Source: an uncultured Eubacteriales bacterium (GTDB lineage Bacteria; Bacillota; Clostridia; Oscillospirales; Oscillospiraceae). From it: a DNA stretch of 64,000 nt. Positions 1 to 64,000 of this stretch are shown here, piece by piece. The notes below the pieces were generated by a model. That model was not told the DNA's origin. It searched no databases and saw nothing but the letters and a program-made list of their open reading frames with translations. The position numbers were made by a program, and so were the translations under genes. Each line of letters starts with the position of its first letter. The first letter of the stretch is position 1. The stretch covers positions 17,475-81,474 of the forward strand of contig UROG01000002.1 in assembly GCA_900549485.1 (NCBI GenBank), in the 5' to 3' direction.

Positions 1-169
1 GGCAGTTTTCACCGCTACTCCGTGCAGGAGCTTATAGAAATGGGCAGAGCCGTCATAGGCTGAACGATGCAGCTTGTCAAAGAATCTCTGCGAGGCTTTT
101 TTTGACAGTTTCAGCCGTGAATATCCGGTAAAAGTGCCGGATATTCACGGTTTTAGGTTTTTGTATGGC

Positions 170-943
170 TTAATCGCAGTCGATTATGATACAGGCGGAA
201 TCGTCGTCCGGGCGGTTTTCTGCGATGTACTCAAGCAGCGCATGGCCGTCCTTGTCTGCGGCAAGTCCCGCTTTCCCCATGCGCTCGCCTCTCCGGAACA
301 CGCCGTCCGCGCCGTCGCTCATCATGATTATCCTGCCGTATGCCGCCACGCTTCCCGCATACACTCTGATGTGCCGTGCGGCGTCGGGCGAAGTGGTGAG
401 CCATGTCTGGTTAAGGCACAGTCCGTTTTCCGGCGGACTGAGGCTTCTTGTTTCTCCCCCGCACACTCCCGCCACACGCCCGTCTCCGAGATGCGCCAGC
501 ACATATCTGCCGGAAGCGGGATCAACGCCCATCGCTATCAGTGTAGAGCCGAACTCAAAAATATCTGCCGAATGTTCTTCCGCCGCACGTTCCAGCCCTG
601 CGCGTATCGTCCTTGCCAGAGCGTATTGCAGATCGCAGAAATCCTGCTGCGCACGGCAGACGTCCACTCCGCTCGATTCGATATATTCCGCTGCCGCCGC
701 AAGGCTTATGTACGCGCCCTCCGTGCAGTATCTTTTTCTGCTCTGCCCGTCTGCAAGACCGTAAAAGCAGAAGCTTTCCGTCTCAATAGTCAGCACTACA
801 TCCTCGCAGGAGCATCCTGCGGCGGCATGTTCCTTCCCTGCTGACGTCATAACCGTTGATTTAAGCATATCCGCCTCCTTATCCGATATGACCCGCCTTC
901 CGTTCTCCTTTTGTTTAATATACTCTCTTTTCAGGACACGCAT
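170..943 (-). CDS. PP2C-family serine/threonine phosphatase (SpoIIE-like domain)
   Basis: 257 aa ORF with LADGQ and SDGxDG motifs and an acidic DDD...IIID C-terminus typical of PP2C/SpoIIE phosphatases. Overlapping + strand ORFs are judged spurious. Confidence 0.5.
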   Translation of the reverse strand: MRVLKREYIKQKENGRRVISDKEADMLKSTVMTSAGKEHAAAGCSCEDVVLTIETESFCFYGLADGQSRKRYCTEGAYISLAAAAEYIESSGVDVCRAQQDFCDLQYALARTIRAGLERAAEEHSADIFEFGSTLIAMGVDPASGRYVLAHLGDGRVAGVCGGETRSLSPPENGLCLNQTWLTTSPDAARHIRVYAGSVAAYGRIIMMSDGADGVFRRGERMGKAGLAADKDGHALLEYIAENRPDDDSACIIIDCD

Positions 944-1066
944 TTTTAGGTTTTGCGTTTTTCATCCCGTCCCCGCGGCACTCCGGCGCGGATATGAGCG
1001 CGTACTGTTGACAGGCGCGGCCGGAAAGCGGTATTATTGGGACAAATATGCGGCAGGAGGAAAATT

Positions 1067-1828
1067 ATGAGGATCGCAGTGATAACCGGCGCGTCTGCCG
1101 GAATAGGGAGAGAGTTTGTCTGCGCCGTTGACAAAGAGGGGCGCTATGACGAAATATGGGTGATTGCAAGAAGAAAGGAGCGCCTTGAGGAGCTTCAGGG
1201 CGTGTGCGCTAACCGCATCCGTCCGATAACGCTCGATCTGTCGGAGTCTGGGAGCATAGGCGAATACAAAGCCATGCTTGAGGCGGAAAGGCCTGATATC
1301 TGCCTGCTGATAAATGCCGCGGGCTGCGGCGTATTCGGTCCGTTCGCGGAAAACGATCTGGAAAAGCTGCTTGCCAGCGCACGTCTCAACGCACTTGCCC
1401 TGACCGGAATGTGCCGCGTGAGCCTGCCCTATATGCACCCGGGCAGCAACATCATAAACATGGGCTCAAACTCCGCGTGGCAGCCCGTGCCGTATCAGGC
1501 GGTATACGGGGCAAGCAAAAGCTATGTTCTCAGCTTCTCCCGCGCCATCGGCAGGGAGCTGAAAAGCAGCGGCGTTCACGTCATGTGCGTCTGCCCCGGC
1601 TGGATAAAGACGGAGTTCCAGAAAAATGCACATCACGACGAATATATCCGCTATGTGGACAAATGGTACGGTCCGGACGAAGTGGCGGCGCAGGCGATGA
1701 AGGATTTAAAAAAGAAAAAAGCCGTCTCGATACTCGGTCATCCGGTAAGACGGCAGGTTCGCCTTGTCAAGCTGCTGCCGGTAAATCTCGTCATGGACAT
1801 CTGGTGCAGGCAGCAGGGCATAAAATGA
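1067..1828 (+). CDS. SDR-family short-chain dehydrogenase/reductase
   Basis: N-terminal VITGASAGIG Rossmann motif and YxxxK catalytic motif (YGASKSY). GGAGG RBS 6 nt upstream of the ATG at 1067. Confidence 0.8.
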   Translation: MRIAVITGASAGIGREFVCAVDKEGRYDEIWVIARRKERLEELQGVCANRIRPITLDLSESGSIGEYKAMLEAERPDICLLINAAGCGVFGPFAENDLEKLLASARLNALALTGMCRVSLPYMHPGSNIINMGSNSAWQPVPYQAVYGASKSYVLSFSRAIGRELKSSGVHVMCVCPGWIKTEFQKNAHHDEYIRYVDKWYGPDEVAAQAMKDLKKKKAVSILGHPVRRQVRLVKLLPVNLVMDIWCRQQGIK

Positions 1829-1879
1829 TCACCGCGCCAAAACGGCTCAACGCTCCCGCTTCTTTCCGACGGCAATTTC

Positions 1880-2590
1880 TCATTGAAATTCCGAAAGCCT
1901 TTTAAGCGCTGCGGCGGGCTTCATCCCCCGCTCGCCGGTCATGCGGCACATATGTCCGGTAAATTCGTCCCAGTCAAACCTTTCGCCGGTCTGCTTTTCG
2001 GTGAAACGTATACAGGCTATTATATTCTCCGCCTCTCCGGTAAGCTCAAAAACCGGCGGCGGAGCTTTTTGTTTTTTCGGCGTTTGCTCACGCGGGCAGG
2101 ATACTATACTGCACGCGCACGCTCTCGGAAGCTCCTCTCCGTCCCTTCCGAAGATGAACGTCAGCGCGCTCAGACCTGCCGTCCTTACGTTCGGAAAGCC
2201 CTGCATTATCATCGCGGCGCGCTCCCCGTCAACGCATACCGTTTTCCCGCGCTCCGCACCGCTTCCGCCGATGCTCTCATCCGCCGCGAAGACCGCGCCC
2301 GCACAGTCAAGGCACCGCTTGAGTCCGCCGTCTATTTCCTCATGCTTCTCCCGCAGCCGTGCGCCCGAAGCAGAGCCGACAAAGCCGTCCACAAGCGCCG
2401 GTACGGAGATAAAGCTTTCGCCGAGCGCATATTTTTTCAGCCCTCTTACGGTCCGCCGCGGAGAATGCGATAGGAAAGACAGCATCCGCTTCCATGTTTT
2501 CAGCCACCATGCAAAATCCTCGAGTGTGTCGCGCACACCGCGCCGGCGCCGCTGCGCCGCATATTTCATCATTTGTTTTATTCCGCTCAC
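1880..2590 (-). CDS. hypothetical protein
   Basis: 236 aa ORF downstream of sigE on the same strand. No family recognised by eye. Confidence 0.35.
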   Translation of the reverse strand: MSGIKQMMKYAAQRRRRGVRDTLEDFAWWLKTWKRMLSFLSHSPRRTVRGLKKYALGESFISVPALVDGFVGSASGARLREKHEEIDGGLKRCLDCAGAVFAADESIGGSGAERGKTVCVDGERAAMIMQGFPNVRTAGLSALTFIFGRDGEELPRACACSIVSCPREQTPKKQKAPPPVFELTGEAENIIACIRFTEKQTGERFDWDEFTGHMCRMTGERGMKPAAALKRLSEFQ

Positions 2591-2636
2591 CCTCCGCTTC
2601 GTCCGGTCAAAAGCCGCTTCTGACCGGACGTCAGTA

Positions 2637-3359
2637 TCAGACCTGCTGAAGCTTCATCATTTCCTTGCGCAGTCTGTCGATTATCCGCTTTTCAAGGCGG
2701 CTGATGTAGCTTTGTGAGATGCCCATGATATCCGCCACCTCCTTCTGTGTGTACTCCCGCCCGCCGGGCAGACCGAAGCGCATGAGGATTATGCTCTTTT
2801 CCCGCGGCTTGAGCGTTTCTATCGCGTCCATGAGCATTTTGCGCTCCGCGTCATCCTCCAGAGGCCGCGCTACCTCATCGTCATCCGTGCCGAGGATATC
2901 CGACAGCAGAAGCTCGTTCCCGTCCCAATCGGTATTGAGCGGCTCGTCAAAGCTCACCTCTGTGCGCTGGGAGTTTATCTTTCTCAGATGCATGAGTATC
3001 TCGTTTTCAATGCAGCGCGAGGCATATGTCGCAAGCTTTATGTTCTTGCCGGAATTGAATGTATTCACCGCTTTTATGAGGCCGATCGTGCCGATGGATA
3101 TAAGGTCTTCAATATTCACGCCGGTGTTTTCAAAGCGCTTGGATATGTACACGACAAGCCGGAGGTTATGCTCGATAAGCAGCTTTTTTGCGTACTCATC
3201 TCCGTTGTCGAGTCCCTTTATGGCTCTCTCCTCCTCGTCCTTTTCCAGCGGCGCGGGGAGAGTGTCGCTGCCGCCTATGTAGAAAACCGCCGGCGGTTTT
3301 ATCCCTAATATTTCAAAAATCTGCTCTCTTATGAACATGATCTGCGGTCTGCAAAGCAT
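2637..3359 (-). CDS. sigE: sporulation sigma factor SigE (pro-sigma-E)
   Basis: Strong similarity to Bacillus/Clostridium SigE: pro-sequence ...[12 protein letters not shown], regions 2 to 4 ([42 protein letters not shown]). It lies immediately downstream of spoIIGA. GGAGG is 7 nt upstream of the second ATG (3359); the alternative start is 3365. Confidence 0.85.
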
Positions 3360-3446
3360 TGCCATCCCTCCCGGTTTATTTTGATCGCTGTCGGCGCGGC
3401 TGCGCCGGGCAAACAGTATTTTCCGGCTGCGAAGCCCTGAAACGCA

Positions 3447-4301
3447 TCAGATTATCCCTTCAAAGCCGTCGCCCCACACTCTTTCCGACACTGCCGTCAG
3501 CAGCTCCTTTTCCTCTCCGCCGACAACGACCCTGTCCGCCCTGAACGCGGCCAGCATGCCCTTTGAGCCAACCGCCGTATACGGTATCAGTCTCACGCGG
3601 CCGGTAAGCTCCGGCATTTTCGCGGCGGTCTCCGCAAAAGCCACGGCGTCGTCAAACGGAAGGCTCCCGCTCTCCGGAAAAAGCCCGCTGACCGCATGCG
3701 GACAGGCCACCATCACCCGCTCGCCGGATATGGGGTCCCGAAGCTCGTTGCCGGTATCGTGCATCGCCCTGAATTTCACGCGTTTTCCGCCAAGCTCTAT
3801 TTCCACGTCGGCAAAGCTTCTTTCACACCGCGCCGCCCGGTATCTGAAAACAAGCGTCAGCAGCGCATAGCAAAGCGCAAAGGACAGTATGAGCGTTCGC
3901 ATATCAAAGGCGGGACGCCGTCCGGTAAGCGTTATGCAGTAGACAAAGCCGCCGAACGCCGCCGCCACCGCAAGAAAAGCAAGCGAGCAGCGCAGCAGGG
4001 ATTTTTCGCCGCCGTAAGCCGCAAGCGCCATGAACAGGGCGGCGGCGACCTTTATCACCGGCGAGGACAGAAATTCAAGCCCCGGTATGTACACCGCCGC
4101 GGAATACGCCGCCCCGATGAGCGCCCCGGCAAAGTACCTCAGCCTTTTCACCGTTAGCCCGCACACCGCCGCGGTACAGCTCAGCAGCAGGTAATCTATC
4201 GCAAGGTTCAGGAGGAACAAGCTGTCCACATAGATGATTTCCATGGATGCATTATATGCCGGCGCACGGCGTGAAATTTGTCGGTATCGAACCTCCTTCA
4301 T
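3447..4301 (-). CDS. spoIIGA: sigma-E processing peptidase SpoIIGA
   Basis: Polytopic membrane N-terminus (MEIIYVDSLFLLNLAIDYLLL) plus aspartic protease region (MHDTGNELRDPISG), in the conserved spoIIGA-sigE arrangement. The start is ambiguous: ATG at 4301 or at 4244 (MEIIY...). Confidence 0.75.
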   Translation of the reverse strand: MKEVRYRQISRRAPAYNASMEIIYVDSLFLLNLAIDYLLLSCTAAVCGLTVKRLRYFAGALIGAAYSAAVYIPGLEFLSSPVIKVAAALFMALAAYGGEKSLLRCSLAFLAVAAAFGGFVYCITLTGRRPAFDMRTLILSFALCYALLTLVFRYRAARCERSFADVEIELGGKRVKFRAMHDTGNELRDPISGERVMVACPHAVSGLFPESGSLPFDDAVAFAETAAKMPELTGRVRLIPYTAVGSKGMLAAFRADRVVVGGEEKELLTAVSERVWGDGFEGII

Positions 4302-4375
4302 AAAATATTGATTGTCAAAAAGGCTGGGCTGTGGTAGAATAAAATGCTTAAATTTGGTTAGGAGAGTATACTTTT

Positions 4376-5287
4376 ATGTGGTTCATTTTTTCGATAATCG
4401 CGCTTTTATGCTGGAGCGGCTCCGATCTTTTTTCCAAAATCGGCTGCCGGGACAGTGAGGATAAATACAGTCATCTGAAAATGGTCATGGCGGTCGGCGC
4501 CGTTATGGGTCTTCACGCACTGTATCAGATAATTTTCGGCGGCGTTGAGATAAACGGCGGAATAATCCTTACATATCTGCCCGTTTCCATACTCTACATT
4601 CTCTCAATGACGATAGGCTATGTGGGGCTTCGTTATATCGAGCTTTCCATATCCTCTCCTATATGCAACAGCTCCGGCGCGATCGTCGCCGTGCTGAGCC
4701 TTATAACGATGGGCGCCGCCGCAGAGCTTCCCGCCGCGGCATATGCTGCCGTCGCGGCGGTGTGTCTGGGCGTACTGTTCCTCGGCATCACCGAATCGAC
4801 CGAGGATGAGGAGCTTCGCGCCGCACGTCAGGACGCCTCGAATCACCGCTATGCCAAAAGCTGGCTTGCGCTGGCGCTGCCTGTGGTCTACTGTCTGCTG
4901 GACGCGCTTGGCACCTTTGCCGACAGCATCGTGCTTGAAAAGCTCAACGAGGACAGCGCGAACGCCGCCTATGAGCTGACGTTTCTTGCGGTAGGCATCG
5001 TGTGCGCAATATACGTACTCGGCATAAAGAAGCAGAAGCTTGCCGTGCGGCAGGAGGTGCCGAAGTACACCGGCGCGATCTTTGAGACCGTCGGTCAGTT
5101 CTTCTATATCTATGCCCTCGCCGACAGCCGCCATGTGGCATTTGCCGCGCCTATCATCTCCTCCTACTGCGTGGTGAGCGTACTGTGGAGCAGGCTCTTC
5201 CTCAAGGAAAAGCTTTCCCTGAAGCACTATCTGTCCATCCTGCTTGTGATTATCGGCGTTGTTATTCTGGGTATACTCGACATATAA
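4376..5287 (+). CDS. EamA/DMT-family transporter
   Basis: 303 aa, about 10 TM segments, two EamA-like halves. RBS AGGAGAG upstream of the ATG. Confidence 0.75.
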   Translation: MWFIFSIIALLCWSGSDLFSKIGCRDSEDKYSHLKMVMAVGAVMGLHALYQIIFGGVEINGGIILTYLPVSILYILSMTIGYVGLRYIELSISSPICNSSGAIVAVLSLITMGAAAELPAAAYAAVAAVCLGVLFLGITESTEDEELRAARQDASNHRYAKSWLALALPVVYCLLDALGTFADSIVLEKLNEDSANAAYELTFLAVGIVCAIYVLGIKKQKLAVRQEVPKYTGAIFETVGQFFYIYALADSRHVAFAAPIISSYCVVSVLWSRLFLKEKLSLKHYLSILLVIIGVVILGILDI

Positions 5288-5368
5288 GCGTCTTTCTGCC
5301 CGTGAATGCAGCGTTTCGATTATTCCCCGCGTTTTTTCCGATCTATACATTGAAAAAGGAGCGAGAAA

Positions 5369-6076
5369 ATGGCTAAATACAGCAGAGTTCTTATAAAAAT
5401 AAGCGGTGAGGCGCTTGCCGCCGACAAGCACACCGGCTATGACTTCGACTTTGTGACAAGAGTCTGCGGCGCGGTAAAGAGCTGCGTTGACGGCGGCGTT
5501 CAGGTCGGCATCGTCATAGGCGGCGGCAACTTCTGGCGCGGCGTAAAGGACGGCGCGGGACATATCGAGCGCGTCAGCGCCGACCGCATGGGTATGCTGG
5601 CAACAGCCATGAACTGCCTTGCGGTGTGCGACGTTTTCACCCAGACGGGCGTGAAGGCAAAGGTAATGACTGCCGTTGACATTCAGGGCGTCGGCGAGCG
5701 CTACGACACGAAAAAGGCCATAGAGTATATGGAAAACGGCACAGTCGTTCTCTTCGGGTGCGGCACCGGCATGCCCTTCTTCTCGACAGATACCGCCGCC
5801 GCGCTGAGAGCCGTGGAAGTACGTGCGGATGCGCTGCTGCTTGCAAAGAATATAGACGGCGTTTATTCCGCCGACCCCAGAAAGGATGCTTCCGCCGTCA
5901 AATTCGACGAGATAAGCTATGATGAAGTCCTTGCCCGCCGTTTGCAGGTCATGGACACCACCGCGACGAGCCTTGCAATGGACAACGCGCTGCCCGTCAT
6001 CGTCTTCGCCCTTGCCGAGCCGGAGAACATAGGCAGAGTCGTCGCCGGTGAGAAGGTCGGCACGACAGTCAGCTGA
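5369..6076 (+). CDS. pyrH: UMP kinase
   Basis: Classic PyrH sequence (LIKISGEAL, GIVIGGGNFWRG, VVLFGCGTG), in the pyrH-frr-uppS neighbourhood. Confidence 0.92.
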   Translation: MAKYSRVLIKISGEALAADKHTGYDFDFVTRVCGAVKSCVDGGVQVGIVIGGGNFWRGVKDGAGHIERVSADRMGMLATAMNCLAVCDVFTQTGVKAKVMTAVDIQGVGERYDTKKAIEYMENGTVVLFGCGTGMPFFSTDTAAALRAVEVRADALLLAKNIDGVYSADPRKDASAVKFDEISYDEVLARRLQVMDTTATSLAMDNALPVIVFALAEPENIGRVVAGEKVGTTVS

Positions 6077-6147
6077 TATTTCACATTTGTTCACAAAAAA
6101 GAAAGCTTTTTGGATTACAATATAATAACTAAACGGAGGTAAGTTCC

Positions 6148-6699
6148 ATGTCTGACTACAAAGAATTTGAAAGCAAGATGAAAAAAACCTGCGAGTCCCT
6201 TACGGCGCAGTTTGCGACTATCCGTGCGGGACGTGCAAACGCCGCCGTTCTCGACCAGATACAGGTAGACTACTACGGCACCCCCACCCCGATAAATCAG
6301 GTCGCTTCCATCGCCTCCCCCGACCCGCGCTCCCTGCTCATCCAGCCTTGGGACGCGTCCATCCTCAAGGGCATTGAAAAGGCTATCATCGCATCCGATC
6401 TCGGCATCAACCCCCAGAACGACGGGCGTATGCTCCGCCTTGTGTTTCCCCCGCTTACGGAGGAGCGCCGCAAGGATCTCGTAAAGCAGACCAAGAAGTA
6501 CGGCGAAGAGGCAAAGGTCGCTATACGCAATATCCGCCGCGATGCGATAGACAAGTTCAAGAAGCAGCAGAAAGTCTCCGAGATCACCGAGGACGATTAC
6601 AAAATAGCTGAAAAGGACATCCAGAAGCTCACCGACGACTTTGCAAAGGAGATCGACAAGATCTGCACCGCAAAGGAAAAAGAGCTTACCGAAATCTGA
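6148..6699 (+). CDS. frr: ribosome recycling factor
   Basis: 183 aa with conserved RRF motifs ([19 protein letters not shown]...[13 protein letters not shown]). GGAGG RBS. Confidence 0.92.
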
Positions 6700-6777
6700 T
6701 ACCGGCTTCCGGCCGGAACCATTGCTTCCCCTGTTTTTTCAGGGGAATTATTATGAAATTCCAAAGGAGGCAATGCC

Positions 6778-7509
6778 ATGCCAGAAACAGCAAAGCCGTG
6801 GGACAGCGCACGTCTGCCCCGGCATATTGCAATAATTCTCGACGGGAACGGCCGCTGGGCAAAGAAACGCGGTCTGCCCAGAACCGCCGGTCATGCCGTG
6901 GGCGCGGAAAATTTCCGCAAAATAGCGACCTACTGCAAGAATATCGGCATTGATTATCTGACGGTCTACGCTTTTTCCACCGAAAACTGGAAGCGTCCTC
7001 CCGAAGAGGTCAAAACCATAATGAAGCTTCTGGACAAATATCTTCATGAGGCTATCGACACGATGGAGCGCGATCACATAAAAATGAGGGTTCTTGGCGA
7101 CGTGTCCGGCCTTTCGCCTGAGCTTCAGTCACTTGTGCACAAAACCGACGTAATTTCCACTCATTATGACGGTTTTCAGGCAAATATATGTCTCAACTAC
7201 GGCGGCAGAGACGAAATCGTCCATGCCGCAAGGCGCTACGCCGAGGATCTTGCCTTGGGCAGTGCGCCCCAGCTTGACGAGGAGAGCTTCGGCAATTATA
7301 TGTACTCCGCCGGTATTCCCGACCCCGATCTGCTTATAAGGCCGGGCGGGGAAAAGCGCATTTCCAATTTTCTCCTGTGGCAGTGTGCATATTCCGAGTT
7401 CTATTTCACCGATGTTCTGTGGCCTGACTTTTCCACAGACGAGCTTGACAAGGCAATTGTCGAGTATCAGAGCCGGGACAGACGTTTCGGCGGCGTAAAG
7501 GTCAAATAA
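6778..7509 (+). CDS. uppS: isoprenyl transferase (undecaprenyl diphosphate synthase)
   Basis: Motifs HIAIILDGNGRWA, YLTVYAFSTENWKRP, RISNFLLWQ. Confidence 0.9.
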   Translation: MPETAKPWDSARLPRHIAIILDGNGRWAKKRGLPRTAGHAVGAENFRKIATYCKNIGIDYLTVYAFSTENWKRPPEEVKTIMKLLDKYLHEAIDTMERDHIKMRVLGDVSGLSPELQSLVHKTDVISTHYDGFQANICLNYGGRDEIVHAARRYAEDLALGSAPQLDEESFGNYMYSAGIPDPDLLIRPGGEKRISNFLLWQCAYSEFYFTDVLWPDFSTDELDKAIVEYQSRDRRFGGVKVK

Positions 7510-7534
7510 TTTTCTGAAATTCGGAGAAGACTAA

Positions 7535-8689
7535 ATGGTAAAATCAATATCAATTCTCGGCAGCACCGGCTCTGTCGGCAGGCAGACCGCTGCGGTGGCC
7601 GAGCACATTGGTATGCCCGTCGCGGCGCTGACCGCTCAGTCAAGCATAAAGCTGCTTGAAGAGCAGGCGCGGCGGCTGCATCCCAAATTTGTGGCGGTAT
7701 ATGATGAAGAATCTGCTAAGTTATTCAAAATAGCGGTTGCGGATACGGATATCAGAGTAGGCTCAGGTATGGATGGTCTCATCGAGGCCGCCGTCACGGA
7801 AGAATCCGACTGCGTCGTGACCGGTGTTTCCGGCTCGATCGGTCTTAAACCCACGCTTGCGGCAATAGACGCAAAAAAGCGCATTGCCCTTGCGAACAAG
7901 GAAACGCTCGTATGCGCGGGCGAAATAGTCATGAAGCGCGCCGCGGAAAAGGGCGCGGAGATAGTTCCGGTAGATTCGGAACATTCGGCAATTTTTCAGT
8001 GTCTTATCGGCAGAAAGGCCGGAGAGCTGAAGAAAATCCTGCTCACGGGCAGCGGCGGCCCGTTCAGGGGTAAAAAGAGAGCGGAGCTTGAAGACATCAC
8101 CCCCGAGATCGCCGTGAAGCACCCCAATTGGAACATGGGCGCGAAAATATCCGTTGACAGCTCGACAATGATGAACAAGGGTCTTGAATTTATCGAGGCA
8201 ATGCACCTGTTCGGCGTAACGCCGGATGACATTCAGGTGGTAGTACATCCCCAGAGCGTCATACACTCTATGGTAGAGCTTGTTGACGGCACGGTCATAG
8301 CCCAGATGGGAGTTCCCGACATGGGGCTTCCTATTCAGTTTGCACTTACATATCCGGAGAGAATGGACTCCACGTTCAAGCGCATGGATTTCTGGCACAT
8401 GAAAGACATGACATTTGAAGCTCCGGATCTTGAAAATACACCCTGCCTGAAGCTTGCAATGGACGCCGCCCGCACAGGCGGCACCGCGCCGTGCATAATG
8501 AGCGCGGCAAACGAGGTCGCGGTCCACGCGTTTCTTGACCGCAGGCTCGGCTACAACCGCATTTATGACGCCGCCGCAGGCGCAATTGAGGCCGTAGGCG
8601 TCGTACAGCACCCCGACCTTGAAACGATAATCGGGGCGGACGCCGCCGCAAGACGGTACGTCAGAGAAACTTTTTTGGGCGAGGCATAA
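7535..8689 (+). CDS. dxr: 1-deoxy-D-xylulose 5-phosphate reductoisomerase
   Basis: ILGSTGSVG NADPH motif, LANKE, HPNWNMG, SSTMMNKGLE motifs. 384 aa. Confidence 0.92.
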   Translation: MVKSISILGSTGSVGRQTAAVAEHIGMPVAALTAQSSIKLLEEQARRLHPKFVAVYDEESAKLFKIAVADTDIRVGSGMDGLIEAAVTEESDCVVTGVSGSIGLKPTLAAIDAKKRIALANKETLVCAGEIVMKRAAEKGAEIVPVDSEHSAIFQCLIGRKAGELKKILLTGSGGPFRGKKRAELEDITPEIAVKHPNWNMGAKISVDSSTMMNKGLEFIEAMHLFGVTPDDIQVVVHPQSVIHSMVELVDGTVIAQMGVPDMGLPIQFALTYPERMDSTFKRMDFWHMKDMTFEAPDLENTPCLKLAMDAARTGGTAPCIMSAANEVAVHAFLDRRLGYNRIYDAAAGAIEAVGVVQHPDLETIIGADAAARRYVRETFLGEA

Positions 8690-9032
8690 GAAGACCCCTC
8701 AGTCAGCTATCGCTGACAGCTCCACCCCCCACTCTGTCGGCTGCGCCGACATCTCTCCCCGCTGGGGAGAGTCTTCCCCTTTCAGGGACCCATGAGTGCG
8801 CGTTGGGCAAATCAAGATTTGGACGCTTACTTACCTCATCAGAGGGAGCCATGAGTTGAATCGCCGCGCCAGCGGCTCAATCACTCCACTCTCCACTCTT
8901 AACGCTCCACTCTAATTTATCCGTCGGCTCTGCTGACACCGCAACTCCTCACTCCTCACTGTATAAAGCTCCTCACTCTTAGCTCCACTCTATACGCAGC
9001 TTTTCACTTTCTATATTTTCCCGGAGGGATCT

Positions 9033-10085
9033 ATGACAGTTATCTATGTATTGTTCGGTATTCTGATGTTCGGCGTACTCATTGCCGTGCATGAGCTCGG
9101 GCATTTTTCAGCCGCGAAGCTTCTTGGCGTCAAGGTCAATGAGTTCTCGATAGGCATGGGGCCTGCGATTGTGCAGAAGCAGCGCGGAGAGACCGTGTAT
9201 TCGCTGCGCTGCATACCCATAGGCGGATTCTGCGCAATGGAGGGCGAGGACGAGGAAACGGGCGATCCGAGGGCGTTTACAATCCAGAAGCCATGGAAGC
9301 GCGCTGTGATCCTTGTCGCAGGCTCCTTTATGAACTTTGTGCTGGGCTTTCTCATTGTGTTTTTCCTCTTTATCGACGCCGCCGCCTTCCGCGCGCCGGT
9401 TATCGTGGACTTCGCGGAGGGCTGTCCCTATTACAGCGAGGACGGCTTTCAGAAAAATGACCGCATACTCAGCATCGACAGACACAAGGTGTATAAGTAC
9501 AGCGACGTTTCCGACTTTCTCTCCCCATCTGCGGAGACGTATGACATCGTCGTAAAACGCGACGGGAAAAAGGTGGAGCTTAAGGACTTCCGCCTTGTTC
9601 CGGTCGAATACAAGGACGGGAAAAGATACGGCCTGTACTTCGGCTACGACGACGCTACTCTCGGCAATAAGCTTTACTATTCATGGGGCACAACGGCGGA
9701 GTTTTCCCGCTGGGTCTGGCAGGGGCTTAAAATGCTGGTCGAGGGCGATGTGAAAATGGACGATCTCTCCGGTCCCGTCGGGATAGTTGATCTCATGGCG
9801 GAAACAGGCGAAAACGCCGCGTCGTTTACCGACGGGCTGCTGGATATCCTGTTTCTGGCGGCGTTCATCGCGGTGAACCTTGCGATAATGAATATGCTGC
9901 CGATCCCCGCCATGGACGGCGGACGCGTGTTTTTCCTTATAGTCACGTGGATAATCGAGTCCGTAACCAGGAAGAAGCTCAACCCCAAATACGAAGGCTA
10001 TATCCACGCCGCGGGCATGGTGCTGCTGCTGGGGCTGATGGCTGTGATAATGTTCAACGATATAATAAAGATTGCGTTTAAGTGA
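9033..10085 (+). CDS. rseP: RIP metalloprotease RseP/RasP (site-2 protease)
   Basis: HELGH zinc motif in TM1, PDZ-containing middle region, NMLPIPAMDGG C-terminal motif. Conserved dxr-rseP-ispG synteny. Confidence 0.85.
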   Translation: MTVIYVLFGILMFGVLIAVHELGHFSAAKLLGVKVNEFSIGMGPAIVQKQRGETVYSLRCIPIGGFCAMEGEDEETGDPRAFTIQKPWKRAVILVAGSFMNFVLGFLIVFFLFIDAAAFRAPVIVDFAEGCPYYSEDGFQKNDRILSIDRHKVYKYSDVSDFLSPSAETYDIVVKRDGKKVELKDFRLVPVEYKDGKRYGLYFGYDDATLGNKLYYSWGTTAEFSRWVWQGLKMLVEGDVKMDDLSGPVGIVDLMAETGENAASFTDGLLDILFLAAFIAVNLAIMNMLPIPAMDGGRVFFLIVTWIIESVTRKKLNPKYEGYIHAAGMVLLLGLMAVIMFNDIIKIAFK

Positions 10086-10086
10086 T

Positions 10087-11145
10087 ATGAACAGAGAAAA
10101 TACAAAGAAAATCAGGGTCGGAAAAATCGAAATAGGCGGGGATGCGCCCGTCTCCGTGCAGACCATGTGCAGCACGAAAACGTGGGACGTCGAGGCTACC
10201 GTTGCGCAGATAAAGGCGATGTGCGCGGCGGGGGCGGATATCGTGCGCGTTGCCGTACCCGATATGGCGGCGGCGCAGGCGATAGACAAAATAAAGGAGC
10301 AAACGGATGTGCCGCTGGTCGCGGATATCCACTTTGATTACCGTCTTGCCCTTGAGGCCGCCGAGCGCGGCATTGACAAGATACGCATAAACCCCGGCAA
10401 CATCGGCGGTGAGGAGAACGTGAAAGCCGTCGCAGAGAGCTGCCGCCGTCACGGCATACCTATCCGCATAGGCGTAAATGCGGGGAGCCTTGAAAAGCGC
10501 CTTCTCGGAAAATACGGCCATCCCTGCGCCGAGGCGCTTGTCGAAAGCGCCGCCGGACACATTGCGCTGCTCAACAAATTTGATTTTGACGACATCTGTC
10601 TTTCCATGAAAACCTCGAGCGTCCCGCTCACGATAGAGACTTACCGGCTTGCCGCCGGGCGCTTCCCGTATCCGCTGCATCTCGGCGTCACCGAGACGGG
10701 TACAGAGTGGAACGGCACCATACAATCCGCCGTCGGCATCGGTACGCTTCTCAGCGAGGGCATCGGCAACACCATACGCGTCTCACTTACCGCCGACCCC
10801 GTGCGTGAGGTCAGCACCGGCATTGCGATCCTCCGGGCGGCGGGGCTTCGTCCGGGCGGCGTGCGCTTCGTCTCCTGCCCGACCTGCGGCAGAACGGAGA
10901 TAGACCTTATTTCGCTTGCAACCGAGGTTGAAAACAGAGTGCGCGATATGAAGCGCGATATTACCGTTGCGGTCATGGGCTGTGTTGTAAACGGCCCCGG
11001 CGAGGCACGCGAGGCGGATTACGGCATTGCGGGCGGCAAAGGCAAGGGACTGCTTTTCAAAAAAGGCGTCGTTCTCGGTACATACCCATATGAGAGGCTG
11101 TGCGATGCACTTATTGATTTAATAAACACCGACGAGGATAAATGA
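10087..11145 (+). CDS. ispG: 4-hydroxy-3-methylbut-2-en-1-yl diphosphate synthase (flavodoxin)
   Basis: IspG/GcpE sequence (VQTMCST, RINPGNIG, CPTCGRT Fe-S cysteines). The ATG at 10087 is 1 nt after the rseP stop codon. Confidence 0.9.
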   Translation: MNRENTKKIRVGKIEIGGDAPVSVQTMCSTKTWDVEATVAQIKAMCAAGADIVRVAVPDMAAAQAIDKIKEQTDVPLVADIHFDYRLALEAAERGIDKIRINPGNIGGEENVKAVAESCRRHGIPIRIGVNAGSLEKRLLGKYGHPCAEALVESAAGHIALLNKFDFDDICLSMKTSSVPLTIETYRLAAGRFPYPLHLGVTETGTEWNGTIQSAVGIGTLLSEGIGNTIRVSLTADPVREVSTGIAILRAAGLRPGGVRFVSCPTCGRTEIDLISLATEVENRVRDMKRDITVAVMGCVVNGPGEAREADYGIAGGKGKGLLFKKGVVLGTYPYERLCDALIDLINTDEDK

Positions 11146-14100
11146 TGAGCGAGCATACCCCGTTTCTTACCATCTTCCCGGACTGCGTTCCCATGAACGC
11201 GTTCGCCGGAGGACTTGAAAAAGCATATGTGACCGAGGTGCGGATAACCGCGGCAGAGAAAACCATGACGGTAAACGCATGGTTTTCTTCCATGCCCAGC
11301 CCCGCCGAGGAGAGTGAGCTGTGCACAAGGCTTAAAAACGTTTTTGCGCTGAACGCCGTCAGGCTCAACTCCGATTTTCCCGCGCCCAGATCCGTCCCCA
11401 CGGCGTCGCAGCCGTCCTCAGGCGGCAGCGCGGGCGGCAATGTGCTGTTCGGGAGAGCCGTAAAGCAGGCGCCCATTCCCATGAGCAAGGTCGATTTTGA
11501 ATCCGGCCGCGTCACGGTCGAGGGCGACGTTGTCAAGGTGGACAGCCGCCTCATAGCCAAAAGCGGCGCCGCTGTACTCGGCTTTGACATCACCGACCGC
11601 ACAAACACGCTGCACGTCTCAAGGTATCTCAAGCCCGAAGAGGATCACTCCGTGATCGACGCGATCCAGCCGGGCGCGCACCTCATCGTTCAGGGCGACG
11701 CCACATACAGCAAGTATGACGACGATCTTGTGATCGACCCGCGCAGCATCGTAAAGGGCAAGAAGTACGTCCGCCCCGACACAGCCGAGGAAAAGCGCGT
11801 GGAGCTGCATCTGCACACAAGGTTTTCCACGATGGACGCGCTCACCGATCCGGCGGCCGTCGTGAAGCGCGCCGCCGAATGGGGCATGCCGGCGATCGCC
11901 GTGACCGACCACGGCGTCGCGCAGGCGTTCCCCGATATGTGGAAGGCCGGCAAAAAGAACGGCGTCAAGATCATATACGGTCTTGAGGCGTACTATTACA
12001 ACGACATGGACGGCAACAGCGCCGTTATCGGCAAGAGCAGGCTGCCGCTCGATGCGGAGTTTGTCGCGTTCGACATTGAAACGACCGGTCTCAACGCGCT
12101 CAACGACCGTATGACCGAGATCGGCGCGCAGATCTTTTCCGGCGGCGCCATCCTGAAAGAGTTCAACACCTTTGTTGATCCGGGTATGCACATACCTGCG
12201 GAGATAACCAAGCTCACCGGCATAAGGGACAGCGATGTGCAGGGCGCGCCGAACGAAAAGGAAGCCATGCAGATGTTCATCGACTTCATCGGCGACCGTC
12301 CCATAATCGCCCACAACGCGCACTTTGACGTCGGCTTTATGACCGCCGCCGCCAACCGCTGCGGTCTGCGCTTCTCGCCGGTATTCATGGATACGCTTGC
12401 GCTGTCCCAGGCGCTGTGTCCGGAATTAAAGCGCTTCAAGCTTGACATCGTTTCCAATCATCTGGGACTGCCGCAGTTCAACCACCACCGCGCAAGTGAC
12501 GACGCAATGGTCGTTGCGCGCATGATGGACAAGTTTATACCCATGCTCAGGCAGCGCGGCGCGAAGACGGTGGACGATATTGAAAAGATATACCATTCGC
12601 TCCGCCGCACGGACGTAGCAAAGACTTATCATATGATCCTTCTCGCGCTCAACCGCAAGGGCCTGAAGAATATGTACGAGCTTATATCGAAGTCATATCT
12701 CAAGCATTTTCACAAGACCCCCAACATCCCCAAAAGCCTGCTTGTGCAGCACCGCGAGGGGCTGCTTGTCGGCTCCGCCTGCGGCATGGGCGAGCTTTAC
12801 GGCGCGGTCATGAACGGCGCGCCCGACAAGGAGCTTGAGAAGATCGCCTCGCTCTACGACTACCTTGAAATTCAGCCGATATGCAACAACGGCTTTCTTA
12901 TCGACAACGGCAGAGTTAAGGACAGATACGTGCTTGAGGATTACAACCGCCGTATCTACAATCTCGGCAAGCGCATGGGCAAGCGCGTCGTCGCCGCGTC
13001 CGACGTGCATTTCCTCGACCCTGAGGATGAGCAGTACCGCCATATTCTTCAGGCGGCAAAGAAGTTTTCCGACGCGGACAGAAGCTGCCCGATATTTTTC
13101 CGCACCACCGACGAGATGCTCAAGGAGTTTGAATATCTCGGCAAGGACGCTGCGCAGGAGGTCGTCGTCACCAACACACGCGCTATCGCCGACATGGCGG
13201 AGGATATTGAGCTTCTGCCAAAGGATCTGTACGCGCCGAAGATCGAAAACTCCGCCCAGCAGCTGAAGGATCTCGTCTACGGGAAGATGCACCGCATATA
13301 CGGCGAAAACCCGCCCGCAATAGTGCAGGAGCGCGTTGACGTCGAGCTTAATACGATACTTGACCACCAGTACGACGTTATATATATGTCTGCGCAGAAG
13401 CTTGTGCAGAACTCGCTTGAAAACGGCTATCTCGTCGGTTCGAGAGGCAGCGTCGGCTCATCGCTGGTCGCGTATATGTCCGGCATCACGGAGGTCAATT
13501 CCCTCCCCCCGCACTACGTCTGCCCAAAGTGCTGTCACAGCGAGTTCATAACCGACGGCTCCTACGGCTGCGGCGCGGATATGCCCGAAAAGGACTGTCC
13601 CGAATGCGGCACAAAGATGAAGCGCGAGGGCTTTGATATCCCGTTCGAAACCTTCCTCGGCTTCCCCGGCAACGAAAAGACGCCCGATATCGACCTTAAT
13701 TTCTCGGGCGAATATCAGGCGAAGGCGCATAAATATACCGAAGTGCTTTTCGGCTCCGATCACGTTTTCCGCGCCGGAACGATCGGTACGCTGGCGGAAA
13801 AGACCGCCTACGGCTATGTCAAGAAGTATCTTGAGGAGCGCGGTATAACCGCAACGAAGGCGGAGGAGAACCGCCTTGCTCTCGGGCTTGTCGGCATAAA
13901 ACGCACGACCGGTCAGCATCCCGGCGGTCTTGTCGTCATTCCGCAGGATATGGACGTTACCGACTTCTGCCCCGTACAGCATCCCGCCGACGACCCCAAC
14001 AGCGATATTATCACAACGCATTTTGAATACCACTGCATGGAGGCAAACCTCTTAAAGCTTGACGAGCTGGGGCATGATGACCCCACCATGATACGCATGA

Positions 14101-15137
14101 TGGAGGACATGACCGGCGTGGACGCGAAGGAAATTTCCCTTTCCGACCCGGAAACGATGTCGATCTTCGTCTCCCCCGCGGCTCTCGGTCTGCCGGACGA
14201 CGATCCTATAATCGGCAAGACCGGCTCTATCGGCGTTCCGGAGTTCGGCACGCCCTTTACCCGGCAGATGCTTGTGGACACCCAGCCCAAGCAGTTCGAC
14301 ACGCTTGTGCGTCTGTCCGGCTTCTCCCACGGCACCGACGTGTGGGCGGGCAACATCCACGACCTCATCGTAGACGGCGTCGCCTCGGTCAACGAGACCG
14401 TCGGCTGCCGCGACGACATCATGATCTACCTTATCCAGAAGGGCATGAAGCCCGCTCTCGCTTTCAAGACGATGGAGGCGGTGCGTAAGGGCAAGGTAAA
14501 GAAATCCGGCGAATTTCCGGGCGACGCCGAACAGCAGATGCGCGATCTCGGCGTACCTGATTGGTACATAGAATCCTGCCGCAAGATTGCCTACCTTTTC
14601 CCGAAAGCGCACGCCGTGGCATATGTCATGATGGCGTTCCGCATTGCGTGGTTCAAGGTGCATGAGCCGCTTGCATTTTACAGCGCCTACTTTTACCGGC
14701 GCAGCCAGAAGGGCGGCTTTGACGCCGCGCTCATGTGCGGCGGCACGGAAGATGTGCGCCGCAAAATAAACGATATGCGCAAGCGCCAGCTCTCCGCGAA
14801 TGAGGAGGATCTGCTGACGACGCTTGAGGCGGTGTACGAGTTCAATATGCGCGGGTTTGAGTTTGCGCCGATAGACCTGTATAAATCCGCGGCGTTCAGG
14901 TTCCTCATAACCGAGGACAAGCGCCTGCGTCCGCCGTTTATCGCAATAGGCGGACTCGGTGAAACGGCCGCTCTCGACCTTGAAAAGGTCAAGGACAGCG
15001 GCAGGAAGTTCATCTCCATGCAGGAGCTTTCGCAGGCCTGCCCCAAGGTTTCGCAGAGCCATCTTGACGCGCTCAAGGCTTTCGGCGCCCTCGGCGATAT
15101 GCCCGAAAGCAACCAGCTCAATCTCTTTGAATTATAA
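11142..15137 (+). CDS. polC: PolC-type DNA polymerase III alpha subunit
   Basis: 1331 aa with an OB domain, a DnaQ-like 3'-5' exonuclease (FDIETTGL...HNAHFDVGF), a PHP domain and a pol III core (SRGSVGSSLVAYMSGITEVNSLPPHYVC...). Antisense ORFs inside it are spurious. Confidence 0.92.
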   Translation: MMSEHTPFLTIFPDCVPMNAFAGGLEKAYVTEVRITAAEKTMTVNAWFSSMPSPAEESELCTRLKNVFALNAVRLNSDFPAPRSVPTASQPSSGGSAGGNVLFGRAVKQAPIPMSKVDFESGRVTVEGDVVKVDSRLIAKSGAAVLGFDITDRTNTLHVSRYLKPEEDHSVIDAIQPGAHLIVQGDATYSKYDDDLVIDPRSIVKGKKYVRPDTAEEKRVELHLHTRFSTMDALTDPAAVVKRAAEWGMPAIAVTDHGVAQAFPDMWKAGKKNGVKIIYGLEAYYYNDMDGNSAVIGKSRLPLDAEFVAFDIETTGLNALNDRMTEIGAQIFSGGAILKEFNTFVDPGMHIPAEITKLTGIRDSDVQGAPNEKEAMQMFIDFIGDRPIIAHNAHFDVGFMTAAANRCGLRFSPVFMDTLALSQALCPELKRFKLDIVSNHLGLPQFNHHRASDDAMVVARMMDKFIPMLRQRGAKTVDDIEKIYHSLRRTDVAKTYHMILLALNRKGLKNMYELISKSYLKHFHKTPNIPKSLLVQHREGLLVGSACGMGELYGAVMNGAPDKELEKIASLYDYLEIQPICNNGFLIDNGRVKDRYVLEDYNRRIYNLGKRMGKRVVAASDVHFLDPEDEQYRHILQAAKKFSDADRSCPIFFRTTDEMLKEFEYLGKDAAQEVVVTNTRAIADMAEDIELLPKDLYAPKIENSAQQLKDLVYGKMHRIYGENPPAIVQERVDVELNTILDHQYDVIYMSAQKLVQNSLENGYLVGSRGSVGSSLVAYMSGITEVNSLPPHYVCPKCCHSEFITDGSYGCGADMPEKDCPECGTKMKREGFDIPFETFLGFPGNEKTPDIDLNFSGEYQAKAHKYTEVLFGSDHVFRAGTIGTLAEKTAYGYVKKYLEERGITATKAEENRLALGLVGIKRTTGQHPGGLVVIPQDMDVTDFCPVQHPADDPNSDIITTHFEYHCMEANLLKLDELGHDDPTMIRMMEDMTGVDAKEISLSDPETMSIFVSPAALGLPDDDPIIGKTGSIGVPEFGTPFTRQMLVDTQPKQFDTLVRLSGFSHGTDVWAGNIHDLIVDGVASVNETVGCRDDIMIYLIQKGMKPALAFKTMEAVRKGKVKKSGEFPGDAEQQMRDLGVPDWYIESCRKIAYLFPKAHAVAYVMMAFRIAWFKVHEPLAFYSAYFYRRSQKGGFDAALMCGGTEDVRRKINDMRKRQLSANEEDLLTTLEAVYEFNMRGFEFAPIDLYKSAAFRFLITEDKRLRPPFIAIGGLGETAALDLEKVKDSGRKFISMQELSQACPKVSQSHLDALKAFGALGDMPESNQLNLFEL

Positions 15138-15186
15138 AGGCGCAAAAAAGCCGGAAAACCTGTCTTGGGTTTTCCGGCTTTTACTC

Positions 15187-15687
15187 TCATACGTCTATAA
15201 TAACGCTCTTTACGCCGTTTCTCTGCGCATACAAAACGGTGTTCATCGTGCCGCCGGGGCGGCCGTTAAAGCAGGTCAGCAGCAGCGACGCTCTGTCAAC
15301 CATGTACATATTCCGCCGCATCATGCAGTCGGCGCTGTATTCTATCTGCAAAACCGTCACCTTGTCGCATGCGTCAATGAGCCGGTTATAGCGTCTGCGC
15401 TGATCCGGCGTCCACCTTTCCGGCTGGGAGCCGCAGGGTATCGCCGCTTCAAGCGTTATATCGGGATATTTCTTTCTCAGCTCAAGCACGGCCTCGGCAA
15501 AATACATATCGCAGCCTATCGCCATGCCGCATATAAAATGCCTGTATCCCGCTTCGTATATCCCATCAAGACGGCAGAGGAGCTCGTTTTTAAGCGCAAT
15601 GCAGAGCGCGTCGGCCTCGTTTGCGCGCCACGGCAGCTTCGCCGGTCTGTGTCCGGAAAAACAGCACGTTCTTTCCCTGTCCGGCAT
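15187..15687 (-). CDS. SLOG-family (DUF1273/YpsA-like) protein
   Basis: 166 aa, N-terminal CCFSGHRP motif characteristic of the YpsA/DUF1273 SLOG family. Confidence 0.5.
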   Translation of the reverse strand: MPDRERTCCFSGHRPAKLPWRANEADALCIALKNELLCRLDGIYEAGYRHFICGMAIGCDMYFAEAVLELRKKYPDITLEAAIPCGSQPERWTPDQRRRYNRLIDACDKVTVLQIEYSADCMMRRNMYMVDRASLLLTCFNGRPGGTMNTVLYAQRNGVKSVIIDV

Positions 15688-15874
15688 AACCGTCCTCCCT
15701 CTCCTCGTTTTACTGAAATATTATCATATATCCTGCCCGATTGCAAAGGCTTTGTTGAATTTCCGTTTTCCGGCGGTTGACAAAAATATATATTGCATAT
15801 AAAATATTTATTTGCCGCTGTGCGGCGAAATACGGCGGAGCAAGGGCTCTGGCGAGATTGGAGAATTTGATTTT

Positions 15875-17311
15875 ATGGCAAAAGAGAAGAAAGTAGAGCA
15901 GATCACCGATATGGAGGTTGACTTTACCCAGTGGTTCACCGATGTCTGCACGAAGGCGGAGCTGGTGGACTATTCCGGCGTAAAGGGCCTTTTCATTCTG
16001 CGCCCCTACGGCTACGCGATCTGGGAAAACATCCAGAAGGAGCTTGACGCGATGTTCAAGAGAGACGGTCACGAGAACGTCTCCATGCCCGTCCTTATCC
16101 CCGAAAGTCTTCTGCAAAAGGAGAAGGATCATGTCAAGGGCTTCGCTCCCGAGTGTGCATGGGTCACGATGGGCGGAAGCGAGGAGCTGCCGGAGCGTCT
16201 TTGCGTGCGCCCCACCTCCGAAACCCTTTTCTGCGATCATTGGAGCCATGTCGTCCATTCATGGCGCGACCTGCCGATGCTCTACAACCAGTGGTGCAGC
16301 GTTCTGCGCTGGGAGAAGACCACGCGTCCGTTCCTGCGCGGGAGAGAATTCCTCTGGCAGGAGGGACACACCCTTCACGCCACTCCCGAGGAGGCCGTGA
16401 AGGAAACTCTTCAGCAGCTCGAGGTTTATGCAGATCTCTGCGAAAACTATCTCGCAATGCCTGTTATCCGCGGCAACAAGACCGAGAAGGAAAAATTCGC
16501 CGGCGCCGAGGACACATATACGATCGAGTGCATGATGCACGACAAGAAGGCTTTGCAGTCCGGCACCTCCCACTATTTCGGCGACGGCTTCGCAAAGCAG
16601 TTTGACATCACCTTTACAGACAAGGACAACAAGCAGAAGCATCCCTTCCAGACCTCATGGGGCATGTCAACCCGCATCATCGGCGGCATCATCATGACCC
16701 ACGGCGACAACAACGGTCTTGTCCTGCCCCCGCGTATCGCCCCCGTTCAGGTCGTTGTCGTACCCGTGGCACAGCATAAGCCCGGCGTTATCGAAATGGC
16801 GACCGAGCTTTACGAGGTTCTCAAGGCTGCCGGTATCCGCGTAAAAATCGACACCAGCGATAATTCCCTCGGCTGGAAGTGCGCGCAGTACGAAATGAAG
16901 GGCGTTCCCGTGCGCGTCGAGATAGGCCCCAAGGATATGGAAAACGGCGTATGCGTTGCGGTGCGCCGCGACAACGGCGAGAAGGTCACGATAAGAATCG
17001 ACGAGCTGGCGGAGTGCATCCCCGGCGTTCTTGACGACGTGCAGAACGGTCTTTACGCCAAGGCAAAGAAAAATCTTGACGAGCACACATACACCGCGTA
17101 CTCTCTTGAGGAAGCCAAGCAGATACAGCAGGAAAAGGGCGGCTTCATCAAGACCATGTGGTGCGGCGAGCTTCAGTGCGAGCTGGATATGAAGGAGAAA
17201 GCCGGAATGTCCTCCCGCTGCATCCCCTTTGAGCAGGAACATCTCAGCGATGTATGCGCCTGCTGCGGCAAGCCCGCCAAGCACATGATCTATTGGGGCG
17301 TCGCTTACTGA
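15875..17311 (+). CDS. proS: proline--tRNA ligase (archaeal/eukaryotic-type class II)
   Basis: About 478 aa from the ATG at 15875 ([12 protein letters not shown]...). Class II motifs and a C-terminal zinc-binding CxxC...CxxC (CACCGKPA). GGAGA RBS. Confidence 0.9.
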
Positions 17312-17354
17312 TACGCTTCCGGACAAAGGCTGCCGTACAGCCTGCATAAAAATC

Positions 17355-17393
17355 CATGACCCCAGACGCCGCTCTCCGGCGTCTGGGGTCATG
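17355..17393. terminator. long perfect hairpin (16-bp stem, 7-nt loop) after proS
   Basis: catgaccccagacgcc-gctctcc-ggcgtctggggtcatg. The A/T tract lies on the minus-strand side. It is followed by two further hairpins at 17422..17456 and 17471..17505. Confidence 0.6.
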
Positions 17394-17480
17394 AGCTTGT
17401 CGAAGAAGCTTTGCGAAAAAACTCCGTGATAAAACTGCTGTCAGTTTATCACGGAGAGCAGCAAAACAAAAAGCTGCATC

Positions 17481-19052
17481 TCAGTTTCTACTGAAATGCA
17501 GCTTTTTAAGTTGGTGGGGCTGTGGAGGCTCTGTATGAACACCAGAGGCAGAGCCGCTATCCCCTTTCAGAAACTCTGTGACAACACGATAATTATTGCC
17601 GTCTCCATCAGTGCCGGTGAAGTTGTACTCAATCTCTATCCGGTCATCCCATAGCCTGATGGCCTTTACCATAGTTCGGAGCAGTTCCTTGCGATAAGCT
17701 TGGTTGTCAGGCGTACCATTACGCAGCTTTTCTAAATAGAACCGCATACGTTCACCATCGACCGGCTCTTCAAACATGGCCTTTCCGAGAGCAATGCTTC
17801 TTTCAAGGTCGTGTATTTCCGTTTCCAGCTCTTGCATTCTTGCAGATGTTGTCTCATTGAATATGCCGGCTTCTATTGCTTTCATGATATTATCCAGCGC
17901 CTTTTTCCGGGATGAAAGCTCTTCCTCCATCACCGGCACATCCGATGTTTCCTGCGCTTGCTTTTTCAGCTCAATATATCCAGAAACAAGCCAGTCTGTC
18001 ACATCTGCCCGCGACAGGCAGGCGCGCGTCAGATCCACGACGAACTGCTCTATAAAATCCCTACGGACATTATGCTTTGTGCAGCCGTCATTCCCGCGGC
18101 TTTTACAGGTGTAATAGTAGTGAAGAGTTCCGTTCCGACTCGTCCCAGCATACCCGACCATGGGAGAGCCGCATTCCCCACAATATAGCTTGCCGGTAAG
18201 CAGATAATCAGAATTAGATTTGCGCTTTGCGCCCTCGCTATTTAGCCCTTCCTGAAGCTTACGTTGCACAGCGTAAAAAACCTCCTCACTTATTATCGCG
18301 GGAACACCGCCAACGACTCGTACACCAGAATGCTCATATATTCCGATGTATCTTTCGTTCCTCAGCATACGATTAAACGAGTTTTTGTTGAAAGGCTTAC
18401 GTGTTTTTGTTAGAATCCCTCTGTCGTTGAGACTGCGAATAATATCAGCATAGGGAACATCATCCACAACTTTGGAAAAGATCTCCCGCACTATTGCGGC
18501 GCGCGGCTCGTCAATGGCATATTTGCCATCCTCGCCTTTTTTATAACCATACGGGAGAGAACCGTTCACCTTGCACTCGGCGGCATTGTCTTTCAGCCCT
18601 CGCCTGATATCCTCGGCCATGTTCTCAGAATAAAACTGATTGACGTTCATCATTGTTCGCAAAGCAAAGCGGCCTGCCGCTGTGTTCCCAAACTCTTCTT
18701 TGGCATAGAGCGTTTTTATGCCAAAGCTATCGAGCCGGGATTCATATTGCAATGCATTCAGCATATTACGGGAAATTCGGTTAGACTTATAGGCAATCAC
18801 AACATCGAACTTGCGTTTTTCAGCATCGCGCATAAGCCGCTGAAACTCATTGCGCCGGTCAGTACGGCCAGAAATGGCTTTGTCTGCGTATATGCCAACA
18901 ACAGAAATGCCGGTGGTCACGGCAAAGGCTGTGCATTCCTCTATCTGCTGTTCTATACTTTCTTCTTTTTGGCTGTGAGAAGAATACCGCGCGTATATTA
19001 CACCGGTGATTATCAAATTGTCTGACTTCTTTTTATACTTCTGCGAAGCCAT
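17481..19052 (-). CDS. large serine recombinase (phage integrase)
   Basis: Resolvase-type N-terminal catalytic domain (VIYARYSSHSQ...RISR), recombinase domain, zinc-ribbon (CGECGSPM...C) and coiled-coil. AGGAGG RBS before the ATG at 19050-19052. The stop codon lies inside a hairpin. Confidence 0.85.
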   Translation of the reverse strand: MASQKYKKKSDNLIITGVIYARYSSHSQKEESIEQQIEECTAFAVTTGISVVGIYADKAISGRTDRRNEFQRLMRDAEKRKFDVVIAYKSNRISRNMLNALQYESRLDSFGIKTLYAKEEFGNTAAGRFALRTMMNVNQFYSENMAEDIRRGLKDNAAECKVNGSLPYGYKKGEDGKYAIDEPRAAIVREIFSKVVDDVPYADIIRSLNDRGILTKTRKPFNKNSFNRMLRNERYIGIYEHSGVRVVGGVPAIISEEVFYAVQRKLQEGLNSEGAKRKSNSDYLLTGKLYCGECGSPMVGYAGTSRNGTLHYYYTCKSRGNDGCTKHNVRRDFIEQFVVDLTRACLSRADVTDWLVSGYIELKKQAQETSDVPVMEEELSSRKKALDNIMKAIEAGIFNETTSARMQELETEIHDLERSIALGKAMFEEPVDGERMRFYLEKLRNGTPDNQAYRKELLRTMVKAIRLWDDRIEIEYNFTGTDGDGNNYRVVTEFLKGDSGSASGVHTEPPQPHQLKKLHFSRN

Positions 19053-19065
19053 ATAGCCTCCTTGC

Positions 19066-19686
19066 TCAGATGCCGAGCAACTGCTTCTTTTTGGCTGTAA
19101 ATTCTTCTTCGGTAAGCACACCTTCATCAACGAGCTGCTTGAGGGCGCGCAAATCATTTATTGTTGGAACCGCTATATCGGGCTGGCAAGCCGGAGCGGG
19201 ATTACTGTTCCAGTTGGCAACCTGCTTTTCGTAGATTCCTGCGAGTTCTGCGTATTCAGGCTTGTAGACTGCGGTCATTTCACTGCCGAACCCCACACCA
19301 AAGCCACCAATATCAACGAAAGAATCGCTCCCTTTCTTGAGCTTGATGGTTATCATTCCGTTTGACATGAACGAAGGTTTTTTGTTTGAGAAAGATGCGA
19401 TGCTTTGAATAGGTATAGTCGTGTTCTTTTTCTTTTCGATAAAAATCAAACTGCTGCTTGTCAACTTTAGTGCTTTCGGCGTAATGCAGGGAAGCTCGGG
19501 CAAATCTCCGGACGGGATTTTACTCGTGTGCGTGGCATATGCCCCCGCACTTTCTCCACGCGAAACACGTACAGCTTCCTCGCCAACGTAAATATGATCT
19601 GCCGCTCTTGCACACGCTTGACATAGTCCTTGCTTGGATATTTCTGCGGCCGAAATTCTTTTGCCGCACTTCTCACATATAGGCAT
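19066..19686 (-). CDS. zinc-ribbon / PH-like (DUF4429-like) / SHOCT-domain protein
   Basis: N-terminal CxxC...CxxC, central beta-rich region, C-terminal SHOCT-like LTEEEFTAKKKQLLGI. Located between the integrase and the repressor. Confidence 0.45.
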   Translation of the reverse strand: MPICEKCGKRISAAEISKQGLCQACARAADHIYVGEEAVRVSRGESAGAYATHTSKIPSGDLPELPCITPKALKLTSSSLIFIEKKKNTTIPIQSIASFSNKKPSFMSNGMITIKLKKGSDSFVDIGGFGVGFGSEMTAVYKPEYAELAGIYEKQVANWNSNPAPACQPDIAVPTINDLRALKQLVDEGVLTEEEFTAKKKQLLGI

Positions 19687-19891
19687 GAAACACCCTCCTA
19701 ACTGTTCGCGTAATAATCTTCCGAATGCTATTCAGTTTGTAATAAATCTGCTATTATTGTTACACTTACTGCCGGCAGCACCGCATAAAAAAGTTAAGGG
19801 AGCTGCGATATGAATGAGTCAGAATTAGAATTAGATATGCTTTTTGCCGCGGGACTATTTCAACATTTGACGGCGGCAAATCGTCAGGCGG

Positions 19892-20269
19892 TTATCGACT
19901 TGATAAAACGCCTTTTGTCTGCGCAATGATTATTTTTTTCTCTTGGTCTGTAAGCAACGCAAATAATGTCATCATTTCCGCATCAAGCCCATCTCGGTTT
20001 TCCGAGGTGGGTATTTTTCTTTCTCTTGGTACTGCATACCCCATCAGCCAAGCTTCATTTACATTGAATGCAAGCCCCAAAATTGAAAGTTTGTCTTGCC
20101 CCGGCTCAGTTTTCCCAGAAACGTACTGACTTATCGTGCTTTTGCCAAAATGAACATTATAGGCTTTGCAGAATGGCTCTATAAGTTCGAGAACATCCAC
20201 CTGCTTCATGTTGCGTTCTTTCATAAGCTGTTTAAGCCTATCGCTTGTCGTGTAAGGTCTGGTTTCCAT
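19892..20269 (-). CDS. XRE-family HTH transcriptional repressor (CI-like)
   Basis: HTH_XRE N-terminus (LKQLMKERNMKQVDVLELIE...STISQYVSGKTEP) and a C-terminal dimerisation-like region. Divergent from the cro-like gene. TTGAAC-17-TATAAT promoter and GGAGG RBS upstream on the minus strand. Confidence 0.75.
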   Translation of the reverse strand: METRPYTTSDRLKQLMKERNMKQVDVLELIEPFCKAYNVHFGKSTISQYVSGKTEPGQDKLSILGLAFNVNEAWLMGYAVPRERKIPTSENRDGLDAEMMTLFALLTDQEKKIIIAQTKGVLSSR

Positions 20270-20446
20270 GAATTATCCTCCGTTCAGTTGCCCCTATTAT
20301 ATACGAGCTTGAATAAAAGTTCAAGCGAAAAAGAACGAAAGTTCTAAATTTATGAATTATTCGTATTGACATTCAATGCAGCGTGGATTAATATAAAAGC
20401 GAAAAGTTCATTAAGCATGAACTCAACGACAGAAAGGAGGAAACCC
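20270..20446. promoter_or_regulatory. lysogeny switch region with divergent promoters and dyad-symmetric operators
   Basis: Palindromes CTTGAATAAAAGTTCAAG (20308..20325), GAACGAAAGTTC (20333..20344), GTTCATTAAGCATGAAC (20406..20422). Plus-strand TTGACA (20366..20371) -17- TAATAT (20389..20394). Minus-strand TTGAAC-17-TATAAT. Confidence 0.6.
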
Positions 20447-20656
20447 ATGATCTACGATTATTCGAAGCTCAGAGGTAAAATTGTTGAGGTTTATGGCAAG
20501 GTTGCCCCGTTTGCTAAGGCGATGAAGCTGTCAGAGAGGACGCTTTCTTTGAAGCTCAACAATAAAGTGTATTGGAAGCAGCCCGAGATAGAGCTTGCAT
20601 GTACACTTCTCGGAATACCGGGCAGCGATATTCCTGCATATTTTTTTGCGAAATAA
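20447..20656 (+). CDS. Cro-like / DUF739-family phage transcriptional regulator
   Basis: MIYDYSKLRGKIVE...KAMKLSERTLSLKLNNKV matches the DUF739 phage HTH family. GGAGG RBS. First gene of the rightward early operon. Confidence 0.6.
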   Translation: MIYDYSKLRGKIVEVYGKVAPFAKAMKLSERTLSLKLNNKVYWKQPEIELACTLLGIPGSDIPAYFFAK

Positions 20657-20692
20657 GTTCATTGTTAATGAACTTATTTGAGAAAGGAGGCG

Positions 20693-20869
20693 ATGCGAAT
20701 GGGCAATCAGGATGTAAAAATTAATCTCGACCTCGTGCCTGAAAGCCAACATCTTAGATTGGCAGGACTGTTTTTTGCAGCCATGCAAGAATTTTTTGAT
20801 AATCCTGAAAACGAGGCCGAGTTCCAGCAATGGAAAGCTGAGCAAAGCAAGAAAGGAGGGCCATTATGA
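20693..20869 (+). CDS. hypothetical protein
   Basis: Small ORF with AAAGGAGG RBS. Overlaps the next gene's start (ATGATGG). Confidence 0.3.
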   Translation: MRMGNQDVKINLDLVPESQHLRLAGLFFAAMQEFFDNPENEAEFQQWKAEQSKKGGPL

Positions 20870-21381
20870 TGGCGAAAAAAGAAGAGGCCGCTGTGCTGGC
20901 ACACAACGACCCCAAGGCATTAAACCCGGAAGATATTGTAGCAACATTTGAGAGCGCTGTCAATCGCAACGACCTGAACGCGGCGCTTGCTGCGGTCGGC
21001 CTGAGCACAAAAGAGGCGACGATACTCCTGAGTAAGTATTTCCCGTCTCTGGATAAACCGGTGCTCTCAAAGTGCGCGAGCCCAAACAAGTATGGATGCG
21101 TTTTGCATCCTCACGGTTATGTTGTCCTGCGTAGTTTGCTGAACATCCCTGCACCGGAGGCGCAGCAGGATAAAAAGGCGCAAGAAGACAAGCCGCGCAG
21201 GCAGCGCAAAAAGCAGGACCATCTATTTACCTGCCGCGTGGCCGGTAGGCTTCCAGATGAGAAGTACCTGTTGTTGCAACGGTACATACGCATGGAAGGC
21301 TACGAAACAACGCAGGACTGGGTAACGGCGCAGGTAGACAGCTTCATTGAGAAGATGGAGGCCAAGTATGGAAATACCTGA
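20866..21381 (+). CDS. hypothetical phage protein
   Basis: 171 aa ORF in the early operon. Basic central region. Confidence 0.4.
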   Translation: MMAKKEEAAVLAHNDPKALNPEDIVATFESAVNRNDLNAALAAVGLSTKEATILLSKYFPSLDKPVLSKCASPNKYGCVLHPHGYVVLRSLLNIPAPEAQQDKKAQEDKPRRQRKKQDHLFTCRVAGRLPDEKYLLLQRYIRMEGYETTQDWVTAQVDSFIEKMEAKYGNT

Positions 21382-21449
21382 CGACCCCATTATTCGTTCC
21401 ATTGAACGAACGGGCTATCCCCCTTGGATAGACCCGGACTATACAGACG

Positions 21450-21707
21450 ATGAATCTGAGGAGGATGACGATGATTTGTGACTGGATAAACAGGCATTTG
21501 CCATGGCTTGTTAAGACCATCGGCAATATGAGTCTCAAAGGGCAAATCACGCTTGCGGCGGTTGTCCTGTTTGTGGTCGTTGCCGGCTGGACGCTCATAA
21601 AAAATCGTGCATTCGTAGCCGTTCTGTTGAGTGACGATGAACCGTATGATGCCGGATGGATGGAGTATGATGCTTGGTTCGACACACGACCGGAAAGGAA
21701 GAGATAA
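21450..21707 (+). CDS. hypothetical membrane protein
   Basis: One predicted TM segment (ITLAAVVLFVVVAGWTLI). Confidence 0.3.
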   Translation: MNLRRMTMICDWINRHLPWLVKTIGNMSLKGQITLAAVVLFVVVAGWTLIKNRAFVAVLLSDDEPYDAGWMEYDAWFDTRPERKR

Positions 21708-21982
21708 TGGCGAAATTTTATTTTACCTACGGCACAAGCGGACAGCCCTATTTCGGAGGTTGGACGGAAGTTGTAGCCCCAAACAGGAATGTCGCGTGTG
21801 CGGCATTCAGAGCGGTGCATCCCGACAAAACCGATGGGCTGCTGAATTGCAGCTCAGTCTACTCCGAAGAGCAGTTCGACAAGACCCAAATGGCAGGGAG
21901 CAAAGGAAACTTCGGCTATTTCTGCCATGAGGTAATTTCTGTTGTGATAACAAGGACGAAGGGAGAACACGCAAATGATTAA
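21707..21982 (+). CDS. hypothetical protein
   Basis: Starts MAKFYFTYG with a GGAAGAG RBS. Confidence 0.35.
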   Translation: MAKFYFTYGTSGQPYFGGWTEVVAPNRNVACAAFRAVHPDKTDGLLNCSSVYSEEQFDKTQMAGSKGNFGYFCHEVISVVITRTKGEHAND

Positions 21983-22256
21983 CGTTTACAGGGGCTCAAT
22001 ACAGATTGTCGGTACTCCTGATGAGTTATTTCAGGATCTCGCGGATGCTATTGGCGGCGTAAAAAGAGCTTTCAGGAACGGCGGAGAATCTGAGGCGCAG
22101 ATTGAAATGATGGTCAATGATGCCGTCCGCATGGCTGACATGACCGAGGCTGAGCGTGTTGACGCCCTGCTCAAAGATATTGAAAAGCTTAGCTCCGAGT
22201 GGCTTGCTGCGCTCGGGGAGACGACGAGAAAAAATGGAGGTAACACCAATGATTAA
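21975..22256 (+). CDS. hypothetical protein
   Basis: 93 aa ORF, translationally coupled to its neighbours. Confidence 0.35.
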   Translation: MINVYRGSIQIVGTPDELFQDLADAIGGVKRAFRNGGESEAQIEMMVNDAVRMADMTEAERVDALLKDIEKLSSEWLAALGETTRKNGGNTND

Positions 22257-23190
22257 AAAGCCCGAAGAAATGACATTTTCCGACAAGAAGTTCTCTATGC
22301 TGCTGTACGGAGCGCCGGGCGTCGGAAAAACCACTCTGGCCTTATCGGCACCTGACCCTATCATCATCGATTTTGACCGCGGCATGAGCCGCGTCAAGGC
22401 GCAGCACCGCAAAACCGCCATCTTCTGTGACAACTATGAGGAAGTCCTCACCGACATCAAATCCCCGGAGGTCTCCGACTGCCAGACGCTCATTATTGAC
22501 ACTGGCGGCAGCTTCGTGACCTTTTTGCAGGATTGGGCCATGAGGACAAATCCCACCGTCAATCGGCAGAAGAACGGCGCTATCTCCCTCAAGGGATTTG
22601 GCGCGGTGAAGTCCGAATTCAGCCGCTTTACATCCATGGTGAAAGACGTGATGAACAAGAACATCATCTATGTATTTCACTCTCAGGAGCAGCAGGACAA
22701 GGACGGCAACGCACAGCAGCGGCTTATGTGCGAGGGCGCAGCGAAAAACATAGTCTGGACGCCCTGCGATTTCGGCGGCTACGTGCAGATGATAGGAGAT
22801 CAGCGTGTTATCTGCTTTTCTCCTGAGCAGGAGTTCTTCGCTAAGGGATGTCACGGGATAAACGGCAAGTACACAATCCCCAATCTCGGCGACGCTGACA
22901 GCAATGATTTTCTGACGCGGATATTTGACAAGGCAAAGGCGAATATCGAGGCCGAAAATGAAGCGTTTGCCCCTATCCGGGAGCAGTACGACAAGACGAT
23001 GATCCAGGTGCAGGACATTATTGAGAACATCGTCGATGCGGAAACGGCCAATGCAGCCGTCTCAAGTATACCTGCGCTTGAGCACGTTCTGACTTCTGAG
23101 AAAGAAGCTCGCGCCATGCTCAAAGCCAGGACTGATGAACTCGGCCTTAAGTACACCAAATCTGGAGGCTATGTTCCCAAGGAGGCGTAA
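22249..23190 (+). CDS. Sak4-like AAA/RecA-fold ATPase (phage recombination protein)
   Basis: Walker A motif LLYGAPGVGKTTLA near the N-terminus. About 310 aa, typical of Sak4-like ssDNA-annealing ATPases. GGAGG RBS. Confidence 0.65.
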   Translation: MIKKPEEMTFSDKKFSMLLYGAPGVGKTTLALSAPDPIIIDFDRGMSRVKAQHRKTAIFCDNYEEVLTDIKSPEVSDCQTLIIDTGGSFVTFLQDWAMRTNPTVNRQKNGAISLKGFGAVKSEFSRFTSMVKDVMNKNIIYVFHSQEQQDKDGNAQQRLMCEGAAKNIVWTPCDFGGYVQMIGDQRVICFSPEQEFFAKGCHGINGKYTIPNLGDADSNDFLTRIFDKAKANIEAENEAFAPIREQYDKTMIQVQDIIENIVDAETANAAVSSIPALEHVLTSEKEARAMLKARTDELGLKYTKSGGYVPKEA

Positions 23191-23193
23191 GTC

Positions 23194-23811
23194 ATGGCTC
23201 GATACCTTGTAACTCAAACGCTGCTGTCCTCATGGGCGTATGTCTATAACTGCTGGGATGGGTTGGAGGATGACGCAATGGCTGACTTCATGCACACACT
23301 GAACCGAGAGCCGGTAGCGCCGACAGACGCAATGCAGGAGGGCATAGACTTTGAGAACGAAGTTTATAAGGCCGCAGCGGGTATGGCTCGTCAGCCTCAT
23401 GCAAAATGGGAAACTGGTATTCAGGCCGTTGCAACGATACTCCGCGGCGCACAGACACAGGTCAAAGCACAGCGAGATATCAATGTCCACGGCATGGACT
23501 TCCTCGTATACGGCATTCTCGACGGCCTTAAAGCTGGCGTTATATACGATGTCAAGAAGAAATCCAAGAGCTTTGGTTCGCTTGAGCTTGCCGGAGGATA
23601 TTTTGACAGCGCGCAGCACCCGGCCTACTTCTACATAGTCCCGGAAGCCTATGAGTTTCAGTATCTTGTGAGTGACGGTCAGGACCTCTATATCGAAAAG
23701 TACCGCCCAGAGGCGTGTAGACCCATATCAGAGATTATAGAGGAATTCATCGTTTCCATTGAAGCGATGGGGCTGCTGCCGTTGTACAAGCAGAAATGGG
23801 CAGCAAAATGA
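23194..23811 (+). CDS. hypothetical protein, possible PD-(D/E)xK nuclease
   Basis: GILDG ... IYDVKKK motif arrangement is compatible with a PD-(D/E)xK fold. This is inference only. Confidence 0.35.
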   Translation: MARYLVTQTLLSSWAYVYNCWDGLEDDAMADFMHTLNREPVAPTDAMQEGIDFENEVYKAAAGMARQPHAKWETGIQAVATILRGAQTQVKAQRDINVHGMDFLVYGILDGLKAGVIYDVKKKSKSFGSLELAGGYFDSAQHPAYFYIVPEAYEFQYLVSDGQDLYIEKYRPEACRPISEIIEEFIVSIEAMGLLPLYKQKWAAK

Positions 23812-24326
23812 AAGGCCGACTTATTGATTTCTCAACCGGCTATAACCGCAAACAGCGCATTACACTCGAAATAGAAAGCGACTTCCGCGAGGGCTATGAA
23901 GCCCTCAAAGAAGCCGAGCTTGAAATCAGCATCAAAAAATGGCGCAGGAAGCGTAGCAAAGACGCGAACGCATATTTTCATGTGCTGGTGAATGCCATTG
24001 CTGAAGCTCGAGGCATTTCTGATGAAGAAGTGAAGCGGTCGCTCGTTGTGGATTATGGCTCTCTCGCCAGAGACGATGATGGCAAAATCATAGGATTCAA
24101 ACTGCCCTCAGGCGTTGATGTCAGTTTTATCTATCCATATACAAAGCTGTACCAGACCATAGAGGAAAACGGGAAAAGCTTTAACTGCTATCTTGTCTAT
24201 AAGCATAGCGCTGATATGGACTCTAAAGAAATGGCGCGTCTCATAGATGGAGCCGTCGAAGAGGCAAAAGAACTCGGCATCGATACTGACACACCAGAAG
24301 AAAGAGCGAGGTGGAACAGCTATTAA
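23796..24326 (+). CDS. hypothetical phage protein
   Basis: 176 aa ORF. The start is ambiguous (23796 or 23808). Confidence 0.4.
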   Translation: MGSKMKGRLIDFSTGYNRKQRITLEIESDFREGYEALKEAELEISIKKWRRKRSKDANAYFHVLVNAIAEARGISDEEVKRSLVVDYGSLARDDDGKIIGFKLPSGVDVSFIYPYTKLYQTIEENGKSFNCYLVYKHSADMDSKEMARLIDGAVEEAKELGIDTDTPEERARWNSY

Positions 24327-24711
24327 AAAAGTAATTTGTGATTACTGCGGCAGACCCGCAAAGCTGTGTGACAGCAAAATCGTCTATGGCCGCAGTCACG
24401 GGAAAATCTATTACTGTGGTTGTTGCAACGCCTATGTTGGATGCCACAAAGGAACCACGAAGCCACTCGGGCGGCTTGCAAATGCGGAGCTTCGATACTG
24501 GAAGAAAGCCGCTCACGCAGTATTTGATCCGCTTTGGCGGTATGGATGTTTCAAAGGGCACCGGAATGCAGCGTATGTGTGGCTTGCTCAGGAAATGGGC
24601 ATTCCGCCTGAAAAGACGCATATCGGGATGTTCGATGTATCACAGTGCCGCAAGGCAATCGAAATCATAAACAAAGAATTCAAAGGAGACTATCGACATG
24701 GAAAACTCTGA
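24247..24711 (+). CDS. zinc-finger domain protein
   Basis: CDYCGRPA...C...YYCGCCNAYVGCH cysteine clusters. The only in-frame ATG gives an 80-nt overlap with the upstream gene. Confidence 0.35.
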   Translation: MEPSKRQKNSASILTHQKKERGGTAIKKVICDYCGRPAKLCDSKIVYGRSHGKIYYCGCCNAYVGCHKGTTKPLGRLANAELRYWKKAAHAVFDPLWRYGCFKGHRNAAYVWLAQEMGIPPEKTHIGMFDVSQCRKAIEIINKEFKGDYRHGKL

Positions 24712-24880
24712 ACAGTTCGTCACTATACCTCTCGAAGAGTACAACAAGCTCGTTGTTGCAAGAAGCGGCATTGACCTAATCGGGCAGTCTATCGGCAGAT
24801 ACGGTGCAGACCGCACGATTGTCTGCGCTGTTTGCAAGTCCTTTGGCTATGAGTACAAAGAGGAGACCGAGGATGCTTAA
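24698..24880 (+). CDS. hypothetical protein
   Basis: 60 aa ORF with CxxC near the C-terminus. Confidence 0.3.
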   Translation: MENSEQFVTIPLEEYNKLVVARSGIDLIGQSIGRYGADRTIVCAVCKSFGYEYKEETEDA

Positions 24881-25307
24881 CCATATCGTCATCATGGGAA
24901 GGCTGACGCGAGACCCAGATTTGCGGTATACGCAGTCACAGCTTCCGGTCGTGTCTTTCACACTTGCTGTTGACCGAGACTTTTCAGGAAAAGACGGCGG
25001 CGAGAAGCAGACCGATTTCATTGATTGTGTGGCGTGGCGTTCTACGGCCGAATTCATCAGCAAGTATTTCGCCAAGGGAAGCATGGCAGCCGTCTCCGGG
25101 CGGCTTCAGCTCCGAGACTGGACGGACCGCGAGGGCGGCAAGCGCCGCAGCGCCGAGGTCATTGTTGACAACATATACTTCGGTGGAAGCAAGAAGGACA
25201 ATCCTGCTGCATCCCAGAGCGCCCCGCAGCAGAGTCATTCAGCCCCGGCATATGAGCAGTCACGCTTCGTAGAAATGGACGACGGCGATGAAGAACTCCC
25301 GTTCTGA
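24873..25307 (+). CDS. ssb: single-stranded DNA-binding protein
   Basis: OB-fold SSB sequence (NHIVIMGRLTRDPDLRYT...FIDCVAWR) with an acidic C-terminal tail DDGDEELPF. AGGAGA RBS. Confidence 0.88.
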   Translation: MLNHIVIMGRLTRDPDLRYTQSQLPVVSFTLAVDRDFSGKDGGEKQTDFIDCVAWRSTAEFISKYFAKGSMAAVSGRLQLRDWTDREGGKRRSAEVIVDNIYFGGSKKDNPAASQSAPQQSHSAPAYEQSRFVEMDDGDEELPF

Positions 25308-25324
25308 TTGCAGGAGAGCAAAAC

Positions 25325-26167
25325 GTGGCAACAGGTAAAAGATACTACTGGATGAAGCTCAAAGAGTCGTTTATGACTTCGGACACGATCGACTACTTCA
25401 TGGGGCAGCCAGACGGTGCAAACTATGTTGTTCTCTATCAAATGCTCTGCCTTAAGACCATCAATACGGATGGTAGGCTATCCAGACAAATCGGCGAGGT
25501 CATTATCCCGTTCGATATTGAGAAAATCAGGCGTGATTGCAAGTGGTTTTCCGCTGATACCATCCGTATTGCTCTTAATCTCTATAAGGCGTTCGGCCTC
25601 ATATATGAGGATGTGGACGGAACGCTGGTTCTTGCAGATCATAAAAATCTGGTTGGCAGCGAAACTGACTATGCTGAGAAAAATAGGCGTTTACGAGCCA
25701 AAGGGACAGCTGCACCAGCTCTGCCAGATGGACACAACGTGTCCCCGGATGTGTCTGACGATGAGGCTGAAACTGTGTCCACAGATAATAGAGATAAAGA
25801 GAATAGAGATAAGAGTTTAGATATCAGAGGTATAGAGAACAGAAATAAGAAAGAGAAAAAAGCTGACGCTTTTTCTGTTTTCGCGGCCGAGGACAGCGAG
25901 TTGCTTTCCGCACTCCGTGATTTTGAAAAAATGCGCAATAAAATCAAGAAGCCGCTGACCGACCGGGCAAAAACTATGCTCATCAACAAGCTCAGAAAGG
26001 AATTTCACCCTGAAGATTGGATACCTGCTTTAGAGAGGAGCATATCCCACTGCTGGCAGGATATTTATCCAGTCAGCGAGCGGGATATCTATTGGCCGCA
26101 AAGCCGCTCTGCAATGGATGACCTGAAAGAGCTGCACGAGCTTTTCGACAGGGAGGATGATATATGA
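25325..26167 (+). CDS. phage replisome organizer (N-terminal domain) protein
   Basis: N-terminus KRYYWMKLKESFMTSDTIDYF matches the phage_rep_org_N family. Low-complexity acidic linker. Confidence 0.6.
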   Translation: MATGKRYYWMKLKESFMTSDTIDYFMGQPDGANYVVLYQMLCLKTINTDGRLSRQIGEVIIPFDIEKIRRDCKWFSADTIRIALNLYKAFGLIYEDVDGTLVLADHKNLVGSETDYAEKNRRLRAKGTAAPALPDGHNVSPDVSDDEAETVSTDNRDKENRDKSLDIRGIENRNKKEKKADAFSVFAAEDSELLSALRDFEKMRNKIKKPLTDRAKTMLINKLRKEFHPEDWIPALERSISHCWQDIYPVSERDIYWPQSRSAMDDLKELHELFDREDDI

Positions 26168-26685
26168 CAAAAAAGGAAATGACAGAGATTTTCGCTGTCA
26201 TGAAATTAGCCTATCCGAATGCCGAAATGTTCAAGGGCGGCATAGAGACGCTCAAGCCCACGATTGAGCTTTGGGCTTCCTGCCTGGCAGATGTGGACTT
26301 TTGGACAGGGCAGCAAGCTCTTGCCCGTGTTTGCCGGGAGTGCAAATTTCCGCCGACGATTGCCGAATTCAGGACGCAGGCCAAGGCCGCAGCAAAAGCT
26401 TTTGATTTAACTGTGAATCGGTATATCAACGACTTGCGCACGGCTGATTACATAGAGGGCTTAGACGTGTACTATGCGCGGCTTGCTCCCGGCGACCCGC
26501 TCAAAAGAGCAATCGACCTTATGGGCGGTGTGTCAAAGCTCATAACCACCTACGATCATGCAGGAGAATCAAAATCGATATGGAATTGGGCTCAGTTCGA
26601 GACCTGCCTGAAAGAAGCCATGCACAGCGGCGACGCGCTGAGCGGCAAATCGTCAAGTGCGCTGCCGGCCGCAAGAAAGGAGTAG
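26164..26685 (+). CDS. putative replicative helicase loader/inhibitor (G39P-like)
   Basis: Position directly after the replisome organizer and weak resemblance to the G39P loader family. This is inference only. Confidence 0.35.
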   Translation: MTKKEMTEIFAVMKLAYPNAEMFKGGIETLKPTIELWASCLADVDFWTGQQALARVCRECKFPPTIAEFRTQAKAAAKAFDLTVNRYINDLRTADYIEGLDVYYARLAPGDPLKRAIDLMGGVSKLITTYDHAGESKSIWNWAQFETCLKEAMHSGDALSGKSSSALPAARKE

Positions 26686-26687
26686 CG

Positions 26688-26870
26688 ATGTCGATAGAGC
26701 AAAAAAACAAAATCTGTGCGATCACGGCATTCCTCGGCGCGGGCTTTGCAATAGGCGCCATAACCGGGATGATGGGCGGCCATATCTCCATAGGCGATGG
26801 CATTCGGCAATTTCTGATTGCAACGCTTATGCTTATAGGCGGCATTTGCGGCGGAGGACATCGGGGATGA
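26688..26870 (+). CDS. small membrane protein
   Basis: AAGGAG RBS. Two glycine-rich TM segments. Confidence 0.3.
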   Translation: MSIEQKNKICAITAFLGAGFAIGAITGMMGGHISIGDGIRQFLIATLMLIGGICGGGHRG

Positions 26871-27292
26871 ACATCCATATCACGATACCCGGAGAGCCAA
26901 AAGGTAAAGAACGCCCGCGATACAGCAGCAAGAGCAAAACCATCTACACGCCGGCGAAAACCGAGAATTATGAAAAGCTGATTGCTGATACATACAAGGC
27001 TGAATATGGCAATCTCAAATTCTCGGCCGGTGAGCCGCTGGAAATGCGCATATTGGCGTACATCGGCATTCCAGCGTCAGATACCGTTTCAGCGCGTTTG
27101 AAAAAGCTGCGCAAAGAAACCAGACCGACAAAAAAGCCGGACTGGGATAACATCGGGAAAATCGTTGCCGATGCCCTTAATGGCGTCGCATATCACGATG
27201 ATGCGCAGGTCGTTGATGCAGTAACGCGCAAATTCTACTCAGACAATCCGCGAGTAGAAATAGTCATTCGCCCGGCGCGCAGAGAAAAGTAA
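26867..27292 (+). CDS. rusA: RusA-family crossover junction endodeoxyribonuclease
   Basis: MNIHITIPGEPKGKERPR...YHDDAQVV matches the RusA Holliday junction resolvase family. Confidence 0.75.
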   Translation: MNIHITIPGEPKGKERPRYSSKSKTIYTPAKTENYEKLIADTYKAEYGNLKFSAGEPLEMRILAYIGIPASDTVSARLKKLRKETRPTKKPDWDNIGKIVADALNGVAYHDDAQVVDAVTRKFYSDNPRVEIVIRPARREK

Positions 27293-27315
27293 ATTTAATC
27301 AACTACGAAAGGAAA

Positions 27316-27723
27316 ATGATAATGAGCAACGCAGTAGAACTTTCCCTTGAGAGTGAGGCTTTCAATGCATTCAAGGCTGATTTTAAGCAGCTCCTCAACA
27401 GCACCCTCAACACCATGCAGCAGAAAGATGTTGAGAATGCGTCCATTACGGCCAAGTTCGAGATAAGTCTCCAGACTGGCGGTAATCCCAATCTCAGAGC
27501 ACCCGACAGTGAGGATGAGCGCGAAATCATCATGCCGATGTTCAAGCACAAAATCACGGCGGCAATGCAGCTCAAGGCCGAAAAGAGCGGATTCCTCGGC
27601 GGTCCAGATTTCGAGCTTGTATGGGATAGAAATTCTGGCACATTCGCCATGATTCCCATCGGCAGCGATCAGACTTCCATTTTTGATGAACTCTATGAGG
27701 ACGAGGAGGGTGAAGAGGTATGA
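27316..27723 (+). CDS. hypothetical protein
   Basis: 135 aa with an acidic C-terminus. Confidence 0.4.
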   Translation: MIMSNAVELSLESEAFNAFKADFKQLLNSTLNTMQQKDVENASITAKFEISLQTGGNPNLRAPDSEDEREIIMPMFKHKITAAMQLKAEKSGFLGGPDFELVWDRNSGTFAMIPIGSDQTSIFDELYEDEEGEEV

Positions 27724-27902
27724 CCGGCAAGGATATAGAGATAGCCAAGCTCAGACGGCAGAACGAAAAGCTGAGAACCGACCTCGCTTTTGCGCTGAAA
27801 AATCCTGTGCAGGGCTGTAAAGTATGCAAATTCCGCGATGCTGACTGCTCTCGCAGCGGCCAGGACTGCCGCCCTGAATGGAGGGGAGAATCTATTGGAT
27901 GA
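27720..27902 (+). CDS. hypothetical protein
   Basis: 60 aa ORF, coupled to the previous gene (ATGA overlap). Confidence 0.3.
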   Translation: MTGKDIEIAKLRRQNEKLRTDLAFALKNPVQGCKVCKFRDADCSRSGQDCRPEWRGESIG

Positions 27903-28077
27903 CAAATATGTTTATATCTGCACCATGAATGGCTGCGGATTCGGCAAAGGCAATATGCCAAGATGCCGCCGCTGCGGATTCGAGGAAAAGGAGGCAGAGC
28001 GCCGCAAGGCGCTCCCCCTCATAAAAGGTGAAGACGGTCTCATGCGTAAGCACGTCGGCATAAGCAGCGATGAGTGA
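27895..28077 (+). CDS. zinc-ribbon protein
   Basis: Possible TTG start 6 nt after GGAGGGGAG. CxxC...CxxC motifs. Confidence 0.25.
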   Translation: MDDKYVYICTMNGCGFGKGNMPRCRRCGFEEKEAERRKALPLIKGEDGLMRKHVGISSDE

Positions 28078-28366
28078 AAAAGGATACTGCTGGCTTTGCG
28101 GACGAAACGGCGCGCAAGACCCACTTGACAGGCATCACATATTCGGCGGCGCATATAGAGACAAATCCGAAAAATACGGGCTTGTTGTAATGCTCTGCCA
28201 TGATAGTTGCCACATATTCGGCAAGTATGCCGTACACAGAAACGCCGATACAATGCGGGAACTTCGGCAATATGGGCAGCAGATAGCAATGGAACGCTTC
28301 GGCTGGACGATAGAGGACTTCCGCAGAGAATTCGGAAAAAACTATTTGGAGGATAAATATGTTTGA
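28070..28366 (+). CDS. hypothetical protein with HNH-like Cys/His motif
   Basis: CWLCG...RHHIFGG...CHDSCH arrangement. Confidence 0.35.
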   Translation: MSEKGYCWLCGRNGAQDPLDRHHIFGGAYRDKSEKYGLVVMLCHDSCHIFGKYAVHRNADTMRELRQYGQQIAMERFGWTIEDFRREFGKNYLEDKYV

Positions 28367-29870
28367 AAATACGACAAACAGTCAGATGGTGTATCTGAGC
28401 ATAGACGAACTTTTCCCTCATCCCGATAACCCCCGCAGGGAACTTGGAGATCTGACGGAGCTTGCAGACAGCATTAAGCAGAACGGCGTTCTTCAGAATC
28501 TGACCGTTGTTCCCCGTATGGCCACAAGTGAGCTTACCGCTGAGTCTTGTCAGCAGGGTTATACCGTAATCATCGGCCATCGCCGTTTAGCTGCCGCAAA
28601 GCTCGCCGGGCTGAGTAAACTGCCCTGTGTCGTTATGGAAATGACCGAGAAAGAGCAGATTCAGACAATGCTGGTAGAGAACATGCAGCGCTCAGATTTG
28701 ACCGTCTATGAAGAAGCGCAGGGCTTTCAGATGATGCTTGATCTCGGCGAGACGGTTGAGACTATCGCAGAAAAATCCGGCTTTTCACAGTCCACTGTGC
28801 GCCGCCGCGTGAAGCTGCTTGACTTGGACAAGGATAAATTTAAGCGAGCTGAGAGCCGCGGCGCGACGCTGGAAGACTATGCCGCCCTCGACAAGGTCAA
28901 AAATACAGACACCAAGAATCAGGTGCTCGATACCATAGGAACGCCGAATTTTCAGAATGAACTCAAAAAGGCTCTGGCTGAACAGCGGTATCTTGAACGC
29001 CGTGATGAATGGCTCAATGTTATAAAGACCTTTGCTGTTGAAAATGCAAATTGTGAGATTTCTACGCACAAATACATCTGCAATTATGGCAGGTGGAATC
29101 TGTCTGCCGAGGTCAAAATCCCGGATGACGCTGACAAAGTCAAATATTATTACACAGTCAGCAGTATGCAGATAGACATCTACCGCGACAAAGATGATGC
29201 CCGTGAGGACGCAGAGCGTGCAAAGCGCGAGGAAGAGCGCCGCCAGAGTGAACAGATCGGATATGGGTTTGAGAGCATTACAAGCGCGCACTTCGAGCTC
29301 CGTTCCGAGTTTGTAAAAGGTCTGAGCAACGCAGTCTGCAAGAAGCACATGAAGGAAATCAGCTCCTTTGCAATGAAAGTGCTTTGGCTGATGTCCAGCG
29401 GCGGATATACCCATCCGAAAATTGACGCAAAGCTTTGCGCATCGTGCCTCAATGTGAAGATAGAGGGAGACTACACGGATGACGAATTCTCCCTTGAAGA
29501 TGAAACTGGATTTGTGAGCGCGTCAGAGGCTATGCCTGAAAAGCTCATTCTTTGCATGATATATTCCGCTGCTGACGGACGAGGCAAGGGCTATTGGTGC
29601 CGCAACTGGAAAGACGGCAAGTTTGCCTATGGGCATAAAGAAAACGAAATGCTCACAAGCATATATGAGTTGCTTGAAGCGCTTGGATATGAGGTATCCG
29701 ACGAAGAAACGCTTATGCGGACTGGCTGCGCTGACATTTTCGAGCTGTATTGCAACGACGATACCCCGGCTATGGAAAGCAACGAGCTTGACGAGAAAGA
29801 TGATAACGACTTCGATGACGCTATTCGGGAAAAGCTCAAGGATACTGTCGGTGATGTCGATGGAGTATAA
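28359..29870 (+). CDS. ParB/Srx-like nuclease domain protein
   Basis: N-terminal ParB motif IIGHRRLAAA preceded by LSIDELFPHPDNPR. Long C-terminal extension. Confidence 0.65.
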   Translation: MFENTTNSQMVYLSIDELFPHPDNPRRELGDLTELADSIKQNGVLQNLTVVPRMATSELTAESCQQGYTVIIGHRRLAAAKLAGLSKLPCVVMEMTEKEQIQTMLVENMQRSDLTVYEEAQGFQMMLDLGETVETIAEKSGFSQSTVRRRVKLLDLDKDKFKRAESRGATLEDYAALDKVKNTDTKNQVLDTIGTPNFQNELKKALAEQRYLERRDEWLNVIKTFAVENANCEISTHKYICNYGRWNLSAEVKIPDDADKVKYYYTVSSMQIDIYRDKDDAREDAERAKREEERRQSEQIGYGFESITSAHFELRSEFVKGLSNAVCKKHMKEISSFAMKVLWLMSSGGYTHPKIDAKLCASCLNVKIEGDYTDDEFSLEDETGFVSASEAMPEKLILCMIYSAADGRGKGYWCRNWKDGKFAYGHKENEMLTSIYELLEALGYEVSDEETLMRTGCADIFELYCNDDTPAMESNELDEKDDNDFDDAIREKLKDTVGDVDGV

Positions 29871-31233
29871 AGAGTTTCTTGAACGCAAAGCGCAGACGAT
29901 TCCCTGCTGTGGTTTCACCTTTCAGAAAGCCGAAATGAACCACAATTTGTTTGACTGGCAGAAAGACATCGTTTCATGGGCGCTGAAAAAAGGCAAAGCG
30001 GCGCTTTTTGAAGACTGCGGTCTTGGCAAGACAATACAGCAGCTGGAATGGTGCAGCATCGTTTCCGAGTACACAGGAATGCCGACCGTGATTCTTGCAC
30101 CGCTGGCCGTTTCCCGGCAGACAAAGAAAGAAGGACTCAAGTTCGGATATGAGGTCAACATCTGCCGCAGCCAGAAAGATGTAAAGCCCGGTATAAACAT
30201 ATCGAATTATGAAATGATCGAGCATTTCAACCTCTCGACGTTCGGCGGAGTTGTTCTCGATGAAAGTTCAATCCTGAAGAATTACAGCGGAGAACTGCGC
30301 ACACAGATTATTGAGTCGTGCAAAGGGACAGCCTTCAAGCTGTCCTGCACGGCGACGCCAGCCCCGAATGATTATATGGAGATCGGCAATCAGGCAGAGT
30401 TTTTGGGCGTGATGACACGCTCTGAAATGTTGGCAACCTTTTTTGTACACGACGGCGGGGAAACAAGCAAATGGCGGTTGAAAGGCCATGCGCAGAATGA
30501 TTTCTGGGAATGGCTTGCAAGCTGGGCCGTGGTTCTCACTACTCCGGCAGATCTCGGCTATGACGGGTCACAATATGTGCTCCCGGAGCTGAATATTCAG
30601 TATGTCGAAGTGCCGTCGGACCTGCCGTTCGCAGCTACACTATCGGAGCGCAGGGAGGCGCGCAGAAAAAGTCTTGATTCCAGATGTGCCGCTGCCGCGA
30701 GGCTCGTTGAAAAAGAGCCGAACGCGCAATGGCTTATGTGGTGCGATCTGAATGACGAGGCCGATAAGCTGTGCAGCATCGTGTATGGCGCGCGTGAAGT
30801 ACGAGGTTCTGACAGCTCCGACAGAAAAGATGTGCGCCTCACTGCCTTTACGGAGGGCTTGATACGTCGGCTTGTCACCAAGCCCAGCATTGCCGGATTC
30901 GGTCTGAATTGGCAGAAGTGTCACAACATGATTTTTGTCGGCCTTTCCGACAGCTATGAAATGCTGTATCAGGCAATTCGCCGGTGCTGGAGATTCGGGC
31001 AGAAGCAGCCCGTAAATGTCTATATTGTCATTTCTCAGGCGGAAGGAGCTGTAAAAGAGAACATCATCCGCAAAGATGAACAGTGCAAGGCCATGATTGC
31101 CGAAATGGTCAAACACACAAAAGACATTCTGGCAGCAGATATAAAGGCCACTGTCAGAATGACAGACTTATACGAGCCAACGGTTGATATGACAACTCCA
31201 TCATGGCTCATTGAAGGAGGATACGCAGCATGA
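29854..31233 (+). CDS. SNF2/DEAD-like superfamily-2 helicase
   Basis: Walker A LFEDCGLGKT, DExx box VVLDESS, helicase C-terminal motifs (FGLNWQ...QAIRRCWRFGQ). Confidence 0.7.
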   Translation: MSMEYKEFLERKAQTIPCCGFTFQKAEMNHNLFDWQKDIVSWALKKGKAALFEDCGLGKTIQQLEWCSIVSEYTGMPTVILAPLAVSRQTKKEGLKFGYEVNICRSQKDVKPGINISNYEMIEHFNLSTFGGVVLDESSILKNYSGELRTQIIESCKGTAFKLSCTATPAPNDYMEIGNQAEFLGVMTRSEMLATFFVHDGGETSKWRLKGHAQNDFWEWLASWAVVLTTPADLGYDGSQYVLPELNIQYVEVPSDLPFAATLSERREARRKSLDSRCAAAARLVEKEPNAQWLMWCDLNDEADKLCSIVYGAREVRGSDSSDRKDVRLTAFTEGLIRRLVTKPSIAGFGLNWQKCHNMIFVGLSDSYEMLYQAIRRCWRFGQKQPVNVYIVISQAEGAVKENIIRKDEQCKAMIAEMVKHTKDILAADIKATVRMTDLYEPTVDMTTPSWLIEGGYAA

Positions 31234-32117
31234 AAGTATTAGGCCAGAAAAGCGGTGAAAACTGGGTGCTGTACAACGGCGATTCATGTGAGATCCTTGT
31301 CGGCATACCGACCGCCAGCATTCACTATTCGATTACATCTATCCCGTTTGCGTCGCTGTACACTTACTCAAATAGCGAAAGAGACCTCGGAAACAGCAGA
31401 AACTATGGCGAATTTGCAGAACATTATCAGTACCTCGGCAAGGAATGGTACAGAGTGATGATGCCCGGCCGCTTGGTGTCTATCCACTGCATGAATCTTC
31501 CCGCTATGAAAGAGCGGGATGGTTTTATCGGGGTGAAAGATTTCCGAGGCGATGTGATTCGATGGATGCAGACTTGCGGTTTTATCTTTCACAGCGAAGT
31601 GTGCATATGGAAAAATCCCGTTGTAGAAATGCAGCGCACAAAGGCTCTCGGCCTCCTGCATAAACAGATTCGCAAGGACAGCGCAATGAGCAGAATGGGC
31701 ATCCCCGATTACATAGTCACATTCAGAAAGCCGGGGATGAATCCTGAGCCTCTGGAGCATACGCACGAGAATTATTCTGTTGACCATTGGCAGCAGGTCG
31801 CGTCCCCGGTTTGGGATGAGTATCCCGCTCCTGTGTGGTGGGACATCAATCAGAGCGCGACTCTCCAGCGCAAGAGCGCCAGAACAGAAAAGGATGAAAA
31901 GCACATCTGCCCCTTGCAGCTTCCGGTCATTGAAAGATGCGTTGAGCTGTGGAGCAAAGAGCATGAAATAGTCCTCGACCCGTTTGACGGTATCGGCTCA
32001 ACAGGATACCAGGCACTCAAGATGGGGCGGCGCCATGTAGGGATAGAGCTGAAGGAGAGCTATTTCAGGCAGGCTGCACTAAATCTTGAAGCTGCGGAGC
32101 GGGAGGCGCGGGCATGA
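31230..32117 (+). CDS. DNA methyltransferase (N6-adenine/N4-cytosine, beta class)
   Basis: Catalytic SIPF ((D/S)PP(Y/F)-like) motif followed by the AdoMet motif VLDPFDGIGSTG, an order typical of phage ParB-associated methyltransferases. Confidence 0.8.
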   Translation: MKVLGQKSGENWVLYNGDSCEILVGIPTASIHYSITSIPFASLYTYSNSERDLGNSRNYGEFAEHYQYLGKEWYRVMMPGRLVSIHCMNLPAMKERDGFIGVKDFRGDVIRWMQTCGFIFHSEVCIWKNPVVEMQRTKALGLLHKQIRKDSAMSRMGIPDYIVTFRKPGMNPEPLEHTHENYSVDHWQQVASPVWDEYPAPVWWDINQSATLQRKSARTEKDEKHICPLQLPVIERCVELWSKEHEIVLDPFDGIGSTGYQALKMGRRHVGIELKESYFRQAALNLEAAEREARA

Positions 32118-32428
32118 CACGAAAAAGGTACGTTAAGTTGCTTATGTCTCGCGGATTCAGCCGAAATGAAGCAAACGCAGTTGCACAGCGCGCACTCCAA
32201 ATCCAAGGCTCTTATTCAGCGGCAGCAAAATACATTCGGCCAAAAATAAAATTCGTCGTAGAAGGACTCGAAGAATTTCAAGATGCGCTATTTCGAGTTT
32301 CTGCCAGCATGGAGGATTTCGCCCGAGCTTTGCAGGAGCTATGCGCATCAGGGAAACCCGCGCCGCAAAGCCAGCGCTATGTGGAGTTGGAGGATAACAA
32401 CGGTGCTGATAATCACGATTCATGTTGA
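32114..32428 (+). CDS. hypothetical protein
   Basis: 104 aa ORF, coupled (ATGA). Confidence 0.35.
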   Translation: MTRKRYVKLLMSRGFSRNEANAVAQRALQIQGSYSAAAKYIRPKIKFVVEGLEEFQDALFRVSASMEDFARALQELCASGKPAPQSQRYVELEDNNGADNHDSC

Positions 32429-32587
32429 TGCACCTGCTGGTCAAGCAATCGGCGTAAAAGAGCAGATTGCTCAAGATTTGGAGCGCTTCGGAGATACAAA
32501 AGTTATCTCAATCAAAGAATCTTTACCGCAGCAGTTGGGAATGTTCGCCGACGCACATAACAACCATGAACGAAAGAGGTGAAGTAA

Positions 32588-33127
32588 ATGCGTGAATATA
32601 TGTCCTGTGCCGGCACTGAAATGAGCGGGGGCAATCAGGTGTATATTCATTACGGTTCAAAGCAGTTTGATATAAGCAAATTTGAACCTATACGAAATTG
32701 GTGGAATAAGCCGCACGGAGGGTTATGGGCAAGCCCTATAAATGCCGATTATGGTTGGAAAAGATGGAATGCAGAAAGCCACTATAGAGTGTGTTCCGAA
32801 GAAAACTCATTTCGCTTTACTCTGACGCCTGACGCCGTTGTATACTGCATTGACAGCGAATCAAAGGCGCTGGGTCTGCCGAGCCTACCTTGGCCTTTTC
32901 CGGATATCAAATACCCAAGCACAAGAACCTTTGACTTTGAAAGGATTTTGCATGCAGGCATTGACGCTATCGAACTCAAGCTTTCTACTGATAGGCAGCT
33001 ATATTGGGTGATGTATGGATGGGATTGTGACTGTATCCTGATCCTTAATCCGGATGTCATCGTCCCGCTTGACACCGCCGCCGAACGAGCCGCCAATAAA
33101 CGCGCAGCATTGGATTGGGGGTACTGA
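32588..33127 (+). CDS. hypothetical protein
   Basis: 179 aa with a GAGGTG RBS. Confidence 0.4.
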   Translation: MREYMSCAGTEMSGGNQVYIHYGSKQFDISKFEPIRNWWNKPHGGLWASPINADYGWKRWNAESHYRVCSEENSFRFTLTPDAVVYCIDSESKALGLPSLPWPFPDIKYPSTRTFDFERILHAGIDAIELKLSTDRQLYWVMYGWDCDCILILNPDVIVPLDTAAERAANKRAALDWGY

Positions 33128-33129
33128 CT

Positions 33130-33453
33130 ATGGCTGCTATTAGGTTGATAAAGCGTGCCAAATACGCTGGTGATGTCCATGCAGAACTAATAAAGTCGGG
33201 GTGGGATCTGGATGCAGCGACTTTGTTTGTTGAGAACATTCCAGATGCTGATGTTGCGCCAGTGTTGCATAGCTATTGGGAAGAATACGCTTGTTCGCAA
33301 TTTATGGGGGTGGATGAATGGGGCGAGCCGAAATGGCGTGATGGCAGATTTTACATCTGCCACAATTACAAATGCCGGAGAAAAACAGGTGTAAAAAGCA
33401 ACTACTGCCCCAACTGCGGCGCGAGAATGGACGGTGTCGAAAATGAAGTGTGA
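33130..33453 (+). CDS. zinc-ribbon protein
   Basis: CHNYKCRRK...CPNCG. Confidence 0.35.
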   Translation: MAAIRLIKRAKYAGDVHAELIKSGWDLDAATLFVENIPDADVAPVLHSYWEEYACSQFMGVDEWGEPKWRDGRFYICHNYKCRRKTGVKSNYCPNCGARMDGVENEV

Positions 33454-33736
33454 AAAATGCGGCCATGAGTTAGGTGCATTAAGTGTCGATATGTTCAACT
33501 ACGATGGCAGCGACAGACTCGTTGACGTTGCATTCCGCGAGGAAGAGGAAAACGCGGTAGTAATCGACACTGCGCAAAACTGGACTGGGTATGAGCTTTC
33601 CGAAGAAGAAAGGTCAGACACAATCCACTGCCCGAACTGTGGAAGATTCCCATTTGAGAACACTGAAATCCACGTTTATGATGTGATTAGGCTGGTAATG
33701 TTCAGAAAGGACGGTAAAACAGATGGAGAAGCTTAA
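33443..33736 (+). CDS. zinc-ribbon protein
   Basis: MKCEKCGH...HCPNCG. Confidence 0.35.
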   Translation: MKCEKCGHELGALSVDMFNYDGSDRLVDVAFREEEENAVVIDTAQNWTGYELSEEERSDTIHCPNCGRFPFENTEIHVYDVIRLVMFRKDGKTDGEA

Positions 33737-33971
33737 ACCTTGCCCATTCTGCGGTGGGAAAGCCCAATTTTTAGTAAAAACCCACATGGAGCGTGGGATT
33801 ACAAGGGGGTATTCCTTTGGCGTATACTGCACAAAATGCGACATTACTACGTCAAAAACAAATTATGGCATTGAGTTTCAGCTTAACGGTAACGGCGAAA
33901 TAGAAATAACACTGGATGAACGTTTATTGGCAGTCGAAGCATGGAATAGGAGGCCTGACAATGCAGGATGA
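33723..33971 (+). CDS. Lar-family restriction alleviation protein
   Basis: N-terminal LKPCPFCGGKA motif diagnostic of the Lar family. About 80 aa. Confidence 0.6.
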   Translation: MEKLKPCPFCGGKAQFLVKTHMERGITRGYSFGVYCTKCDITTSKTNYGIEFQLNGNGEIEITLDERLLAVEAWNRRPDNAG

Positions 33972-34254
33972 AAAGTGTACAAATTGTGTAGAACCATGCC
34001 CGATGGCTGACATGGCGCATGAAGCCGCTAAAGGCAGAATGTACGCAACGAATGAGTTTATCAGCCTCTTGAAAAAAGTCGAGTGTGGCCAGCTCGTGGA
34101 GGTCGTGCGGTGTAAGGGCTGTAAGCATCACAGAATATTTCTGAAACGAGATATGTGTGCGAAAAACGCTCAAGTGCTTGCTGGGCATGAAGTGGGCTTG
34201 ACAGCCACAAACCCCGACGATTTTTGCAGCTACGGAGAAAAAGCCTATGAATGA
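33961..34254 (+). CDS. hypothetical cysteine-rich protein
   Basis: GGAGG RBS. CTNC...CP...C..CKGCKHH. Confidence 0.4.
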   Translation: MQDEKCTNCVEPCPMADMAHEAAKGRMYATNEFISLLKKVECGQLVEVVRCKGCKHHRIFLKRDMCAKNAQVLAGHEVGLTATNPDDFCSYGEKAYE

Positions 34255-34266
34255 GGAGGTCAACCA

Positions 34267-34560
34267 ATGATACCCAGAGAAATATTATCCGCTGCTCTTA
34301 AAACCTATGGAGCGGAAGCGCAGACACTGATGGTCATGGAAGAAATGTCCGAGCTGACAAAGGAGCTTTGCAAGCATGCTCGTGGTGCGGACAACATTGA
34401 CGCAATCGCTGAGGAGATAGCTGACGTGTATATCATGCTGCGACAGATGGAGATACTGCACGACTACTCCAATCGCGTGATGCAATGGTTCGACGTTAAA
34501 CTCGCGCGCTTGGAGTGCCGACTGAAAGGAGCTGGTGAAGATGCCGGAACTGGGAATTGA
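34267..34560 (+). CDS. MazG-like nucleotide pyrophosphohydrolase
   Basis: Short all-alpha protein with EExxE (MEEMSELTKEL) and EEIADVYIML motifs typical of the MazG/NTP-PPase family. Confidence 0.55.
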   Translation: MIPREILSAALKTYGAEAQTLMVMEEMSELTKELCKHARGADNIDAIAEEIADVYIMLRQMEILHDYSNRVMQWFDVKLARLECRLKGAGEDAGTGN

Positions 34561-34807
34561 AATACGCAGTTGCTCAGATTGCAGGAAGAAAGATGTCGGC
34601 ACAATGCTTTACGATATGCTTTCATGGCAGCGTGTATCGCTCATGCTGGCTTATGACCGAGAGCGGGATATCATCATCGTGGATGAAACCATGCTGATGA
34701 ACGCTATATGCATGGTAAACCCCGCTCAAGAGCCAAAGCATATTGAGCTTGGCGACGCCAGAGGAATGTGGAAGAAAAGGCTGGTGAATCTCGAAGATGG
34801 GCGATAA
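34541..34807 (+). CDS. hypothetical protein
   Basis: About 88 aa ORF. Confidence 0.3.
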   Translation: MPELGIEIRSCSDCRKKDVGTMLYDMLSWQRVSLMLAYDRERDIIIVDETMLMNAICMVNPAQEPKHIELGDARGMWKKRLVNLEDGR

Positions 34808-35348
34808 GAGCAAAGATTATATCATTCGGCTGGCGGCCGAAGTCGGCGCAAAAACCGCTCTTAAAGAGTTCGAGGCCGAGATGGTCAAATCCAAGAATGA
34901 GCGCTCAGATCGGAGACTTCGCAACACCCGGCTGCTGCTGCGAAACTACCGCATGTTTAAGGCTCACGCCGAGAATGCTATATATGATGCGCAGGACGTG
35001 GACGAAGACGCCTATGACATTATCGACCTCATGTCTGACCGCTGGCAGGACAGTGATGCTATTGTCGAAAGCATAAAACAATCCGTCGCCCGGACAGTTA
35101 CGATAGTATCGCACATCGACGCTATGCTCCATCTCTATGAAGTCTACTGCACGCAGTCAGGCAGCGCAGAGGAGCTGCGCCGTTGGGTGGTAATCAACGG
35201 CCTGTACATAAAAGAACCGCCCATGACTGTCAAGGAGTTGGCCAATGATAACTTCGTCACTGAGCGGACGATTTACAGAGATATAGACATTGCCAGCGAG
35301 CGCATAGCTGCACTTATTTTCGGCATCGACGGAATAAAGAAAAGCTGA
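34797..35348 (+). CDS. putative phage late-gene transcriptional regulator (sigma-70 region-4-like / ArpU-like)
   Basis: C-terminal HTH TVKELANDNFVTERTIYRDIDIASERIAAL resembles sigma region 4. Positioned just before the packaging genes. Confidence 0.45.
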   Translation: MGDKSKDYIIRLAAEVGAKTALKEFEAEMVKSKNERSDRRLRNTRLLLRNYRMFKAHAENAIYDAQDVDEDAYDIIDLMSDRWQDSDAIVESIKQSVARTVTIVSHIDAMLHLYEVYCTQSGSAEELRRWVVINGLYIKEPPMTVKELANDNFVTERTIYRDIDIASERIAALIFGIDGIKKS

Positions 35349-35399
35349 TGTCAAAAACGTGTCAGTGACAATTCAATATGAATGTGTTATTATGACACT

Positions 35400-35470
35400 T
35401 GTAAAATCTTAATCATAGCCTGAACTCCCGATTTTTGAGGTCTTCGCCCAGACCGCTGAGAAAGTCGGGA
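35400..35470 (+). terminator. hairpin plus U-tract upstream of the late operon
   Basis: aactcccga(t)ttt...aaagtcgggagtt stem followed by ttttactttt. Confidence 0.35.
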
Positions 35471-35546
35471 GTTTTACTTTTGGCACAAAGGAGGGCAGCA
35501 ACTGACCCGCTCCTTATAGTTTGATGAACTTTAAGGAGGAAATCTT

Positions 35547-36545
35547 GTGTTTGCACAAATCAAAGAGAAATTCAAAGCCAATCCCATTGAGTATTATTCG
35601 CTGAGCATCGCTGCTTCTTGGGCCGGTGCCGGCTCTCTCATGAACTCCACAACGCTGGCTCAAACGCTCGGCGTAGTTCCAGCGCTTATCTGGTGTGCAT
35701 TCAACACTGTTGCCTGTATGGTGTTCGGTCTGATTATTTGGAAGCTGCCGACTGTCCGGGAAATAATGCGGATGCGTATCAGCCGCATTGTTCTGGCCTT
35801 ATTCAGCATCTTTCAAATTTGGCTGTGCATGACTGCAATGAATGAAGCATGGGCATCTACTGCGGTAGGTATGGTGGGAGGCATGGTTATTACCTATGCC
35901 TTCACAACTGGATTCATAATCGCATTGTACCGGCGCGGCATTATTGCAAATATCATGACTGACAACGGCGGGATGTACATTATTTATGCCCTTGTGGTTG
36001 TCCTGTCGCTTTCATCCTTATACATCGCCGGATGGAATTTTGATGGTCTTTCCAAAGGGCTTGAGACGGCAAATCTGATGCAGGGCTTGTACAAGGGACT
36101 CTTGCTACTCCCAGGACCGTTTACTTATCCATACTTTTATAAGCTGCTCGATTATAACGAGGGCAATGATGAGGGCGTCAGCAGAACAGACATGACTCAG
36201 GCTTTCATAAATGGTGGTATCGGTTTTGGCGTATATCTTCTGTTCGCGTTCTCGCTGGTATTTACGACGTTCTCGCCGGTGCTTAACGTCTGCAAAGCCG
36301 TGCTATTATCTGCGTTGGCAATATCGACGCTGTCAACATTCATCTATTCAGAGTTTGCTGTATTCGGGCAGAAAGTAGGCCTTGCAATAAATGTGTTTGC
36401 TCTTCTGTTTTGGATAGCAGTTGCCCCGCTCGGTGTGATGGGCGTCTGGACGCTCATGGCGGAGAGCCGGGTATATCTTGTCGTTGCAATGCTTGTTGCT
36501 GCGGTTATAAAGAGACGGCATGATATGCGGGAGGCGGCACTATGA
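35547..36545 (+). CDS. polytopic integral membrane protein (unknown function)
   Basis: GTG start 7 nt after AAGGAGG. 332 aa, about 9 to 10 TM helices. No recognisable family. Confidence 0.55.
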   Translation: MFAQIKEKFKANPIEYYSLSIAASWAGAGSLMNSTTLAQTLGVVPALIWCAFNTVACMVFGLIIWKLPTVREIMRMRISRIVLALFSIFQIWLCMTAMNEAWASTAVGMVGGMVITYAFTTGFIIALYRRGIIANIMTDNGGMYIIYALVVVLSLSSLYIAGWNFDGLSKGLETANLMQGLYKGLLLLPGPFTYPYFYKLLDYNEGNDEGVSRTDMTQAFINGGIGFGVYLLFAFSLVFTTFSPVLNVCKAVLLSALAISTLSTFIYSEFAVFGQKVGLAINVFALLFWIAVAPLGVMGVWTLMAESRVYLVVAMLVAAVIKRRHDMREAAL

Positions 36546-37192
36546 TGCAAGTCGTAACAAAGAGCCTCGCCGACCTGCACGAAGCCCCGAAGAATGTGCG
36601 CAAGCATACGGATAAGCAGATAAAAGAATATGTGCGGTCACTTGAAATGTTCGGCCAGATAAAGCCTATCGTCATAGACGAACACGGAGAGATCATAGCT
36701 GGTAATGGCCTGTTTCTTGCACTTCGCGCTATGGGGCGGGAGACATGCGAATGTTACATTGTTTCCGGGCTGACCTCCGCACAGAAGAAAAAGCTCATGC
36801 TCGCCGACAACCGAGTATATGAGCTTGGCATTACAGATGTTGGCGCATTCGAGGAAATCATCCTTGACCTTGACGGAGATATAGACGTTCCCGGGTGGGA
36901 TGAAGATCTCCTGTCAATGATGAATGCGACAGCCGATGATGTTGATGACGCTGTCCTCGACTATGGCGATTTTGAAGCGTCGGCTATCACACGCCTCTCT
37001 GACAAAAAGCCGCCTGCACCGGCACGCAAAGACAGCATTGCGCATCAGCCCGAAGAGCCGCCCACGTCAGCGCGTGCAGCGGAACATATAAATACCTACC
37101 ATGAGCCGGAAACGCTCACGAGCGACGCGCCTGAGGCGTTGCAACGCAGATATATCATCTGCCCGAAATGTGGTGAGAAGATATGCCTGTAA
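36542..37192 (+). CDS. ParB-like nuclease domain protein (IbrB-like)
   Basis: N-terminal ParB/Srx region (LADLHEAPKNVRKH...IVIDEHGEIIAGNGLFLA). C-terminal zinc ribbon CPKCGEKIC. Confidence 0.55.
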   Translation: MMQVVTKSLADLHEAPKNVRKHTDKQIKEYVRSLEMFGQIKPIVIDEHGEIIAGNGLFLALRAMGRETCECYIVSGLTSAQKKKLMLADNRVYELGITDVGAFEEIILDLDGDIDVPGWDEDLLSMMNATADDVDDAVLDYGDFEASAITRLSDKKPPAPARKDSIAHQPEEPPTSARAAEHINTYHEPETLTSDAPEALQRRYIICPKCGEKICL

Positions 37193-38316
37193 AAAAGTTT
37201 GAAAGCACCGTCAGCGTCCTCGATGCGGCGAAGAATCGTATCAAAAATCTCTTCAATACCGGCTGTAAAGTGTATCTGTCTTTTTCATGCGGGAAAGACA
37301 GTCTTTGCATGGCAAGCATTACGCTTGACCTTATAATCTCCGGGGAGATAAACGGCGCGCAGCTGACGGTCATCTTTGTTGATGAAGAGGGGCTGTATAA
37401 ATCTATGGTCGATGCCGCTTTGCGATGGCGCAAGAAATTCATGGCGGTCGGCGTGCCGTTTATATGGCTGTGCCTCCCGCTGAAGCAGGTATCTGTGCTT
37501 GACCGCCTGGCATCGTCCGAAAGCTGGATAACATGGGAGCCGGGAAAAGAAGATTCTTGGATCAGACAGCCGCCACCGTTCGCTGTCATGCAGCATCCGG
37601 TCCTGCGTTATCCCGGGGAAATGAACTATCAAACGTTCTGCCGCAGAGCGTTTTCCGATGGTATGCAGATGATAGGCTTGCGAACGTCAGAATCGTTGAC
37701 GCGGTTGCAGAGCGTCACAAATCTTGACCTTACAAGGGTAACGCCGGGTGGCTCATTCTATCCAATCTACGACTGGAAAGACAATGATGTGTGGCTCTAT
37801 ATCAAGGAGCGCAAGCTTGAATTCCCAGAAATATATATTCGCCTGTATGAGGCCGGCGTGCAGAAACGAAACCTGCGCCTGTGCGCGTTCTTCGGAGACT
37901 GCGGCACACAGGGTTTGCGGTGGATTGCAGAAACCGATAACGAGCTATGGCAGCGCATAGAAAAGCGAGAGCCGAATGCTTACCTTGTGCTGCTCTACTG
38001 GGACAGTGAAATGTTCCGCAGGCAATCCCGCAAGCGCCGTGAGCTTGAATCGGATGGGCAGAAAAAAGACTATCGCGCTCTTTGCAAGGACATTCTCTTC
38101 CTCAATACCGACAAATACACAATAGCGCCAGACACCAAGGCAAAGCTTGATGGATGGCGCTCTTTGTTTATCAAGACCTATGGGATTGCACAGGAAAAGC
38201 ACTATAAGCGGATGTATGAGGGGCTTCTTTATGGCGACCCCAAATCACGGGTGCTGAGAATCCTTTGGACAAACATCTTCATCGACTACAATTCTGATAA
38301 GGCGGTGAAGAGATGA
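37183..38316 (+). CDS. phosphoadenosine phosphosulfate (PAPS) reductase-family protein (IbrA-like, PP-loop ATPase)
   Basis: PP-loop SFSCGKDS near the N-terminus. About 377 aa, a length typical of phage PAPS-reductase / DUF3440 proteins. Confidence 0.75.
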   Translation: MPVKKFESTVSVLDAAKNRIKNLFNTGCKVYLSFSCGKDSLCMASITLDLIISGEINGAQLTVIFVDEEGLYKSMVDAALRWRKKFMAVGVPFIWLCLPLKQVSVLDRLASSESWITWEPGKEDSWIRQPPPFAVMQHPVLRYPGEMNYQTFCRRAFSDGMQMIGLRTSESLTRLQSVTNLDLTRVTPGGSFYPIYDWKDNDVWLYIKERKLEFPEIYIRLYEAGVQKRNLRLCAFFGDCGTQGLRWIAETDNELWQRIEKREPNAYLVLLYWDSEMFRRQSRKRRELESDGQKKDYRALCKDILFLNTDKYTIAPDTKAKLDGWRSLFIKTYGIAQEKHYKRMYEGLLYGDPKSRVLRILWTNIFIDYNSDKAVKR

Positions 38317-38837
38317 AAGAAATGGATTTGTTCGCACCTCTGGCATCGCTGCAATGGGTAGAACGTGACCGGCTGCACGCGAATGATTATAACCCCAATA
38401 AAGTATCCGAGGACAATCTTCAACTGCTGATGCAATCAATCGAAACGAACGGATGGACGTTGCCTATCGTAGTGCGCCCAGACTTCACTATCATTGATGG
38501 CTTCCATCGCTGGACCGTTGCCGGTCGTGAGCCGCTCAAAACGCAGCTCGGCGGCAAAGTGCCGGTTGTCATTGTCGAACACGATGACGCGAGTGATGAC
38601 ATATATGGCACGATCACTCATAACCGGGCAAGAGGTACGCATTTGCTTGAGCCTATGAAAGCCATTGTGAAAAGGTTGCTGGATGACGGCAAAACCGTAG
38701 ATGAAATTGGTAAACAGCTTGGCATGAAACCGGAAGAGGTATTCAGACTTTCGGATTTCACCCGAGAAGAATTCCTCGACATGATGACAAAGGGCGTAAA
38801 TGGGTACAGCCGCGCCGTTGTGTACAAGAAAATATGA
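38313..38837 (+). CDS. ParB/Srx-like nuclease domain protein
   Basis: IIDGFHRW (DGxHR) ParB N-terminal motif. 174 aa. Confidence 0.65.
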   Translation: MKEMDLFAPLASLQWVERDRLHANDYNPNKVSEDNLQLLMQSIETNGWTLPIVVRPDFTIIDGFHRWTVAGREPLKTQLGGKVPVVIVEHDDASDDIYGTITHNRARGTHLLEPMKAIVKRLLDDGKTVDEIGKQLGMKPEEVFRLSDFTREEFLDMMTKGVNGYSRAVVYKKI

Positions 38838-38844
38838 GAGGAGC

Positions 38845-39027
38845 ATGGCAGATGTGAAAACAACGGAGACTATTCAGGTATTCGTAAAGATTGATAAGGG
38901 TAGAACCGTCTGCATCTGCCATGCAGCGCGCAAGCGCTGTGGTTGCGCATGCGAGCGCTGCGAGGTCACACGAGATAAGTTCTCTGAGTGGCGGCGTGTT
39001 ATGCGGCGCGACAAGTATGGAAAGTGA
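38845..39027 (+). CDS. hypothetical cysteine-rich protein
   Basis: GAGAGGAG RBS. CICHAARKRCGCACERC. Confidence 0.3.
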   Translation: MADVKTTETIQVFVKIDKGRTVCICHAARKRCGCACERCEVTRDKFSEWRRVMRRDKYGK

Positions 39028-39044
39028 TGGGCGGTGAGCATCGC

Positions 39045-39347
39045 ATGAAGAAGTATAGTCGCAGCACCGGCAAGCGGACACTCAAGGAGGATGGATTCTA
39101 TCACACTCCAGCATGGAGACGTATTCGATTGGTGGTGCTTCAGCGCGATCATTATCAGTGTCAGCTCAGACTTTCTAAAAACTGCACAAAAATTGCAACA
39201 ACCGTGCATCATATCAAAGCGCTTGAGGATTACCCTGAGTTTGCTCTTGACATAGACAACCTTACGAGCTGCTGTTACTCATGCCATGAGCTTACCAAGG
39301 TACGCGAGCGCGACCATCCATCTGGTGTACGAATTATAAAGATATAG
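39045..39347 (+). CDS. HNH endonuclease
   Basis: YQCQ...HHIKAL...N...CCYSCH HNH motif, immediately upstream of the terminase small subunit. Confidence 0.7.
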   Translation: MKKYSRSTGKRTLKEDGFYHTPAWRRIRLVVLQRDHYQCQLRLSKNCTKIATTVHHIKALEDYPEFALDIDNLTSCCYSCHELTKVRERDHPSGVRIIKI

Positions 39348-39515
39348 CCCGTATCGCTGCTGATGACAGATTGCATCCACTGCCGGCTGGTATCTGCCGG
39401 AATTAGACTATACCCCCCTCCCCTTAAAGTTGACGTTATCAGCGCAAGTAACCGCGCGACCTTGTGACCTTGCACAAACAATCGCGCGTAAGATTTTTTT
39501 GGAAAGAGGTTCAGT

Positions 39516-39893
39516 ATGACAGAAGAAAAAAACTCGGCAGAAGAAAAAAGCATGGTGATAAAAGTTGACCTCAATGCTCAGGCAAGGGAGATTCTTGAGA
39601 GAGCCACGGCAAAGGGTGTTGAGCATAGCTTCATGTTTGTCACGGCGTTCAAAAGGTATCAGGAGTTAATCTCCCATCTGCAAAAATTACAGGAAAGCAT
39701 AAAAAAAGATGGCATGCTCGTGAAAAAGGAGTATGTCAAAGGCCGCGCAAACATTTATGTGAATCCGGCAGTAAACGCTTATAATGCGACATCCGCAGCA
39801 GCGGATAGGACAGCGCAGCTCCTGATGCGATATATAGTTCAGCCGCTGAAAGATGAGAACGAGGACGACGGCGACGCATTCGATGTTTTTTAA
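39516..39893 (+). CDS. phage terminase small subunit (P27 family)
   Basis: 125 aa with the P27-family pattern (LNAQAREILERAT...YVNPAVNAYN). GAGG RBS. Confidence 0.65.
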   Translation: MTEEKNSAEEKSMVIKVDLNAQAREILERATAKGVEHSFMFVTAFKRYQELISHLQKLQESIKKDGMLVKKEYVKGRANIYVNPAVNAYNATSAAADRTAQLLMRYIVQPLKDENEDDGDAFDVF

Positions 39894-39909
39894 TTGGGGG
39901 TGAGGCGGC

Positions 39910-41649
39910 ATGATAAACCTCGAAGAGCTCCATGTCGCAAGCATCATCCAGTCGTCTAAAGCATTTCAGTTTGCAGCTGATGTCGTAAATGGGAAAATCA
40001 TATCCGGGAAACGCCGAAAGCAAGCCTGCCAGAGATTCATTGACGAACTTGAAAAATCGGCAGTTGACCCGTCATATCCATGGGAATTCAGCATTGAAAG
40101 AGCATACCGCCCGATAGAATTTATCGAGCGGTTTCTGACGCCGACAAAGAGCACGTATACGCGCATGGAACTGCTCCCGTGGCAGCATTTCGTTGAAGCC
40201 AATATGTACGGTTGGATATCCAGAAAAACAGGATATCGTAGATTCCGCGAAGCCCTCGTAATCGTTGGACAAGGAAATGGCAAATCTACCATGATAGCCG
40301 GGAATGCGGCGTATGCTCTTACGAAAGACGGTGAGCGCGGCGCTGAAGTCTATTGCTTGGCAAATTCAAAAGACCAAGCAAGGATTATTTTCAATGAGTG
40401 CTCAGCGCAGGTTAAAAACAGTCGGACTTTGTCTAAGCACGTTCGTATTACGAAGCAGGGCGTGTTTTATGATAAAACGAACAGCAAATTTCAGCCGCTC
40501 GCGTCCGACAGCAAAAACCTTGACGGTCGAAATGTGCACATGGGCGTTTTCGATGAAATACAAGAATTCCGCGATTATAAGCTGATTAACGTTATCAAAG
40601 GTAAAATTAAAAAGAGAAAACAGCCCTTGATAATATACATCACAACTCTTGGCACGGTTATTGATGGCCCACTGATGGATTTTTATATTCTCGGCGGTCA
40701 GATTCTCGACGACACGGGAGCTATTGCTCAGCGCGCCGCAGATCGCATGTTCGTTTATATCGATGAAATAGACGAAAATGACGACGTTGAAGATTATACC
40801 TGTTGGGGCAAAGCGAATCCCTCACTTGGAGCGTTGCTCGATATTGAGGACTTAAAAGACGAATGGGAACGAGTAAAAACCATTCCGAGCGAGAGAAACA
40901 ATTTCATAAATAAGCAGCTCAACGTGTTCACAATGGTGGATGAGTTGAGCTTTCTTGATGTAAGGACGATATGTAAGAACGACCGTGTATATGACGTTGA
41001 AAATTTGCATGGAGCGGTCTGCTACGGCGGATTTGACCTGGCAGAGACAGAAGATTTTACTTCAGCCTGTCTTGAGTTTCCTTTGCCCGATAACAGTTTC
41101 TTTGTGTTGGAGCATTCATGGGTACCCGAAAAGAAAGTAAAGTTTGACCATGAAAAGCTCGACTGGCAGACGCTCGTGGAGCGAGGCTGGCTTACCATAG
41201 TGCCGGGCGAATATGTGGACTATATCTACATTTTTGACTGGTTCGTTGAAATGCAGAAGCTTTACCGCATAGATTCTATTGGTTTTGACCCAGCAAAAGC
41301 GTTCATGATGGTACAGAAAATGCGAGAACACGGATTTGTCTTGAATGATGTACGTCAAGGCGAACTGACACTGACAGGACCGTTGGACGATCTCAAAGAA
41401 CACTTCCTCGATGGGAGCATAGTTCACAACAACAATGCCATGTTCAAATGGTATTTGAGCAATGTAAAGCTCACAAAGCGCTCGGCAAATGCCACATATC
41501 TTCCGACCAAGCTTTCAAAATACCGCAAAATTGACGGATTTGCGGCTTTGCTGGACGCTCACACGGAGTTTTTGCGCAAACATCCAACACAGATTCCACC
41601 AGACAAAGAATTGACCACGGTCATCAATTTACAGAATTTGAAGGGGTGA
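39910..41649 (+). CDS. phage terminase large subunit
   Basis: 579 aa. Walker A-like VIVGQGNGKST, Walker B MGVFDEIQEF, C-terminal RNaseH-like nuclease. Confidence 0.85.
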   Translation: MINLEELHVASIIQSSKAFQFAADVVNGKIISGKRRKQACQRFIDELEKSAVDPSYPWEFSIERAYRPIEFIERFLTPTKSTYTRMELLPWQHFVEANMYGWISRKTGYRRFREALVIVGQGNGKSTMIAGNAAYALTKDGERGAEVYCLANSKDQARIIFNECSAQVKNSRTLSKHVRITKQGVFYDKTNSKFQPLASDSKNLDGRNVHMGVFDEIQEFRDYKLINVIKGKIKKRKQPLIIYITTLGTVIDGPLMDFYILGGQILDDTGAIAQRAADRMFVYIDEIDENDDVEDYTCWGKANPSLGALLDIEDLKDEWERVKTIPSERNNFINKQLNVFTMVDELSFLDVRTICKNDRVYDVENLHGAVCYGGFDLAETEDFTSACLEFPLPDNSFFVLEHSWVPEKKVKFDHEKLDWQTLVERGWLTIVPGEYVDYIYIFDWFVEMQKLYRIDSIGFDPAKAFMMVQKMREHGFVLNDVRQGELTLTGPLDDLKEHFLDGSIVHNNNAMFKWYLSNVKLTKRSANATYLPTKLSKYRKIDGFAALLDAHTEFLRKHPTQIPPDKELTTVINLQNLKG

Positions 41650-41655
41650 TGTTCC

Positions 41656-42930
41656 TTGGGATTTAGGACAAGATTAAAAGAAAGGCGCCGCCAGCGGATA
41701 ATAAAGGCAGCGCTTGCGGAAGGACTGATGGTGCCAAGTCAGCAGGTAATACATAAATCGTGGCTGCCGCATTGGCTGAGAGGCGACTACACACTCAAAA
41801 ACAGCGAGTTGCTTTTTTCAGCGGTATCTCGCATTTCAAATTCGCTGTCGGCTATGCCTATTCAGCTTTATAAAGGGTCAATGCCAATGCATACCGACCT
41901 GAATGACCTGGTATCATTCAGCCCCAATCCAAATATGACAAGCTGCCAATTTTTCAAAACGCTTGAGGCGTGCCGAGATACGTCAGGCAATGCGTACGCG
42001 CTGAAAATTTTTTCAGTCAATGGCACAATCGAACGTCTGGACATACTCGACCCGTCAAGGGTACAGCCAATAATGGAGACAAACAGCCGAGAGCTTTGGT
42101 ACAGGATTACGCCAGAACAGGGAAAAGAGTTTTATGTACATGGATTCTATGTGATCCATGTACCTTTTATTTCTACGAATGGATACTCCGGTGTTAATCC
42201 TGTCTCTGTTCTCTATGACACGCTGAGTTATTCCGAAAACATTCAGACATTCAGCGTAAAGCAGCTCGATCAGGGCGTGAACGCAGCCATAGTTCTGGAA
42301 GCCCCGGCCAACCTCGGCGAGACCCAGAAGAAAACGATGGTCAAGTCTTTCATGGAAACCTACAAAGAAACCTCCGGCAATATTCTGCTGCTTGAATCTG
42401 GAGTTACGGCCAAAAGCCTGAATCTGTCTCCGGTCGATACAAAGCTCTTTGAGGTTGAAAAAATTACGCGCTCAAAGGTTGCAATGGTGTACAACATCCC
42501 GCCGCATTTGCTGGGAGACTACTCTGATACGTCGTTCACATCCCAAGAACAGCAGATGTTGGAGTTTTTAATGCTCACAATGCTGCCTATCGTGACTGCA
42601 TACGAGCAGGAGCTCAACAGAAAACTGCTCTCAAAGACGCAGAGGAAGAAAGGCTATCACTTCAAATTTGATATGGATGCCATACTCCGCGCCGACGCTG
42701 CTACACAGGCCGAAGTCGATTACAAGGCGGTGCGCTCCGCGTGGAAGACCCCGGATGAGATACGCCAGAACCGCAACCTGCCGCCGCTGCCGAACGGTAT
42801 CGGCAAAAAGGCTATGATTTCGCAGGACCTTGCAACGCTGGAGTATACCGTCAACCAGAAGCCATCTGTATTGGCAGGGGGGATTGCCCCCGATAAGCCG
42901 CCCACCCCGGACGATACCGGGGATGAATAA
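41656..42930 (+). CDS. phage portal protein (HK97 family)
   Basis: About 420 aa directly after terL. The start is TTG 41656 or ATG 41728. Confidence 0.8.
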   Translation: MGFRTRLKERRRQRIIKAALAEGLMVPSQQVIHKSWLPHWLRGDYTLKNSELLFSAVSRISNSLSAMPIQLYKGSMPMHTDLNDLVSFSPNPNMTSCQFFKTLEACRDTSGNAYALKIFSVNGTIERLDILDPSRVQPIMETNSRELWYRITPEQGKEFYVHGFYVIHVPFISTNGYSGVNPVSVLYDTLSYSENIQTFSVKQLDQGVNAAIVLEAPANLGETQKKTMVKSFMETYKETSGNILLLESGVTAKSLNLSPVDTKLFEVEKITRSKVAMVYNIPPHLLGDYSDTSFTSQEQQMLEFLMLTMLPIVTAYEQELNRKLLSKTQRKKGYHFKFDMDAILRADAATQAEVDYKAVRSAWKTPDEIRQNRNLPPLPNGIGKKAMISQDLATLEYTVNQKPSVLAGGIAPDKPPTPDDTGDE

Positions 42931-43018
42931 CGCTCGCAACCACGCTGAAAAGCGTGGATTTTTTATAGCCTGCTGTCTTTGCGAGGACAGCAAGAGACTG
43001 TGAGGAAGGAGGAAACGA

Positions 43019-43834
43019 ATGGAACGGATTGAAAAATTCAAGGGATTTCGCGTCAAAAAGGCCGATTCTGCTGCCGATATTGCGCTGATAAATCAGTTTG
43101 CTGTAAAAGAGCTGTCTCCCGATGACGTGTATTGTTTCTCACTCGTTCTCTGCGACAACGATGTTGACCGCGATACTGAACGCTTCACTGACCAGACATT
43201 GGAACGCCTTGCCAAGCTCTTTGTTGGTAAGACAGGCATAAGTGACCATGAATGGCGTGCAAGCGGCCAGATTGCTCGGATATACCGCACTGAAGTAGTT
43301 GCAACGGGAGAAAAAACGAAGCTGGGAGCACCTCTCAAACAGCTCCGCGCCAGCGCTTATATGGTTCGTAGTGATGCCACAAAGCCGATTGTTGATTCTA
43401 TTGATGCCGGCATTCTGAAAGAGATTTCTATCGGCTGCCGAGTGAAATCCTGCAACTGCTCGATCTGCAAGAAACCGCTGAAAATGAACTGGAGCACGTG
43501 GAAATACCAGTGCGAAACAGGCCATATCAAGGGAGAAACCTACCCTGAGGGGCTTTGTGTGGGTGATCTCGAAGATGCTGTTGACGCCTATGAATTCTCC
43601 TTCGTCGCTGTGCCGGCACAGAAAGGCGCGGGAGTCACAAAAAGTGTCGGTTGTGTTGACGACGCTTTTGAAGTGCTCATGTCTGCGGATCTCAGCGCGC
43701 ACAGTTGCAAGCTGAAAGCCCTTTTGCCGCGCATTCAGTCGGCTATGGCTGATGCGGCAGATCGCGAGGCAAGAGAAAAAATCCTCGCCGAAAACGAGAA
43801 ATATCTCAAAAATTTTGAAAAGGAGAAAAAGTAA
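43019..43834 (+). CDS. prohead maturation protease / scaffold
   Basis: Lies between portal and capsid. 271 aa, coiled-coil C-terminus. Confidence 0.5.
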   Translation: MERIEKFKGFRVKKADSAADIALINQFAVKELSPDDVYCFSLVLCDNDVDRDTERFTDQTLERLAKLFVGKTGISDHEWRASGQIARIYRTEVVATGEKTKLGAPLKQLRASAYMVRSDATKPIVDSIDAGILKEISIGCRVKSCNCSICKKPLKMNWSTWKYQCETGHIKGETYPEGLCVGDLEDAVDAYEFSFVAVPAQKGAGVTKSVGCVDDAFEVLMSADLSAHSCKLKALLPRIQSAMADAADREAREKILAENEKYLKNFEKEKK

Positions 43835-45000
43835 TGACTCTGTTTGAAATGAAAGAAAAGATGGCCACTCTTCAGGCGGCAATCGCGGCAGATGCGGCGT
43901 GGATCGCCGAAAAAGCTGCTGATGCATCGGTTTCGATGGAAGACATCACCGCAAAGAAAACTCATCGTGATGAGCTCCAGAACCGTTATGATATGCTCAA
44001 GTCCGAGCATGACGCGATGGAGGCTCGTCAGCGTGCAGATCTGGAGGTTCACGAAGCTGCTGTTCCGAAGACTGATAAAGAGCGCGGTATAAAGGCAAAG
44101 GCTGCCTTTTATCGTGCCGCCCTCACTAGGGGCAATGTCAAGAAAGCTTATGAAGGTCTCGGCGGCATTCCTGCAGATGATGCCGATTTGGGTCACGGCG
44201 ATAATCTTCTGCCGAACAACATCAGCAATGAGCTGCTGACTGAGCCCATAGAGAAGAACCCCCTGCGTCCTATTTGCCGTGTCACCAATATCACTGGCCT
44301 TGAAGAGCCGAAGCTGGGCTTTACTATCGATGATGCGGACATCGGCGATGTGACCGACAAGGAAACCGCGCATGAAATTGAAATGGACGGCGATACTGTG
44401 GCCTATGGCCGTCTGAAGATGAAGGTTTCTGCGACTGTCAAAGACACCGTCCTTCACGGTACTGACACCAATCTCGTAAGCGAGATAGACGAAAACCTCC
44501 GTTCCGCTCTGGCAATCCGTGAGAAGCACTTTGCTTTTCTTCCCGCAGCTACGTGCACGACTGATACTGCTCATGCGCACATGAGCTTCTACAACAAGGA
44601 GAGCAACAAGTCGGTAATTAAGGAAGTGGAGGGCGCAGACCTGTACAATGCCATTGTAAACGCCTATGCCGACCTTGCCGACGACTATGCAGCTAATGCA
44701 CGGGTCGTCATGAAGAAAGCCGACTACTATGGCATGATTGCTGCGCTGACCAACACTGCCGAGGCGTTGTTCACGGACAAGCCCGCAAAGATTCTCGGCA
44801 TTCCGGTTGTGTTCTGCGACAAGGCAACTGTTCCTGTCGTCGGCGATTTCACCTATTATGGCATCAACTATGACATTGGCGCCATCTATGAGACTGACAA
44901 GGATGCGAAGAAGGGCGAGTATTACTTCGTGTTTACCGCTTGGGGCGATCAGCAGATTCGTCTCAAGAGCGCGTTCCGTCTCGCAAAGGTAAACCCTTGA
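43834..45000 (+). CDS. major capsid protein (HK97 fold) with N-terminal delta domain
   Basis: 388 aa. Coiled-coil delta region followed by the capsid body. ATGA coupling to the upstream gene. Confidence 0.8.
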   Translation: MTLFEMKEKMATLQAAIAADAAWIAEKAADASVSMEDITAKKTHRDELQNRYDMLKSEHDAMEARQRADLEVHEAAVPKTDKERGIKAKAAFYRAALTRGNVKKAYEGLGGIPADDADLGHGDNLLPNNISNELLTEPIEKNPLRPICRVTNITGLEEPKLGFTIDDADIGDVTDKETAHEIEMDGDTVAYGRLKMKVSATVKDTVLHGTDTNLVSEIDENLRSALAIREKHFAFLPAATCTTDTAHAHMSFYNKESNKSVIKEVEGADLYNAIVNAYADLADDYAANARVVMKKADYYGMIAALTNTAEALFTDKPAKILGIPVVFCDKATVPVVGDFTYYGINYDIGAIYETDKDAKKGEYYFVFTAWGDQQIRLKSAFRLAKVNP

Positions 45001-45281
45001 GCGCGAACCTGTCGGGGCTGACGATTGGTTCGCTGACGCTGACACCGGCTTTTGATAAAAATGTCGTGTCATATACAGCCACAACCACAAACTCCACCAA
45101 CAAGGTAACGGCTACTGCGGAGGACAGCAAAGCCACAATCTCCATAAAGAACGGCGATACCGAAGTTGTGAATGGAGAAGCGGCAACATGGGCTGACGGT
45201 GAAAATGTGCTCACAGTAAAGGTCGTCAACGGCACCGCCAGCAAGACCTATACCGTCACCGTGACAAAAAGCGGAGGCTGA
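44997..45281 (+). CDS. cadherin-like (Ig-like) beta-sandwich domain ORF, possibly a -1 frameshift extension of the capsid protein
   Basis: LSANLSGLTIGSLTLTPAFDKNVVSYTATT...KTYTVTVTK matches the cadherin-like beta-sandwich repeat. It sits in the -1 frame relative to the MCP and overlaps the MCP's last 60 nt. Confidence 0.5.
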   Translation: MSANLSGLTIGSLTLTPAFDKNVVSYTATTTNSTNKVTATAEDSKATISIKNGDTEVVNGEAATWADGENVLTVKVVNGTASKTYTVTVTKSGG

Positions 45282-45286
45282 CAGTC

Positions 45287-45736
45287 ATGGCGGTAACTGT
45301 TGAAGATGTCATAAATCATATCGGCTTGCCGCCTGACCCTGCTGAATGGGATAACAGCACTGCCTATATCAACGGCAGTGCTGTTTCTCATAACGATTAT
45401 ATCTGGTGCTCTACCGCCGACGACAACATTACCGAGCCGGGCACGGCAAATGCGAAATGGATCGCAATCGGACAAACTGCCGCTTGCAAGGTTGCTCCGC
45501 ATTTGGCCGCTGCGAAATCTAAAGCGCGCACTGCCGGAATTCCGGCTTTTAAGAACAACGCTCAGTACGATTCTTTCATAAAGGATCTCGCAGCCATGTA
45601 CTACGATAACCGCGGAATGGCTTTCGGTGGCTCGTATCAGGCTACAGCCGAAGAGAATGCCCGGAAGATGATAAACGGTCATGTGCTTGAGCTGCGCTAT
45701 GCATCCGAAGATTCTGAGGACGGTGAGAATACGTGA
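45287..45736 (+). CDS. head-tail connector (gp6/gp15-like) protein
   Basis: Position after the capsid. N-terminus MAVTVEDVINHIGL resembles the DNA-packaging / head-tail connector family. Confidence 0.5.
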   Translation: MAVTVEDVINHIGLPPDPAEWDNSTAYINGSAVSHNDYIWCSTADDNITEPGTANAKWIAIGQTAACKVAPHLAAAKSKARTAGIPAFKNNAQYDSFIKDLAAMYYDNRGMAFGGSYQATAEENARKMINGHVLELRYASEDSEDGENT

Positions 45737-46089
45737 GCAAAAGTGCAAATGCCGGGGAGCTTCGTACCCCGGTTTTTTTCGTTCAAACGAAGCGCGATAC
45801 TGACGGCGAAGGTTATCCAGTCGTAAAAGATGTCAATATATTCGGGGACGGCGCATCTGTACTGTGCAAATGGGTCAATGCTCACGGCAGTGAAATGTTC
45901 TCGGCATTGCAACTGCAGCTCCGAGAGCCTGCAACTATAACCTGCCGATACTCCCCGCTTATCAACGAGCGTCTCGATGTGTACAAGGCCGGCGATTCCA
46001 TACCATACGAGATTATATCCATAGATAACGTTGAACAGCGAAACCTCTGGCTCGAAATCAAGGTACAGCGAAAGGAGGCAGCGCGGTAA
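45733..46089 (+). CDS. head closure / head-tail adaptor protein
   Basis: 118 aa, position and size. Confidence 0.5.
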   Translation: MSKSANAGELRTPVFFVQTKRDTDGEGYPVVKDVNIFGDGASVLCKWVNAHGSEMFSALQLQLREPATITCRYSPLINERLDVYKAGDSIPYEIISIDNVEQRNLWLEIKVQRKEAAR

Positions 46090-46445
46090 TGGATAATAAC
46101 AACAGCATAGATTCTCGCCTTGTGGACGCGCTGTCTGTATTTGATCTTGATGTTGAGCGGTCTGTTTATACAGGGCAGAGCAAAAAATACTTCGTTTTCA
46201 ACTACACTACCATCCCGGATGATTTTTCGGATGACGCGCCGGAACATGAACGGTATCTGATTCAGGTTCATCTGTTTGCCCCGCCGTTTGAGAAAAACAT
46301 CAATCCTATGGTCAAATCCATCAAAATTGCGCTGTATAACGCTGGATTCATATTCCCGGAAACGTTAGATGAAAGCGATGGCAATGGTCGTCACATTGTT
46401 TTTGAGACGGAGGATGCTGAGGGTATCGACTATGGCGAGCTTTGA
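46089..46445 (+). CDS. phage head-tail joining component
   Basis: 118 aa, synteny. Confidence 0.4.
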   Translation: MDNNNSIDSRLVDALSVFDLDVERSVYTGQSKKYFVFNYTTIPDDFSDDAPEHERYLIQVHLFAPPFEKNINPMVKSIKIALYNAGFIFPETLDESDGNGRHIVFETEDAEGIDYGEL

Positions 46446-46929
46446 TACAAACGGGCTTGACGCTCTGATTATCGACCTTGATGAAATCAGCGAGATTGAT
46501 GATGAAACCGTGCTTGATATGCTTGAAGCTGGCGGCGAGGTCATCAGGAAAGCCCATGTTGAGGCCATCAAGAAGATTTTCGGACATAGAAGCGGTAAGT
46601 TCGAGGAATCACCCACAGTATACAAGAAGATGAGCGGCCAGGGAGGCCATCTTCGCTATATTCTCGTTTACCCGGCTGGTGTGCACCACACATACAAGGC
46701 GCGCGGAAAAACATACACCAAGATAAATTGGGGAAGAAAGGGCGACACCGTAAATACTGGTGGCGCAAGGAATGCCACCAATCAGGATGTCGGCTTTGTT
46801 CATGAGTTTGGCGGACATGGCAATGCCGCCGAACAGTGGATGAGAAAAGCCAACGAAGAGCATGCGACCGAGGCTGCTGACGCCGAGGCCGCTGTTCTTT
46901 ATGCATGGCAGAAAAAACATAATCTATAA
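46432..46929 (+). CDS. HK97 gp10-family tail component
   Basis: N-terminus MASFDTNGLDALIIDLDEISEI...VIRKAHVEAIKK resembles the HK97 gp10 family. Confidence 0.5.
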   Translation: MASFDTNGLDALIIDLDEISEIDDETVLDMLEAGGEVIRKAHVEAIKKIFGHRSGKFEESPTVYKKMSGQGGHLRYILVYPAGVHHTYKARGKTYTKINWGRKGDTVNTGGARNATNQDVGFVHEFGGHGNAAEQWMRKANEEHATEAADAEAAVLYAWQKKHNL

Positions 46930-46944
46930 GAAGGAGATAACACT

Positions 46945-47487
46945 ATGGCTGAATTTGGAGCAAAGTACCCTTGCTTTAAGGCTGATGGCAAGGATGCTGG
47001 CGTTGTGCTTGGCAAACTGGTTGCCGCAAATCTCACTGTAAATCTCGCCTCTGGTGAGCTTTACGCGGATGACGCTCTTGACGAGCAGCTTTCGGAGTTC
47101 GCAAGTGGCACGGTTGCCATGGAGACCAACGACCTGACAGACGAAAATGCAGCGGAAGTTTACGGCTGTGATGTTTCTGAAAAAGTCGTTACGTACAACG
47201 TAGGCGACACCGCCCCGTCTGGCAAACTTGCGTATTACAAGAGCCTTATGCGCAACAAGAAGAAATACTATAAGGGAATTCTTTATCCCTGCGCGAGAGC
47301 CGCGCTTGGCAATGACAACGCTCAGACCAAGGGCAGCTCTATTACTTTCGCAACCACGCAGACCACATTCACCATTATGGCGGATGAAAATGGTGATTGG
47401 CGAAAGACCGAGACTTTTGAAACTGAGGCAGAAGCAAAGACTTGGATCAATACTCAGTGCGCCATCGCAACGTCGCCGGGCGGCTGA
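46945..47487 (+). CDS. major tail protein
   Basis: 180 aa, precedes the chaperone pair. GGAG RBS. Confidence 0.55.
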   Translation: MAEFGAKYPCFKADGKDAGVVLGKLVAANLTVNLASGELYADDALDEQLSEFASGTVAMETNDLTDENAAEVYGCDVSEKVVTYNVGDTAPSGKLAYYKSLMRNKKKYYKGILYPCARAALGNDNAQTKGSSITFATTQTTFTIMADENGDWRKTETFETEAEAKTWINTQCAIATSPGG

Positions 47488-47550
47488 TAGTTCAAATTTG
47501 CGCGGGAGAGCTGTTGCAACGGCTCTCCCGCAGTTTTTACGACATGGAGG

Positions 47551-47961
47551 TTGTTGCCGGTGGACGCAATGATAAGCGCCGTAATAAACGGCAAAATAAG
47601 GCCTCTGCATTATTCGGTAGAGGTCATGTTTGAGATAAACCGACTATACGGGTCTGTGCAGGACGCGCTTGAACTGCTTCAAAAGCAGAACCGAGAGGGC
47701 TTCGCCTGTCTGCGGCAGCTCGTTGTTATGATGGCCAATGATGCGGAACTGTGCCGCCGTGCTGAGGGCTTTGATAAAAGTGATATGCTGTCAGAAACAG
47801 ATATTACAACGAGAATCCGTCCGGGTGTCCATTTGCACCTGATAGATGCGGTAATGCAAGCGATAACGCTTGGCTATAAGCAAGAGACCGCGAATGAATC
47901 TGAAACAGAAACTGATTTAGGGCTGCTTGAACTGCAAAAAAAAGAGGTAGCCGGGATCTGA
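47551..47961 (+). CDS. tail assembly chaperone (gpG-like); -1 frameshift product gpGT extends to 48110
   Basis: 136 aa, acidic C-terminus. A8G slippery run at 47936..47944. The -1 frame stays open to the TAG at 48108..48110. Confidence 0.55.
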   Translation: MLPVDAMISAVINGKIRPLHYSVEVMFEINRLYGSVQDALELLQKQNREGFACLRQLVVMMANDAELCRRAEGFDKSDMLSETDITTRIRPGVHLHLIDAVMQAITLGYKQETANESETETDLGLLELQKKEVAGI

Positions 47962-48122
47962 GGGCTGAATACACCTATTTTGCAACCGTGCAACTGCACC
48001 TTTCACGGATTGAATTCGGCCGGATGACCCCCGGCTTGTTTTTTGATATGGTGCAAATCTGGACAAAGGCAAATAGACCCCAAAAGTCCAGCAACGACAT
48101 TGATGATTAGCGAGGGCAGAGT

Positions 48123-51100
48123 ATGGCAACCAGAACAATTTCCACCCGCGTTGCGGTAGAGGGTGAAAGTCAGTACCGTGCCGCGATAACCGGGATAAAC
48201 GCTGAACTTCGCAATATGCAATCTGCTCTCAAAATGACAGAGAGCCAGTATAAAAATAATGCGACTTCAACAGAGGCGCTTACGGCCAAGGGCAAGGCAC
48301 TCAACGACTTGCTCGTAAGCCAGAAAAGCAAAGTATCCGCGCTTGAAGCTGGATTAAAAAATGCGCAAGAGGCTGAGCGCCAGTATGCCCAGCGAAAAGC
48401 GGAACTCAGTAAAAAGATAGAGGATAATGTCAAGGCCCTTGATGAACTGAAAAAGAAGTCTGGGGATACAAGCGCTGAAGAGAAAAAGCTGACCGAGGAG
48501 AATGAACGGCTCAACGCAGAACTCAGGAAGAATGAGGATTACCTAACTGCCGCAAAAAAGGCCGTTAACAACTGGCAGACAGATTTGAATAAGGCCAGGA
48601 CTGCCGTAAACGAGACCGAAGACGCCATACGTCAGAATTCGGCGGCGCTGGATAACAACAAGAGCAAAGTGCAGGGAAACACCGATGCTATCAACGGGCT
48701 TGCCCAGGCGTTGGCCGCATCGGGGTTGAAGCAATCCATACGTGAAATAGTGGAGGCATTGACGGAGTGTGTCGATGCCTCCGTTGAATTTGAGTCGGCA
48801 ATGGCCGGCGTCGCAAAAACAACGGACCTCACCGACAAAGAATTATCCACAATGGGAGGTCAGATAAAAGAGCTCTCAACTGATATTCCGATAACCGCAA
48901 AAGAACTGGCGGGCATAGTCGAGACCGCTGGACAGCTCGGCATAGAAAAAGAGAATCTTGTGTCATTTGCAACCGTCATGGCAGATCTCGGAGTTGCAAC
49001 AAATCTCACATCAGAGGAAGCAGCAACAATGCTTGCCAGATTTGCGAATGTGACAGGGATGGCACCGGAGCTGTATGAGAATCTGGGTTCTGTTATCGTA
49101 GATTTGGGAAACTCGTTTGCAACAACCGAATCCGAAATCGTAAATATGGGTCAGCGTCTCGCTGCTGCGGGTAAGCTGGCAGGGCTGACAGAGCCTGAAA
49201 TAATGGCTCTCGCAACAGCGATGTCCTCTGTTGGCATAGAAGCCGAGGCGGGCGGTACAGCAATGACGCAGACATTGACTGCGATTGAAAAAGCCGTGGC
49301 CGAGGGCGGCGATAGCCTTGCAAAGTTCGCGGATGTTTCCGGAATGTCGGCGGAGCAATTCGCCGCAGTGTGGCAGAATGAACCCATTACTGCAATTCAG
49401 GCGTTTATAGAGGGCCTTGGAAAGCTTGACGAAAAAGGCGAAAGCGCAACACTCGTGCTTGACGAGATGGGGCTTTCCGGCATTCGTCAGAGTAATATGC
49501 TGAAATCTCTTGCCACGGCATCAGGGCTGCTTTCCAATGCGGTAGACACGGCCAATACTGCATGGGCTGAGAACACCGCACTGATGAAAGAAGCATCCAC
49601 TCGATATGCGACCACAGAAAGCAAAATCACGATGTTTGAAAACAGCGTGAATAATCTCAAAATTGCCATAGGCGACCAGCTCACGCCCGCGATTGCTGAC
49701 CTTGCAACCAAGGGTACGGATATCGTCAAGTGGGCAACAGATTTCGTTCAAGCCAATGACTGGCTCGTTCCAACGATAACCGCTCTCACGGCAGGACTAA
49801 CTTCTTTCACTACAGTTTTAGCTTCATATATGGCAATTACTAAAGTGGTTATTCCTATCATAAAAGCATTCAATGCCGTCCTTATGGGGAATCCAGCGCT
49901 TGCGGTCGCCACGGCGGTAATCACGCTTGTATCGGCTATTGCAGCACTCGCGGCAGCTACACCGTCCGCTACAAAAGAGGCTGACGCTCTGAATGACACT
50001 CTTGACGATTGCAATAAAGCGTTTGAAGATGCGCGTAAGAATTTCACCGAAACCTCAGAAGAAATCGAAGCGACATCTATCGTAATCGCTAAACACATAG
50101 ACCGGCTCGACGAACTCAATTCAAAAACTGCGCTTACTAAAGAAGAGCAGGCCGAGTATAATTCCATAGTCAGCAGACTGCGTGAGCTGCTGCCAGATGT
50201 CAATATACAGATGGATGAGACTACTGGCAGACTGCAAACGACGACTGAGGAGCTGAGGCTTGGAGCTCAGGCGTGGAAAGAATATGCTCAAGAACAGGCT
50301 TTCGCTACAATAATTTCCGAACAGGAAGCCGCACTTACAGAGTTGCAGGTTGCACTCGCGAAAGCTCGCATAGAACTCACGAAATACAATGAATCTGCAA
50401 CTCAAGGCACATTAGATTTCGTCGCGGCTGCCAATGAGCAGAAAGCTGCACAGCAGGCATTGTCTGAAGCTCTTATAGAATCTAAAGGCAAGGAAACTGA
50501 GGCTGTTATTGCTGCCCGTGATGCTGAGGCTGACGCTTCTATGAAAGTAAGTGAGCTTTGGGCAAATCTCTCTGAGGAGGAAGCCAAAGCCGCTGAAGCA
50601 ATGCTCGCTTTGCAGGATAGTATTGCTGAAACAAGCGCAAAGGTCGATGAGCAGGCAAATATTCTGACTGAAACTCAGGCCATGGTAGACTCTTACAAGG
50701 AGAGTTTGACCGGTGCTGCGGAAACCTCGCAGCAGATGGCCGAGAGCATAAGCGATGCCAATGAGACGCTGAGCACGTTAGGCGATGGCGCTGGGGAGAG
50801 TATTGCGCAGGTGCCTGAGGCAACAGCTACGGCAATGGCTGAGACGAAAGCGCAGGTTGACAGCGCAAAACCTGAAATCACGGCAACGGTTACAGATATG
50901 GGCTTGCAGGCTGCTACTGGATATCAGGAGCAGCTTTCTAATATGGTTGATACGACCACACAGGTATTGTCGGATGTCAATCAGACTGTATCAGGCTATG
51001 CAAGCAGCGCATATAACGCCGGGTATGGCATAGGTGCTGCAATTTCTCAGGGAGCAGCGGTCGGCGTCAGAGCTTACGCCGCTCAGGTAGCAGCTGAAGC

Positions 51101-51518
51101 GGCGGCAATGGTGCGCAATGCTATCGCTGCCGCAAAGCAAGCTGCACAGTCAAATTCTCCGTCGAAAAAGACAATAGCCCTCGGCAATGACCTTGGCAAA
51201 GGCCTTATTATCGGTATTCGAGAGATGGAAGATGCGGTAGCTGAAGAGATGCGTGACACTATGAAAAAAATCGTGGATGTGCAGATTGAAGTACCGGAGA
51301 TCCCGGACAACACAACAGCGATACTCAAGGCCATAGGGAGTGTTCCCTCCACAGACGATAGACTTCTTGCTGAAATAGACAAGCTGGCGAATGCAAAAAA
51401 TCGTCAAATCAACATGAATCTGACGCAAAACATCTATGCGGATGACACCAGCTATGCTGGGCAACAGCGAGAGGCAAAGCGCAATTTGAGACAGATAGCA
51501 AGGGAGCTGAACAGATGA
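48123..51518 (+). CDS. tail tape measure protein
   Basis: 1131 aa, extensive coiled coil, TP901-type TMP core (GVAKTTDLTDKELSTMGGQIKELS...). Confidence 0.88.
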   Translation: MATRTISTRVAVEGESQYRAAITGINAELRNMQSALKMTESQYKNNATSTEALTAKGKALNDLLVSQKSKVSALEAGLKNAQEAERQYAQRKAELSKKIEDNVKALDELKKKSGDTSAEEKKLTEENERLNAELRKNEDYLTAAKKAVNNWQTDLNKARTAVNETEDAIRQNSAALDNNKSKVQGNTDAINGLAQALAASGLKQSIREIVEALTECVDASVEFESAMAGVAKTTDLTDKELSTMGGQIKELSTDIPITAKELAGIVETAGQLGIEKENLVSFATVMADLGVATNLTSEEAATMLARFANVTGMAPELYENLGSVIVDLGNSFATTESEIVNMGQRLAAAGKLAGLTEPEIMALATAMSSVGIEAEAGGTAMTQTLTAIEKAVAEGGDSLAKFADVSGMSAEQFAAVWQNEPITAIQAFIEGLGKLDEKGESATLVLDEMGLSGIRQSNMLKSLATASGLLSNAVDTANTAWAENTALMKEASTRYATTESKITMFENSVNNLKIAIGDQLTPAIADLATKGTDIVKWATDFVQANDWLVPTITALTAGLTSFTTVLASYMAITKVVIPIIKAFNAVLMGNPALAVATAVITLVSAIAALAAATPSATKEADALNDTLDDCNKAFEDARKNFTETSEEIEATSIVIAKHIDRLDELNSKTALTKEEQAEYNSIVSRLRELLPDVNIQMDETTGRLQTTTEELRLGAQAWKEYAQEQAFATIISEQEAALTELQVALAKARIELTKYNESATQGTLDFVAAANEQKAAQQALSEALIESKGKETEAVIAARDAEADASMKVSELWANLSEEEAKAAEAMLALQDSIAETSAKVDEQANILTETQAMVDSYKESLTGAAETSQQMAESISDANETLSTLGDGAGESIAQVPEATATAMAETKAQVDSAKPEITATVTDMGLQAATGYQEQLSNMVDTTTQVLSDVNQTVSGYASSAYNAGYGIGAAISQGAAVGVRAYAAQVAAEAAAMVRNAIAAAKQAAQSNSPSKKTIALGNDLGKGLIIGIREMEDAVAEEMRDTMKKIVDVQIEVPEIPDNTTAILKAIGSVPSTDDRLLAEIDKLANAKNRQINMNLTQNIYADDTSYAGQQREAKRNLRQIARELNR

Positions 51519-52429
51519 GGAGCAAATACATTGAAAAGCTTACATTTACCAACGAAAATGGCTCAACGATAGAGTTTTCCGTTAATTCTGTTTTCCATTG
51601 CAATATCTCAAAAGATGTATCCGGGCTGTCCGATGTCGAGAACGAGATATATTCCACATCAGGCATAAATCAGGCCGGGGCCACATATCTGGGGTATCAT
51701 ATTGCAAGTCGTGACATTGAAATAGTCGGACACATAAATGAGCTTGATAAAGCCATCGTGCGTGAATACCGGCACCAGCTCAATCATGCGCTGAACCCTA
51801 CATATTCTGCTGTTCTGGTGTATCAGCATGACAGCTTTACGCGGCAGATAAAGTGCAAGGTCAATTCTGCGCCACACTTTGACGCAGATGGCATTTTCCT
51901 GCGATTCACCATCAATCTATTATGTCTGAATCCATTCTGGACGGACGAAGCTGAAACGTATACGCAGATTGCGACGTGGATAGGCGGCATGATATTTGAC
52001 AGTGTGGACGGACTGCAACTGACCAACAGCGAGGATGACCCTCAATGGGAGGTGGGATATCGCCTCCCAAATCTTATCACCAATATTGAGAACACTGGCG
52101 ATGCTACTACGGGACTGACAATAACCTTTGCCGCACAGGGAGCCGTTTCAAATCCCGGTCTGATTGATGTCAAGACGCAAGAATATATTCAGGTAAATAT
52201 GGATATGCTCGCCGGCGAGGAGATAACGATTAAAACGGGATATGGCGAGAAGTCGGTCACGTTCAAGAATCAGCGCGGCGAAGAAAGCGATATTTTTCGT
52301 TATCTGGACATTCAGTCAACGTATTTGCAGCTTGCCATTGGCGACAATCCCTATCGTTACTACGCTGCGTCAGGTGAGGACAATCTCAATGTGACGATCA
52401 AACACAGCAATCTGTATCTGGGGGTGTAG
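51515..52429 (+). CDS. distal tail protein (Dit)
   Basis: 304 aa directly after the TMP (siphovirus tail family). Confidence 0.7.
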   Translation: MRSKYIEKLTFTNENGSTIEFSVNSVFHCNISKDVSGLSDVENEIYSTSGINQAGATYLGYHIASRDIEIVGHINELDKAIVREYRHQLNHALNPTYSAVLVYQHDSFTRQIKCKVNSAPHFDADGIFLRFTINLLCLNPFWTDEAETYTQIATWIGGMIFDSVDGLQLTNSEDDPQWEVGYRLPNLITNIENTGDATTGLTITFAAQGAVSNPGLIDVKTQEYIQVNMDMLAGEEITIKTGYGEKSVTFKNQRGEESDIFRYLDIQSTYLQLAIGDNPYRYYAASGEDNLNVTIKHSNLYLGV

Positions 52430-53559
52430 TGATGGAGCTGTATATCTATGATGCGGAGATGAATATGCTCGGCATTGTTGAGCAGATAACGAGCCTTATA
52501 TGGACACGCAGATATTGGGATTGCGGTGAGTTCAAGCTTCTTGTACCATTTAATGATGCGCACAACCGTCTGCTGCAAGACGGGAATATCGCAATCAAGC
52601 ACGGTGACGATGAAGCGGCGGAAATTCTCTATACAAATATCAGCAAAAATCTTGAGGGCTATGAGGTTATTGAAGTACAGGGTAAATTTCTGCTGAATTG
52701 GATTTCTCGGCGCGTCATTGCAACGCCGTTCGTCAACGTTTCAGCTACGGCGCAAGTGCTTATCCGCCGCATGGTTAATGAAAACTGCATAGATACTACG
52801 CCGGAGCGAAAACTCCCGGCGTTTTCTTTGCATGAAGACGCGGTTATAAGCGGGAAGAGCATTCCCTACAATTCAGAACCTTATGCCAATGTTCAGGATG
52901 CAGCTGTGGAGTTGGCCGAAGGGTCAAAGTTAGGGATGAAGGTCATCACCGACCGTGCTGCCGGCACGCACCAGTTCTCAGTGTATAAGGGCGTTGATTG
53001 CACAGCGGACAACACCGCAGGTAATCCACCGTGTATCTTTTCTCAAGAGTACGATAATGTGCTGGAGCAGGAATATACGAAGTCTACTGAAAAGCACAAA
53101 ACCACGGCATATGTTACCGGCGAAGAGACCGAAGATAAGTCTCCTGTGCTCGTCATTGTGAACGGCGAGAATTCTGGCCTTGCCAGAAAAGAGCTATATG
53201 TATCAGCTGGGGATATCAAGCAGACATACAAAGACGACAATGACAAGGAGATCACGCTGACTGATGCCGAGTACGAATCGGCTTTGGCCGCACGCGGCGG
53301 AGAAAAGCTGGAGCAGTATCCGATATCTCAGGCATTTTCGTCTGAAATAAACGTTGGGGCAAACCTCATTTATCGGAAGGACTTTGACCTCGGCGATAGA
53401 GTGACGTGCGTGAATAAGACGTGGAACGTGCGCATTGACGCAAGGATTACAGAAATCTCAGAAATATACGAGGTTGACGGTGAGGGCTTAGAGATCACTT
53501 TCGGAGAGTCAATTCCGAGCATCTATAAACAAATAAAATCTATGGCAACAGGAGGTTAA
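52429..53559 (+). CDS. tail-associated protein (Tal-like)
   Basis: 376 aa after Dit. Confidence 0.55.
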   Translation: MMELYIYDAEMNMLGIVEQITSLIWTRRYWDCGEFKLLVPFNDAHNRLLQDGNIAIKHGDDEAAEILYTNISKNLEGYEVIEVQGKFLLNWISRRVIATPFVNVSATAQVLIRRMVNENCIDTTPERKLPAFSLHEDAVISGKSIPYNSEPYANVQDAAVELAEGSKLGMKVITDRAAGTHQFSVYKGVDCTADNTAGNPPCIFSQEYDNVLEQEYTKSTEKHKTTAYVTGEETEDKSPVLVIVNGENSGLARKELYVSAGDIKQTYKDDNDKEITLTDAEYESALAARGGEKLEQYPISQAFSSEINVGANLIYRKDFDLGDRVTCVNKTWNVRIDARITEISEIYEVDGEGLEITFGESIPSIYKQIKSMATGG

Positions 53560-53561
53560 TC

Positions 53562-54914
53562 ATGGCGGAAAGAGGTAGCTTTTTCAACTCCGTGTCAGGC
53601 GACCGCAAATACTCCGCTGAGGACTGGGCGGCATACTTTGCATCGTTTGTGTCCAATGGGGTGTATGCAAATCCGAGCAATGGATTGCAGGTAGTTATTG
53701 CAACTGGCATGGGCATAACGATTAAAGCTGGAGCAGGTTTTATCAACGGATATTTTTACCGCAACACCACGGACCTTGGCAAAACGCTCTCTGTCGCGGA
53801 TGGCGTTTACAACCGAATAGATAGAATCGTTCTTCGGTGGAGCTTGCTCAACCGAAAGTTGTCTGTTGAGGTGCTGGAGGGCGTGCCTGCAACGACGCCG
53901 ACCGCAACGGCTCTTACGAGAGACGCAGAAATATATGAAATCGCACTTGCGGATGTTTACATCGGCAGAGGTGTAACCGCCATTTTGCAGTCTAATATTA
54001 CTGACCGCAGATTCGACAGTAGCCTTTGCGGAATTGTCACCGGCATAATAGACCAGTTCGATTTTTCATCTCTCTGCACTCAGTTTGACGCGTTCTTTGC
54101 CGAATATAAGGTACGCATTGCGAACGAATACGACTATTTTCAGTCGCTTGGTCAGGCTCGATATGACTCGTTCGACCAAGCTATGGATACATTCGAGGCT
54201 TCTGCACAGAGCAATTTCAACGACTGGTTTGCAAACCTTCAGTATGTTCTCGACGGCGATGTTGCCGGACACCTGCAAAATGAGATAGACGCAATGGAGG
54301 CTGTTGTCAACACAGCAGTTGCCGAGCTTGAACAGTCTATGCAGGAAACCATTGAAGAAGTGCGCCTTACTGGCTTCTCAACATATACTCACGCAAAGGA
54401 AGGTACGGTACACTCTCTTACACTGGCAGGCGGTGGGAGCAATGTGAAATTCGTTGCAACGGCCGCATACGCGAAAAACGACACATTCAAGGTGAACGGC
54501 GGTTCTGTGACGGTGCGGCTGCCGAACGGCAAAGCTCCCGGAAACAATTTCTTCGTGACTGGGGCTGTTGTTATCGGCTTCCTGTCTGGTACCGATTTCT
54601 TCTTGGTCGGCGGTGGAGGCGGCGGGTCCGGTGAACAGTATCTTGCAACTCTCACGGTGGCGAATTGGTATCAGCAAACGCCAGACACATCGGAAGAGTT
54701 CTGGTATGCCTACGACATCGCACCAAGCGACTTTGACAGTAATGAGCAAGATGTAGTTGTGTCTGCTGCCAACGCTGATACATACGACTGGTTTGCGAAG
54801 AACGCCTTTTATGAACTTGCCATAAAGAATACTGGATTTTCAATACAGGCAAAAGAGAAACCGACAAAGTCATTGCAGATATTCTATGAATTAAAAGCAA
54901 GGGGTGAAAGCTGA
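53562..54914 (+). CDS. tail fibre / receptor-binding region protein
   Basis: 450 aa. Glycine-rich stretch LVGGGGGGSG. Confidence 0.45.
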   Translation: MAERGSFFNSVSGDRKYSAEDWAAYFASFVSNGVYANPSNGLQVVIATGMGITIKAGAGFINGYFYRNTTDLGKTLSVADGVYNRIDRIVLRWSLLNRKLSVEVLEGVPATTPTATALTRDAEIYEIALADVYIGRGVTAILQSNITDRRFDSSLCGIVTGIIDQFDFSSLCTQFDAFFAEYKVRIANEYDYFQSLGQARYDSFDQAMDTFEASAQSNFNDWFANLQYVLDGDVAGHLQNEIDAMEAVVNTAVAELEQSMQETIEEVRLTGFSTYTHAKEGTVHSLTLAGGGSNVKFVATAAYAKNDTFKVNGGSVTVRLPNGKAPGNNFFVTGAVVIGFLSGTDFFLVGGGGGGSGEQYLATLTVANWYQQTPDTSEEFWYAYDIAPSDFDSNEQDVVVSAANADTYDWFAKNAFYELAIKNTGFSIQAKEKPTKSLQIFYELKARGES

Positions 54915-56035
54915 TGAGCGGAATTCTTTTAGGCGCACGTCCTGAAATACAAAAACCGAAAACAGCGAGATCTTACGGCGTGCTGTGGTCAGGTGGACCG
55001 AGCACGCAGTTTTCTCGTTTGGGTGACGCGGTAGGGTTTACTGACCCTGTGCCGGGTGTCGGAGCAACGGTCGGCTCATCGCCGTTTGATGATATCTGGC
55101 CGTGGAGCGGCATGAAAGAATTCAACGTTATCAACGATGCAATCGCCTATGAAAAGGGCGTAGATTCTGCATTCAGCCGTTCTGCATTTGATACCGTGGT
55201 AAGGGTGCCGAAATTCTGGTATAAGATTGCGGCAACAGGGGCAGAGTGGCAGTTGCATATTGCAAACGGCCCTATGACCGGGTACACGCTGCATCCCGCT
55301 TTTGAGGGAAAGGATGCTATCTACGTCGGCAAGTATCTTGCGGGCAATAGCTATGTATCGAAATCGGCAGTAAAACCGGTCGTGAGCATCACACGAGCTA
55401 CGTTACGAAGCAATGCCAGAAACAAGGGCGCACATTGGGATATGATGAACATTGCTGCATGGTCGGCAGTGGTTATGTTATATCTCGTGGAATATGCGGA
55501 TTGGGACTCTCAGGCCGTTGTTGGTAAGGGCTATACAAGCGGTTCAGCCGCTATAAGCTGCGGCGGAACTGATAGCATGGCATACCACACAGGCCGCCCG
55601 GCAGGAACGGACGGGCAAACATCTATCCAGTACCGCGGTATTGAAGACCTCTGGGGCAATGTCTGGCAGTGGATCGACGGTATCAATTTTAGCGGAACAC
55701 AGGCTTATTATTGTCTCGACCGTTCTAATTTCGGCGATGACAAATCCGCTGGATACTCGCAGTTGAGCTATGCCTGTTGCAGCGGCAATGGAGATTATCC
55801 AAAGACACAGGGCATTGATGCAAATGCGCCGTGGCTTTTCTTGCCCACCTCGACAGGCGGCAGCAATGCAACATATATCCCGGATGGATGGTGGACATCC
55901 TCCGGATGGAGGGTCTTCAAAGTTGGCGGTCGATATGACAATGGTCTTGCCGCTGGCTTGCTTGCGCGGGCTGCGGGCAGTGCTTCGTCGGACGCGTACG
56001 CGAGCAATGGCGGCCGGCTCCTTTATATCCCCTGA
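54914..56035 (+). CDS. DGR target protein (tail fibre with C-terminal variable region, probable C-type-lectin-like fold)
   Basis: The C-terminal 36 codons (VR, 55912..56019) match the downstream TR except at adenines. Confidence 0.8.
   Translation: MSGILLGARPEIQKPKTARSYGVLWSGGPSTQFSRLGDAVGFTDPVPGVGATVGSSPFDDIWPWSGMKEFNVINDAIAYEKGVDSAFSRSAFDTVVRVPKFWYKIAATGAEWQLHIANGPMTGYTLHPAFEGKDAIYVGKYLAGNSYVSKSAVKPVVSITRATLRSNARNKGAHWDMMNIAAWSAVVMLYLVEYADWDSQAVVGKGYTSGSAAISCGGTDSMAYHTGRPAGTDGQTSIQYRGIEDLWGNVWQWIDGINFSGTQAYYCLDRSNFGDDKSAGYSQLSYACCSGNGDYPKTQGIDANAPWLFLPTSTGGSNATYIPDGWWTSSGWRVFKVGGRYDNGLAAGLLARAAGSASSDAYASNGGRLLYIP
55912..56019 (+). repeat. DGR variable repeat (VR)
   Basis: 108 nt, identical to TR at all 100 non-adenine positions. 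8 substitutions, all at TR adenines. Confidence 0.85.
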
Positions 56036-56042
56036 TAGGGGT

Positions 56043-56062
56043 CTGGGGGCCGCAGCCCCCAG
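56043..56062 (+). promoter_or_regulatory. GC-rich hairpin downstream of VR (DGR target-recognition hairpin / IMH region)
   Basis: ctgggggc-cgca-gcccccag (8-bp stem, 4-nt loop) 7 nt after the stop codon. A second hairpin gtcggcgtagccgac plus T5 follows. Confidence 0.6.
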
Positions 56063-56221
56063 GTATTATGTCGGCGTAGCCGACCGATTTTTATAAAATT
56101 GTCTTACGCATTTCGTAATTATGTATCGGAAATAGTAATAATAAAACGAAATGCTGACAGAACAGAATTCGCTTTTTATTATTCTCTGGGGCTGCGTGTG
56201 TTAGTTCTCCCCATTGTTTCT

Positions 56222-56329
56222 GGTCTTCAAAGTTGGCGGTAGATATGACAATGGTCTTGCCGCTGGCTTGCTTGCGCGGACTGCGAACAATGCTTCGTCG
56301 AACGCGAACGCGAACAATGGCGGCCGGCT
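56222..56329 (+). repeat. DGR template repeat (TR)
   Basis: 22 adenines, AAC/AAT-rich in the VR codon frame (..AAC AAT ... AAC GCG AAC GCG AAC AAT..). Confidence 0.85.
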
Positions 56330-56459
56330 GCTTGTTTCAGACCTCTGCTCCATTGCACACGCACGCTCCATGCCGCTTGGCAAAAATATTGCCGCAAGGA
56401 CAGGGCTTAGTAGGTTTCTCTCGAAAGGCCTTGAGGCAAACAAGGAGGGCATTTCTCAA

Positions 56460-57581
56460 ATGCCTAAGAGAGTCGGATTCCTATATGAAAAGATGTGCAA
56501 CAAGGATTTGATCCGCATTGCCATCATCAACAGCTCACGTCACAAAAGACACAGGCATGATGTCCAGAAAGTAATTCGCAACATGGACAAGTATGTTGAT
56601 AAAACATACGACCTTCTCCTTGCTGAAGCTTTCAGACCATCAATGCCGAAAAAGAAAATACGATATGACACAGCAAGCCGCAAGGAACGGGAAATCAGTG
56701 TTGTACCGTACTGGCCGGATGGGGTTATTCATCAGCTCATGGTTCTTGTGCTCAAAGACACACTCATGAAAGGTATGTATGCATGGACCTGTGCGGCCAT
56801 CCCCGGACGTGGAGGCTCACGAGCCGAGAAGTATGTGCAGCGTTCTATAAGGCAGGATGTCAAAGGAACGAAATATATTTTGAAGCTCGACATCAAGAAG
56901 TTTTACCCAAGCATAAACCACGCGAAAGTTATGGCTGCTCTTTCACGAAAAGTGAAAGATAAACGATTTCTCGGCATGGTCTCAGCCATCCTTGATACCA
57001 GTGACGCCGGACTGCCGATAGGCTTTTATATCTGCCAGTGGCTTGCAAACTTTTATCTTGAGCCGCTGGATAGATATATCTGTTCTCTCGACGGGTGCAA
57101 TCATTACGTCAGGTACATGGATGATATTGTTGTTATGGGCAGGAACAAGAAGAAGCTCCATAAAATCCGCAAACTTATAGATGCGTATTTGCGTGAAGAA
57201 ATGCTGCTGACTGTAAAAGACAATTGGCAGGTGTTTCCGCTCAAGTCAAGGCCGCTGGATTTCGTTGGGGTGAAACAGTATAGGAAATATCGCACAATAC
57301 GCAAAAGAACATTTCTTCGGTTTATCCGACAGTGCCGACGCGCAATCAAACGCAAGGCCAAAGGATGGGGCATACCGCCGAGAATGGCATCGGCTCTTAT
57401 TTCAAGAGCGGGGCTGCTCAAAGGCGTTAATTGCTATAAGGCAAGGCAAAAATACTACACTCCAATTGGAGAAAAACTATTAAAGGATGTGATACGGAAT
57501 GAAAGTAAGAGGCGGAACAAAGCCAGTTACAGCATTCACTTTGGAGGCAATCCCCAAAAAGCTGGGCAAGTCTATGGTTAG
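56460..57581 (+). CDS. DGR reverse transcriptase
   Basis: RT motifs LKLDIKKFYPSI, GLPIGFYICQWLANFYL (DGR-type ..Q motif 4), YVRYMDDIVVMG (YxDD). N-terminus MPKRVGFLYEKMC like other DGR RTs. AAGGAGGG RBS. The upstream in-frame ORF (from 56214) runs through TR. Confidence 0.85.
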   Translation: MPKRVGFLYEKMCNKDLIRIAIINSSRHKRHRHDVQKVIRNMDKYVDKTYDLLLAEAFRPSMPKKKIRYDTASRKEREISVVPYWPDGVIHQLMVLVLKDTLMKGMYAWTCAAIPGRGGSRAEKYVQRSIRQDVKGTKYILKLDIKKFYPSINHAKVMAALSRKVKDKRFLGMVSAILDTSDAGLPIGFYICQWLANFYLEPLDRYICSLDGCNHYVRYMDDIVVMGRNKKKLHKIRKLIDAYLREEMLLTVKDNWQVFPLKSRPLDFVGVKQYRKYRTIRKRTFLRFIRQCRRAIKRKAKGWGIPPRMASALISRAGLLKGVNCYKARQKYYTPIGEKLLKDVIRNESKRRNKASYSIHFGGNPQKAGQVYG

Positions 57582-57840
57582 ATTCTTCCAGAACATCAAG
57601 GCATTTTCTGAGGAGAAAGACGGCGTCAAAACTGTCGGCTGGGAGTGGGATGAATATCATCTTGAGATGAATTCATACGGAGGCCTCGCCGAGGACGTCG
57701 CCGCCAACCTCGCGCAGCTTTTGGCTCAGGCGAAAGCAATCGAGGATGAGAAGAATATCATCCCCGACCTTCAGTCAAGCCAGTCTCAAATGCGCTCGGA
57801 TATTGAGTATCTTTCTATGATGACGGAGGTGGATCTGTAA
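57499..57840 (+). CDS. hypothetical protein
   Basis: 113 aa acidic ORF overlapping the RT 3' end. The start is uncertain. Confidence 0.3.
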   Translation: MKVRGGTKPVTAFTLEAIPKKLGKSMVRFFQNIKAFSEEKDGVKTVGWEWDEYHLEMNSYGGLAEDVAANLAQLLAQAKAIEDEKNIIPDLQSSQSQMRSDIEYLSMMTEVDL

Positions 57841-58001
57841 TGGCTGATACTGCTCATTCTCCCAAGTATGCTACGGTAAAGAAATATTATGACGCGGGGC
57901 TGTGGCCTGTGAATCGCGTTTACAACGCGGTTGGCAGATGGATAACGGCCGATGAGTATAGGGAGATCACCGGCATCCCTTATGCTGCGGCTGAGGAATA
58001 A
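57840..58001 (+). CDS. XkdX-family phage protein
   Basis: 53 aa. YYDAGLW...WITADEYREITG matches the XkdX family signature (W..ITxEEYxxITG). Confidence 0.55.
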   Translation: MADTAHSPKYATVKKYYDAGLWPVNRVYNAVGRWITADEYREITGIPYAAAEE

Positions 58002-58012
58002 CAGGAGGCTAA

Positions 58013-58189
58013 ATGAACAATCTGCAACTCATAGAGGGGTTGTGCAATCAGATTGAAATTCAGAACGAAATAATAAAGCATCTTGCAACGCGCCTTGCCG
58101 AAATTTCTGCTTTGACAGAGGAAGAGCAGAGAGAAATCAACGTTGCACACAATGCATATAAAAATCTGATTGGCGATACCCTTATCTAA
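58013..58189 (+). CDS. small coiled-coil hypothetical protein
   Basis: GGAGG RBS. 58 aa. Confidence 0.3.
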   Translation: MNNLQLIEGLCNQIEIQNEIIKHLATRLAEISALTEEEQREINVAHNAYKNLIGDTLI

Positions 58190-58243
58190 GCTGTCTCGAA
58201 AGAGGCGGCTTTTTTGTTGCAGATTTTCGGGAGGAACTTAGTT

Positions 58244-58939
58244 ATGAATATCATAGAAAATGCAGTAGCGAGAGCCAGAGAAATAGCTGCGGATGATTCA
58301 CACGGCTATGACCAAGCAAACAGGTGGGGGCCTGACTATGATTGTAGCAGCCTCGTAATAGATTGCTTCAAGAGAGCGGGACTTCCCCTGAGTTGCACAT
58401 ACACAGGCAATATGCGCTCCGACATGCTGCAACATGGCTTTGAAGACGTAACGGGTAGCGTCAATCTTAATACCGGCGCAGGGCTTGAACGCGGTGACGT
58501 GCTCTTAAACCACATTCACCACACTGCTCTGCATATAGGCGGCGGTCAGCTCGTGCAGGCAAGTATCAACGAGGCTGGCGGTGCGACCGGAGGACAGACC
58601 GGGGATCAGACTGGGCGAGAGATATACACGCGCAGTTACTATAATTATCCCTGGGATTGCGTGCTCAGGTATAAGGGATCAGAGACGGAGGCTGTGCCGG
58701 ATGTCAGGAAACCGACGCAGTATGTCATGGTCGAGCTGCCTATGCTGGAAAGCGGACAGGCTGGGGTCGTCGTGGCAATGCTGCAAGCAGCGCTTAAATA
58801 CCTCGGCTATGACCCGACATGGGTTGATGGAGAATTTGGAGTGCGGACAAACAATATGCTCATGGCCTTTCAGGCTGAACACGGACTTGACGCGGATGGT
58901 ATTTGCGGTCAACAGACGTGGACGGCCTTGGTCAAGTAA
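58244..58939 (+). CDS. endolysin: NlpC/P60-type cysteine peptidase with C-terminal peptidoglycan-binding domain
   Basis: Catalytic Cys/His (YDCSSLV ... HTALHIGGG). C-terminal PG_binding_1-like LQAALKYLGYDP...DGEFGVRT...FQ. GGAGG RBS. Confidence 0.8.
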   Translation: MNIIENAVARAREIAADDSHGYDQANRWGPDYDCSSLVIDCFKRAGLPLSCTYTGNMRSDMLQHGFEDVTGSVNLNTGAGLERGDVLLNHIHHTALHIGGGQLVQASINEAGGATGGQTGDQTGREIYTRSYYNYPWDCVLRYKGSETEAVPDVRKPTQYVMVELPMLESGQAGVVVAMLQAALKYLGYDPTWVDGEFGVRTNNMLMAFQAEHGLDADGICGQQTWTALVK

Positions 58940-58950
58940 GGAGCCGGGAG

Positions 58951-59250
58951 ATGGTAGAGATAATAACCGCAATAATATCTGCGGCCTCGCTTGTGACTGT
59001 CGCAGTGATAACAAATCACATGAGCAAAGACCGAAAAGCCGCTGAGTTGCGAAATACCCGGAGAGAAAAAGAAGCTCGGCTCTCTATGGATATGATGATG
59101 GCGTCTATCGAACTCGGAGAGATAAACGCCATAGCGCTTCAGGGCGGCCATCTCAACGGCAATGTGGAGGCCGCACGATCAAAGGCAGACGCAGCAAAGA
59201 AGGCCTATGAAAACTGGCTCAAGGACATAGGCGCCAATGTTATAAATTAA
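58951..59250 (+). CDS. single-TM membrane protein (holin-associated?)
   Basis: N-terminal TM IITAIISAASLVTVAVI, then coiled coil. Confidence 0.35.
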   Translation: MVEIITAIISAASLVTVAVITNHMSKDRKAAELRNTRREKEARLSMDMMMASIELGEINAIALQGGHLNGNVEAARSKADAAKKAYENWLKDIGANVIN

Positions 59251-59265
59251 AAAGGAGAAAAAACT

Positions 59266-59688
59266 ATGAGTAATTACACCATGCTTCTCATCATCGTTAC
59301 CGTCGTAATCTGCGTATTTGGCGGTATTTGTCTTTTGATTCCGTATCTCGTGCGGAAAGGAATCAATATCTCGGGCATACTGTCCGGCACCGGCTCGGCG
59401 CTTGACGCGGCTGGAATAGTCGTTGATGGAATAAAAGAGTTTGTGCCTGAAACGCCCAGCTTGTGCATAGTAGAACGCATTATTGATTATGCCAAGACCG
59501 CCGTGAACGCCGCAGAGCAGATGTACAAAGCCAGCCAGATAGCCGCGGATGAACGCAATGCCAAAGCGACCGAAATAGTGTATAAGCTCCTTGAAGCAGC
59601 AGATATTGAAGTGACCGACAAGCTCAAGGATGTTGTTGATGGTTGCATAGAGGCGGCTGTATTCGTGCTGCCCAAGACTACCACATAA
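59266..59688 (+). CDS. holin (LL-H/phiLC3-like family)
   Basis: N-terminal TM MLLIIVTVVICVFGGICLLI. 140 aa. AAGGAG RBS. Confidence 0.55.
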   Translation: MSNYTMLLIIVTVVICVFGGICLLIPYLVRKGINISGILSGTGSALDAAGIVVDGIKEFVPETPSLCIVERIIDYAKTAVNAAEQMYKASQIAADERNAKATEIVYKLLEAADIEVTDKLKDVVDGCIEAAVFVLPKTTT

Positions 59689-59696
59689 TTTTTTGC

Positions 59697-59740
59697 CCCT
59701 CTCAGTCCTAAATCTTTGGACTGGGAGGGGCTTTTTCTCA
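59697..59740 (+). terminator. rho-independent terminator ending the lysis operon
   Basis: cccctctcagtcc...ggactgggagggg stem followed by ctttttctc. Confidence 0.7.
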
Positions 59741-59867
59741 TTTGTGGACTTTGCGCTTGTTGGGCTTTGTGGTAGCGGCAGAGGATGTGACCTGCGTCTA
59801 CATTCCCAACTCAGCACATAAGCGTTGCAACGCTTTCTCGCGGCTCAGGGGCGGCAATACAGCAAAT

Positions 59868-60233
59868 TTATTCGATCCACGCTTTAGGCGGCAATAATTC
59901 TTGCCCAAAAAGATTATACCATTGTCCACAGTTCGGACATTCACAAGCTCCGGCGTACTCATTCCATAATTGGATTTTCTTTCCGCATGAGCAAACGCCA
60001 GACGCATTCTCGCGGTACTTGCGCTTGTGACAGAGGATTCTATTCCACCGTACAAAATCGTCGGGATGCGCCATGCACCACAGATAGTTTTCGACGGCTG
60101 CCTCAGTTGCGCTGGAAAGTAGGTTTCCGCTTTCGTCACAAGGAAAAGCAAATCCGTTGTTGTCCCCATCGTCAAAAACCAACTCATATTCTTCGTACGT
60201 AAGAAATTCGCCGGGGGTATAGTCAGTAATCAT
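59868..60233 (-). CDS. hypothetical cysteine-rich protein
   Basis: AAGGAG RBS. CHKRK...C.CGKK...CECPNCG. Confidence 0.35.
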   Translation of the reverse strand: MITDYTPGEFLTYEEYELVFDDGDNNGFAFPCDESGNLLSSATEAAVENYLWCMAHPDDFVRWNRILCHKRKYRENASGVCSCGKKIQLWNEYAGACECPNCGQWYNLFGQELLPPKAWIE

Positions 60234-60453
60234 TGTTAGGCTCCTTTTTCTTGACAATTACAGAGATTCCAACGAAATTGCCGATTGCTGGGTAATGTTC
60301 CGGGTAAAGCTCCACAACTTCGTAGGCAGCGGCAACGCGGAGCGTGATTTCCTTGACCGGGCCGAAGTAGATACCCACAGAGTTGGTTGGGTCTTCCGCG
60401 ACCCAGATGGTGGTATTCTCATACACCTTGTATAGCAGGTCTGCCAAGCTCAT
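60223..60453 (-). CDS. hypothetical protein
   Basis: 76 aa. Confidence 0.3.
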   Translation of the reverse strand: MSLADLLYKVYENTTIWVAEDPTNSVGIYFGPVKEITLRVAAAYEVVELYPEHYPAIGNFVGISVIVKKKEPNNDY

Positions 60454-60498
60454 ACCAGTATCCTTCCTGCCCTCGTAACCTCCGGGGCGGGTGATTAT

Positions 60499-61095
60499 TT
60501 AGCAACTGTAGAAGCGGAGTTCACCGTTGACCAGCTCATACATGAAGTAGGCGCAGTCGAAGCGGACATAGTTCCAGTCGGAGGACTCGTACACGGGCGC
60601 ACGCTCGAAGGTACCAGCCACGCGGAGACGGCGGTGCTTATTGACCTCGTAGGTGTTGGCCTCGTGTAGAATGCGGATTTTCTCTGGAGCAAAGCCGCAC
60701 TCGTCAGCGATAAACGCTACAGCTTCATCGTCGGTCATCGTCTGACCGCAGTTAGCAAGGTGTTCATAGCGCTCCTGTGTCATGTTCGTGCCGGCGCTAT
60801 CGCTGGGCTTCCATTCAAGCTCGTGATCCAGCTCAGCGGTCAACTCGTTAATGCGCTGCTCACGGTCAGCGATATCTTTCTTGTACTGACGCTCGTTCTC
60901 CATGAGCAGACTGGTCAGGCGCTCAATCTCAGTGGCTCTGGCTTCGCAGAACTTCATTGCTTCGCAATTTTTGACGAAAGCCTTGCAAAAGGCGTCCTTG
61001 TCACCGTCAAAGCTGTAATAAGATTCCTCAATCTTTCGATACTCTTCATAGGTGGGGGTGAACCCCGTGCGGTCGATAAATTCAGACATCAGCAT
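60499..61095 (-). CDS. hypothetical protein
   Basis: 198 aa. Central coiled coil. Confidence 0.4.
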   Translation of the reverse strand: MLMSEFIDRTGFTPTYEEYRKIEESYYSFDGDKDAFCKAFVKNCEAMKFCEARATEIERLTSLLMENERQYKKDIADREQRINELTAELDHELEWKPSDSAGTNMTQERYEHLANCGQTMTDDEAVAFIADECGFAPEKIRILHEANTYEVNKHRRLRVAGTFERAPVYESSDWNYVRFDCAYFMYELVNGELRFYSC

Positions 61096-61517
61096 AACTA
61101 CGCTATTTCCTTTCTTGATTTTTCTGCCCTACTCTGGTATCATCAAGGTGGCCGGGGTAAGGCTCCCGGCTCACCTTATCGGGTGGAGTGAGCGGCGCTT
61201 TAGCGGGGGTCGCTCACTTTTCGTTTATGCGTTAATCTTGCTGTCGCGGACGATTTCAGCAGCAGCCTCGGGGCTGTTCGCTGTTGCCTCAATCAGCTTT
61301 GCTATGTTCTCAAGATACTGATTGAGTTCTGCGGTAGTCATCTCATCCATTTCCTCACTTCCCTTCGTAAGAGATTTGCATCTCTGCCTTACGTGTATTA
61401 TATTACACCAATTCGTGTCATTTGTCAATAGATATTTTACACTTTTGCGTGGATATTGCAAAATTTTCTTTGACAAATAACACTAATACGTGTATATTGG
61501 TGACAGGAGGCGATTGC

Positions 61518-61733
61518 ATGGATATTTCAGTGGCCGAAAAGATAAGGCTTATTATGAAACGGCAAAACATGACTATGGGAGAGCTGGCCGAAGCGTCTGG
61601 GCAGACCCGTCAGAATCTTTCAAATAAAATGACACGCGGGAATTTCACAGAAAGAGACATCGAGTCTCTGGCTCGAGCGCTTGGGTGCCAAGCAAAAATC
61701 AGTTTTGTTCTGCCTGACGGCACAGAGATATAA
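61518..61733 (+). CDS. XRE-family HTH regulator
   Basis: AEKIRLIMKRQNMTMGELAEASGQTRQNLSNKM HTH. GGAGG RBS. TTGACA-17-TATATT promoter upstream. Confidence 0.6.
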   Translation: MDISVAEKIRLIMKRQNMTMGELAEASGQTRQNLSNKMTRGNFTERDIESLARALGCQAKISFVLPDGTEI

Positions 61734-61736
61734 ATA

Positions 61737-61775
61737 AGGCAAAGGACGCAGAGCGGTTATGCCCTGCGTCCTTGT
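61737..61775. terminator. bidirectional hairpin between convergent XRE genes
   Basis: aaggacgcag...ctgcgtcctt. Confidence 0.6.
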
Positions 61776-61776
61776 T

Positions 61777-62028
61777 TCAACTATGTACCTTTGCACCAGT
61801 GCGCGTGTGCTCGACATTTGGAATTTCATCGGGAACACGGATGATAATATCCGTCAGCTCGCAACCAAGCGCCTCGCAGATGAGGTCGAGATGTTCCAAG
61901 CTCACACGGTCTGCGATGTCGTGGTACAACTCGTTGATTGTGGCCGGTCTTATCCCGGTCTTGCGTGATAGATCGGCCTGCGTCCAGCGAAGCTCGCCCA
62001 GCTTCTTGGACAGGAGTATCTTAATCAT
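61777..62028 (-). CDS. XRE-family HTH regulator
   Basis: LGELRWTQADLSRKTGIRPATINEL HTH. Confidence 0.6.
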   Translation of the reverse strand: MIKILLSKKLGELRWTQADLSRKTGIRPATINELYHDIADRVSLEHLDLICEALGCELTDIIIRVPDEIPNVEHTRTGAKVHS

Positions 62029-62281
62029 TTGCCCTCGCTCCTTTCGTAATAATCTATCAGCAATTCTAAGATTTTTCTCGGATTCGGAAGATTATTACGA
62101 TATGCGTAGGGGAAATTTGAAGAATCAAATACGACTTGCGCGTACATAAAGAAAAATCGCAGCCAAATTACTTGGCTGCGATTTGTGTTATCTCCCACTC
62201 GGAAGTGGGGAGAAGAGTACGAAGCTCGACGCAGTAAGATAAACACTGACTTCGCCGTATTGTGTTCGTACAGTTCTACAT

Positions 62282-62357
<76 letters not shown>

Positions 62358-62440
62358 ATAGCAGAGTTATAATAACAGGTATCTTGAATTTTGTCAATAC
62401 CCGATTTTCCGTTTTTTCTTTGAGGAGGCGGGAGGAGAAA

Positions 62441-62770
62441 ATGTGCGGAATTATACGGGAAAGTTTTTGGTTGAAATGGGCATGGTTTGGCAGTATAATA
62501 CCATCAGTTGACAAGGATACGCACGGTTTTGACGGGCAGAAAAACGTCCATGCCGCTTCAAAGACCTTGCCAATACATCAAGTATTGCCTACGGACTTTT
62601 CATTGCCTGAACGCATTTCTGCTCCGTCAAAACCGTCTGCACCTGACAGTGACGGATTTTTGTGCGATTTTTGGTTTTTGAGACGCAGACGGGCTGACGC
62701 CCGTCAAGGCGAAAAGGACAAAAAGCGCCGGAAAGGCACGCTGTCAGGCGTGCGTGCTCTTGTCAATTGA
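62441..62770 (+). CDS. hypothetical protein
   Basis: GGAGGAG RBS. Low-complexity C-terminus. Confidence 0.25.
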   Translation: MCGIIRESFWLKWAWFGSIIPSVDKDTHGFDGQKNVHAASKTLPIHQVLPTDFSLPERISAPSKPSAPDSDGFLCDFWFLRRRRADARQGEKDKKRRKGTLSGVRALVN

Positions 62771-62903
62771 TGGTATATAAAAATTAAAACAGTAGCCTGC
62801 GGCATAGCGGACACGAGTGCGCAGGAAACAGGCAGTGCGCTTATATCTCCCTGTTTTCCGCCCGCGCCGCAAAAAAATACGGACACTGATAAGGAGCGTG
62901 GAA

Positions 62904-63890
62904 ATGCCCGACAACGAATGTATGGTTTCCGTCCTCTGTACGGCATATAATCATGAACAGTACCTGCGTGAATGTCTCGACGGCTTTATATCGCAGAAAA
63001 CGGATTTCCCGTTTGAGGTTCTGGTGAACGACGACTGCTCCGCAGACGCCACCGCCGCTGTCATCAGGGAATATGCCTCGAAATATCCGGAGATCATCCG
63101 CCCCTTTTACCAGAAGGAAAATCTTTTTTCCCGCCTCGGTATGCCTGGGCTTTTCGAAAAGGTCTTTTACCCTAACGCGAGGGGCAGATACATTGCGCTC
63201 TGCGAGGGCGACGACAAGTGGTGCGACCGCGAAAAGCTTCAGCGCCAGGTGGATTTTCTTGAGGCGCATCCCGATTATTCCGCCTGCGTCCACAACACCG
63301 CGCTTCATTTCTGCGCAGATTCCGCCGCCGACAGGCCGCTGATCGCGGAAAAGGGCGATCGGGATGTGGATTTTGAAACGGTCGTCACGGGCATGTCAAA
63401 CGCGTTCCATACAAGCTCCATCCTTGCGCGGCGCGAATATATCATCTCCCCGCCGGACTTTCATTATGTTGCCGGCTCCTACGGCTTTACCGACTATGCC
63501 ATCGGGCTTTGGCTTACGATGAACGGTAAGGTGCGTTTTCTTGACAGGGAGATGTCCGTTTACCGTATAAGCAGCAATCCGGAGGCATGGAGCAGCAATC
63601 TCGGCAGAAGCTACGGCAAGCTCAAGGAGTTTGTCACGGGTGAGATCGCCATGATAGAAACGCTGCTGCCGCGTCTCAAGGGTGAAAAGCTGCGCGCCGC
63701 AGAGCGTGAGCTTACACTGCGCCGGTATGAGCTTTACGATATCACCGGTCAGGTGGAGAAGCTTTATGAAAAGCCATACCTCGACATTCTGAAGGCAAAG
63801 CCGTTTTCGTACCGGCTGAAGACGGGAATCAAGAAAACCTTCCCCGCGTTTCACGCATATTACCGCAGAAAACAGGGCTACGGAGAATAA
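62904..63890 (+). CDS. family 2 glycosyltransferase
   Basis: MVSVLCTAYNHEQYL...VNDDCSAD...DDKW GT2 (GT-A) motifs. Confidence 0.75.
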   Translation: MPDNECMVSVLCTAYNHEQYLRECLDGFISQKTDFPFEVLVNDDCSADATAAVIREYASKYPEIIRPFYQKENLFSRLGMPGLFEKVFYPNARGRYIALCEGDDKWCDREKLQRQVDFLEAHPDYSACVHNTALHFCADSAADRPLIAEKGDRDVDFETVVTGMSNAFHTSSILARREYIISPPDFHYVAGSYGFTDYAIGLWLTMNGKVRFLDREMSVYRISSNPEAWSSNLGRSYGKLKEFVTGEIAMIETLLPRLKGEKLRAAERELTLRRYELYDITGQVEKLYEKPYLDILKAKPFSYRLKTGIKKTFPAFHAYYRRKQGYGE

Positions 63891-63896
63891 GTTTTA

Positions 63897-64000
63897 ATGG
63901 ACAACGGACAAAAGGTCTTTTCAAATCTTATATGGCGCTTCCTTGAACGCTTCGGCTCGCAGCTGGTGTCGATGGCGGTGCAGATAATCCTTGCGCGTAT
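63897..64000 (+). CDS. polysaccharide flippase (Wzx/MOP-like), 5' partial
   Basis: LIWRFLERFGSQLVSMAVQIILAR is a typical flippase N-terminus. Truncated by the window end. Confidence 0.45.
   Translation, partial: MDNGQKVFSNLIWRFLERFGSQLVSMAVQIILAR

Follow-up and report, generated by a model that had tools for sequence, protein, structure and literature searches.

Both the Dnd and the Dpd DNA-modification systems use ParB-fold partners (PMC12839542; PMC10853773): the DndB/DndC pair acts on DNA (PMC10853773; PMC12839542), and the ParB-like NTPase DpdB assists the DNA-modifying DpdA (PMC12839542). In phages, ParB-fold domains fused to methyltransferases bind NTPs (PMC12704722), and Aca-controlled anti-defence operons include PAPS-reductase genes (PMC13551039). 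Further, the anti-Dnd fusion of a PAPS domain to Dam from a Vibrio phage leads to escape from the Dnd system (Piel et al. 2022; 10.1101/2021.05.05.442762).

The IbrA/IbrB proteins, known from the E. coli 'IbrAB island', constitute a related case; of 5,426 complete E. coli genomes, 1,930 have the pair that is annotated IbrA/IbrB in E. coli phage PhiR5_2. To our knowledge, their sole reported experimental phenotype is the activation of prophage eib genes in E. coli. An earlier note on the DNA studied here had called modules of this type poorly understood, and in our literature search no paper was found that establishes a function for IbrA/IbrB or tests their biochemical activity.

Here, we characterize such a module in a window of 64,000 nucleotides (i.e., the whole stretch of DNA analysed). 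Located in a temperate siphovirus-type prophage from a gut Butyricicoccaceae/Oscillospirales bacterium, where it heads the late/packaging block, it is a self-contained, horizontally mobile cassette of five parts: a structured leader, an SSS-type transporter, a ParB-fold protein (ParB1), an IbrA-like PP-loop enzyme and an IbrB. As a tentative best explanation, to which we give somewhat less than an even chance, it would be a late-expressed, precursor-importing cassette that chemically modifies phage DNA before packaging.

Gene content, conservation and leader of the cassette

The earlier note had recognized a ParB / PAPS-reductase / ParB trio at 36542-38837, upstream of HNH and terminase genes, and its open reading frames and families were confirmed, all on the plus strand: 36542-37192 (216 aa), 37183-38316 (377 aa) and 38313-38837 (174 aa). 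The three genes are real, but the unit does not start at 36542, as a coupled gene for a 332-aa multi-pass membrane protein (35547-36545, plus strand) also belongs to it; the earlier reading was incomplete in that it included neither this transporter nor the conserved leader nor the second PP-loop enzyme, which is optional. The transporter gene overlaps the ParB1 start (ATGA) and is co-conserved with the trio; the junctions consist of ATGA overlaps or, in one case, a 10-nt overlap, and all four genes are translationally coupled.

The 332-aa protein matched nothing in Pfam, PHROG or NCBIfam, and a Pfam domain was found in none of the 120 homologues listed (663 in total). Its AF2 model (pLDDT 78, pTM 0.76) retrieved CHT1/SLC5A7, LAT1, Nramp, AgcS, AdiC and Mhp1 from the PDB with Foldseek, and the protein is predicted to be a minimal LeuT-fold / APC-superfamily secondary transporter of the sodium:solute-symporter type. 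In a divergent clade the same slot is held by a true SSF protein (PF00474, E 1.1e-22; TIGR00813, E 2.6e-34), and a transporter is there in all related loci whose upstream sequence extends over 3.3 kb or more (~130 loci).

The order transporter-(PAPS2)-ParB1-IbrA-IbrB is kept in the ~130 loci with enough upstream sequence, 47 of which include the second PP-loop gene (PAPS2); this optional gene is of the PHROG 424 family, and the IbrA-like protein of the window is of PHROG 2302. The arrangement is far beyond chance: homologues of the IbrA-like protein number more than 1,000, and the order of the genes is kept in ~160 independent loci. IbrB is the best-conserved protein of the cassette, with 71-88% identity across loci where IbrA drops to 41-45%. 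The gene order is maintained in loci that have different regulator and terminase genes at their flanks, from which it follows that the cassette moves as a unit.

Just upstream of the leader, a 183-aa HTH protein (34797-35348, plus strand) matches PHROG 1558 (unknown function; E 7e-54) and, weakly, HTH_11. Its position corresponds to that of the 'RinA-like activator' in phage FP_Taranis, and it may be the late regulator; being common to only 3 of 82 viral loci, it is not part of the mobile cassette. Downstream on the plus strand are an HNH endonuclease (38988-39347; PF01844, Pfam HNH E 1.6e-6), TerS (39516-39893; Terminase_4, E 9e-5) and TerL (39910-41649; TerL_ATPase and TerL_nuclease, E 1e-32 to 1e-34). 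Few loci share the terminase type of the window (4 of 82 viral and 13 of 80 genome loci); a Taranis-type terminase follows most cassettes. A third ParB-fold protein of the prophage, also reported earlier, is real as well (28359-29870; ParB_N E 2.4e-16, plus HTH_ParB).

Recurrence beside packaging genes, as claimed earlier, holds for part of the family: of 80 species-level loci, at least 54 have a detected terminase directly downstream of the module, two or more types being represented, and the module of Arthrobacter phage Salgado is also directly upstream of the terminase, but the E. coli and Streptococcus phages carry the IbrA/IbrB pair away from packaging genes. This placement, together with the DNA nicking ascribed to some ParB/Srx proteins in work cited in PMC12839542, would suit a packaging accessory, with the ParB-like proteins marking the pac/cos region, or nicking it, for the terminase. 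We regard this as very unlikely: at least two unrelated terminase types follow the cassette, with or without HNH, the pair is distant from packaging genes in the phages just named, and the PP-loop enzyme, transporter and leader are left unexplained.

In the window, as in 54 related loci, a structured leader RNA of roughly 160-180 nt precedes the transporter (35389-35549 in the window, plus strand), with a sigma-70-like promoter match by its start (35365-35393). Its 5' end carries a conserved GUAAAAUCUUA, followed by a terminator-like hairpin with a U-tract (~35422-35484) and a decoy AAAGGAGGG (~35489-35497). Further on, a CUCCUU element (~35510-35516) is able to pair with the Shine-Dalgarno sequence of the transporter (~35534-35540). 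A covariance model, R1, was built from 20 related leaders; in the 64-kb window it matches the leader and no other place (25.7 bits, E 0.0011), and its matches in the 54 related loci always end at the transporter start codon. In the seed alignment (A3), compensatory changes were found in 22 of 29 pairs, paired cells amounted to 91% versus 45-55% in slid controls, and the observed value was reached by none of 500 shuffles; the folding z of the window leader is -4.0. No match was obtained in Rfam, preQ1 and other known riboswitches included. The window leader is a reduced variant of the consensus, in which helix P3 is missing, P2 is degenerate and the R1 match is weak (E about 1e-3), an observation that counts against the DNA-modification reading.

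Families and conserved residues of the trio

The central protein (37183-38316) is an IbrA-like PP-loop ATP pyrophosphatase of the PAPS-reductase superfamily, matching Pfam PAPS_reduct (PF01507, E 1.2e-8) and PHROG 2302 (E 1e-79), and SFSCGKDS was located at its residues 33-40. Absence of the ATP-pyrophosphatase motifs would have refuted the earlier reading, but they are present: S-x-G-K-D-S is conserved down to relatives at 21% identity, and among 43 relatives (21-48% identity) S35, K38, S40, D67, E69, W126, G165, E170, S171, R174, W204, Y218, R232 and R262 are invariant. The first PP-loop Gly is replaced by Ser, Cys or Ala throughout the close clade, and the change is clade-wide, not a decay mutation. 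The AF2 model of the protein (pLDDT 91, pTM 0.89), which has a C-terminal helical domain, retrieved NcsA, PAPS/APS reductases, the GMP synthase ATPPase, FAD synthase, LarE, CysD and TilS with Foldseek, all matches being confined to the N-terminal ~225 residues; the predicted fold is that of a PP-loop ATPPase. The IbrA-type domain DUF3440 is carried by 21 of the 43 distant relatives, and these alone reach the Pfam model, the window protein remaining below it.

The Pfam family name, the PHROG category 'moron, auxiliary metabolic gene' and its treatment in several virome papers would make this protein a CysH (PAPS reductase) with which the phage enhances assimilatory sulfate reduction in its host. 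We consider this extremely improbable, as the cysH/PAPS-reductase models score far below their curated cut-offs (TIGR00434, 16.7 vs 165 bits; NF002537, 19 vs 154 bits), PF01507 is matched in the C-terminal third of the model only, the conserved cysteine for a thiosulfonate intermediate is absent, and the protein is always paired with ParB-fold proteins. Because no cysteine is conserved among the 43 relatives at 21-48% identity, the IbrA-like protein is not a PAPS reductase, nor does it insert sulfur in the manner of DndC; it does not feed into host sulfur metabolism, and the "sulfur AMG" label is rejected.

The same residues bear on a DNA phosphorothioation (PT) pair or mimic of the DndC/DndB, SspD or BrxP kind, placing a sulfur mark on phage DNA against PT-dependent defence. 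The folds of IbrA and IbrB are the two folds of DndC and DndB, BrxP is weakly matched (E 7.6e-4), a phage PAPS-domain fusion has anti-Dnd activity, and PT systems are common among gut bacteria (PMC12914056). Nevertheless, this explanation has a very low probability: with no invariant cysteine, the IbrA-like family has neither an Fe-S site nor a persulfide carrier; the PADLOC models for DndC, DndB and SspD were unmatched at E<=0.01; and the cassette has no cysteine desulfurase or DndD/SspC-type ATPase, both of which PT synthesis requires (PMC12914056).

The third protein (38313-38837) has a ParB/Srx fold, matches ParB_N (E 6.9e-7) and PHROG 2159 (E 1.7e-69), and displays NDYNPN, DGFHR (residues 62-66) and HNRARGTH followed by a C-terminal, ParB-type helix-turn-helix. 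In an alignment to ParB 6t1f, its DGFHR corresponds to the nucleotide-binding P-motif GERR. The earlier IbrA/IbrB-like assignment stands for these two proteins, with blastp identities of 31% (E 2.6e-36) and 39% (E 4e-31) to the PhiR5_2 proteins annotated as IbrA and IbrB, respectively; the IbrB-like protein also shares 36% identity with an S. thermophilus phage IbrB, 39% with Salgado gp7 and 42% with the ParB of B. cereus phage M2.

Conversely, ParB1 (36542-37192, ParB/Srx fold) is of another subfamily. It matches PHROG 620 'ParB-like' (E 1.6e-45), the N-terminal part of PHROG 498 (DNA methyltransferase, E 1.9e-29), PADLOC MTase_II (E 2.2e-14) and, weakly, Pfam ParB_N (E 0.008); by sequence it is assigned to the subfamily that forms the N-terminal domain of ParB-DNA-methyltransferase fusions and is not an IbrB. 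Its P-motif is degenerate, with an invariant GNGL where GERR is expected (alignment to ParB 7bnk; 121 unique homologues); the nucleotide-binding arginines are absent, and the protein may be inert. Of the C-terminal zinc ribbon proposed earlier, what stands is a single invariant CxxC knuckle (CPKCGE) after a variable acidic linker; at the position of the third Cys, homologues have C, W or E. Salgado gp5 is the orthologue at the same position (32% identity, E 1e-8).

A candidate DNA-modification pathway and its alternatives

In the DNA-modification explanation, the cassette would be transcribed from its own promoter through the leader, whose terminator-like hairpin and sequestering of the transporter ribosome-binding site would gate expression, by late antitermination or by a ligand. 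The Na+/solute-symporter-like protein would import a small-molecule precursor; the IbrA-like enzyme would then use ATP to adenylate a substrate oxygen with release of PPi, which is the chemistry of all PP-loop enzymes, and a second nucleophile would displace the AMP. IbrB, with its intact Arg-containing P-motif and HTH, and ParB1, without the P-motif arginine, would bring the enzyme to DNA, IbrB acting as a nucleotide-dependent partner analogous to DndB with DndC and DpdB with DpdA. The outcome would be a covalent non-sulfur mark on replicated phage DNA just before packaging, protecting it against restriction or other defence systems of the next host cell; the placement just before terS/terL fits action at that stage. 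In its favour are the coupling of the four genes and their movement as a unit, the conserved PP-loop residues and fold of the IbrA-like protein, the match of ParB1 to methyltransferase-fused ParB domains, the HTH and P-motif of IbrB, the methyltransferase or helicase genes that flank IbrA/IbrB in other phages, and the published cases of ParB-fold partners and phage PAPS-domain proteins cited at the outset. Against it, a modified base has been demonstrated for no phage with this cassette, no nuclease, glycosylase or transferase completing a base-exchange or transfer step is recognisable in it, ParB1 may be inert, and the one phenotype reported for IbrA/IbrB concerns activation of eib genes.

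The same parts could serve a small-molecule pathway that is not directed at DNA, in which an imported metabolite is phosphorylated by the ParB/Srx-fold protein and adenylylated by the PP-loop enzyme, the activated product being used for envelope decoration or superinfection exclusion, for signalling, or for neutralising a host immune signal. SerK and SbnI are ParB-fold kinases acting on serine, and CysD and FMN adenylyltransferase adenylylate their substrates; these two, as PAPS-reductase-family members without Fe-S clusters and of known chemistry, act on small molecules, which counts against the DNA-modification reading. The transporter, obligatory in the clade of the window, suits this pathway at least equally well, a riboswitch-like leader would suit metabolite control, the second PP-loop enzyme of some loci suggests several steps, and FAD synthase and CysD are among the IbrA-like structural neighbours. 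Furthermore, ParB-fold proteins that bind ATP, CTP or GTP and are active outside DNA segregation are documented (PMC12704722). On balance we hold this pathway to be unlikely, considering that IbrB retains a ParB-type HTH, ParB1 is the module fused to DNA methyltransferases, the cassette has no transferase to use the activated product, and IbrA/IbrB pairs of other phyla have no transporter. In unrelated phages, moreover, the pair is adjoined by DNA methyltransferases (Salgado gp8; both sides in B. cereus phage M2) or by a helicase (SNF2, in an S. thermophilus phage).

According to legacy annotation, IbrA and IbrB are transcription co-activators of prophage (late) genes, the RAST-type label 'co-activator of prophage gene expression IbrA/IbrB' being applied to Taranis gp37/gp38 and to other phages. 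The HTH of IbrB agrees with it, as does a location with a putative late regulator on one side and the late genes on the other, but this "prophage co-activator" reading is poorly supported and distinctly unlikely: the ATP-pyrophosphatase motifs are strictly kept in more than 1,000 IbrA homologues, neither a coupled transporter nor a second PP-loop enzyme would be expected of a transcription factor, at least two unrelated late-gene sets are accompanied by the cassette, and an effect on expression is equally explicable by an epigenetic DNA mark.

Comparison with known systems

Compared with DpdA/DpdB, in which a ParB-like NTPase likewise aids a DNA-modifying enzyme (of 7-deazaguanine modification), the window cassette has no TGT/DpdA homologue or queuosine-pathway gene, and its transporter is of the SSS/LeuT type. 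Some phages encode preQ-type precursor transporters, which precursor import for DNA modification would parallel. With DndB/DndC (also SspD and BrxP) the cassette shares the combination of a ParB/Srx-fold protein and a PAPS-reductase-family PP-loop ATP pyrophosphatase; however, it lacks the conserved cysteines, the Fe-S site, the DndA desulfurase, the DndD/SspC ATPase and DndE, and therefore its chemistry cannot equal Dnd sulfur insertion.

In phages and plasmids, ParB-domain::DNA methyltransferase fusions also place a ParB module beside a DNA-modifying catalytic module, whereas ParB1 is a separate polypeptide with GNGL and its partner is a PP-loop enzyme, not a SAM methyltransferase. The Vibrio phage fusion likewise brings together a phage PAPS_reduct domain, a shown anti-defence role and a DNA-modifying link; it differs in being fused to Dam and in its PAPS domain of about 175 aa, which is probably of the PHROG 424 type, unlike the IbrA-like protein of the window (PHROG 2302).

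Finally, the IbrA/IbrB pair of the E. coli 'IbrAB island' presents the same arrangement, in which a ParB-fold protein with NxYNPN, DGFHR and HNRARGxH comes after a PAPS_reduct PP-loop protein, and the trio belongs to this family of widespread, already known phage genes of unsolved function. The E. coli and Streptococcus phage pairs come without the extra ParB, the SSS-type transporter and the structured leader, and it is this transporter-plus-leader architecture of an IbrA/IbrB cassette that is new here.

Gene order of the cassette and its prophage surroundings

The prophage in the window carries three consecutive plus-strand genes at 36542-38837, upstream of HNH and terminase genes, which the earlier note had described as a ParB, PAPS-reductase and ParB trio; the ORF listing and family searches confirmed this arrangement, and the quoted motifs are present. 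These genes encode ParB1 (36542-37192, +, 216 aa), an IbrA-like PP-loop protein (37183-38316, +, 377 aa) and ParB2 or IbrB (38313-38837, +, 174 aa), and they are preceded by a membrane-protein gene (35547-36545, +, 332 aa) whose stop codon overlaps the ParB1 start codon. Along this cassette, ATGA overlaps form the first and third junctions and a 10-nt overlap the second, each with a purine-rich ribosome-binding site ahead of it. Intrinsic terminators and promoters inside the cassette did not exceed the counts of the shuffled expectation, and only a promoter-like site at 35365-35393, upstream of the membrane-protein gene, stands out. Downstream of the trio lie the genes for an HNH endonuclease (38988-39347), TerS (39516-39893) and TerL (39910-41649), followed by the portal gene.

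A third ParB-fold protein, which had also been claimed for this prophage, is real: the ORF at 28359-29870 (+, 503 aa) carries ParB_N and HTH_ParB domains, and is followed within 28359-32117 (+) by a SNF2-like helicase, whose ORF overlaps it as listed at 29623-29870, and by a DNA methyltransferase (31230-32117). The Faecalibacterium phage FP_Taranis (gp25) and the Arthrobacter phage Salgado (gp2) also have a third ParB. Between the methyltransferase and the HTH regulator, a run of small CxxC-rich ORFs (33115-34254, +; e.g., 33434-33736 and 33723-33971) look like small zinc-binding proteins. The GC content falls from ~0.55 to ~0.47-0.50 at the prophage start, near 18 kb of the window. Where it falls to ~0.47, a minus-strand ORF of 558 aa (17481-19157) is found, probably the prophage integrase or recombinase at the left attachment end.

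The distribution of the cassette was followed in two samples. The first comprised 82 loci: 80 from IMG/VR, retrieved with the PP-loop protein, and those of the cultured Faecalibacterium phages FP_Taranis and Pioen. The four cassette proteins (membrane protein, ParB1, PP-loop protein, ParB2) occur in ~80 of these loci, and only 3-4 share the HTH gene upstream or the HNH, TerS, TerL and portal genes. Both cultured phages contain the four-gene block, with ~70% nucleotide identity. The second sample, with one genome per species, gave 198 matches, of which the best 80 (41-99% identity) are largely from Oscillospiraceae, Ruminococcaceae, Butyricicoccaceae and Selenomonadaceae and, in isolated cases, from Lachnospiraceae and bins labelled Bacteroidales. 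Among these best 80 of 198, ParB2 was detected in every locus and ParB1 in 75 loci, and at least 54 had a terminase of the Taranis or the window type. The cassette is mobile and translationally coupled, and its position ahead of the packaging genes is constant in the gut clade.

The PP-loop protein and its two ParB-fold partners

The PP-loop protein matches PAPS_reduct (PF01507, E 1.2e-8, with the C-terminal third of this model covered) and PHROG 2302 (E 1e-79), and an exhaustive search at E≤1e-3 recovered 1,060 representative clusters of homologues. Residues S35, K38 and S40 of the PP-loop, together with D67, E69, W126, G165, E170, S171, R174, W204, Y218, R232 and R262, are invariant in 43 full-length relatives (21-48% identity), with D39 of the PP-loop, next to S35, K38 and S40, also conserved in the family. 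At one position the SFSCGKDS of the window differs from SGGKDS, the first glycine being replaced by cysteine; since the residue here is S in 73, C in 45 and A in 2 of the 120 close homologues, the change characterizes the clade and does not indicate decay. The cassette encodes an intact, cysteine-free PP-loop enzyme, the family alignment of the 43 relatives holding no invariant or nearly invariant cysteine. All 43 relatives match PAPS_reduct and 21 of them additionally DUF3440 (best E 3.5e-52), a combination that constitutes the IbrA architecture. The window protein itself is not matched by the Pfam DUF3440 model; its C-terminal region aligns with that of the relatives, with R262, Y272 and D352 conserved.

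A structural model of this protein (pLDDT 91, pTM 0.89) includes a confidently modelled helical domain at residues 240-377. Foldseek superposition is limited to the first ~225 residues, with NcsA, PAPS/APS reductases, the ATPPase domain of GMP synthase, FAD synthase, LarE, CysD and TilS as matches, and the helical C-terminal domain had no PDB match in this search. The PDB holds no solved structure of a close relative, the best sequence match being CysH 6vpu (E 0.42). The protein is 31% identical (E 2.6e-36) to the protein annotated as IbrA in the E. coli phage PhiR5_2 and 29% identical (E 1.5e-34) to IbrA of a S. thermophilus phage, and a 99% identical copy is found on a contig of a Butyricicoccaceae genome, which makes a bacterium of this family the probable host. 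The gene that follows encodes the IbrB homologue and overlaps by ATGA; the IbrA/IbrB assignment proposed in the earlier note is correct, as indicated by similarity to annotated IbrA and IbrB and by adjacency of the pair.

Two sulfur-related readings bear directly on this protein. As an assimilatory PAPS/APS reductase (CysH), it would act as a sulfur-metabolism AMG; it scores 16.7 bits on TIGR00434 and 19 on NF002537, far below the curated cut-offs of 165.1 and 154 bits, it is likewise far below the cut-off of the curated CysD models, and the catalytic cysteine is absent, so that both CysH membership and a CysH-type AMG were rejected. Membership in DndC, SspD or BrxP (Dnd/Ssp/BREX-4), which would point to phosphorothioation, was rejected for want of PADLOC support and of conserved cysteines: the sole PADLOC match is BrxP, which is marginal (E 7.6e-4) and lacks a significant stretch, no cassette protein matches DndB or DndC in PADLOC, and neither a desulfurase nor a SMC-like ATPase gene is present in the cassette. 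Judged from its sequence, the protein is an ATP-pyrophosphatase of the IbrA type, and neither a PAPS reductase nor a DndC-like Fe-S enzyme, because the PP-loop is kept, cysteines are not conserved, the fold matches, scores fall below curated cut-offs and the BrxP match is only marginal. With a PAPS reductase and a sulfur inserter of DndC type excluded, an annotation on which virome 'auxiliary metabolism' statistics draw is corrected.

The two ParB-fold proteins of the trio are, on sequence grounds, two different things, the first a member of a methyltransferase-fusion subfamily and the second an IbrB orthologue. ParB1 matches PHROG 620 (E 1.6e-45), with ParB_N of Pfam reaching only E 0.008, and it is a methyltransferase-type ParB that matches the N-terminus of ParB::DNA-methyltransferase fusions (PHROG 498, E 1.9e-29; PADLOC MTase_II, E 2.2e-14). 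In its 121 unique homologues, GNGL, with no arginine, is invariant at the position of the ParB motif GERR. The C-terminal zinc ribbon that had been attributed to ParB1 is overstated, as the CPKCGE knuckle is the sole invariant element of this end and nothing else of a ribbon is invariant among these homologues. ParB2 matches ParB_N (E 6.9e-7) and PHROG 2159 (E 1.7e-69); its DGFHR aligns to the ParB nucleotide-binding motif GERR, with one arginine kept, and a helix-turn-helix follows. Its identity to IbrB of PhiR5_2, of the S. thermophilus phage CHPC1148, of Salgado (gp7) and of a B. cereus phage is 36-42% (E 1e-29 to 4e-31), and its E. coli homologue is named 'IbrB-like domain-containing protein' by PGAP. 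ParB2 is also the most constrained protein of the cassette, with 71-88% identity where IbrA drops to 41-45%. A canonical ParB (partition CTPase clamp) was rejected for both proteins, given the GNGL of ParB1, the 28.1 bits of ParB2 on TIGR00180 (cut-off 58.45) and the lack of any adjacent ParA gene in the ORF listing.

More widely, tblastn with the IbrA-like protein matched 168 records of cultured phages, among them those of Flavobacterium (90), Streptococcus (21), Arthrobacter (12) and Bacillus (8), and further ones such as Mycobacterium. Its neighbours are IbrB only in the E. coli phage record, a SNF2 helicase in that of S. thermophilus, and DNA methyltransferases on both sides in that of B. 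cereus. Salgado has the same order as the window, ParB (gp5), PAPS (gp6) and ParB (gp7), followed by a methyltransferase, a HTH protein and TerL. Of 5,426 complete E. coli genomes, 1,930 (36%) contain the E. coli ibrAB sequence. The annotations of IbrA/IbrB-like proteins are contradictory ('prophage co-activator', 'PAPS reductase AMG for sulfur metabolism', 'partition protein'), and the literature searched for their function gave annotation-level mentions only.

The transporter, its leader RNA and the cassette variants

The 332-aa membrane protein had no match in Pfam, PHROGs or NCBIfam, and none of 120 listed homologues, from a total of 663, had a Pfam domain. Its AlphaFold model, built from 48 homologues (pLDDT 78, pTM 0.76), had as top Foldseek match a member of the sodium:solute symporter (SSS) group with LeuT-type fold, CHT1/SLC5A7 (E 2.5e-4, TM 0.65), followed by the LeuT-fold transporters LAT1, Nramp, AgcS, AdiC and Mhp1. 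In a divergent clade the same slot is occupied by a 460-aa bona fide sodium:solute symporter, SSF (PF00474, E 1.1e-22; TIGR00813, E 2.6e-34); profile comparison between both proteins is weak (34% probability, E 4e-4), and they have in common the first-helix motif SIAA(S/T)W..A.SL. We conclude that, as modelled, the membrane protein is probably a minimal SSS-like secondary transporter. As for the substrate of SSF, NCBIfam gave superfamily-level SSS membership only, with weak PanF/PutP similarity far below cut-off. In Salgado, gp4 has no TM segments and was discarded as an equivalent on that ground, so the transporter is specific to the gut Clostridia clade.

All loci with ≥3.3 kb of upstream sequence were included in an architecture census, in which four main types were recognized: MEM-ParB1-IbrA-IbrB, that of the window, with MEM being the membrane protein (76 loci); MEM-PAPS2-ParB1-IbrA-IbrB (31 loci); SSF-PAPS2-ParB1-IbrA-IbrB (16 loci); and SSF-ParB1-IbrA-IbrB (2 loci). 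No transporter-less cassette occurs among the census loci; the transporter, probably of SSS type, is obligatory in the gut clade, which implies an identifiable imported substrate. PAPS2 is a second PAPS_reduct PP-loop protein of 260 aa (PF01507, E 4.6e-11; PHROG 424), absent from the window and located between the transporter and ParB1 in about one third of the related cassettes (L012:2806-3588, L150:3626-4408 and 45 other loci); in L150 its PP-loop also shows a Gly to Ala change (WSAGKDS). This optional second enzyme points to a multi-step pathway. Two further loci are natural insertion or deletion variants which could inform gene dispensability: L171 has a ~1.6-kb insertion between IbrA and IbrB (L171:5711-7350), and in L178 (L178:2059-3101) a truncated second PP-loop gene directly precedes IbrB, with ParB1 and IbrA absent. 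Candidate Rosetta-stone fusions (library proteins P0241, P0245, P0291 and P0361), in which IbrA fragments are joined to portal, baseplate-J, SSF or N6_Mtase fragments, were rejected, since chimeric assembly of metagenome reads or faulty gene calling probably accounts for them, and they should not be taken as domain fusions.

Directly upstream of the transporter gene lies a leader RNA (35389-35549, +), the only match of its covariance model in the window (E 1e-3), which is strongly folded (z = -4.0). Very different loci share a series of leader elements: first GUAAAAUCCUA, then a hairpin rich in GC with AUUCUUUU after it, next GGGAAGGAGG, then a hairpin whose loop GUUNCUCCUU is invariant, a third helix in the region of UCGCCAAC, and finally the true Shine-Dalgarno sequence; the window leader is a reduced variant in which the third helix is absent. 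The leader covaries: RNAalifold predicted 29 pairs with compensatory changes in 22, 91% of cells pair compared with 45-55% in slid controls, and the observed covariation was reached by none of 500 shuffles. The model also matches 54 related loci (e.g., L001:4791-4991), FP_Taranis among them, each match ending at the transporter start codon. In the loci of phages from E. coli, Streptococcus, Arthrobacter and Bacillus it has no match. An exact pattern taken from the leader occurs 12 times in IMG/VR, in all cases just upstream of a transporter gene, and in the loci sampled the leader is found only with the transporter-IbrAB cassette. A known riboswitch was discarded, as no Rfam family matches; Rfam 15 (E≤10) returned nothing relevant on the window leader, and at gathering thresholds 11 related loci gave only an unrelated tRNA and hammerhead ribozyme. 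An Oscillospiraceae prophage has a type II hammerhead ribozyme upstream of the cassette (L131:1283-1348, +; RF02276, 51.7 bits, E 1.9e-7), and another related prophage has a tRNA gene between the IbrB gene and the HNH/terminase genes (L097:7032-7102, +).

The 5' UCCU of the leader and its loop CUCCUU would both be able to pair with SD-like AAGGAGG elements, through which the leader can gate translation, and the first hairpin can gate transcription. The leader may be a riboswitch-like translational or transcriptional switch, or a late-antitermination element, and with its covarying structure it can be probed for a possible ligand.

Candidate functions of the cassette

We infer by analogy that the cassette may modify phage DNA before packaging, drawing on a precursor that is imported, as a means of countering restriction or defence. 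This is suggested by the parallel with DndB/DndC and DpdB/DpdA, in which a ParB-fold partner likewise accompanies a DNA-modifying enzyme; by the DNA-methyltransferase and helicase neighbourhoods in other phages; by the homology of ParB1 to methyltransferase fusions; and by a phage PAPS-domain::Dam fusion published as acting against Dnd (bioRxiv 10.1101/2021.05.05.442762) together with the PAPS-reductase genes contained in anti-defence operons (PMC13551039). The strongest competing reading is a pathway that imports, phosphorylates and adenylylates a small molecule; the transporter and CysD/FMNAT-like chemistry would fit this as well. Beyond it, the 'co-activator' role of the annotations, a role in packaging, phosphorothioation and a CysH-type AMG are progressively less likely in that order, the last two facing the PADLOC, cysteine and cut-off results.

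Under DNA modification, a more specific scheme can be drawn for gut Oscillospirales phages, which we consider possible but on the whole unlikely: a DNA hypermodification pathway not previously described, dependent on import and controlled by a new riboswitch-like leader. The precursor would enter via the SSS-type transporter, a cysteine-free, adenylating PP-loop enzyme of the IbrA-like kind, alone or together with the PHROG-424-type one, would activate the DNA or the precursor, and IbrB and ParB1 would deliver the reaction to phage DNA shortly before packaging, with the leader sensing the same ligand and unmasking the transporter ribosome-binding site. If true, this would also supply a first biochemical function for IbrA/IbrB, a family found in roughly one third of E. 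coli genomes and among phages of five or more phyla; a product that is a new DNA modification would bear on gut phage-host range and on sequencing or restriction artefacts, and provide a new enzymatic tool. IbrA/IbrB-like pairs are very common (>1,000 homologue clusters), and with the whole cassette in the cultured FP_Taranis and Pioen, the question of their function is directly testable there.

Compared with known systems, the IbrA/IbrB family is already described, with its function unsolved, and the trio is a further member of it; the transporter-coupled, leader-controlled architecture of gut Oscillospirales phages, absent from the literature searched, is a new variant.

Follow-up and report, generated by a model that had tools for sequence, protein, structure and literature searches.

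Phages that make a long and a short form of one structural protein by recoding are known from several hosts. In Lactobacillus phage A2 (gp5A/gp5B), as at the locus described here, a −1 frameshift near the 3′ end of a head gene places an Ig-like C-terminal extension on a second capsid component (PMC5009743). A late −1 frameshift in the coat gene of coliphage T3 (10A/10B), and likewise of T7 (10A/10B), produces a minor, longer coat protein that is present in some of the subunits, and the T3 10B extension is Ig-like as well (PMC5009743). Among temperate siphoviruses of Firmicutes, Listeria phages A118 and A500 (by a −1 shift) and PSA (by a +1 shift) also obtain long and short structural proteins from 3′-end recoding, with proline codons that adjoin a stop (CCC_UGA) or lie 5′ of a pseudoknot acting as shift sites (PMC5009743). 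Small C-terminal β-sandwich domains on capsid or tail-tube proteins, similar to the one considered here, are further found in λ gpV and φ29 gp8. The picture of a “promiscuous Ig-like domain” is said to come from Fraser et al. in 2006. The phage A2 heptamer is reportedly of the C_CCA_AAA type, and a downstream stem-loop was reportedly implicated in the A2 frameshift by Garcia et al. in 2004.

We analyzed a related arrangement in a 64,000-nucleotide stretch of DNA from an uncultured Eubacteriales bacterium (referred to as the window here), for which a preliminary description had proposed that a programmed −1 frameshift appends an Ig-like domain to the major capsid protein. Compared with A2, the putative shift site is A_AAC_CCU with a directly adjacent stop, the domain belongs to family PF12733, and the host is probably a member of the Oscillospiraceae/Clostridia instead of Lactobacillus; A2 has protein-level proof, whereas the element in the window is known from its sequence. 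T3 and T7 differ in being podoviruses with an unrelated capsid gene context, another shift site, and a nonadjacent stop, and the T7 extension, unlike that in the window, is not Ig-like. The stop-adjacent proline sites of the Listeria phages shift in the +1 direction, while the shift proposed here is −1 (C_CCU to CCC) with an upstream A_AA. In contrast to λ gpV and φ29 gp8, the domain in the window would be reached only by recoding, and it is of the PF12733 rather than the Big_2 type. In agreement with the promiscuous-domain picture, relatives of the window carry the domain in frame in some cases and out of frame in others. The features of the locus are as follows.

43834..45000, plus strand: major capsid protein gene of the HK97 type, 0 frame, 388 amino acids (open reading frame; PF05065 and PHROG 10 matches).
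44991..44997, plus strand: slippery heptamer A_AAC_CCU in X_XXY_YYZ register (from the sequence; invariant in 53 of 63 domain-bearing loci).
44998..45000, plus strand: 0-frame stop TGA, directly 3′ of the heptamer (a stop adjoins the motif in all 63 domain-bearing loci).
44997..45281, plus strand: −1 frame extension of 94 codons (LSANLSGLTIGSL...VTVTKSGG) plus the stop at 45279..45281 (PF12733, AlphaFold2, in-frame homologs).
45003..45033, plus strand: candidate stimulatory hairpin with a 7-bp stem, GCGAACC (45003..45009) / GGUUCGC (45027..45033), and a 17-nt loop (RNAalifold, covariation).
45011..45014 / 45022..45025, plus strand: possible inner helix (conserved, almost no covariation).
45076..45080, plus strand: tentative pseudoknot partner CAGCC for the loop segment GGCUG at 45016..45020 (pairing, few covarying cells).
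45287..45736, plus strand: next head gene, with its own GGAGG (45273..45277) and ATG (sequence; anti-Shine-Dalgarno duplex energy).

The prophage gene at 43834..45000 encodes an HK97-fold major capsid protein in a head-gene module, where it follows genes for the terminase, the portal, and a 271-amino-acid protein of unknown function (PHROG 16951), in that order. In profile searches, its product scored above the curated threshold for PF05065 (Phage_capsid; E = 2.9e-14, 53.6 bits, cutoff 24.2) and matched PHROG 10, “major head protein,” with E = 3.7e-40; capsid homologs of about 390 amino acids are 57 to 97% identical to it. Read in the 0 frame, the short product ends in ...AFRLAKVNP. A DNA-level query of cultured phage genomes with positions 43000..46100 gave no match, and at the protein level the capsid part alone matched in the same collection (in phages of Staphylococcus and Paenibacillus, at ∼57% identity). 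None of the cultured-phage records of this collection gave an annotated precedent for the capsid-plus-domain arrangement.

The −1 frame is open from about position 44898 to its stop at 45279..45281, which leaves 96 codons counted from the AAA at 44991 and 94 counted from the TTG at 44997. The preliminary description had read this frame as K P L S A N L S G L T I G S L..., open to 45281, and had taken it for a cadherin-like or Ig-like domain, and both the reading and the assignment agree with our data. The 94 residues match PF12733 (Cadherin-like) with E = 4e-8 (34.0 bits, gathering cutoff 24.2) as well as the C-terminal part (positions 666 to 740) of the PHROG 10 major head profile, and AlphaFold2 models them as an all-β sandwich of eight strands with a mean pLDDT of 96.4. 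The best PDB match of this model is 8yk1_A (TM score 0.84, rmsd 2.0 Å); many Ig domains match more weakly, and λ gpV and φ29 prohead chains are among the structural matches. The extension is thus predicted to be a cadherin-like β-sandwich (PF12733) with an Ig-like fold. Across related loci, the column entropy at codon positions 1, 2, and 3 of the −1 frame is 0.57, 0.51, and 1.18 bits, respectively, which points to protein-level constraint on this frame. The predicted trans-frame product, join(43834..44997,44997..45281), has 482 amino acids, base 44997 being read twice. Since the tRNAs already carry Asn and Pro when the slip on A_AAC_CCU occurs, its junction should read ...AKVNP-LSANL..., so that the junction peptide ...AKVN-KPLSANL given previously has to be corrected; the tryptic junction peptide predicted under frameshifting is VNPLSANLSGLTIGSLTLTPAFDK.

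To place the junction in an evolutionary context, we compared 104 distinct related junctions, 63 of which are followed by the domain. Relative to the capsid stop, all 63 domain-bearing junctions have the domain in the −1 frame and none has it in the +1 frame, and in several loci the −1 frame opens just 16 to 37 nt before the stop, so that the shift must fall within the last few codons. In the window, the capsid ORF ends in AAG GTA AAC CCT TGA (44986..45000), as had been described, and the 0-frame register places A_AAC_CCT in the X_XXY_YYZ pattern with the stop directly after it. The same NNA AAC CCT with an immediate stop is found in 53 of the 63 domain-bearing loci, from 27 sequence clusters. 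The motif stays constant while the stop turns over (TAA in 40, TGA in 10, and TAG in 3 of the 53 loci). Likewise, the codon preceding AAC varies (GTA, GCA, TCA, ACA, or GAA) but ends in A in 53 of 53 cases, and AAC is never replaced by AAT. Elsewhere in these genes, CCT makes up 17% of Pro codons and GTA 9% of Val codons, and third-position A amounts to 7.8%; the heptamer is thus kept beyond the needs of the encoded protein, at otherwise rare codons. Given that random sequence would show X_XXY_YYZ in register at a given position with a probability of about 1/256, that 93 open codons follow, and that the combination recurs in 63 distinct related loci, the arrangement is more than a chance occurrence.

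Other relatives differ at the motif: three carry G_GAC_CCT, one junction (L087) reads ACC CCT TGA, and eight carry G_GGG_GAA, including one (L103) in which no Ig domain was detectable. Because of the G_GAC_CCT and G_GGG_GAA relatives, a tandem-slip model does not fit every member. Measurements in Escherichia coli list C_CC.U as one of six shift-prone tetramers and A_AA.C_CC.A as one of only three heptamers below threshold (PMC4066793), the latter fitting the invariant use of CCT, not CCA, in the heptamer loci. With its C-rich A-site codon, the site is no classical high-efficiency slippery site, which is a point against the frameshift reading. Searching the literature for phages with precisely this heptamer gave nothing relevant, and the combination of heptamer type and an always adjacent stop seems modestly unusual. 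In favor of the frameshift reading, a canonical −1 site, A_AAA_AAA, occurs in the tail chaperone gene of this phage. We dropped the idea of a Shine-Dalgarno-like stimulator upstream of the heptamer: the AAGG that ends one base before the heptamer in the window is absent in most relatives.

RNA structure 5 to 9 nt downstream of the heptamer had been suggested as a check, and a 7-bp stem with covariation support indeed starts 5 nt after it. RNAalifold recovers this stem independently from the related junctions, with 95.8% of cells in the alignment paired compared with 27 to 48% in slid controls. The two central pairs vary (AU/GU/CG/UA and AU/GC/CG/UA/GU), giving compensatory variants such as GCGCGCC/GGCGCGC, GCGAGCC/GGCUCGC, GCGCUCC/GGAGCGC, and GCGUCCC/GGGACGC, and the observed covariation score was reached in 0 of 500 shuffles. 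These compensatory changes alter the encoded residues in both arms; the stem sits in coding sequence, and part of its conservation therefore reflects the protein. The window hairpin folds with −18.8 kcal/mol (z = −2.7) and is significant on its own as a local structure, whereas a longer 126-nt fold is not (z = −1.3). Even in variants whose linker beyond the junction is unrelated in sequence, a strong hairpin begins at +3 to +6, suggesting convergence; a few heptamer loci (L037, L114) are without the 7-bp stem. Within the loop, GGCUG could pair with CAGCC at 45076..45080 to form a pseudoknot: 90% of cells pair, two-sided changes occur in three of the five pairs but in only four sequence-by-pair cells, and swapping loops against downstream segments gave p = 0.02. 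We regard this pseudoknot as tentative because there are few independent compensatory events and the CAGCC region also encodes conserved residues. An inner helix of the loop (GUC/GAC, 70% paired) and its alternative (GUCG/CGAU) are not claimed, as a single cell changed on both sides.

Natural in-frame fusions provide a further comparison. Two capsid-domain fusions (P0022 and P0072, at loci L174 and L175) have neither the heptamer nor the stop, and in-frame copies of the domain retain only two to five of the seven stem pairs. The window domain is 54 to 62% identical to the C-terminal domain of in-frame fusions of 479 to 484 amino acids, and in three loci (L001, L004, and L021) the domain is found in frame on the tail tube. 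By these comparisons, the locus fits a phage class in which an Ig-like domain lies out of frame after a major structural gene and has in-frame homologs elsewhere.

We weighed several other explanations for this arrangement. The Ig-like ORF could be a separate gene whose start, the TTG at 44997, is coupled to termination at the overlapping TGA and whose free 94-amino-acid product decorates the capsid noncovalently, an alternative already raised in the preliminary description. The TTGA overlap and a weak AAAGG 7 nt upstream are indeed present, and a start codon lies at or near the junction in 19 of the 63 relatives, including ATGA overlaps in the G_GGG_GAA class. As a conserved start, however, the TTG does not hold: CCT followed by TGA yields it automatically, the TAA or TAG stops of 43 of the 53 heptamer loci turn it into TTA, and 44 of the 63 loci have no ATG, GTG, or TTG within 30 nt of the junction. 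Nor does the ribosome-binding signal set the junction apart, its anti-Shine-Dalgarno duplex energy in the window (−4.0 kcal/mol) being matched or beaten by 27% of random capsid-gene positions, against −10.0 kcal/mol for the next gene (45287..45736) and −10 to −12 for real neighboring starts; across loci, the median is −1.9 kcal/mol, equal to background, versus −11.8 for the next gene. The comparison with homologous prophages, in which a separate Ig-like ORF with a strong ribosome-binding site and no heptamer would have spoken for this alternative, came out the opposite way, the heptamer with its adjacent stop being invariant in the 53 loci. Separate initiation would also leave the invariant rare-codon heptamer and the covarying stem unexplained, and relatives carry the domain covalently on a capsid or tail-tube protein. 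Sequence comparison thus does not point to a separate gene with a conserved start codon and ribosome-binding site, and we consider this explanation very improbable, although some coupled initiation may take place in the lineage of the window, as the TGA stop there gives a TTG start with a weak AAGG upstream. Even harder to uphold is a decaying or misassembled in-frame fusion, where an ancestral indel or a sequencing error has put the domain out of frame and it is no longer made. In-frame fusions do exist in relatives, and a single-base indel would produce exactly the observed frame relation, but 63 distinct junctions, drawn from independent assemblies and with capsid identities down to 56%, share the −1 arrangement, more than 90 codons of the −1 frame remain free of stops with third-position variation twice that of positions 1 and 2, and the signal elements are conserved beyond protein needs. 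These sequence data already contradict such a reading, to which we give almost no credence.

Other ways of changing frame or passing the stop can be set aside. Transcriptional slippage was rejected because the only runs are AAA and CCC, stop codon readthrough because the domain is in a different frame, and a +1 shift at CCC_UGA of the type in the tail-shaft gene of Listeria phages PSA and A118 because the extension is −1 in all 63 loci and CCT, following a C, takes the place of CCC. A closer contender is a −1 shift by a single tRNA, in which slow termination with the stop in the A site would allow peptidyl-tRNA-Pro on the P-site CCU to re-pair on CCC, so that UUG is read next; the adjacent stop would then be an essential part of the signal and A_AA secondary. 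That a stop adjoins the shift motif in every one of the 63 loci despite its changing identity speaks for this mode, as does the retention of C_CCT plus stop at junctions that do not allow tandem re-pairing (L087 and the three with G_GAC_CCT); the G_GGG_GAA-plus-stop class likewise has no tandem heptamer. The C_CC.U tetramer is also shift-prone in E. coli (PMC4066793), and stop-adjacent proline sites are used, in the +1 direction, by Listeria phages (PMC5009743). The invariant A before AAC, which all 53 heptamer loci keep within five different and otherwise rare codons, is explained only by re-pairing of tRNA-Asn on AAA, and this, together with the invariant choice of AAC over AAT, makes single-tRNA slippage an unlikely account of the site. 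The two routes may coexist. We see a slightly better, though still doubtful, prospect for the stop as a working part of the signal, where a pause at termination, while the P site holds tRNA-Pro on C_CCU, would drive a −1 slip together with tandem slippage and a long-range loop pseudoknot, and where G_GGG_GAA plus stop, which relatives carry at the corresponding place, would be a second stop-assisted −1 solution.

Programmed −1 frameshifting, as originally proposed, by which some of the capsid subunits would gain the Ig-like domain, is therefore in our view very likely, judged from the heptamer, the stem, the absence of start codons, and the in-frame fusions. One message would give rise to two capsid proteins: most ribosomes would stop at the TGA at 44998..45000 and release the 388-amino-acid form, while a fraction would slip back one base on A_AAC_CCU, tRNA-Asn re-pairing on AAA instead of AAC and tRNA-Pro on CCC instead of CCU. 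The hairpin at 45003..45033, maybe extended to a pseudoknot, would promote this slip, and so probably would the stop codon after the heptamer. Slipped ribosomes would go on to read UUG AGC GCG ... in the −1 frame to 45281, giving the 482-amino-acid capsid protein. The HK97-type shell would be built from both forms, and a subset of its subunits would therefore show the domain on the outer surface. The slippage itself, its efficiency, its tandem or single-tRNA mode, the presence of the long form in virions, and the function of the domain are what we infer from these comparisons.

Taken with T3, A2, and A118/A500, the window locus is a well-supported candidate for a fresh example of a known phage frameshift class. 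Gene callers split such a locus into a 388-amino-acid capsid protein and an orphan ORF, or report nothing in place of the latter, whereas the correct feature would be the joined one given above. Across a large clade of uncultured Clostridia phages from gut and rumen, the annotation needs the same fix, since 63 distinct such junctions were found. For recoding research, this clade combines natural in-frame controls with a −1 signal that has covariation support, a C-rich A-site codon, and an obligatorily adjacent stop. If the stop-assisted reading is true, the slip would mirror, in the −1 direction, what Listeria phages do at their +1 CCC_UGA sites, and the members of the clade, with heptamer, variant motif, in-frame fusion, or no domain, would form a natural series for taking apart this kind of frameshifting in Firmicutes. 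As to the phage itself, the virion probably displays a substoichiometric Ig-like domain. Ig-like domains of this class in gut phages have been tied to adhesion to glycans, mucus, or epithelia (PMC13370021, PMC8008677), and by analogy with what has been proposed for other phage Ig-like domains, the domain described here may serve adhesion to glycans or cell surfaces.

In profile searches, the 388-amino-acid (aa) ORF at 43834..45000 (+) matched PF05065 (53.6 bits) and the PHROG 10 "major head protein" profile (E = 3.7e-40), which identifies it at the sequence level as an HK97-type major capsid protein, located in a standard head module. The left of the window (1..~17400) seems to hold host genes, followed by phage modules; a 558-aa ORF at 17481..19157 (-) might be a recombinase. 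The features relevant here are:

39910..41649, terminase, upstream of the portal
41656..42930, portal
43019..43834, 271-aa ORF of unknown function (PHROG 16951), directly before the capsid gene
43834..45000 (+), capsid gene
between capsid gene and tail tube, head-completion genes
46945..47487, tail tube, 180 aa
between tail tube and tape measure, chaperone
48123..51518, tape measure
62282..62357 (-), tRNA-Ala (GGC), near the right end of the window

Direct reading of the sequence confirmed that the capsid gene terminates in AAG GTA AAC CCT TGA, that the heptamer A_AAC_CCT (44991..44997) adjoins this stop in X_XXY_YYZ register, and that the -1 frame is open as far as 45281, as stated in a preliminary description. 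The Ig-like (cadherin-like) domain claimed there was borne out as well. The 94 codons from 44997 matched PF12733 Cadherin-like above the gathering score (E = 4e-8), and AlphaFold2 modeled them as an eight-strand beta-sandwich (pLDDT 96.4). In a structure comparison, the PDB matches of this model were Ig-like modules, the best being 8yk1_A, an accessory domain of the Bifidobacterium bifidum blood-group-B galactosidase (TM 0.84); weaker ones include titin and Robo Ig domains, the lambda gpV C-terminal domain, and the phi29 prohead. The same codons matched the C-terminal segment of PHROG 10 (positions 666-740), and the capsid ORF covers positions 263-635. Since the two match different parts of this profile, some members of the capsid family carry the domain in one polypeptide. 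Column entropy past the stop in related loci is 0.57, 0.51, and 1.18 bits at -1 frame codon positions 1, 2, and 3, a pattern indicative of translated sequence.

Using the hypothetical trans-frame product as the query, a protein search retrieved hundreds of capsid proteins of ~390 aa and natural in-frame fusions of PF05065 and PF12733 (P0022, P0064, P0069, P0071, and P0072; 479-484 aa), whose junctions align with the predicted one, e.g., ...AFRLAAVSPSGDLASLTIGSL... against ...AFRLAKVNPLSANLSGLTIGSL... From genomes, metagenomes, and viral contigs we took 173 related loci, deduplicated to 104 distinct capsid-gene ends. The genome matches are metagenome-assembled genomes of Oscillospiraceae, Ruminococcaceae, and Clostridia, several metagenome contigs carry human gut or bioreactor metagenome labels, and L005 and L007 are near-identical viral contigs of 36-38 kb. 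The domain occurs at 63 of the 104 ends, and none of the 104 has it in the +1 frame or in frame. In most of the 41 ends lacking it, the next gene comes directly, with AGGAGG and ATG, and some bear an in-frame fusion to another kind of Ig-like domain (~100 aa). The loci of the in-frame fusions P0022 and P0072 (L174 and L175) contain neither heptamer nor stop. Among individual loci, L157, L141, L063, L074, L135, L142, L158, and L171 carry the other ~100-aa Ig-like domain (...YxWQ...FRC...) as an in-frame capsid fusion, L087, whose capsid stop is at 436, has a different ~130-aa domain in the -1 frame after ACC CCT TGA, and in L092 an Ig-like repeat is seemingly split by a frame change within the domain.

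Comparison of these homologs, proposed earlier as a check on the overlap and the heptamer, found both conserved: the domain is in the -1 frame at the capsid stop in 63/63 domain-bearing loci, and NNA AAC CCT with an immediate stop is present in 53/63 (27 clusters at 85% identity). This stop is TAA in 40, TGA in 10, and TAG in 3, indicating that its identity turned over while the heptamer stayed. The codon preceding AAC is GTA, GCA, TCA, ACA, or GAA (five amino acids), its third base always being A; elsewhere within these capsid genes, third-position A amounts to 7.8%, GTA to 9% of Val codons, and CCT to 17% of Pro codons. Conservation of NNA AAC CCT despite the rarity of its codons shows that A_AAC_CCU is under selection at the nucleotide level. 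The -1 frame of some loci opens as little as 16-37 nt upstream of the stop, so the frame change must fall within the last few codons. Three loci have G_GAC_CCT plus stop in place of the heptamer. A second junction class in relatives (L004, L029, L103, L115, L125, L127, L161, and L172) reads NNG GGG GAA, then TAA or TGA, ahead of the -1 frame domain, and does not fit X_XXY_YYZ. Where the stop is TAA, the -1 codon overlapping it is ATA, which is no start; where it is TGA, that codon is ATG. This class may reflect a slip on G_GGG, a stop-assisted tRNA-Glu slip, or coupled initiation where ATG is present.

A search for a stem-loop 5 to 9 nt downstream, also suggested in the preliminary description, returned a 7-bp stem, GCGAACC (45003..45009)/GGUUCGC (45027..45033), that begins 5 nt 3' of the heptamer and encloses a 17-nt loop (local fold, -18.8 kcal/mol; z = -2.7). 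RNAalifold recovered exactly this stem from 44 distinct junction sequences. In the junction alignment, 95.8% of stem cells are paired, falling to 27-48% when the partner is slid by 1-3 columns. The two central pairs vary (AU 19, GU 13, CG 5, UA 1; and AU 29, GC 8, CG 2, UA 1, GU 1), and over the tested structure 17 cells changed on both sides versus 4.6 expected, a covariation reached by 0/500 shuffles. Because stem variants (GCGCGCC/GGCGCGC, GCGAGCC/GGCUCGC, GCGCUCC/GGAGCGC, and GCGUCCC/GGGACGC) alter the residues encoded by either arm (in the window, A-N-L and G-S-L), they are not explained by conservation of the protein. Loci with an unrelated linker (L140, L029, L172, L125/L127, L103, and L087) each form a strong hairpin of their own, which begins 3-6 nt past the stop's first base; that of L103, whose -1 ORF is only 60 aa and not recognizably Ig-like, is a perfect 11-bp stem (GCGGGCCAUUC/GAAUGGCCCGC). 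In-frame copies of the domain on capsid or tail proteins retain just 2-5 of the 7 pairs. The loop sequence GGCUG (45016..45020) is 90% paired with CAGCC (45076..45080), 56 nt downstream (swap test between loop and downstream segments, P = 0.02), with in-register G-C to C-G and G-C to A-U changes; tentatively, this pairing would make the hairpin a long-range pseudoknot. Such compensatory changes are few (L123 and L137), and register-shifted complementarity is seen in other lineages (L086 group, L016, L143, and L160).

Independent initiation at TTG 44997 had been raised as an alternative, and this codon is indeed present in the window, where it is simply a by-product of CCT plus TGA; the overlapping -1 codon is TTA where the stop is TAA or TAG. 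No ATG, GTG, or TTG lies within 30 nt of the junction in 44/63 domain-bearing loci, and in most the whole open -1 stretch is free of them. Median anti-Shine-Dalgarno duplex energy is -1.9 kcal/mol at junctions versus -2.5 at random capsid-gene positions, 27% of which pair as strongly as or more strongly than the window's junction (-4.0); for the gene after the domain it is -11.8 kcal/mol and, where relatives lack the domain, -10.9 for the gene that follows the capsid gene. With start codons mostly missing and junction energies at background, independent initiation is not the general route to the domain. The conserved heptamer, the covarying stem, and the lack of an initiation signal in most loci support the programmed -1 frameshift proposed originally, which very probably yields a capsid-Ig fusion.

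In this frameshift, tRNA-Asn (AAC to AAA) and tRNA-Pro (CCU to CCC) would slip together, which the invariant A ahead of AAC favors; alternatively, tRNA-Pro would slip by itself with the stop codon in the A site. That the stop contributes is suggested by its constant position next to the motif, by the three G_GAC_CCT loci, and by the G_GGG_GAA class. Either route, or both, may operate. Published Escherichia coli measurements (PMC4066793) place C_CC.U among the six tetramers prone to shifting; of the heptamers, just three, including A_AA.C_CC.A, stay below threshold despite a strong pseudoknot. The invariant CCT fits these data. Stimulated by the hairpin, the slip would lead to UUG being read as Leu and to a 482-aa product, join(43834..44997,44997..45281), with the junction ...AKVNP-LSANL... 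rather than the ...VN-KPLS... given previously, which slippage does not produce. How efficient the slip is, whether the shell takes up the long form, and what the domain does are matters of inference.

Frameshift-added C-terminal Ig-like domains on phage coat and tail proteins are established, known cases being T3, Lactobacillus phage A2, and the Listeria phage A118 and A500 coat proteins (-1) and PSA (+1); Listeria +1 sites include CCC_UGA, and in-frame versus out-of-frame attachment is already viewed as a product of domain shuffling (PMC5009743). Our loci fit that picture: in the window the domain follows the capsid gene out of frame, P0022 and P0072 have it fused in frame to the capsid protein, and in L001, L004, and L021 it is an in-frame part of the tail tube. 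In these last three it forms the C terminus of the major tail protein (L001:5966-6787, L004:5998-6825, and L021:2540-3388), a homologue of the window's tail tube, itself without the domain. The domain is mobile between capsid and tail proteins. The window's clade is distinguished by its A_AAC_CCU heptamer, with a stop obligatorily next to it, by the covariation of its hairpin, and by its breadth. None of the cultured-phage records in the searched collection has the capsid-plus-domain arrangement, and a literature search turned up no account of this heptamer in phages.

The tail-assembly chaperone gene (47551..47961) contains the canonical -1 heptamer A_AAA_AAA at 47937..47943, inside CAAAAAAAAG, and its -1 frame runs on to a stop at 48108..48110, just upstream of the tape-measure gene; this is the classical G/GT-type frameshift. 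The window's phage thus appears to use -1 recoding twice, in capsid and tail chaperone. The capsid finding, though unsurprising to a specialist, bears on annotation and provides a good natural system for the study of stop-adjacent -1 recoding.

Follow-up and report, generated by a model that had tools for sequence, protein, structure and literature searches.

How a DGR marks its target and copies its template when the cassette encodes no accessory protein Avd is the question raised by the intergenic segment shown above. In BPP-1, a hairpin at the target is required for retrohoming, and both the sequence and the size of its GRNA loop are critical (Guo et al. 2011, PMC3240598); Avd is essential in the same phage (PMC12875486, PMC5758913). 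Combined analysis of the window, i.e. the whole 64,000-nucleotide stretch of DNA from which the segment is taken, and of related loci led us to regard the segment as very likely the intergenic control region of an active prophage DGR that operates without Avd and has a target-TR-RT layout (probably Architecture A1), where TR is the template repeat and RT the reverse transcriptase.

Anatomy and activity of the cassette

The cassette is located in the tail module of a siphovirus-type prophage, and its elements and the preceding tail genes are as follows.

48123-51518: ORF of 1131 aa, taken as the tape measure from its position and size only
51515-52429: Dit
52429-53559: Tal
53562-54914: 450-aa structural protein
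54914..56035, + strand: DGR target gene, an ORF for a tail/receptor-binding protein of 373 aa with the variable repeat at its 3' end (PHROG 5302 'tail protein', 4.7e-67), in the tail module after the tape-measure ORF, Dit and Tal; stop codon TGA at 56033-56035
55912..56023, + strand: variable repeat (VR), a 112-nt ungapped match to TR
56009..56042, + strand: IMH-like segment, a G/C-only block (56009-56018) then 24 nt unlike the TR flank, in which the stop codon and a conserved G-run (56038-56041) are found
56222..56333, + strand: template repeat (TR), the ungapped match to VR, with 22 adenines in 112 nt
56460..57581, + strand: DGR reverse transcriptase (RT), 373 aa, pI 10.2 (RVT_1, 2.9e-14; PHROG 1423, 1.2e-94)
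57499..57840, + strand: acidic 113-aa protein of a tail-assembly-chaperone-related family, pI 4.86, overlapping the RT 3' end by 83 nt

Downstream of the target, the RT and the 113-aa ORF are followed by an XkdX-family gene, an endolysin and a holin. The RT adjacent to TR is related to DGR RTs, and among solved structures its best match is PDB 8ub7, a reverse transcriptase of 328 aa (E = 3.8e-22), which we take to be the BPP-1 bRT. The closest genome record to the RT is a Butyricicoccaceae MAG (99% RT identity), with an Oscillospiraceae MAG at 81%, and the host would be a gut Clostridia bacterium of the family Butyricicoccaceae. The RT frame reaches 83 nt into the next gene (57499-57581) and RT relatives cease aligning around residue 350-365, so that its C-terminal ~25 residues appear to result from incidental read-through upon insertion of the TR-RT block.

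VR and TR differ at nine positions in the 112-nt BLAST match, of which eight fall at TR adenines and the ninth, at 56020, lies in the IMH-like 3' end; TR has no other match in the window. The 3' ends of both repeats share GGCGGCCGGC, a GC-rich block that comes first and is followed by divergence, as in an IMH/IMH* pair. The first-pass annotation had proposed such a pair from the divergent flanks, and this is borne out, with divergence starting after GGCGGCCGGCT.

Evidence of recent activity was provided by a sister phage contig, L001, which matches the window at 98.35% identity across 9.4 kb and carries an identical TR. Comparison of its VR (5453-5564) with that of the window (55912-56023) revealed 15 differing sites, 14 of which are at TR adenines. 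An identical TR combined with adenine-specific VR differences points to very recent diversification of a cassette that has no Avd, and the cassette appears to be active, as judged from these sequence comparisons. Many adenine-specific VR/TR differences were also found in the other relatives, a set of 80 RT-related loci from IMG/VR and 80 from genomes in which TR/VR pairs were located by script and of which nearly all 160 have a TR/VR pair of their own. A decaying relic, in which avd has been lost and diversification has ended, would be a natural thought given that Avd is essential in BPP-1 (PMC12875486, PMC5758913). With an intact RT ORF, the adenine-specific turnover between the sister phages and the many similar differences across relatives, however, this reading can scarcely be credited.

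A GC-rich stem-loop follows VR but not TR

Two hairpins are found immediately downstream of the target gene.

56043..56062, + strand: target-site stem-loop CTGGGGGC-CGCA-GCCCCCAG, 7 nt 3' of the stop codon, with eight perfect pairs (seven G:C) and a 4-nt loop
56070..56092, + strand: terminator-like hairpin GTCGGC-GTA-GCCGAC, then CGA and T5 (stem-loop 56070-56084, T5 56088-56092), from a terminator scan

Direct reading and folding of the sequence confirmed the perfect 8-bp GC stem and 4-nt loop that the first-pass annotation had placed 7 nt past the stop. Indeed, folding of 56020-56110 gave both hairpins as DNA (z = -4.6; none of 200 shuffles was equally stable) as well as in the minimum-energy fold as RNA (z = -2.8). 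Perfect hairpins of at least 8 bp with at least six GC pairs occur six times in the 64-kb window compared to a mean of 1.45 in Markov shuffles, and hence an 8-bp GC hairpin by itself is not impossible by chance. The extended motif GGGG-N1-6-GGGGG-N4-12-CCCCC, which includes the preceding G-run, occurs once, with an expectation of 0. The stem starts 19 nt past the BLAST end of VR homology, in keeping with a GC-rich inverted repeat of 7-10 bp situated 4-34 bp downstream of VR, and no hairpin follows the TR of the window.

The similarity to the BPP-1 element is close in geometry. In BPP-1 (NC_005357), the hairpin gCGGGGCC-GAAA-GGCCCCGc follows the mtd stop and starts 25 nt past the GC14 block; the window hairpin starts 24 nt past its GC block, and both have an 8-bp stem and a 4-nt loop, as the first reading had recognised. 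Both are GC-rich, lie just past the stop codon of a tail-fibre target, are absent from TR and have stems that are free to covary (PMC3240598). Three differences were noted. The 4-nt window loop, CGCA, does not match the GRNA sense-strand consensus and the loops of relatives range from 3 to 6 nt; the present motif has an invariant G5:C5 core and a conserved preceding G-run; and no avd lies between target and TR.

Among the relatives, the motif takes the form of G4-6, 3-4 nt, a stem whose G5:C5 core is invariant apart from one G:T variant, and a loop of 3-6 nt, such as GGTCA (often), CACC, CTTTTA and others. It was found after 43 VRs (28/68 IMG/VR loci and 15/74 genome loci), 16-26 nt past the end of TR/VR homology, and after none of the 142 TRs examined. 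The G-run of 4-6 nt, 3-4 nt ahead of the stem, is kept in 23 distinct related sequences. Stem pairs were counted by a script anchored on the G5/C5 core, because MAFFT aligned the hairpins poorly and loop lengths vary. The inner pair is C:G in nine sequences, A:T in ten and T:A in three, and the outer pair is T:A in nine and C:G in seven, so that both covary. Two compensatory changes from C:G to T:A likewise separate the window stem from that of L002, a relative with 79% RT identity. The carriers are Bacillota-type prophages, and the motif was not found in Bacteroidota or crAss-like relatives (~35% RT identity); this distribution agrees with the report that GC-rich inverted repeats occur in only 34% of DGRs (PMC5758913). 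The idea that the hairpin belongs to the DGR therefore holds up in homologous cassettes, in which it is kept at its position with covarying pairs and is missing after TR.

The hairpin at 56043-56062 is thus probably functional, as judged from its conservation. Its location 7 nt past the stop of the last tail gene and its ability to fold as RNA would also suit a mere mRNA 3'-end element of the tail operon, a terminator or stabilising stem-loop with no role in DGR targeting, and a terminator role for such repeats was considered by Wu et al. (PMC5758913). We regard this as unlikely. No T-tract follows the hairpin here, and in most relatives the sequence on its 3' side is A-rich rather than T-rich, which argues against a canonical terminator; moreover, a separate terminator-like hairpin with T5 is present 8 nt downstream. 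The motif travels with the DGR, since homologous tail-fibre genes without an adjacent RT have no hairpin, spacer or TR, and termination would leave the conserved upstream G-run unexplained. A function at the DNA target, as in BPP-1, is the reading that we prefer.

Two further records came up in this comparison. The 'Tentaclin' paper was considered as a hairpin precedent and set aside, as its hairpins are protein beta-hairpins and irrelevant here. The record of locus L089 (CAVEPP010000001.1), whose RT is 95% identical and whose hairpin is the same, bears the label Alloprevotella sp.; the nearest relatives are Clostridia, and the label is probably a binning error in that MAG.

The spacer before TR carries conserved signals

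Beyond the second hairpin, two elements were recognised in the spacer between target and TR.

56104..56118, + strand: palindrome TTACG-CATTT-CGTAA (TTACG-N5-CGTAA), by direct reading, in a block conserved with L002
56154..56182, + strand: sigma-70-like promoter, CTGACA-17 nt-TATTAT, a 10/12 consensus match, putatively for the TR-RT transcript

The GC content of the spacer is 33% (56086-56215) or 37% (56063-56215), compared to 51% for the whole window. Its sole ORF starts with TTG and is 47 aa in length, and the relatives preserve no reading frame across the interval from VR to RT. The earlier description of an AT-rich, non-coding spacer is consistent with these values, and the second hairpin with its T5 tract, which the same description included, was recovered at 56070-56092 by both sequence reading and the terminator scan. 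What it overlooked were the other elements within the spacer and a structured RNA between TR and RT (see below).

The second hairpin has a 6-bp stem with five GC pairs, a 3-nt loop and T5 3 nt past the stem, the sequence pattern of an intrinsic terminator; L002 retains the stem with an altered loop and a T6 tract. At the aligned promoter position, L002 has CAGACA-17-TAAAAT, though the sequence between the hexamers differs. Both elements are consensus matches, from which promoter and terminator activity may be predicted. The spacer is accordingly not inert: besides a terminator-like hairpin, a conserved promoter lies in it, and the DGR RNA has its 5' arm there. The palindrome at 56104-56118, which precedes the -35 box by ~40 nt in AT-rich sequence, might serve to bind a protein.

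Two longer frames were considered as hidden genes and rejected. A basic 92-aa ORF (56233-56511) overlaps TR and the spacer behind it, and a second frame, of 455 aa (56214-57581), is uninterrupted from TR to the RT by way of the spacer; L002 and the more distant relatives preserve neither of them. Since TR-to-RT continuity is lost in L002, the latter is probably open by chance.

A TR-bracketing duplex and an RT-18 RNA in the DGR transcript

The predicted transcript contains three further elements around TR.

56187..56201, + strand: 5' arm of a TR-bracketing duplex, in which TGCGTGTGT (56193-56201) is complementary to GCACACGCA (56355-56363)
56355..56370, + strand: 3' arm of the duplex, pairing with the leader 5' of TR
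56371..56447, + strand: RT-18 structured RNA (Rfam RF03021) between TR and RT, running up to and including the ribosome-binding site of the RT

The 3' nonamer starts 21 nt past TR, and in the minimum-free-energy fold the pairing of the two complementary 9-mers (56193-56201 and 56355-56363) is extended to ~15 bp. Unrelated sequences pair at the same two positions in relatives, for instance TGTGGTGCGC with GCGCACCACA in L004 and AGGCGTTAAACAC with GTGTTTAACGCCT in L008. Perfect duplexes of at least 8 bp were obtained for 7/20 pairs of arms from the same locus compared to 20/380 pairs from different loci, with mean lengths of 7.05 bp and 5.41 bp, respectively. At the window locus itself the significance is modest (p about 0.07), and the folding energy of the whole DGR RNA is no better than that of shuffles (z = -0.16).

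The arrangement resembles the 'cPRT Stop' duplex of BPP-1, which likewise brackets TR; in the present group the pairing is kept at its position while the sequences differ across relatives. As in a published survey, which covers DGRs with Avd only, the leader just 5' of TR pairs over ~9-15 bp with sequence 15-24 nt 3' of TR, and the pairing covaries across relatives. Unlike the Avd-bearing DGRs in that survey, the present cassette has the duplex without Avd, and no Avd-binding stem-loop was identified in it.

The segment 56371-56447 matches all 84 positions (1-84) of the RF03021 model with 76.6 bits (gathering score 41.3; E = 3e-14). As a positive control, the BPP-1 spacer matches RF03022 (Phage_DGR) at 104.7 bits. 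RT-18 was present in 12 of the 13 hairpin-bearing relatives tested; of nine relatives without the motif, five have RT-17, one has a weak RT-18 match (44.4 bits) and three have no match to an RT-family RNA. The motifs RT-1 to RT-19 were found near RT genes and some were speculated to belong to DGRs (Weinberg et al. 2017, PMC5737381). RT-18 was assigned no function in that paper and, as here, is described directly upstream of an RT gene (PMC5737381). In the window it fills the TR-RT spacer, which is the position of the RT-10/Phage_DGR RNA (RF03022) in BPP-1.

No Avd is encoded in the cassette

No small basic Avd-like ORF had been noticed between target and TR or beside the RT, and homology searches gave the same result. 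Among the Pfam matches listed, which extend down to E = 0.0099, no match to PF22296 or PF05635 at E <= 0.01 was found for the 178 window ORFs of 80-230 aa. A phmmer search with BPP-1 Avd gave no match among 6441 ORFs of at least 50 aa from the 80 loci and the window. Avd proteins diverge fast, which makes this test a weak one, and the Pfam scans were added for that reason. The Pfam Avd families also had no match in 62 plus-strand ORFs around ten RT-18-class relatives. A conserved Avd homologue is therefore found neither in the window, among the matches listed, nor around the ten related cassettes. The VR-to-TR gap is shorter than 330 nt in 64/68 IMG/VR loci and 53/74 genome loci. The large gaps of four IMG/VR loci (L061, L067, L068 and L079) were considered as possible carriers of avd, but all four hold a second target gene instead. 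Given the poor conservation of Avd proteins, a partner that is very divergent or not homologous is still conceivable.

Such cassettes have been described before. Architecture A accounts for 29% of DGRs and has no avd, and one whole RT lineage is without it (Wu et al. 2018, PMC5758913). Architecture A1 of the same study is defined by the lack of avd, HRDC, MSL and CH1, and it is assigned here provisionally, from the absence of avd and of any HRDC or MutS-like Pfam match near the cassette. Supply of Avd in trans, by the host chromosome or another prophage, would be compatible with a window of only 64 kb and with the fact that some DGRs act on remote targets. It is nonetheless very improbable: the profile search of genomes with avd-less DGRs by Wu et al. 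(PMC5758913) found no avd elsewhere, the whole RT clade lacks Avd across many phages and hosts, and a phage-borne system relying on a host gene would be fragile.

The only nearby small ORF, 57499-57840, is not Avd. It is acidic, as previously noted, with a pI of 4.86 compared to 9.55 for BPP-1 Avd. Its AlphaFold (AF2) model (pLDDT 82) shows a four-stranded beta sheet followed by a long helix, and no four-helix bundle. The hhalign probability against Avd was 0.35%, for a profile built from close BPP-1 Avd relatives only (at least 64% identity) and thus too narrow to serve as a general Avd profile. The profile and structure checks proposed in the first-pass annotation therefore both speak against an Avd. 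Foldseek of the model against the PDB gave nothing significant, and the ORF has no Pfam match, Phage_tail_APC (PF16778) included. In L004, L012, L013 and L016, the same place behind the RT is taken by longer ORFs that do carry Phage_tail_APC (PF16778) at 45-72 bits (cut-off 26.6); of these four, L004 alone could be linked directly to the window ORF by sequence (phmmer E = 1.1e-4, N-terminal region).

This ORF could alternatively be an accessory factor that replaces Avd, perhaps akin to the acidic CH1 candidates of Wu et al., small proteins reported solely in avd-less DGRs (PMC5758913). In a family-pattern search of IMG/VR, an RT lay just upstream of the ORF relatives, adjoining or overlapping them, in 56/56 loci with enough upstream sequence, a figure that is biased toward DGR-linked sequences because the patterns were built on them; the same arrangement extends to RT relatives of down to 34% identity. 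In 11 loci (MT835573.1 and ten IMG/VR contigs, L247-L256), however, a relative of the ORF directly follows a tail-fibre gene 45-48% identical to the window target, and hairpin, spacer, TR and RT are absent, across the whole 30-kb MT835573.1 and within 4 kb for the others. Together with the chaperone domain of the long variants, the XkdX and lysis genes that follow the ORF, which is a typical tail-module position, and the lack of Avd similarity in profile or predicted fold, this makes an accessory role improbable. The ORF is most likely a neighbouring phage gene that lies outside the DGR. In the simplest view it is associated with the tail-fibre gene, from which insertion of the TR-RT block has separated it.

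Proposed model and relation to known DGRs

It is proposed that the G-run and the 8-bp G5:C5 stem-loop mark VR, and not TR, as the recipient of mutagenised cDNA, the role of the hairpin/cruciform in BPP-1. The terminator-like hairpin at 56070-56092 would end transcription of the tail operon, and the AT-rich promoter would start the DGR RNA near 56189 with a short leader, the first ~15 nt of which would pair with sequence just 3' of TR. Such a promoter and leader arrangement implies a DGR RNA composed of leader, TR, 3' arm, RT-18 structured domain and RT ORF. The RT would bind this RNA directly and copy TR with adenine-specific errors, presumably from an RNA primer, and the resulting cDNA would replace VR. 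The contacts that depend on Avd in BPP-1 may be dispensable, or may have been taken over by the RNA or the RT.

The system shares with Architecture A1, and with the avd-less lineage 3 (Wu et al. 2018, PMC5758913), the target-TR-RT order on one strand without an accessory gene, a phage-borne location, a C-terminal VR, IMH and IMH* and a GC-rich inverted repeat; this comparison is one of architecture. The nearest RT relatives are in Bacillota prophages, and Bacteroidota RTs are ~35% identical. Its components are on record: the target hairpin since 2011, the RT-18 motif (Rfam) since 2017 and avd-less cassettes since 2018. Modest novelty may lie in the invariant G5:C5 core with its upstream G-run, the non-GRNA loops, the association of this hairpin type with RT-18, and the presence of a TR-bracketing duplex where Avd is lacking. 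Together they outline a minimal DGR that can be tested, and leave the category unchanged.

The cassette thus offers a clean natural case: a TR-RT block with a structured RNA is apparently all that is needed to diversify a phage receptor-binding protein in an adenine-specific manner. The G5:C5 hairpin after VR and RT-18 before the RT form a testable pair of cis-elements, which could guide the reconstitution of smaller DGRs. More speculatively, and with considerable doubt on our part, the G-run and G5:C5 stem-loop might be a lineage-specific target signal that co-evolves with the RT-18 RNA and is read by an RT-RNA particle, with no need of Avd. If true, this would be a two-component DGR of one protein and one RNA with a simple, portable DNA tag, a minimal system for the engineering of targeted hypermutation.

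Further observations in the window and related loci

The RT-less tail-fibre homologues of L247-L256 (about 3900-4000), and that of L086 (5900-5990), differ strongly from one another in the C-terminal stretch equivalent to VR. These genes may be acted on at a distance by a DGR located elsewhere on the 125-141 kb contigs, or may have served as targets in the past.

In the four Bacteroidota-type loci L061, L067, L068 and L079 (about 4840-5790 and 6930-7270), two small target genes are arranged in tandem and have a single TR in common. A conserved ORF of ~100-115 aa lies directly 3' of the RT in the same four loci and may be an accessory gene of that subgroup.

Elsewhere in the window, a perfect 17-bp inverted repeat with 12 GC pairs (17355-17393) is situated just downstream of the convergent ORFs 15812-17311 (+) and 17481-19157 (-), and is probably a bidirectional terminator.
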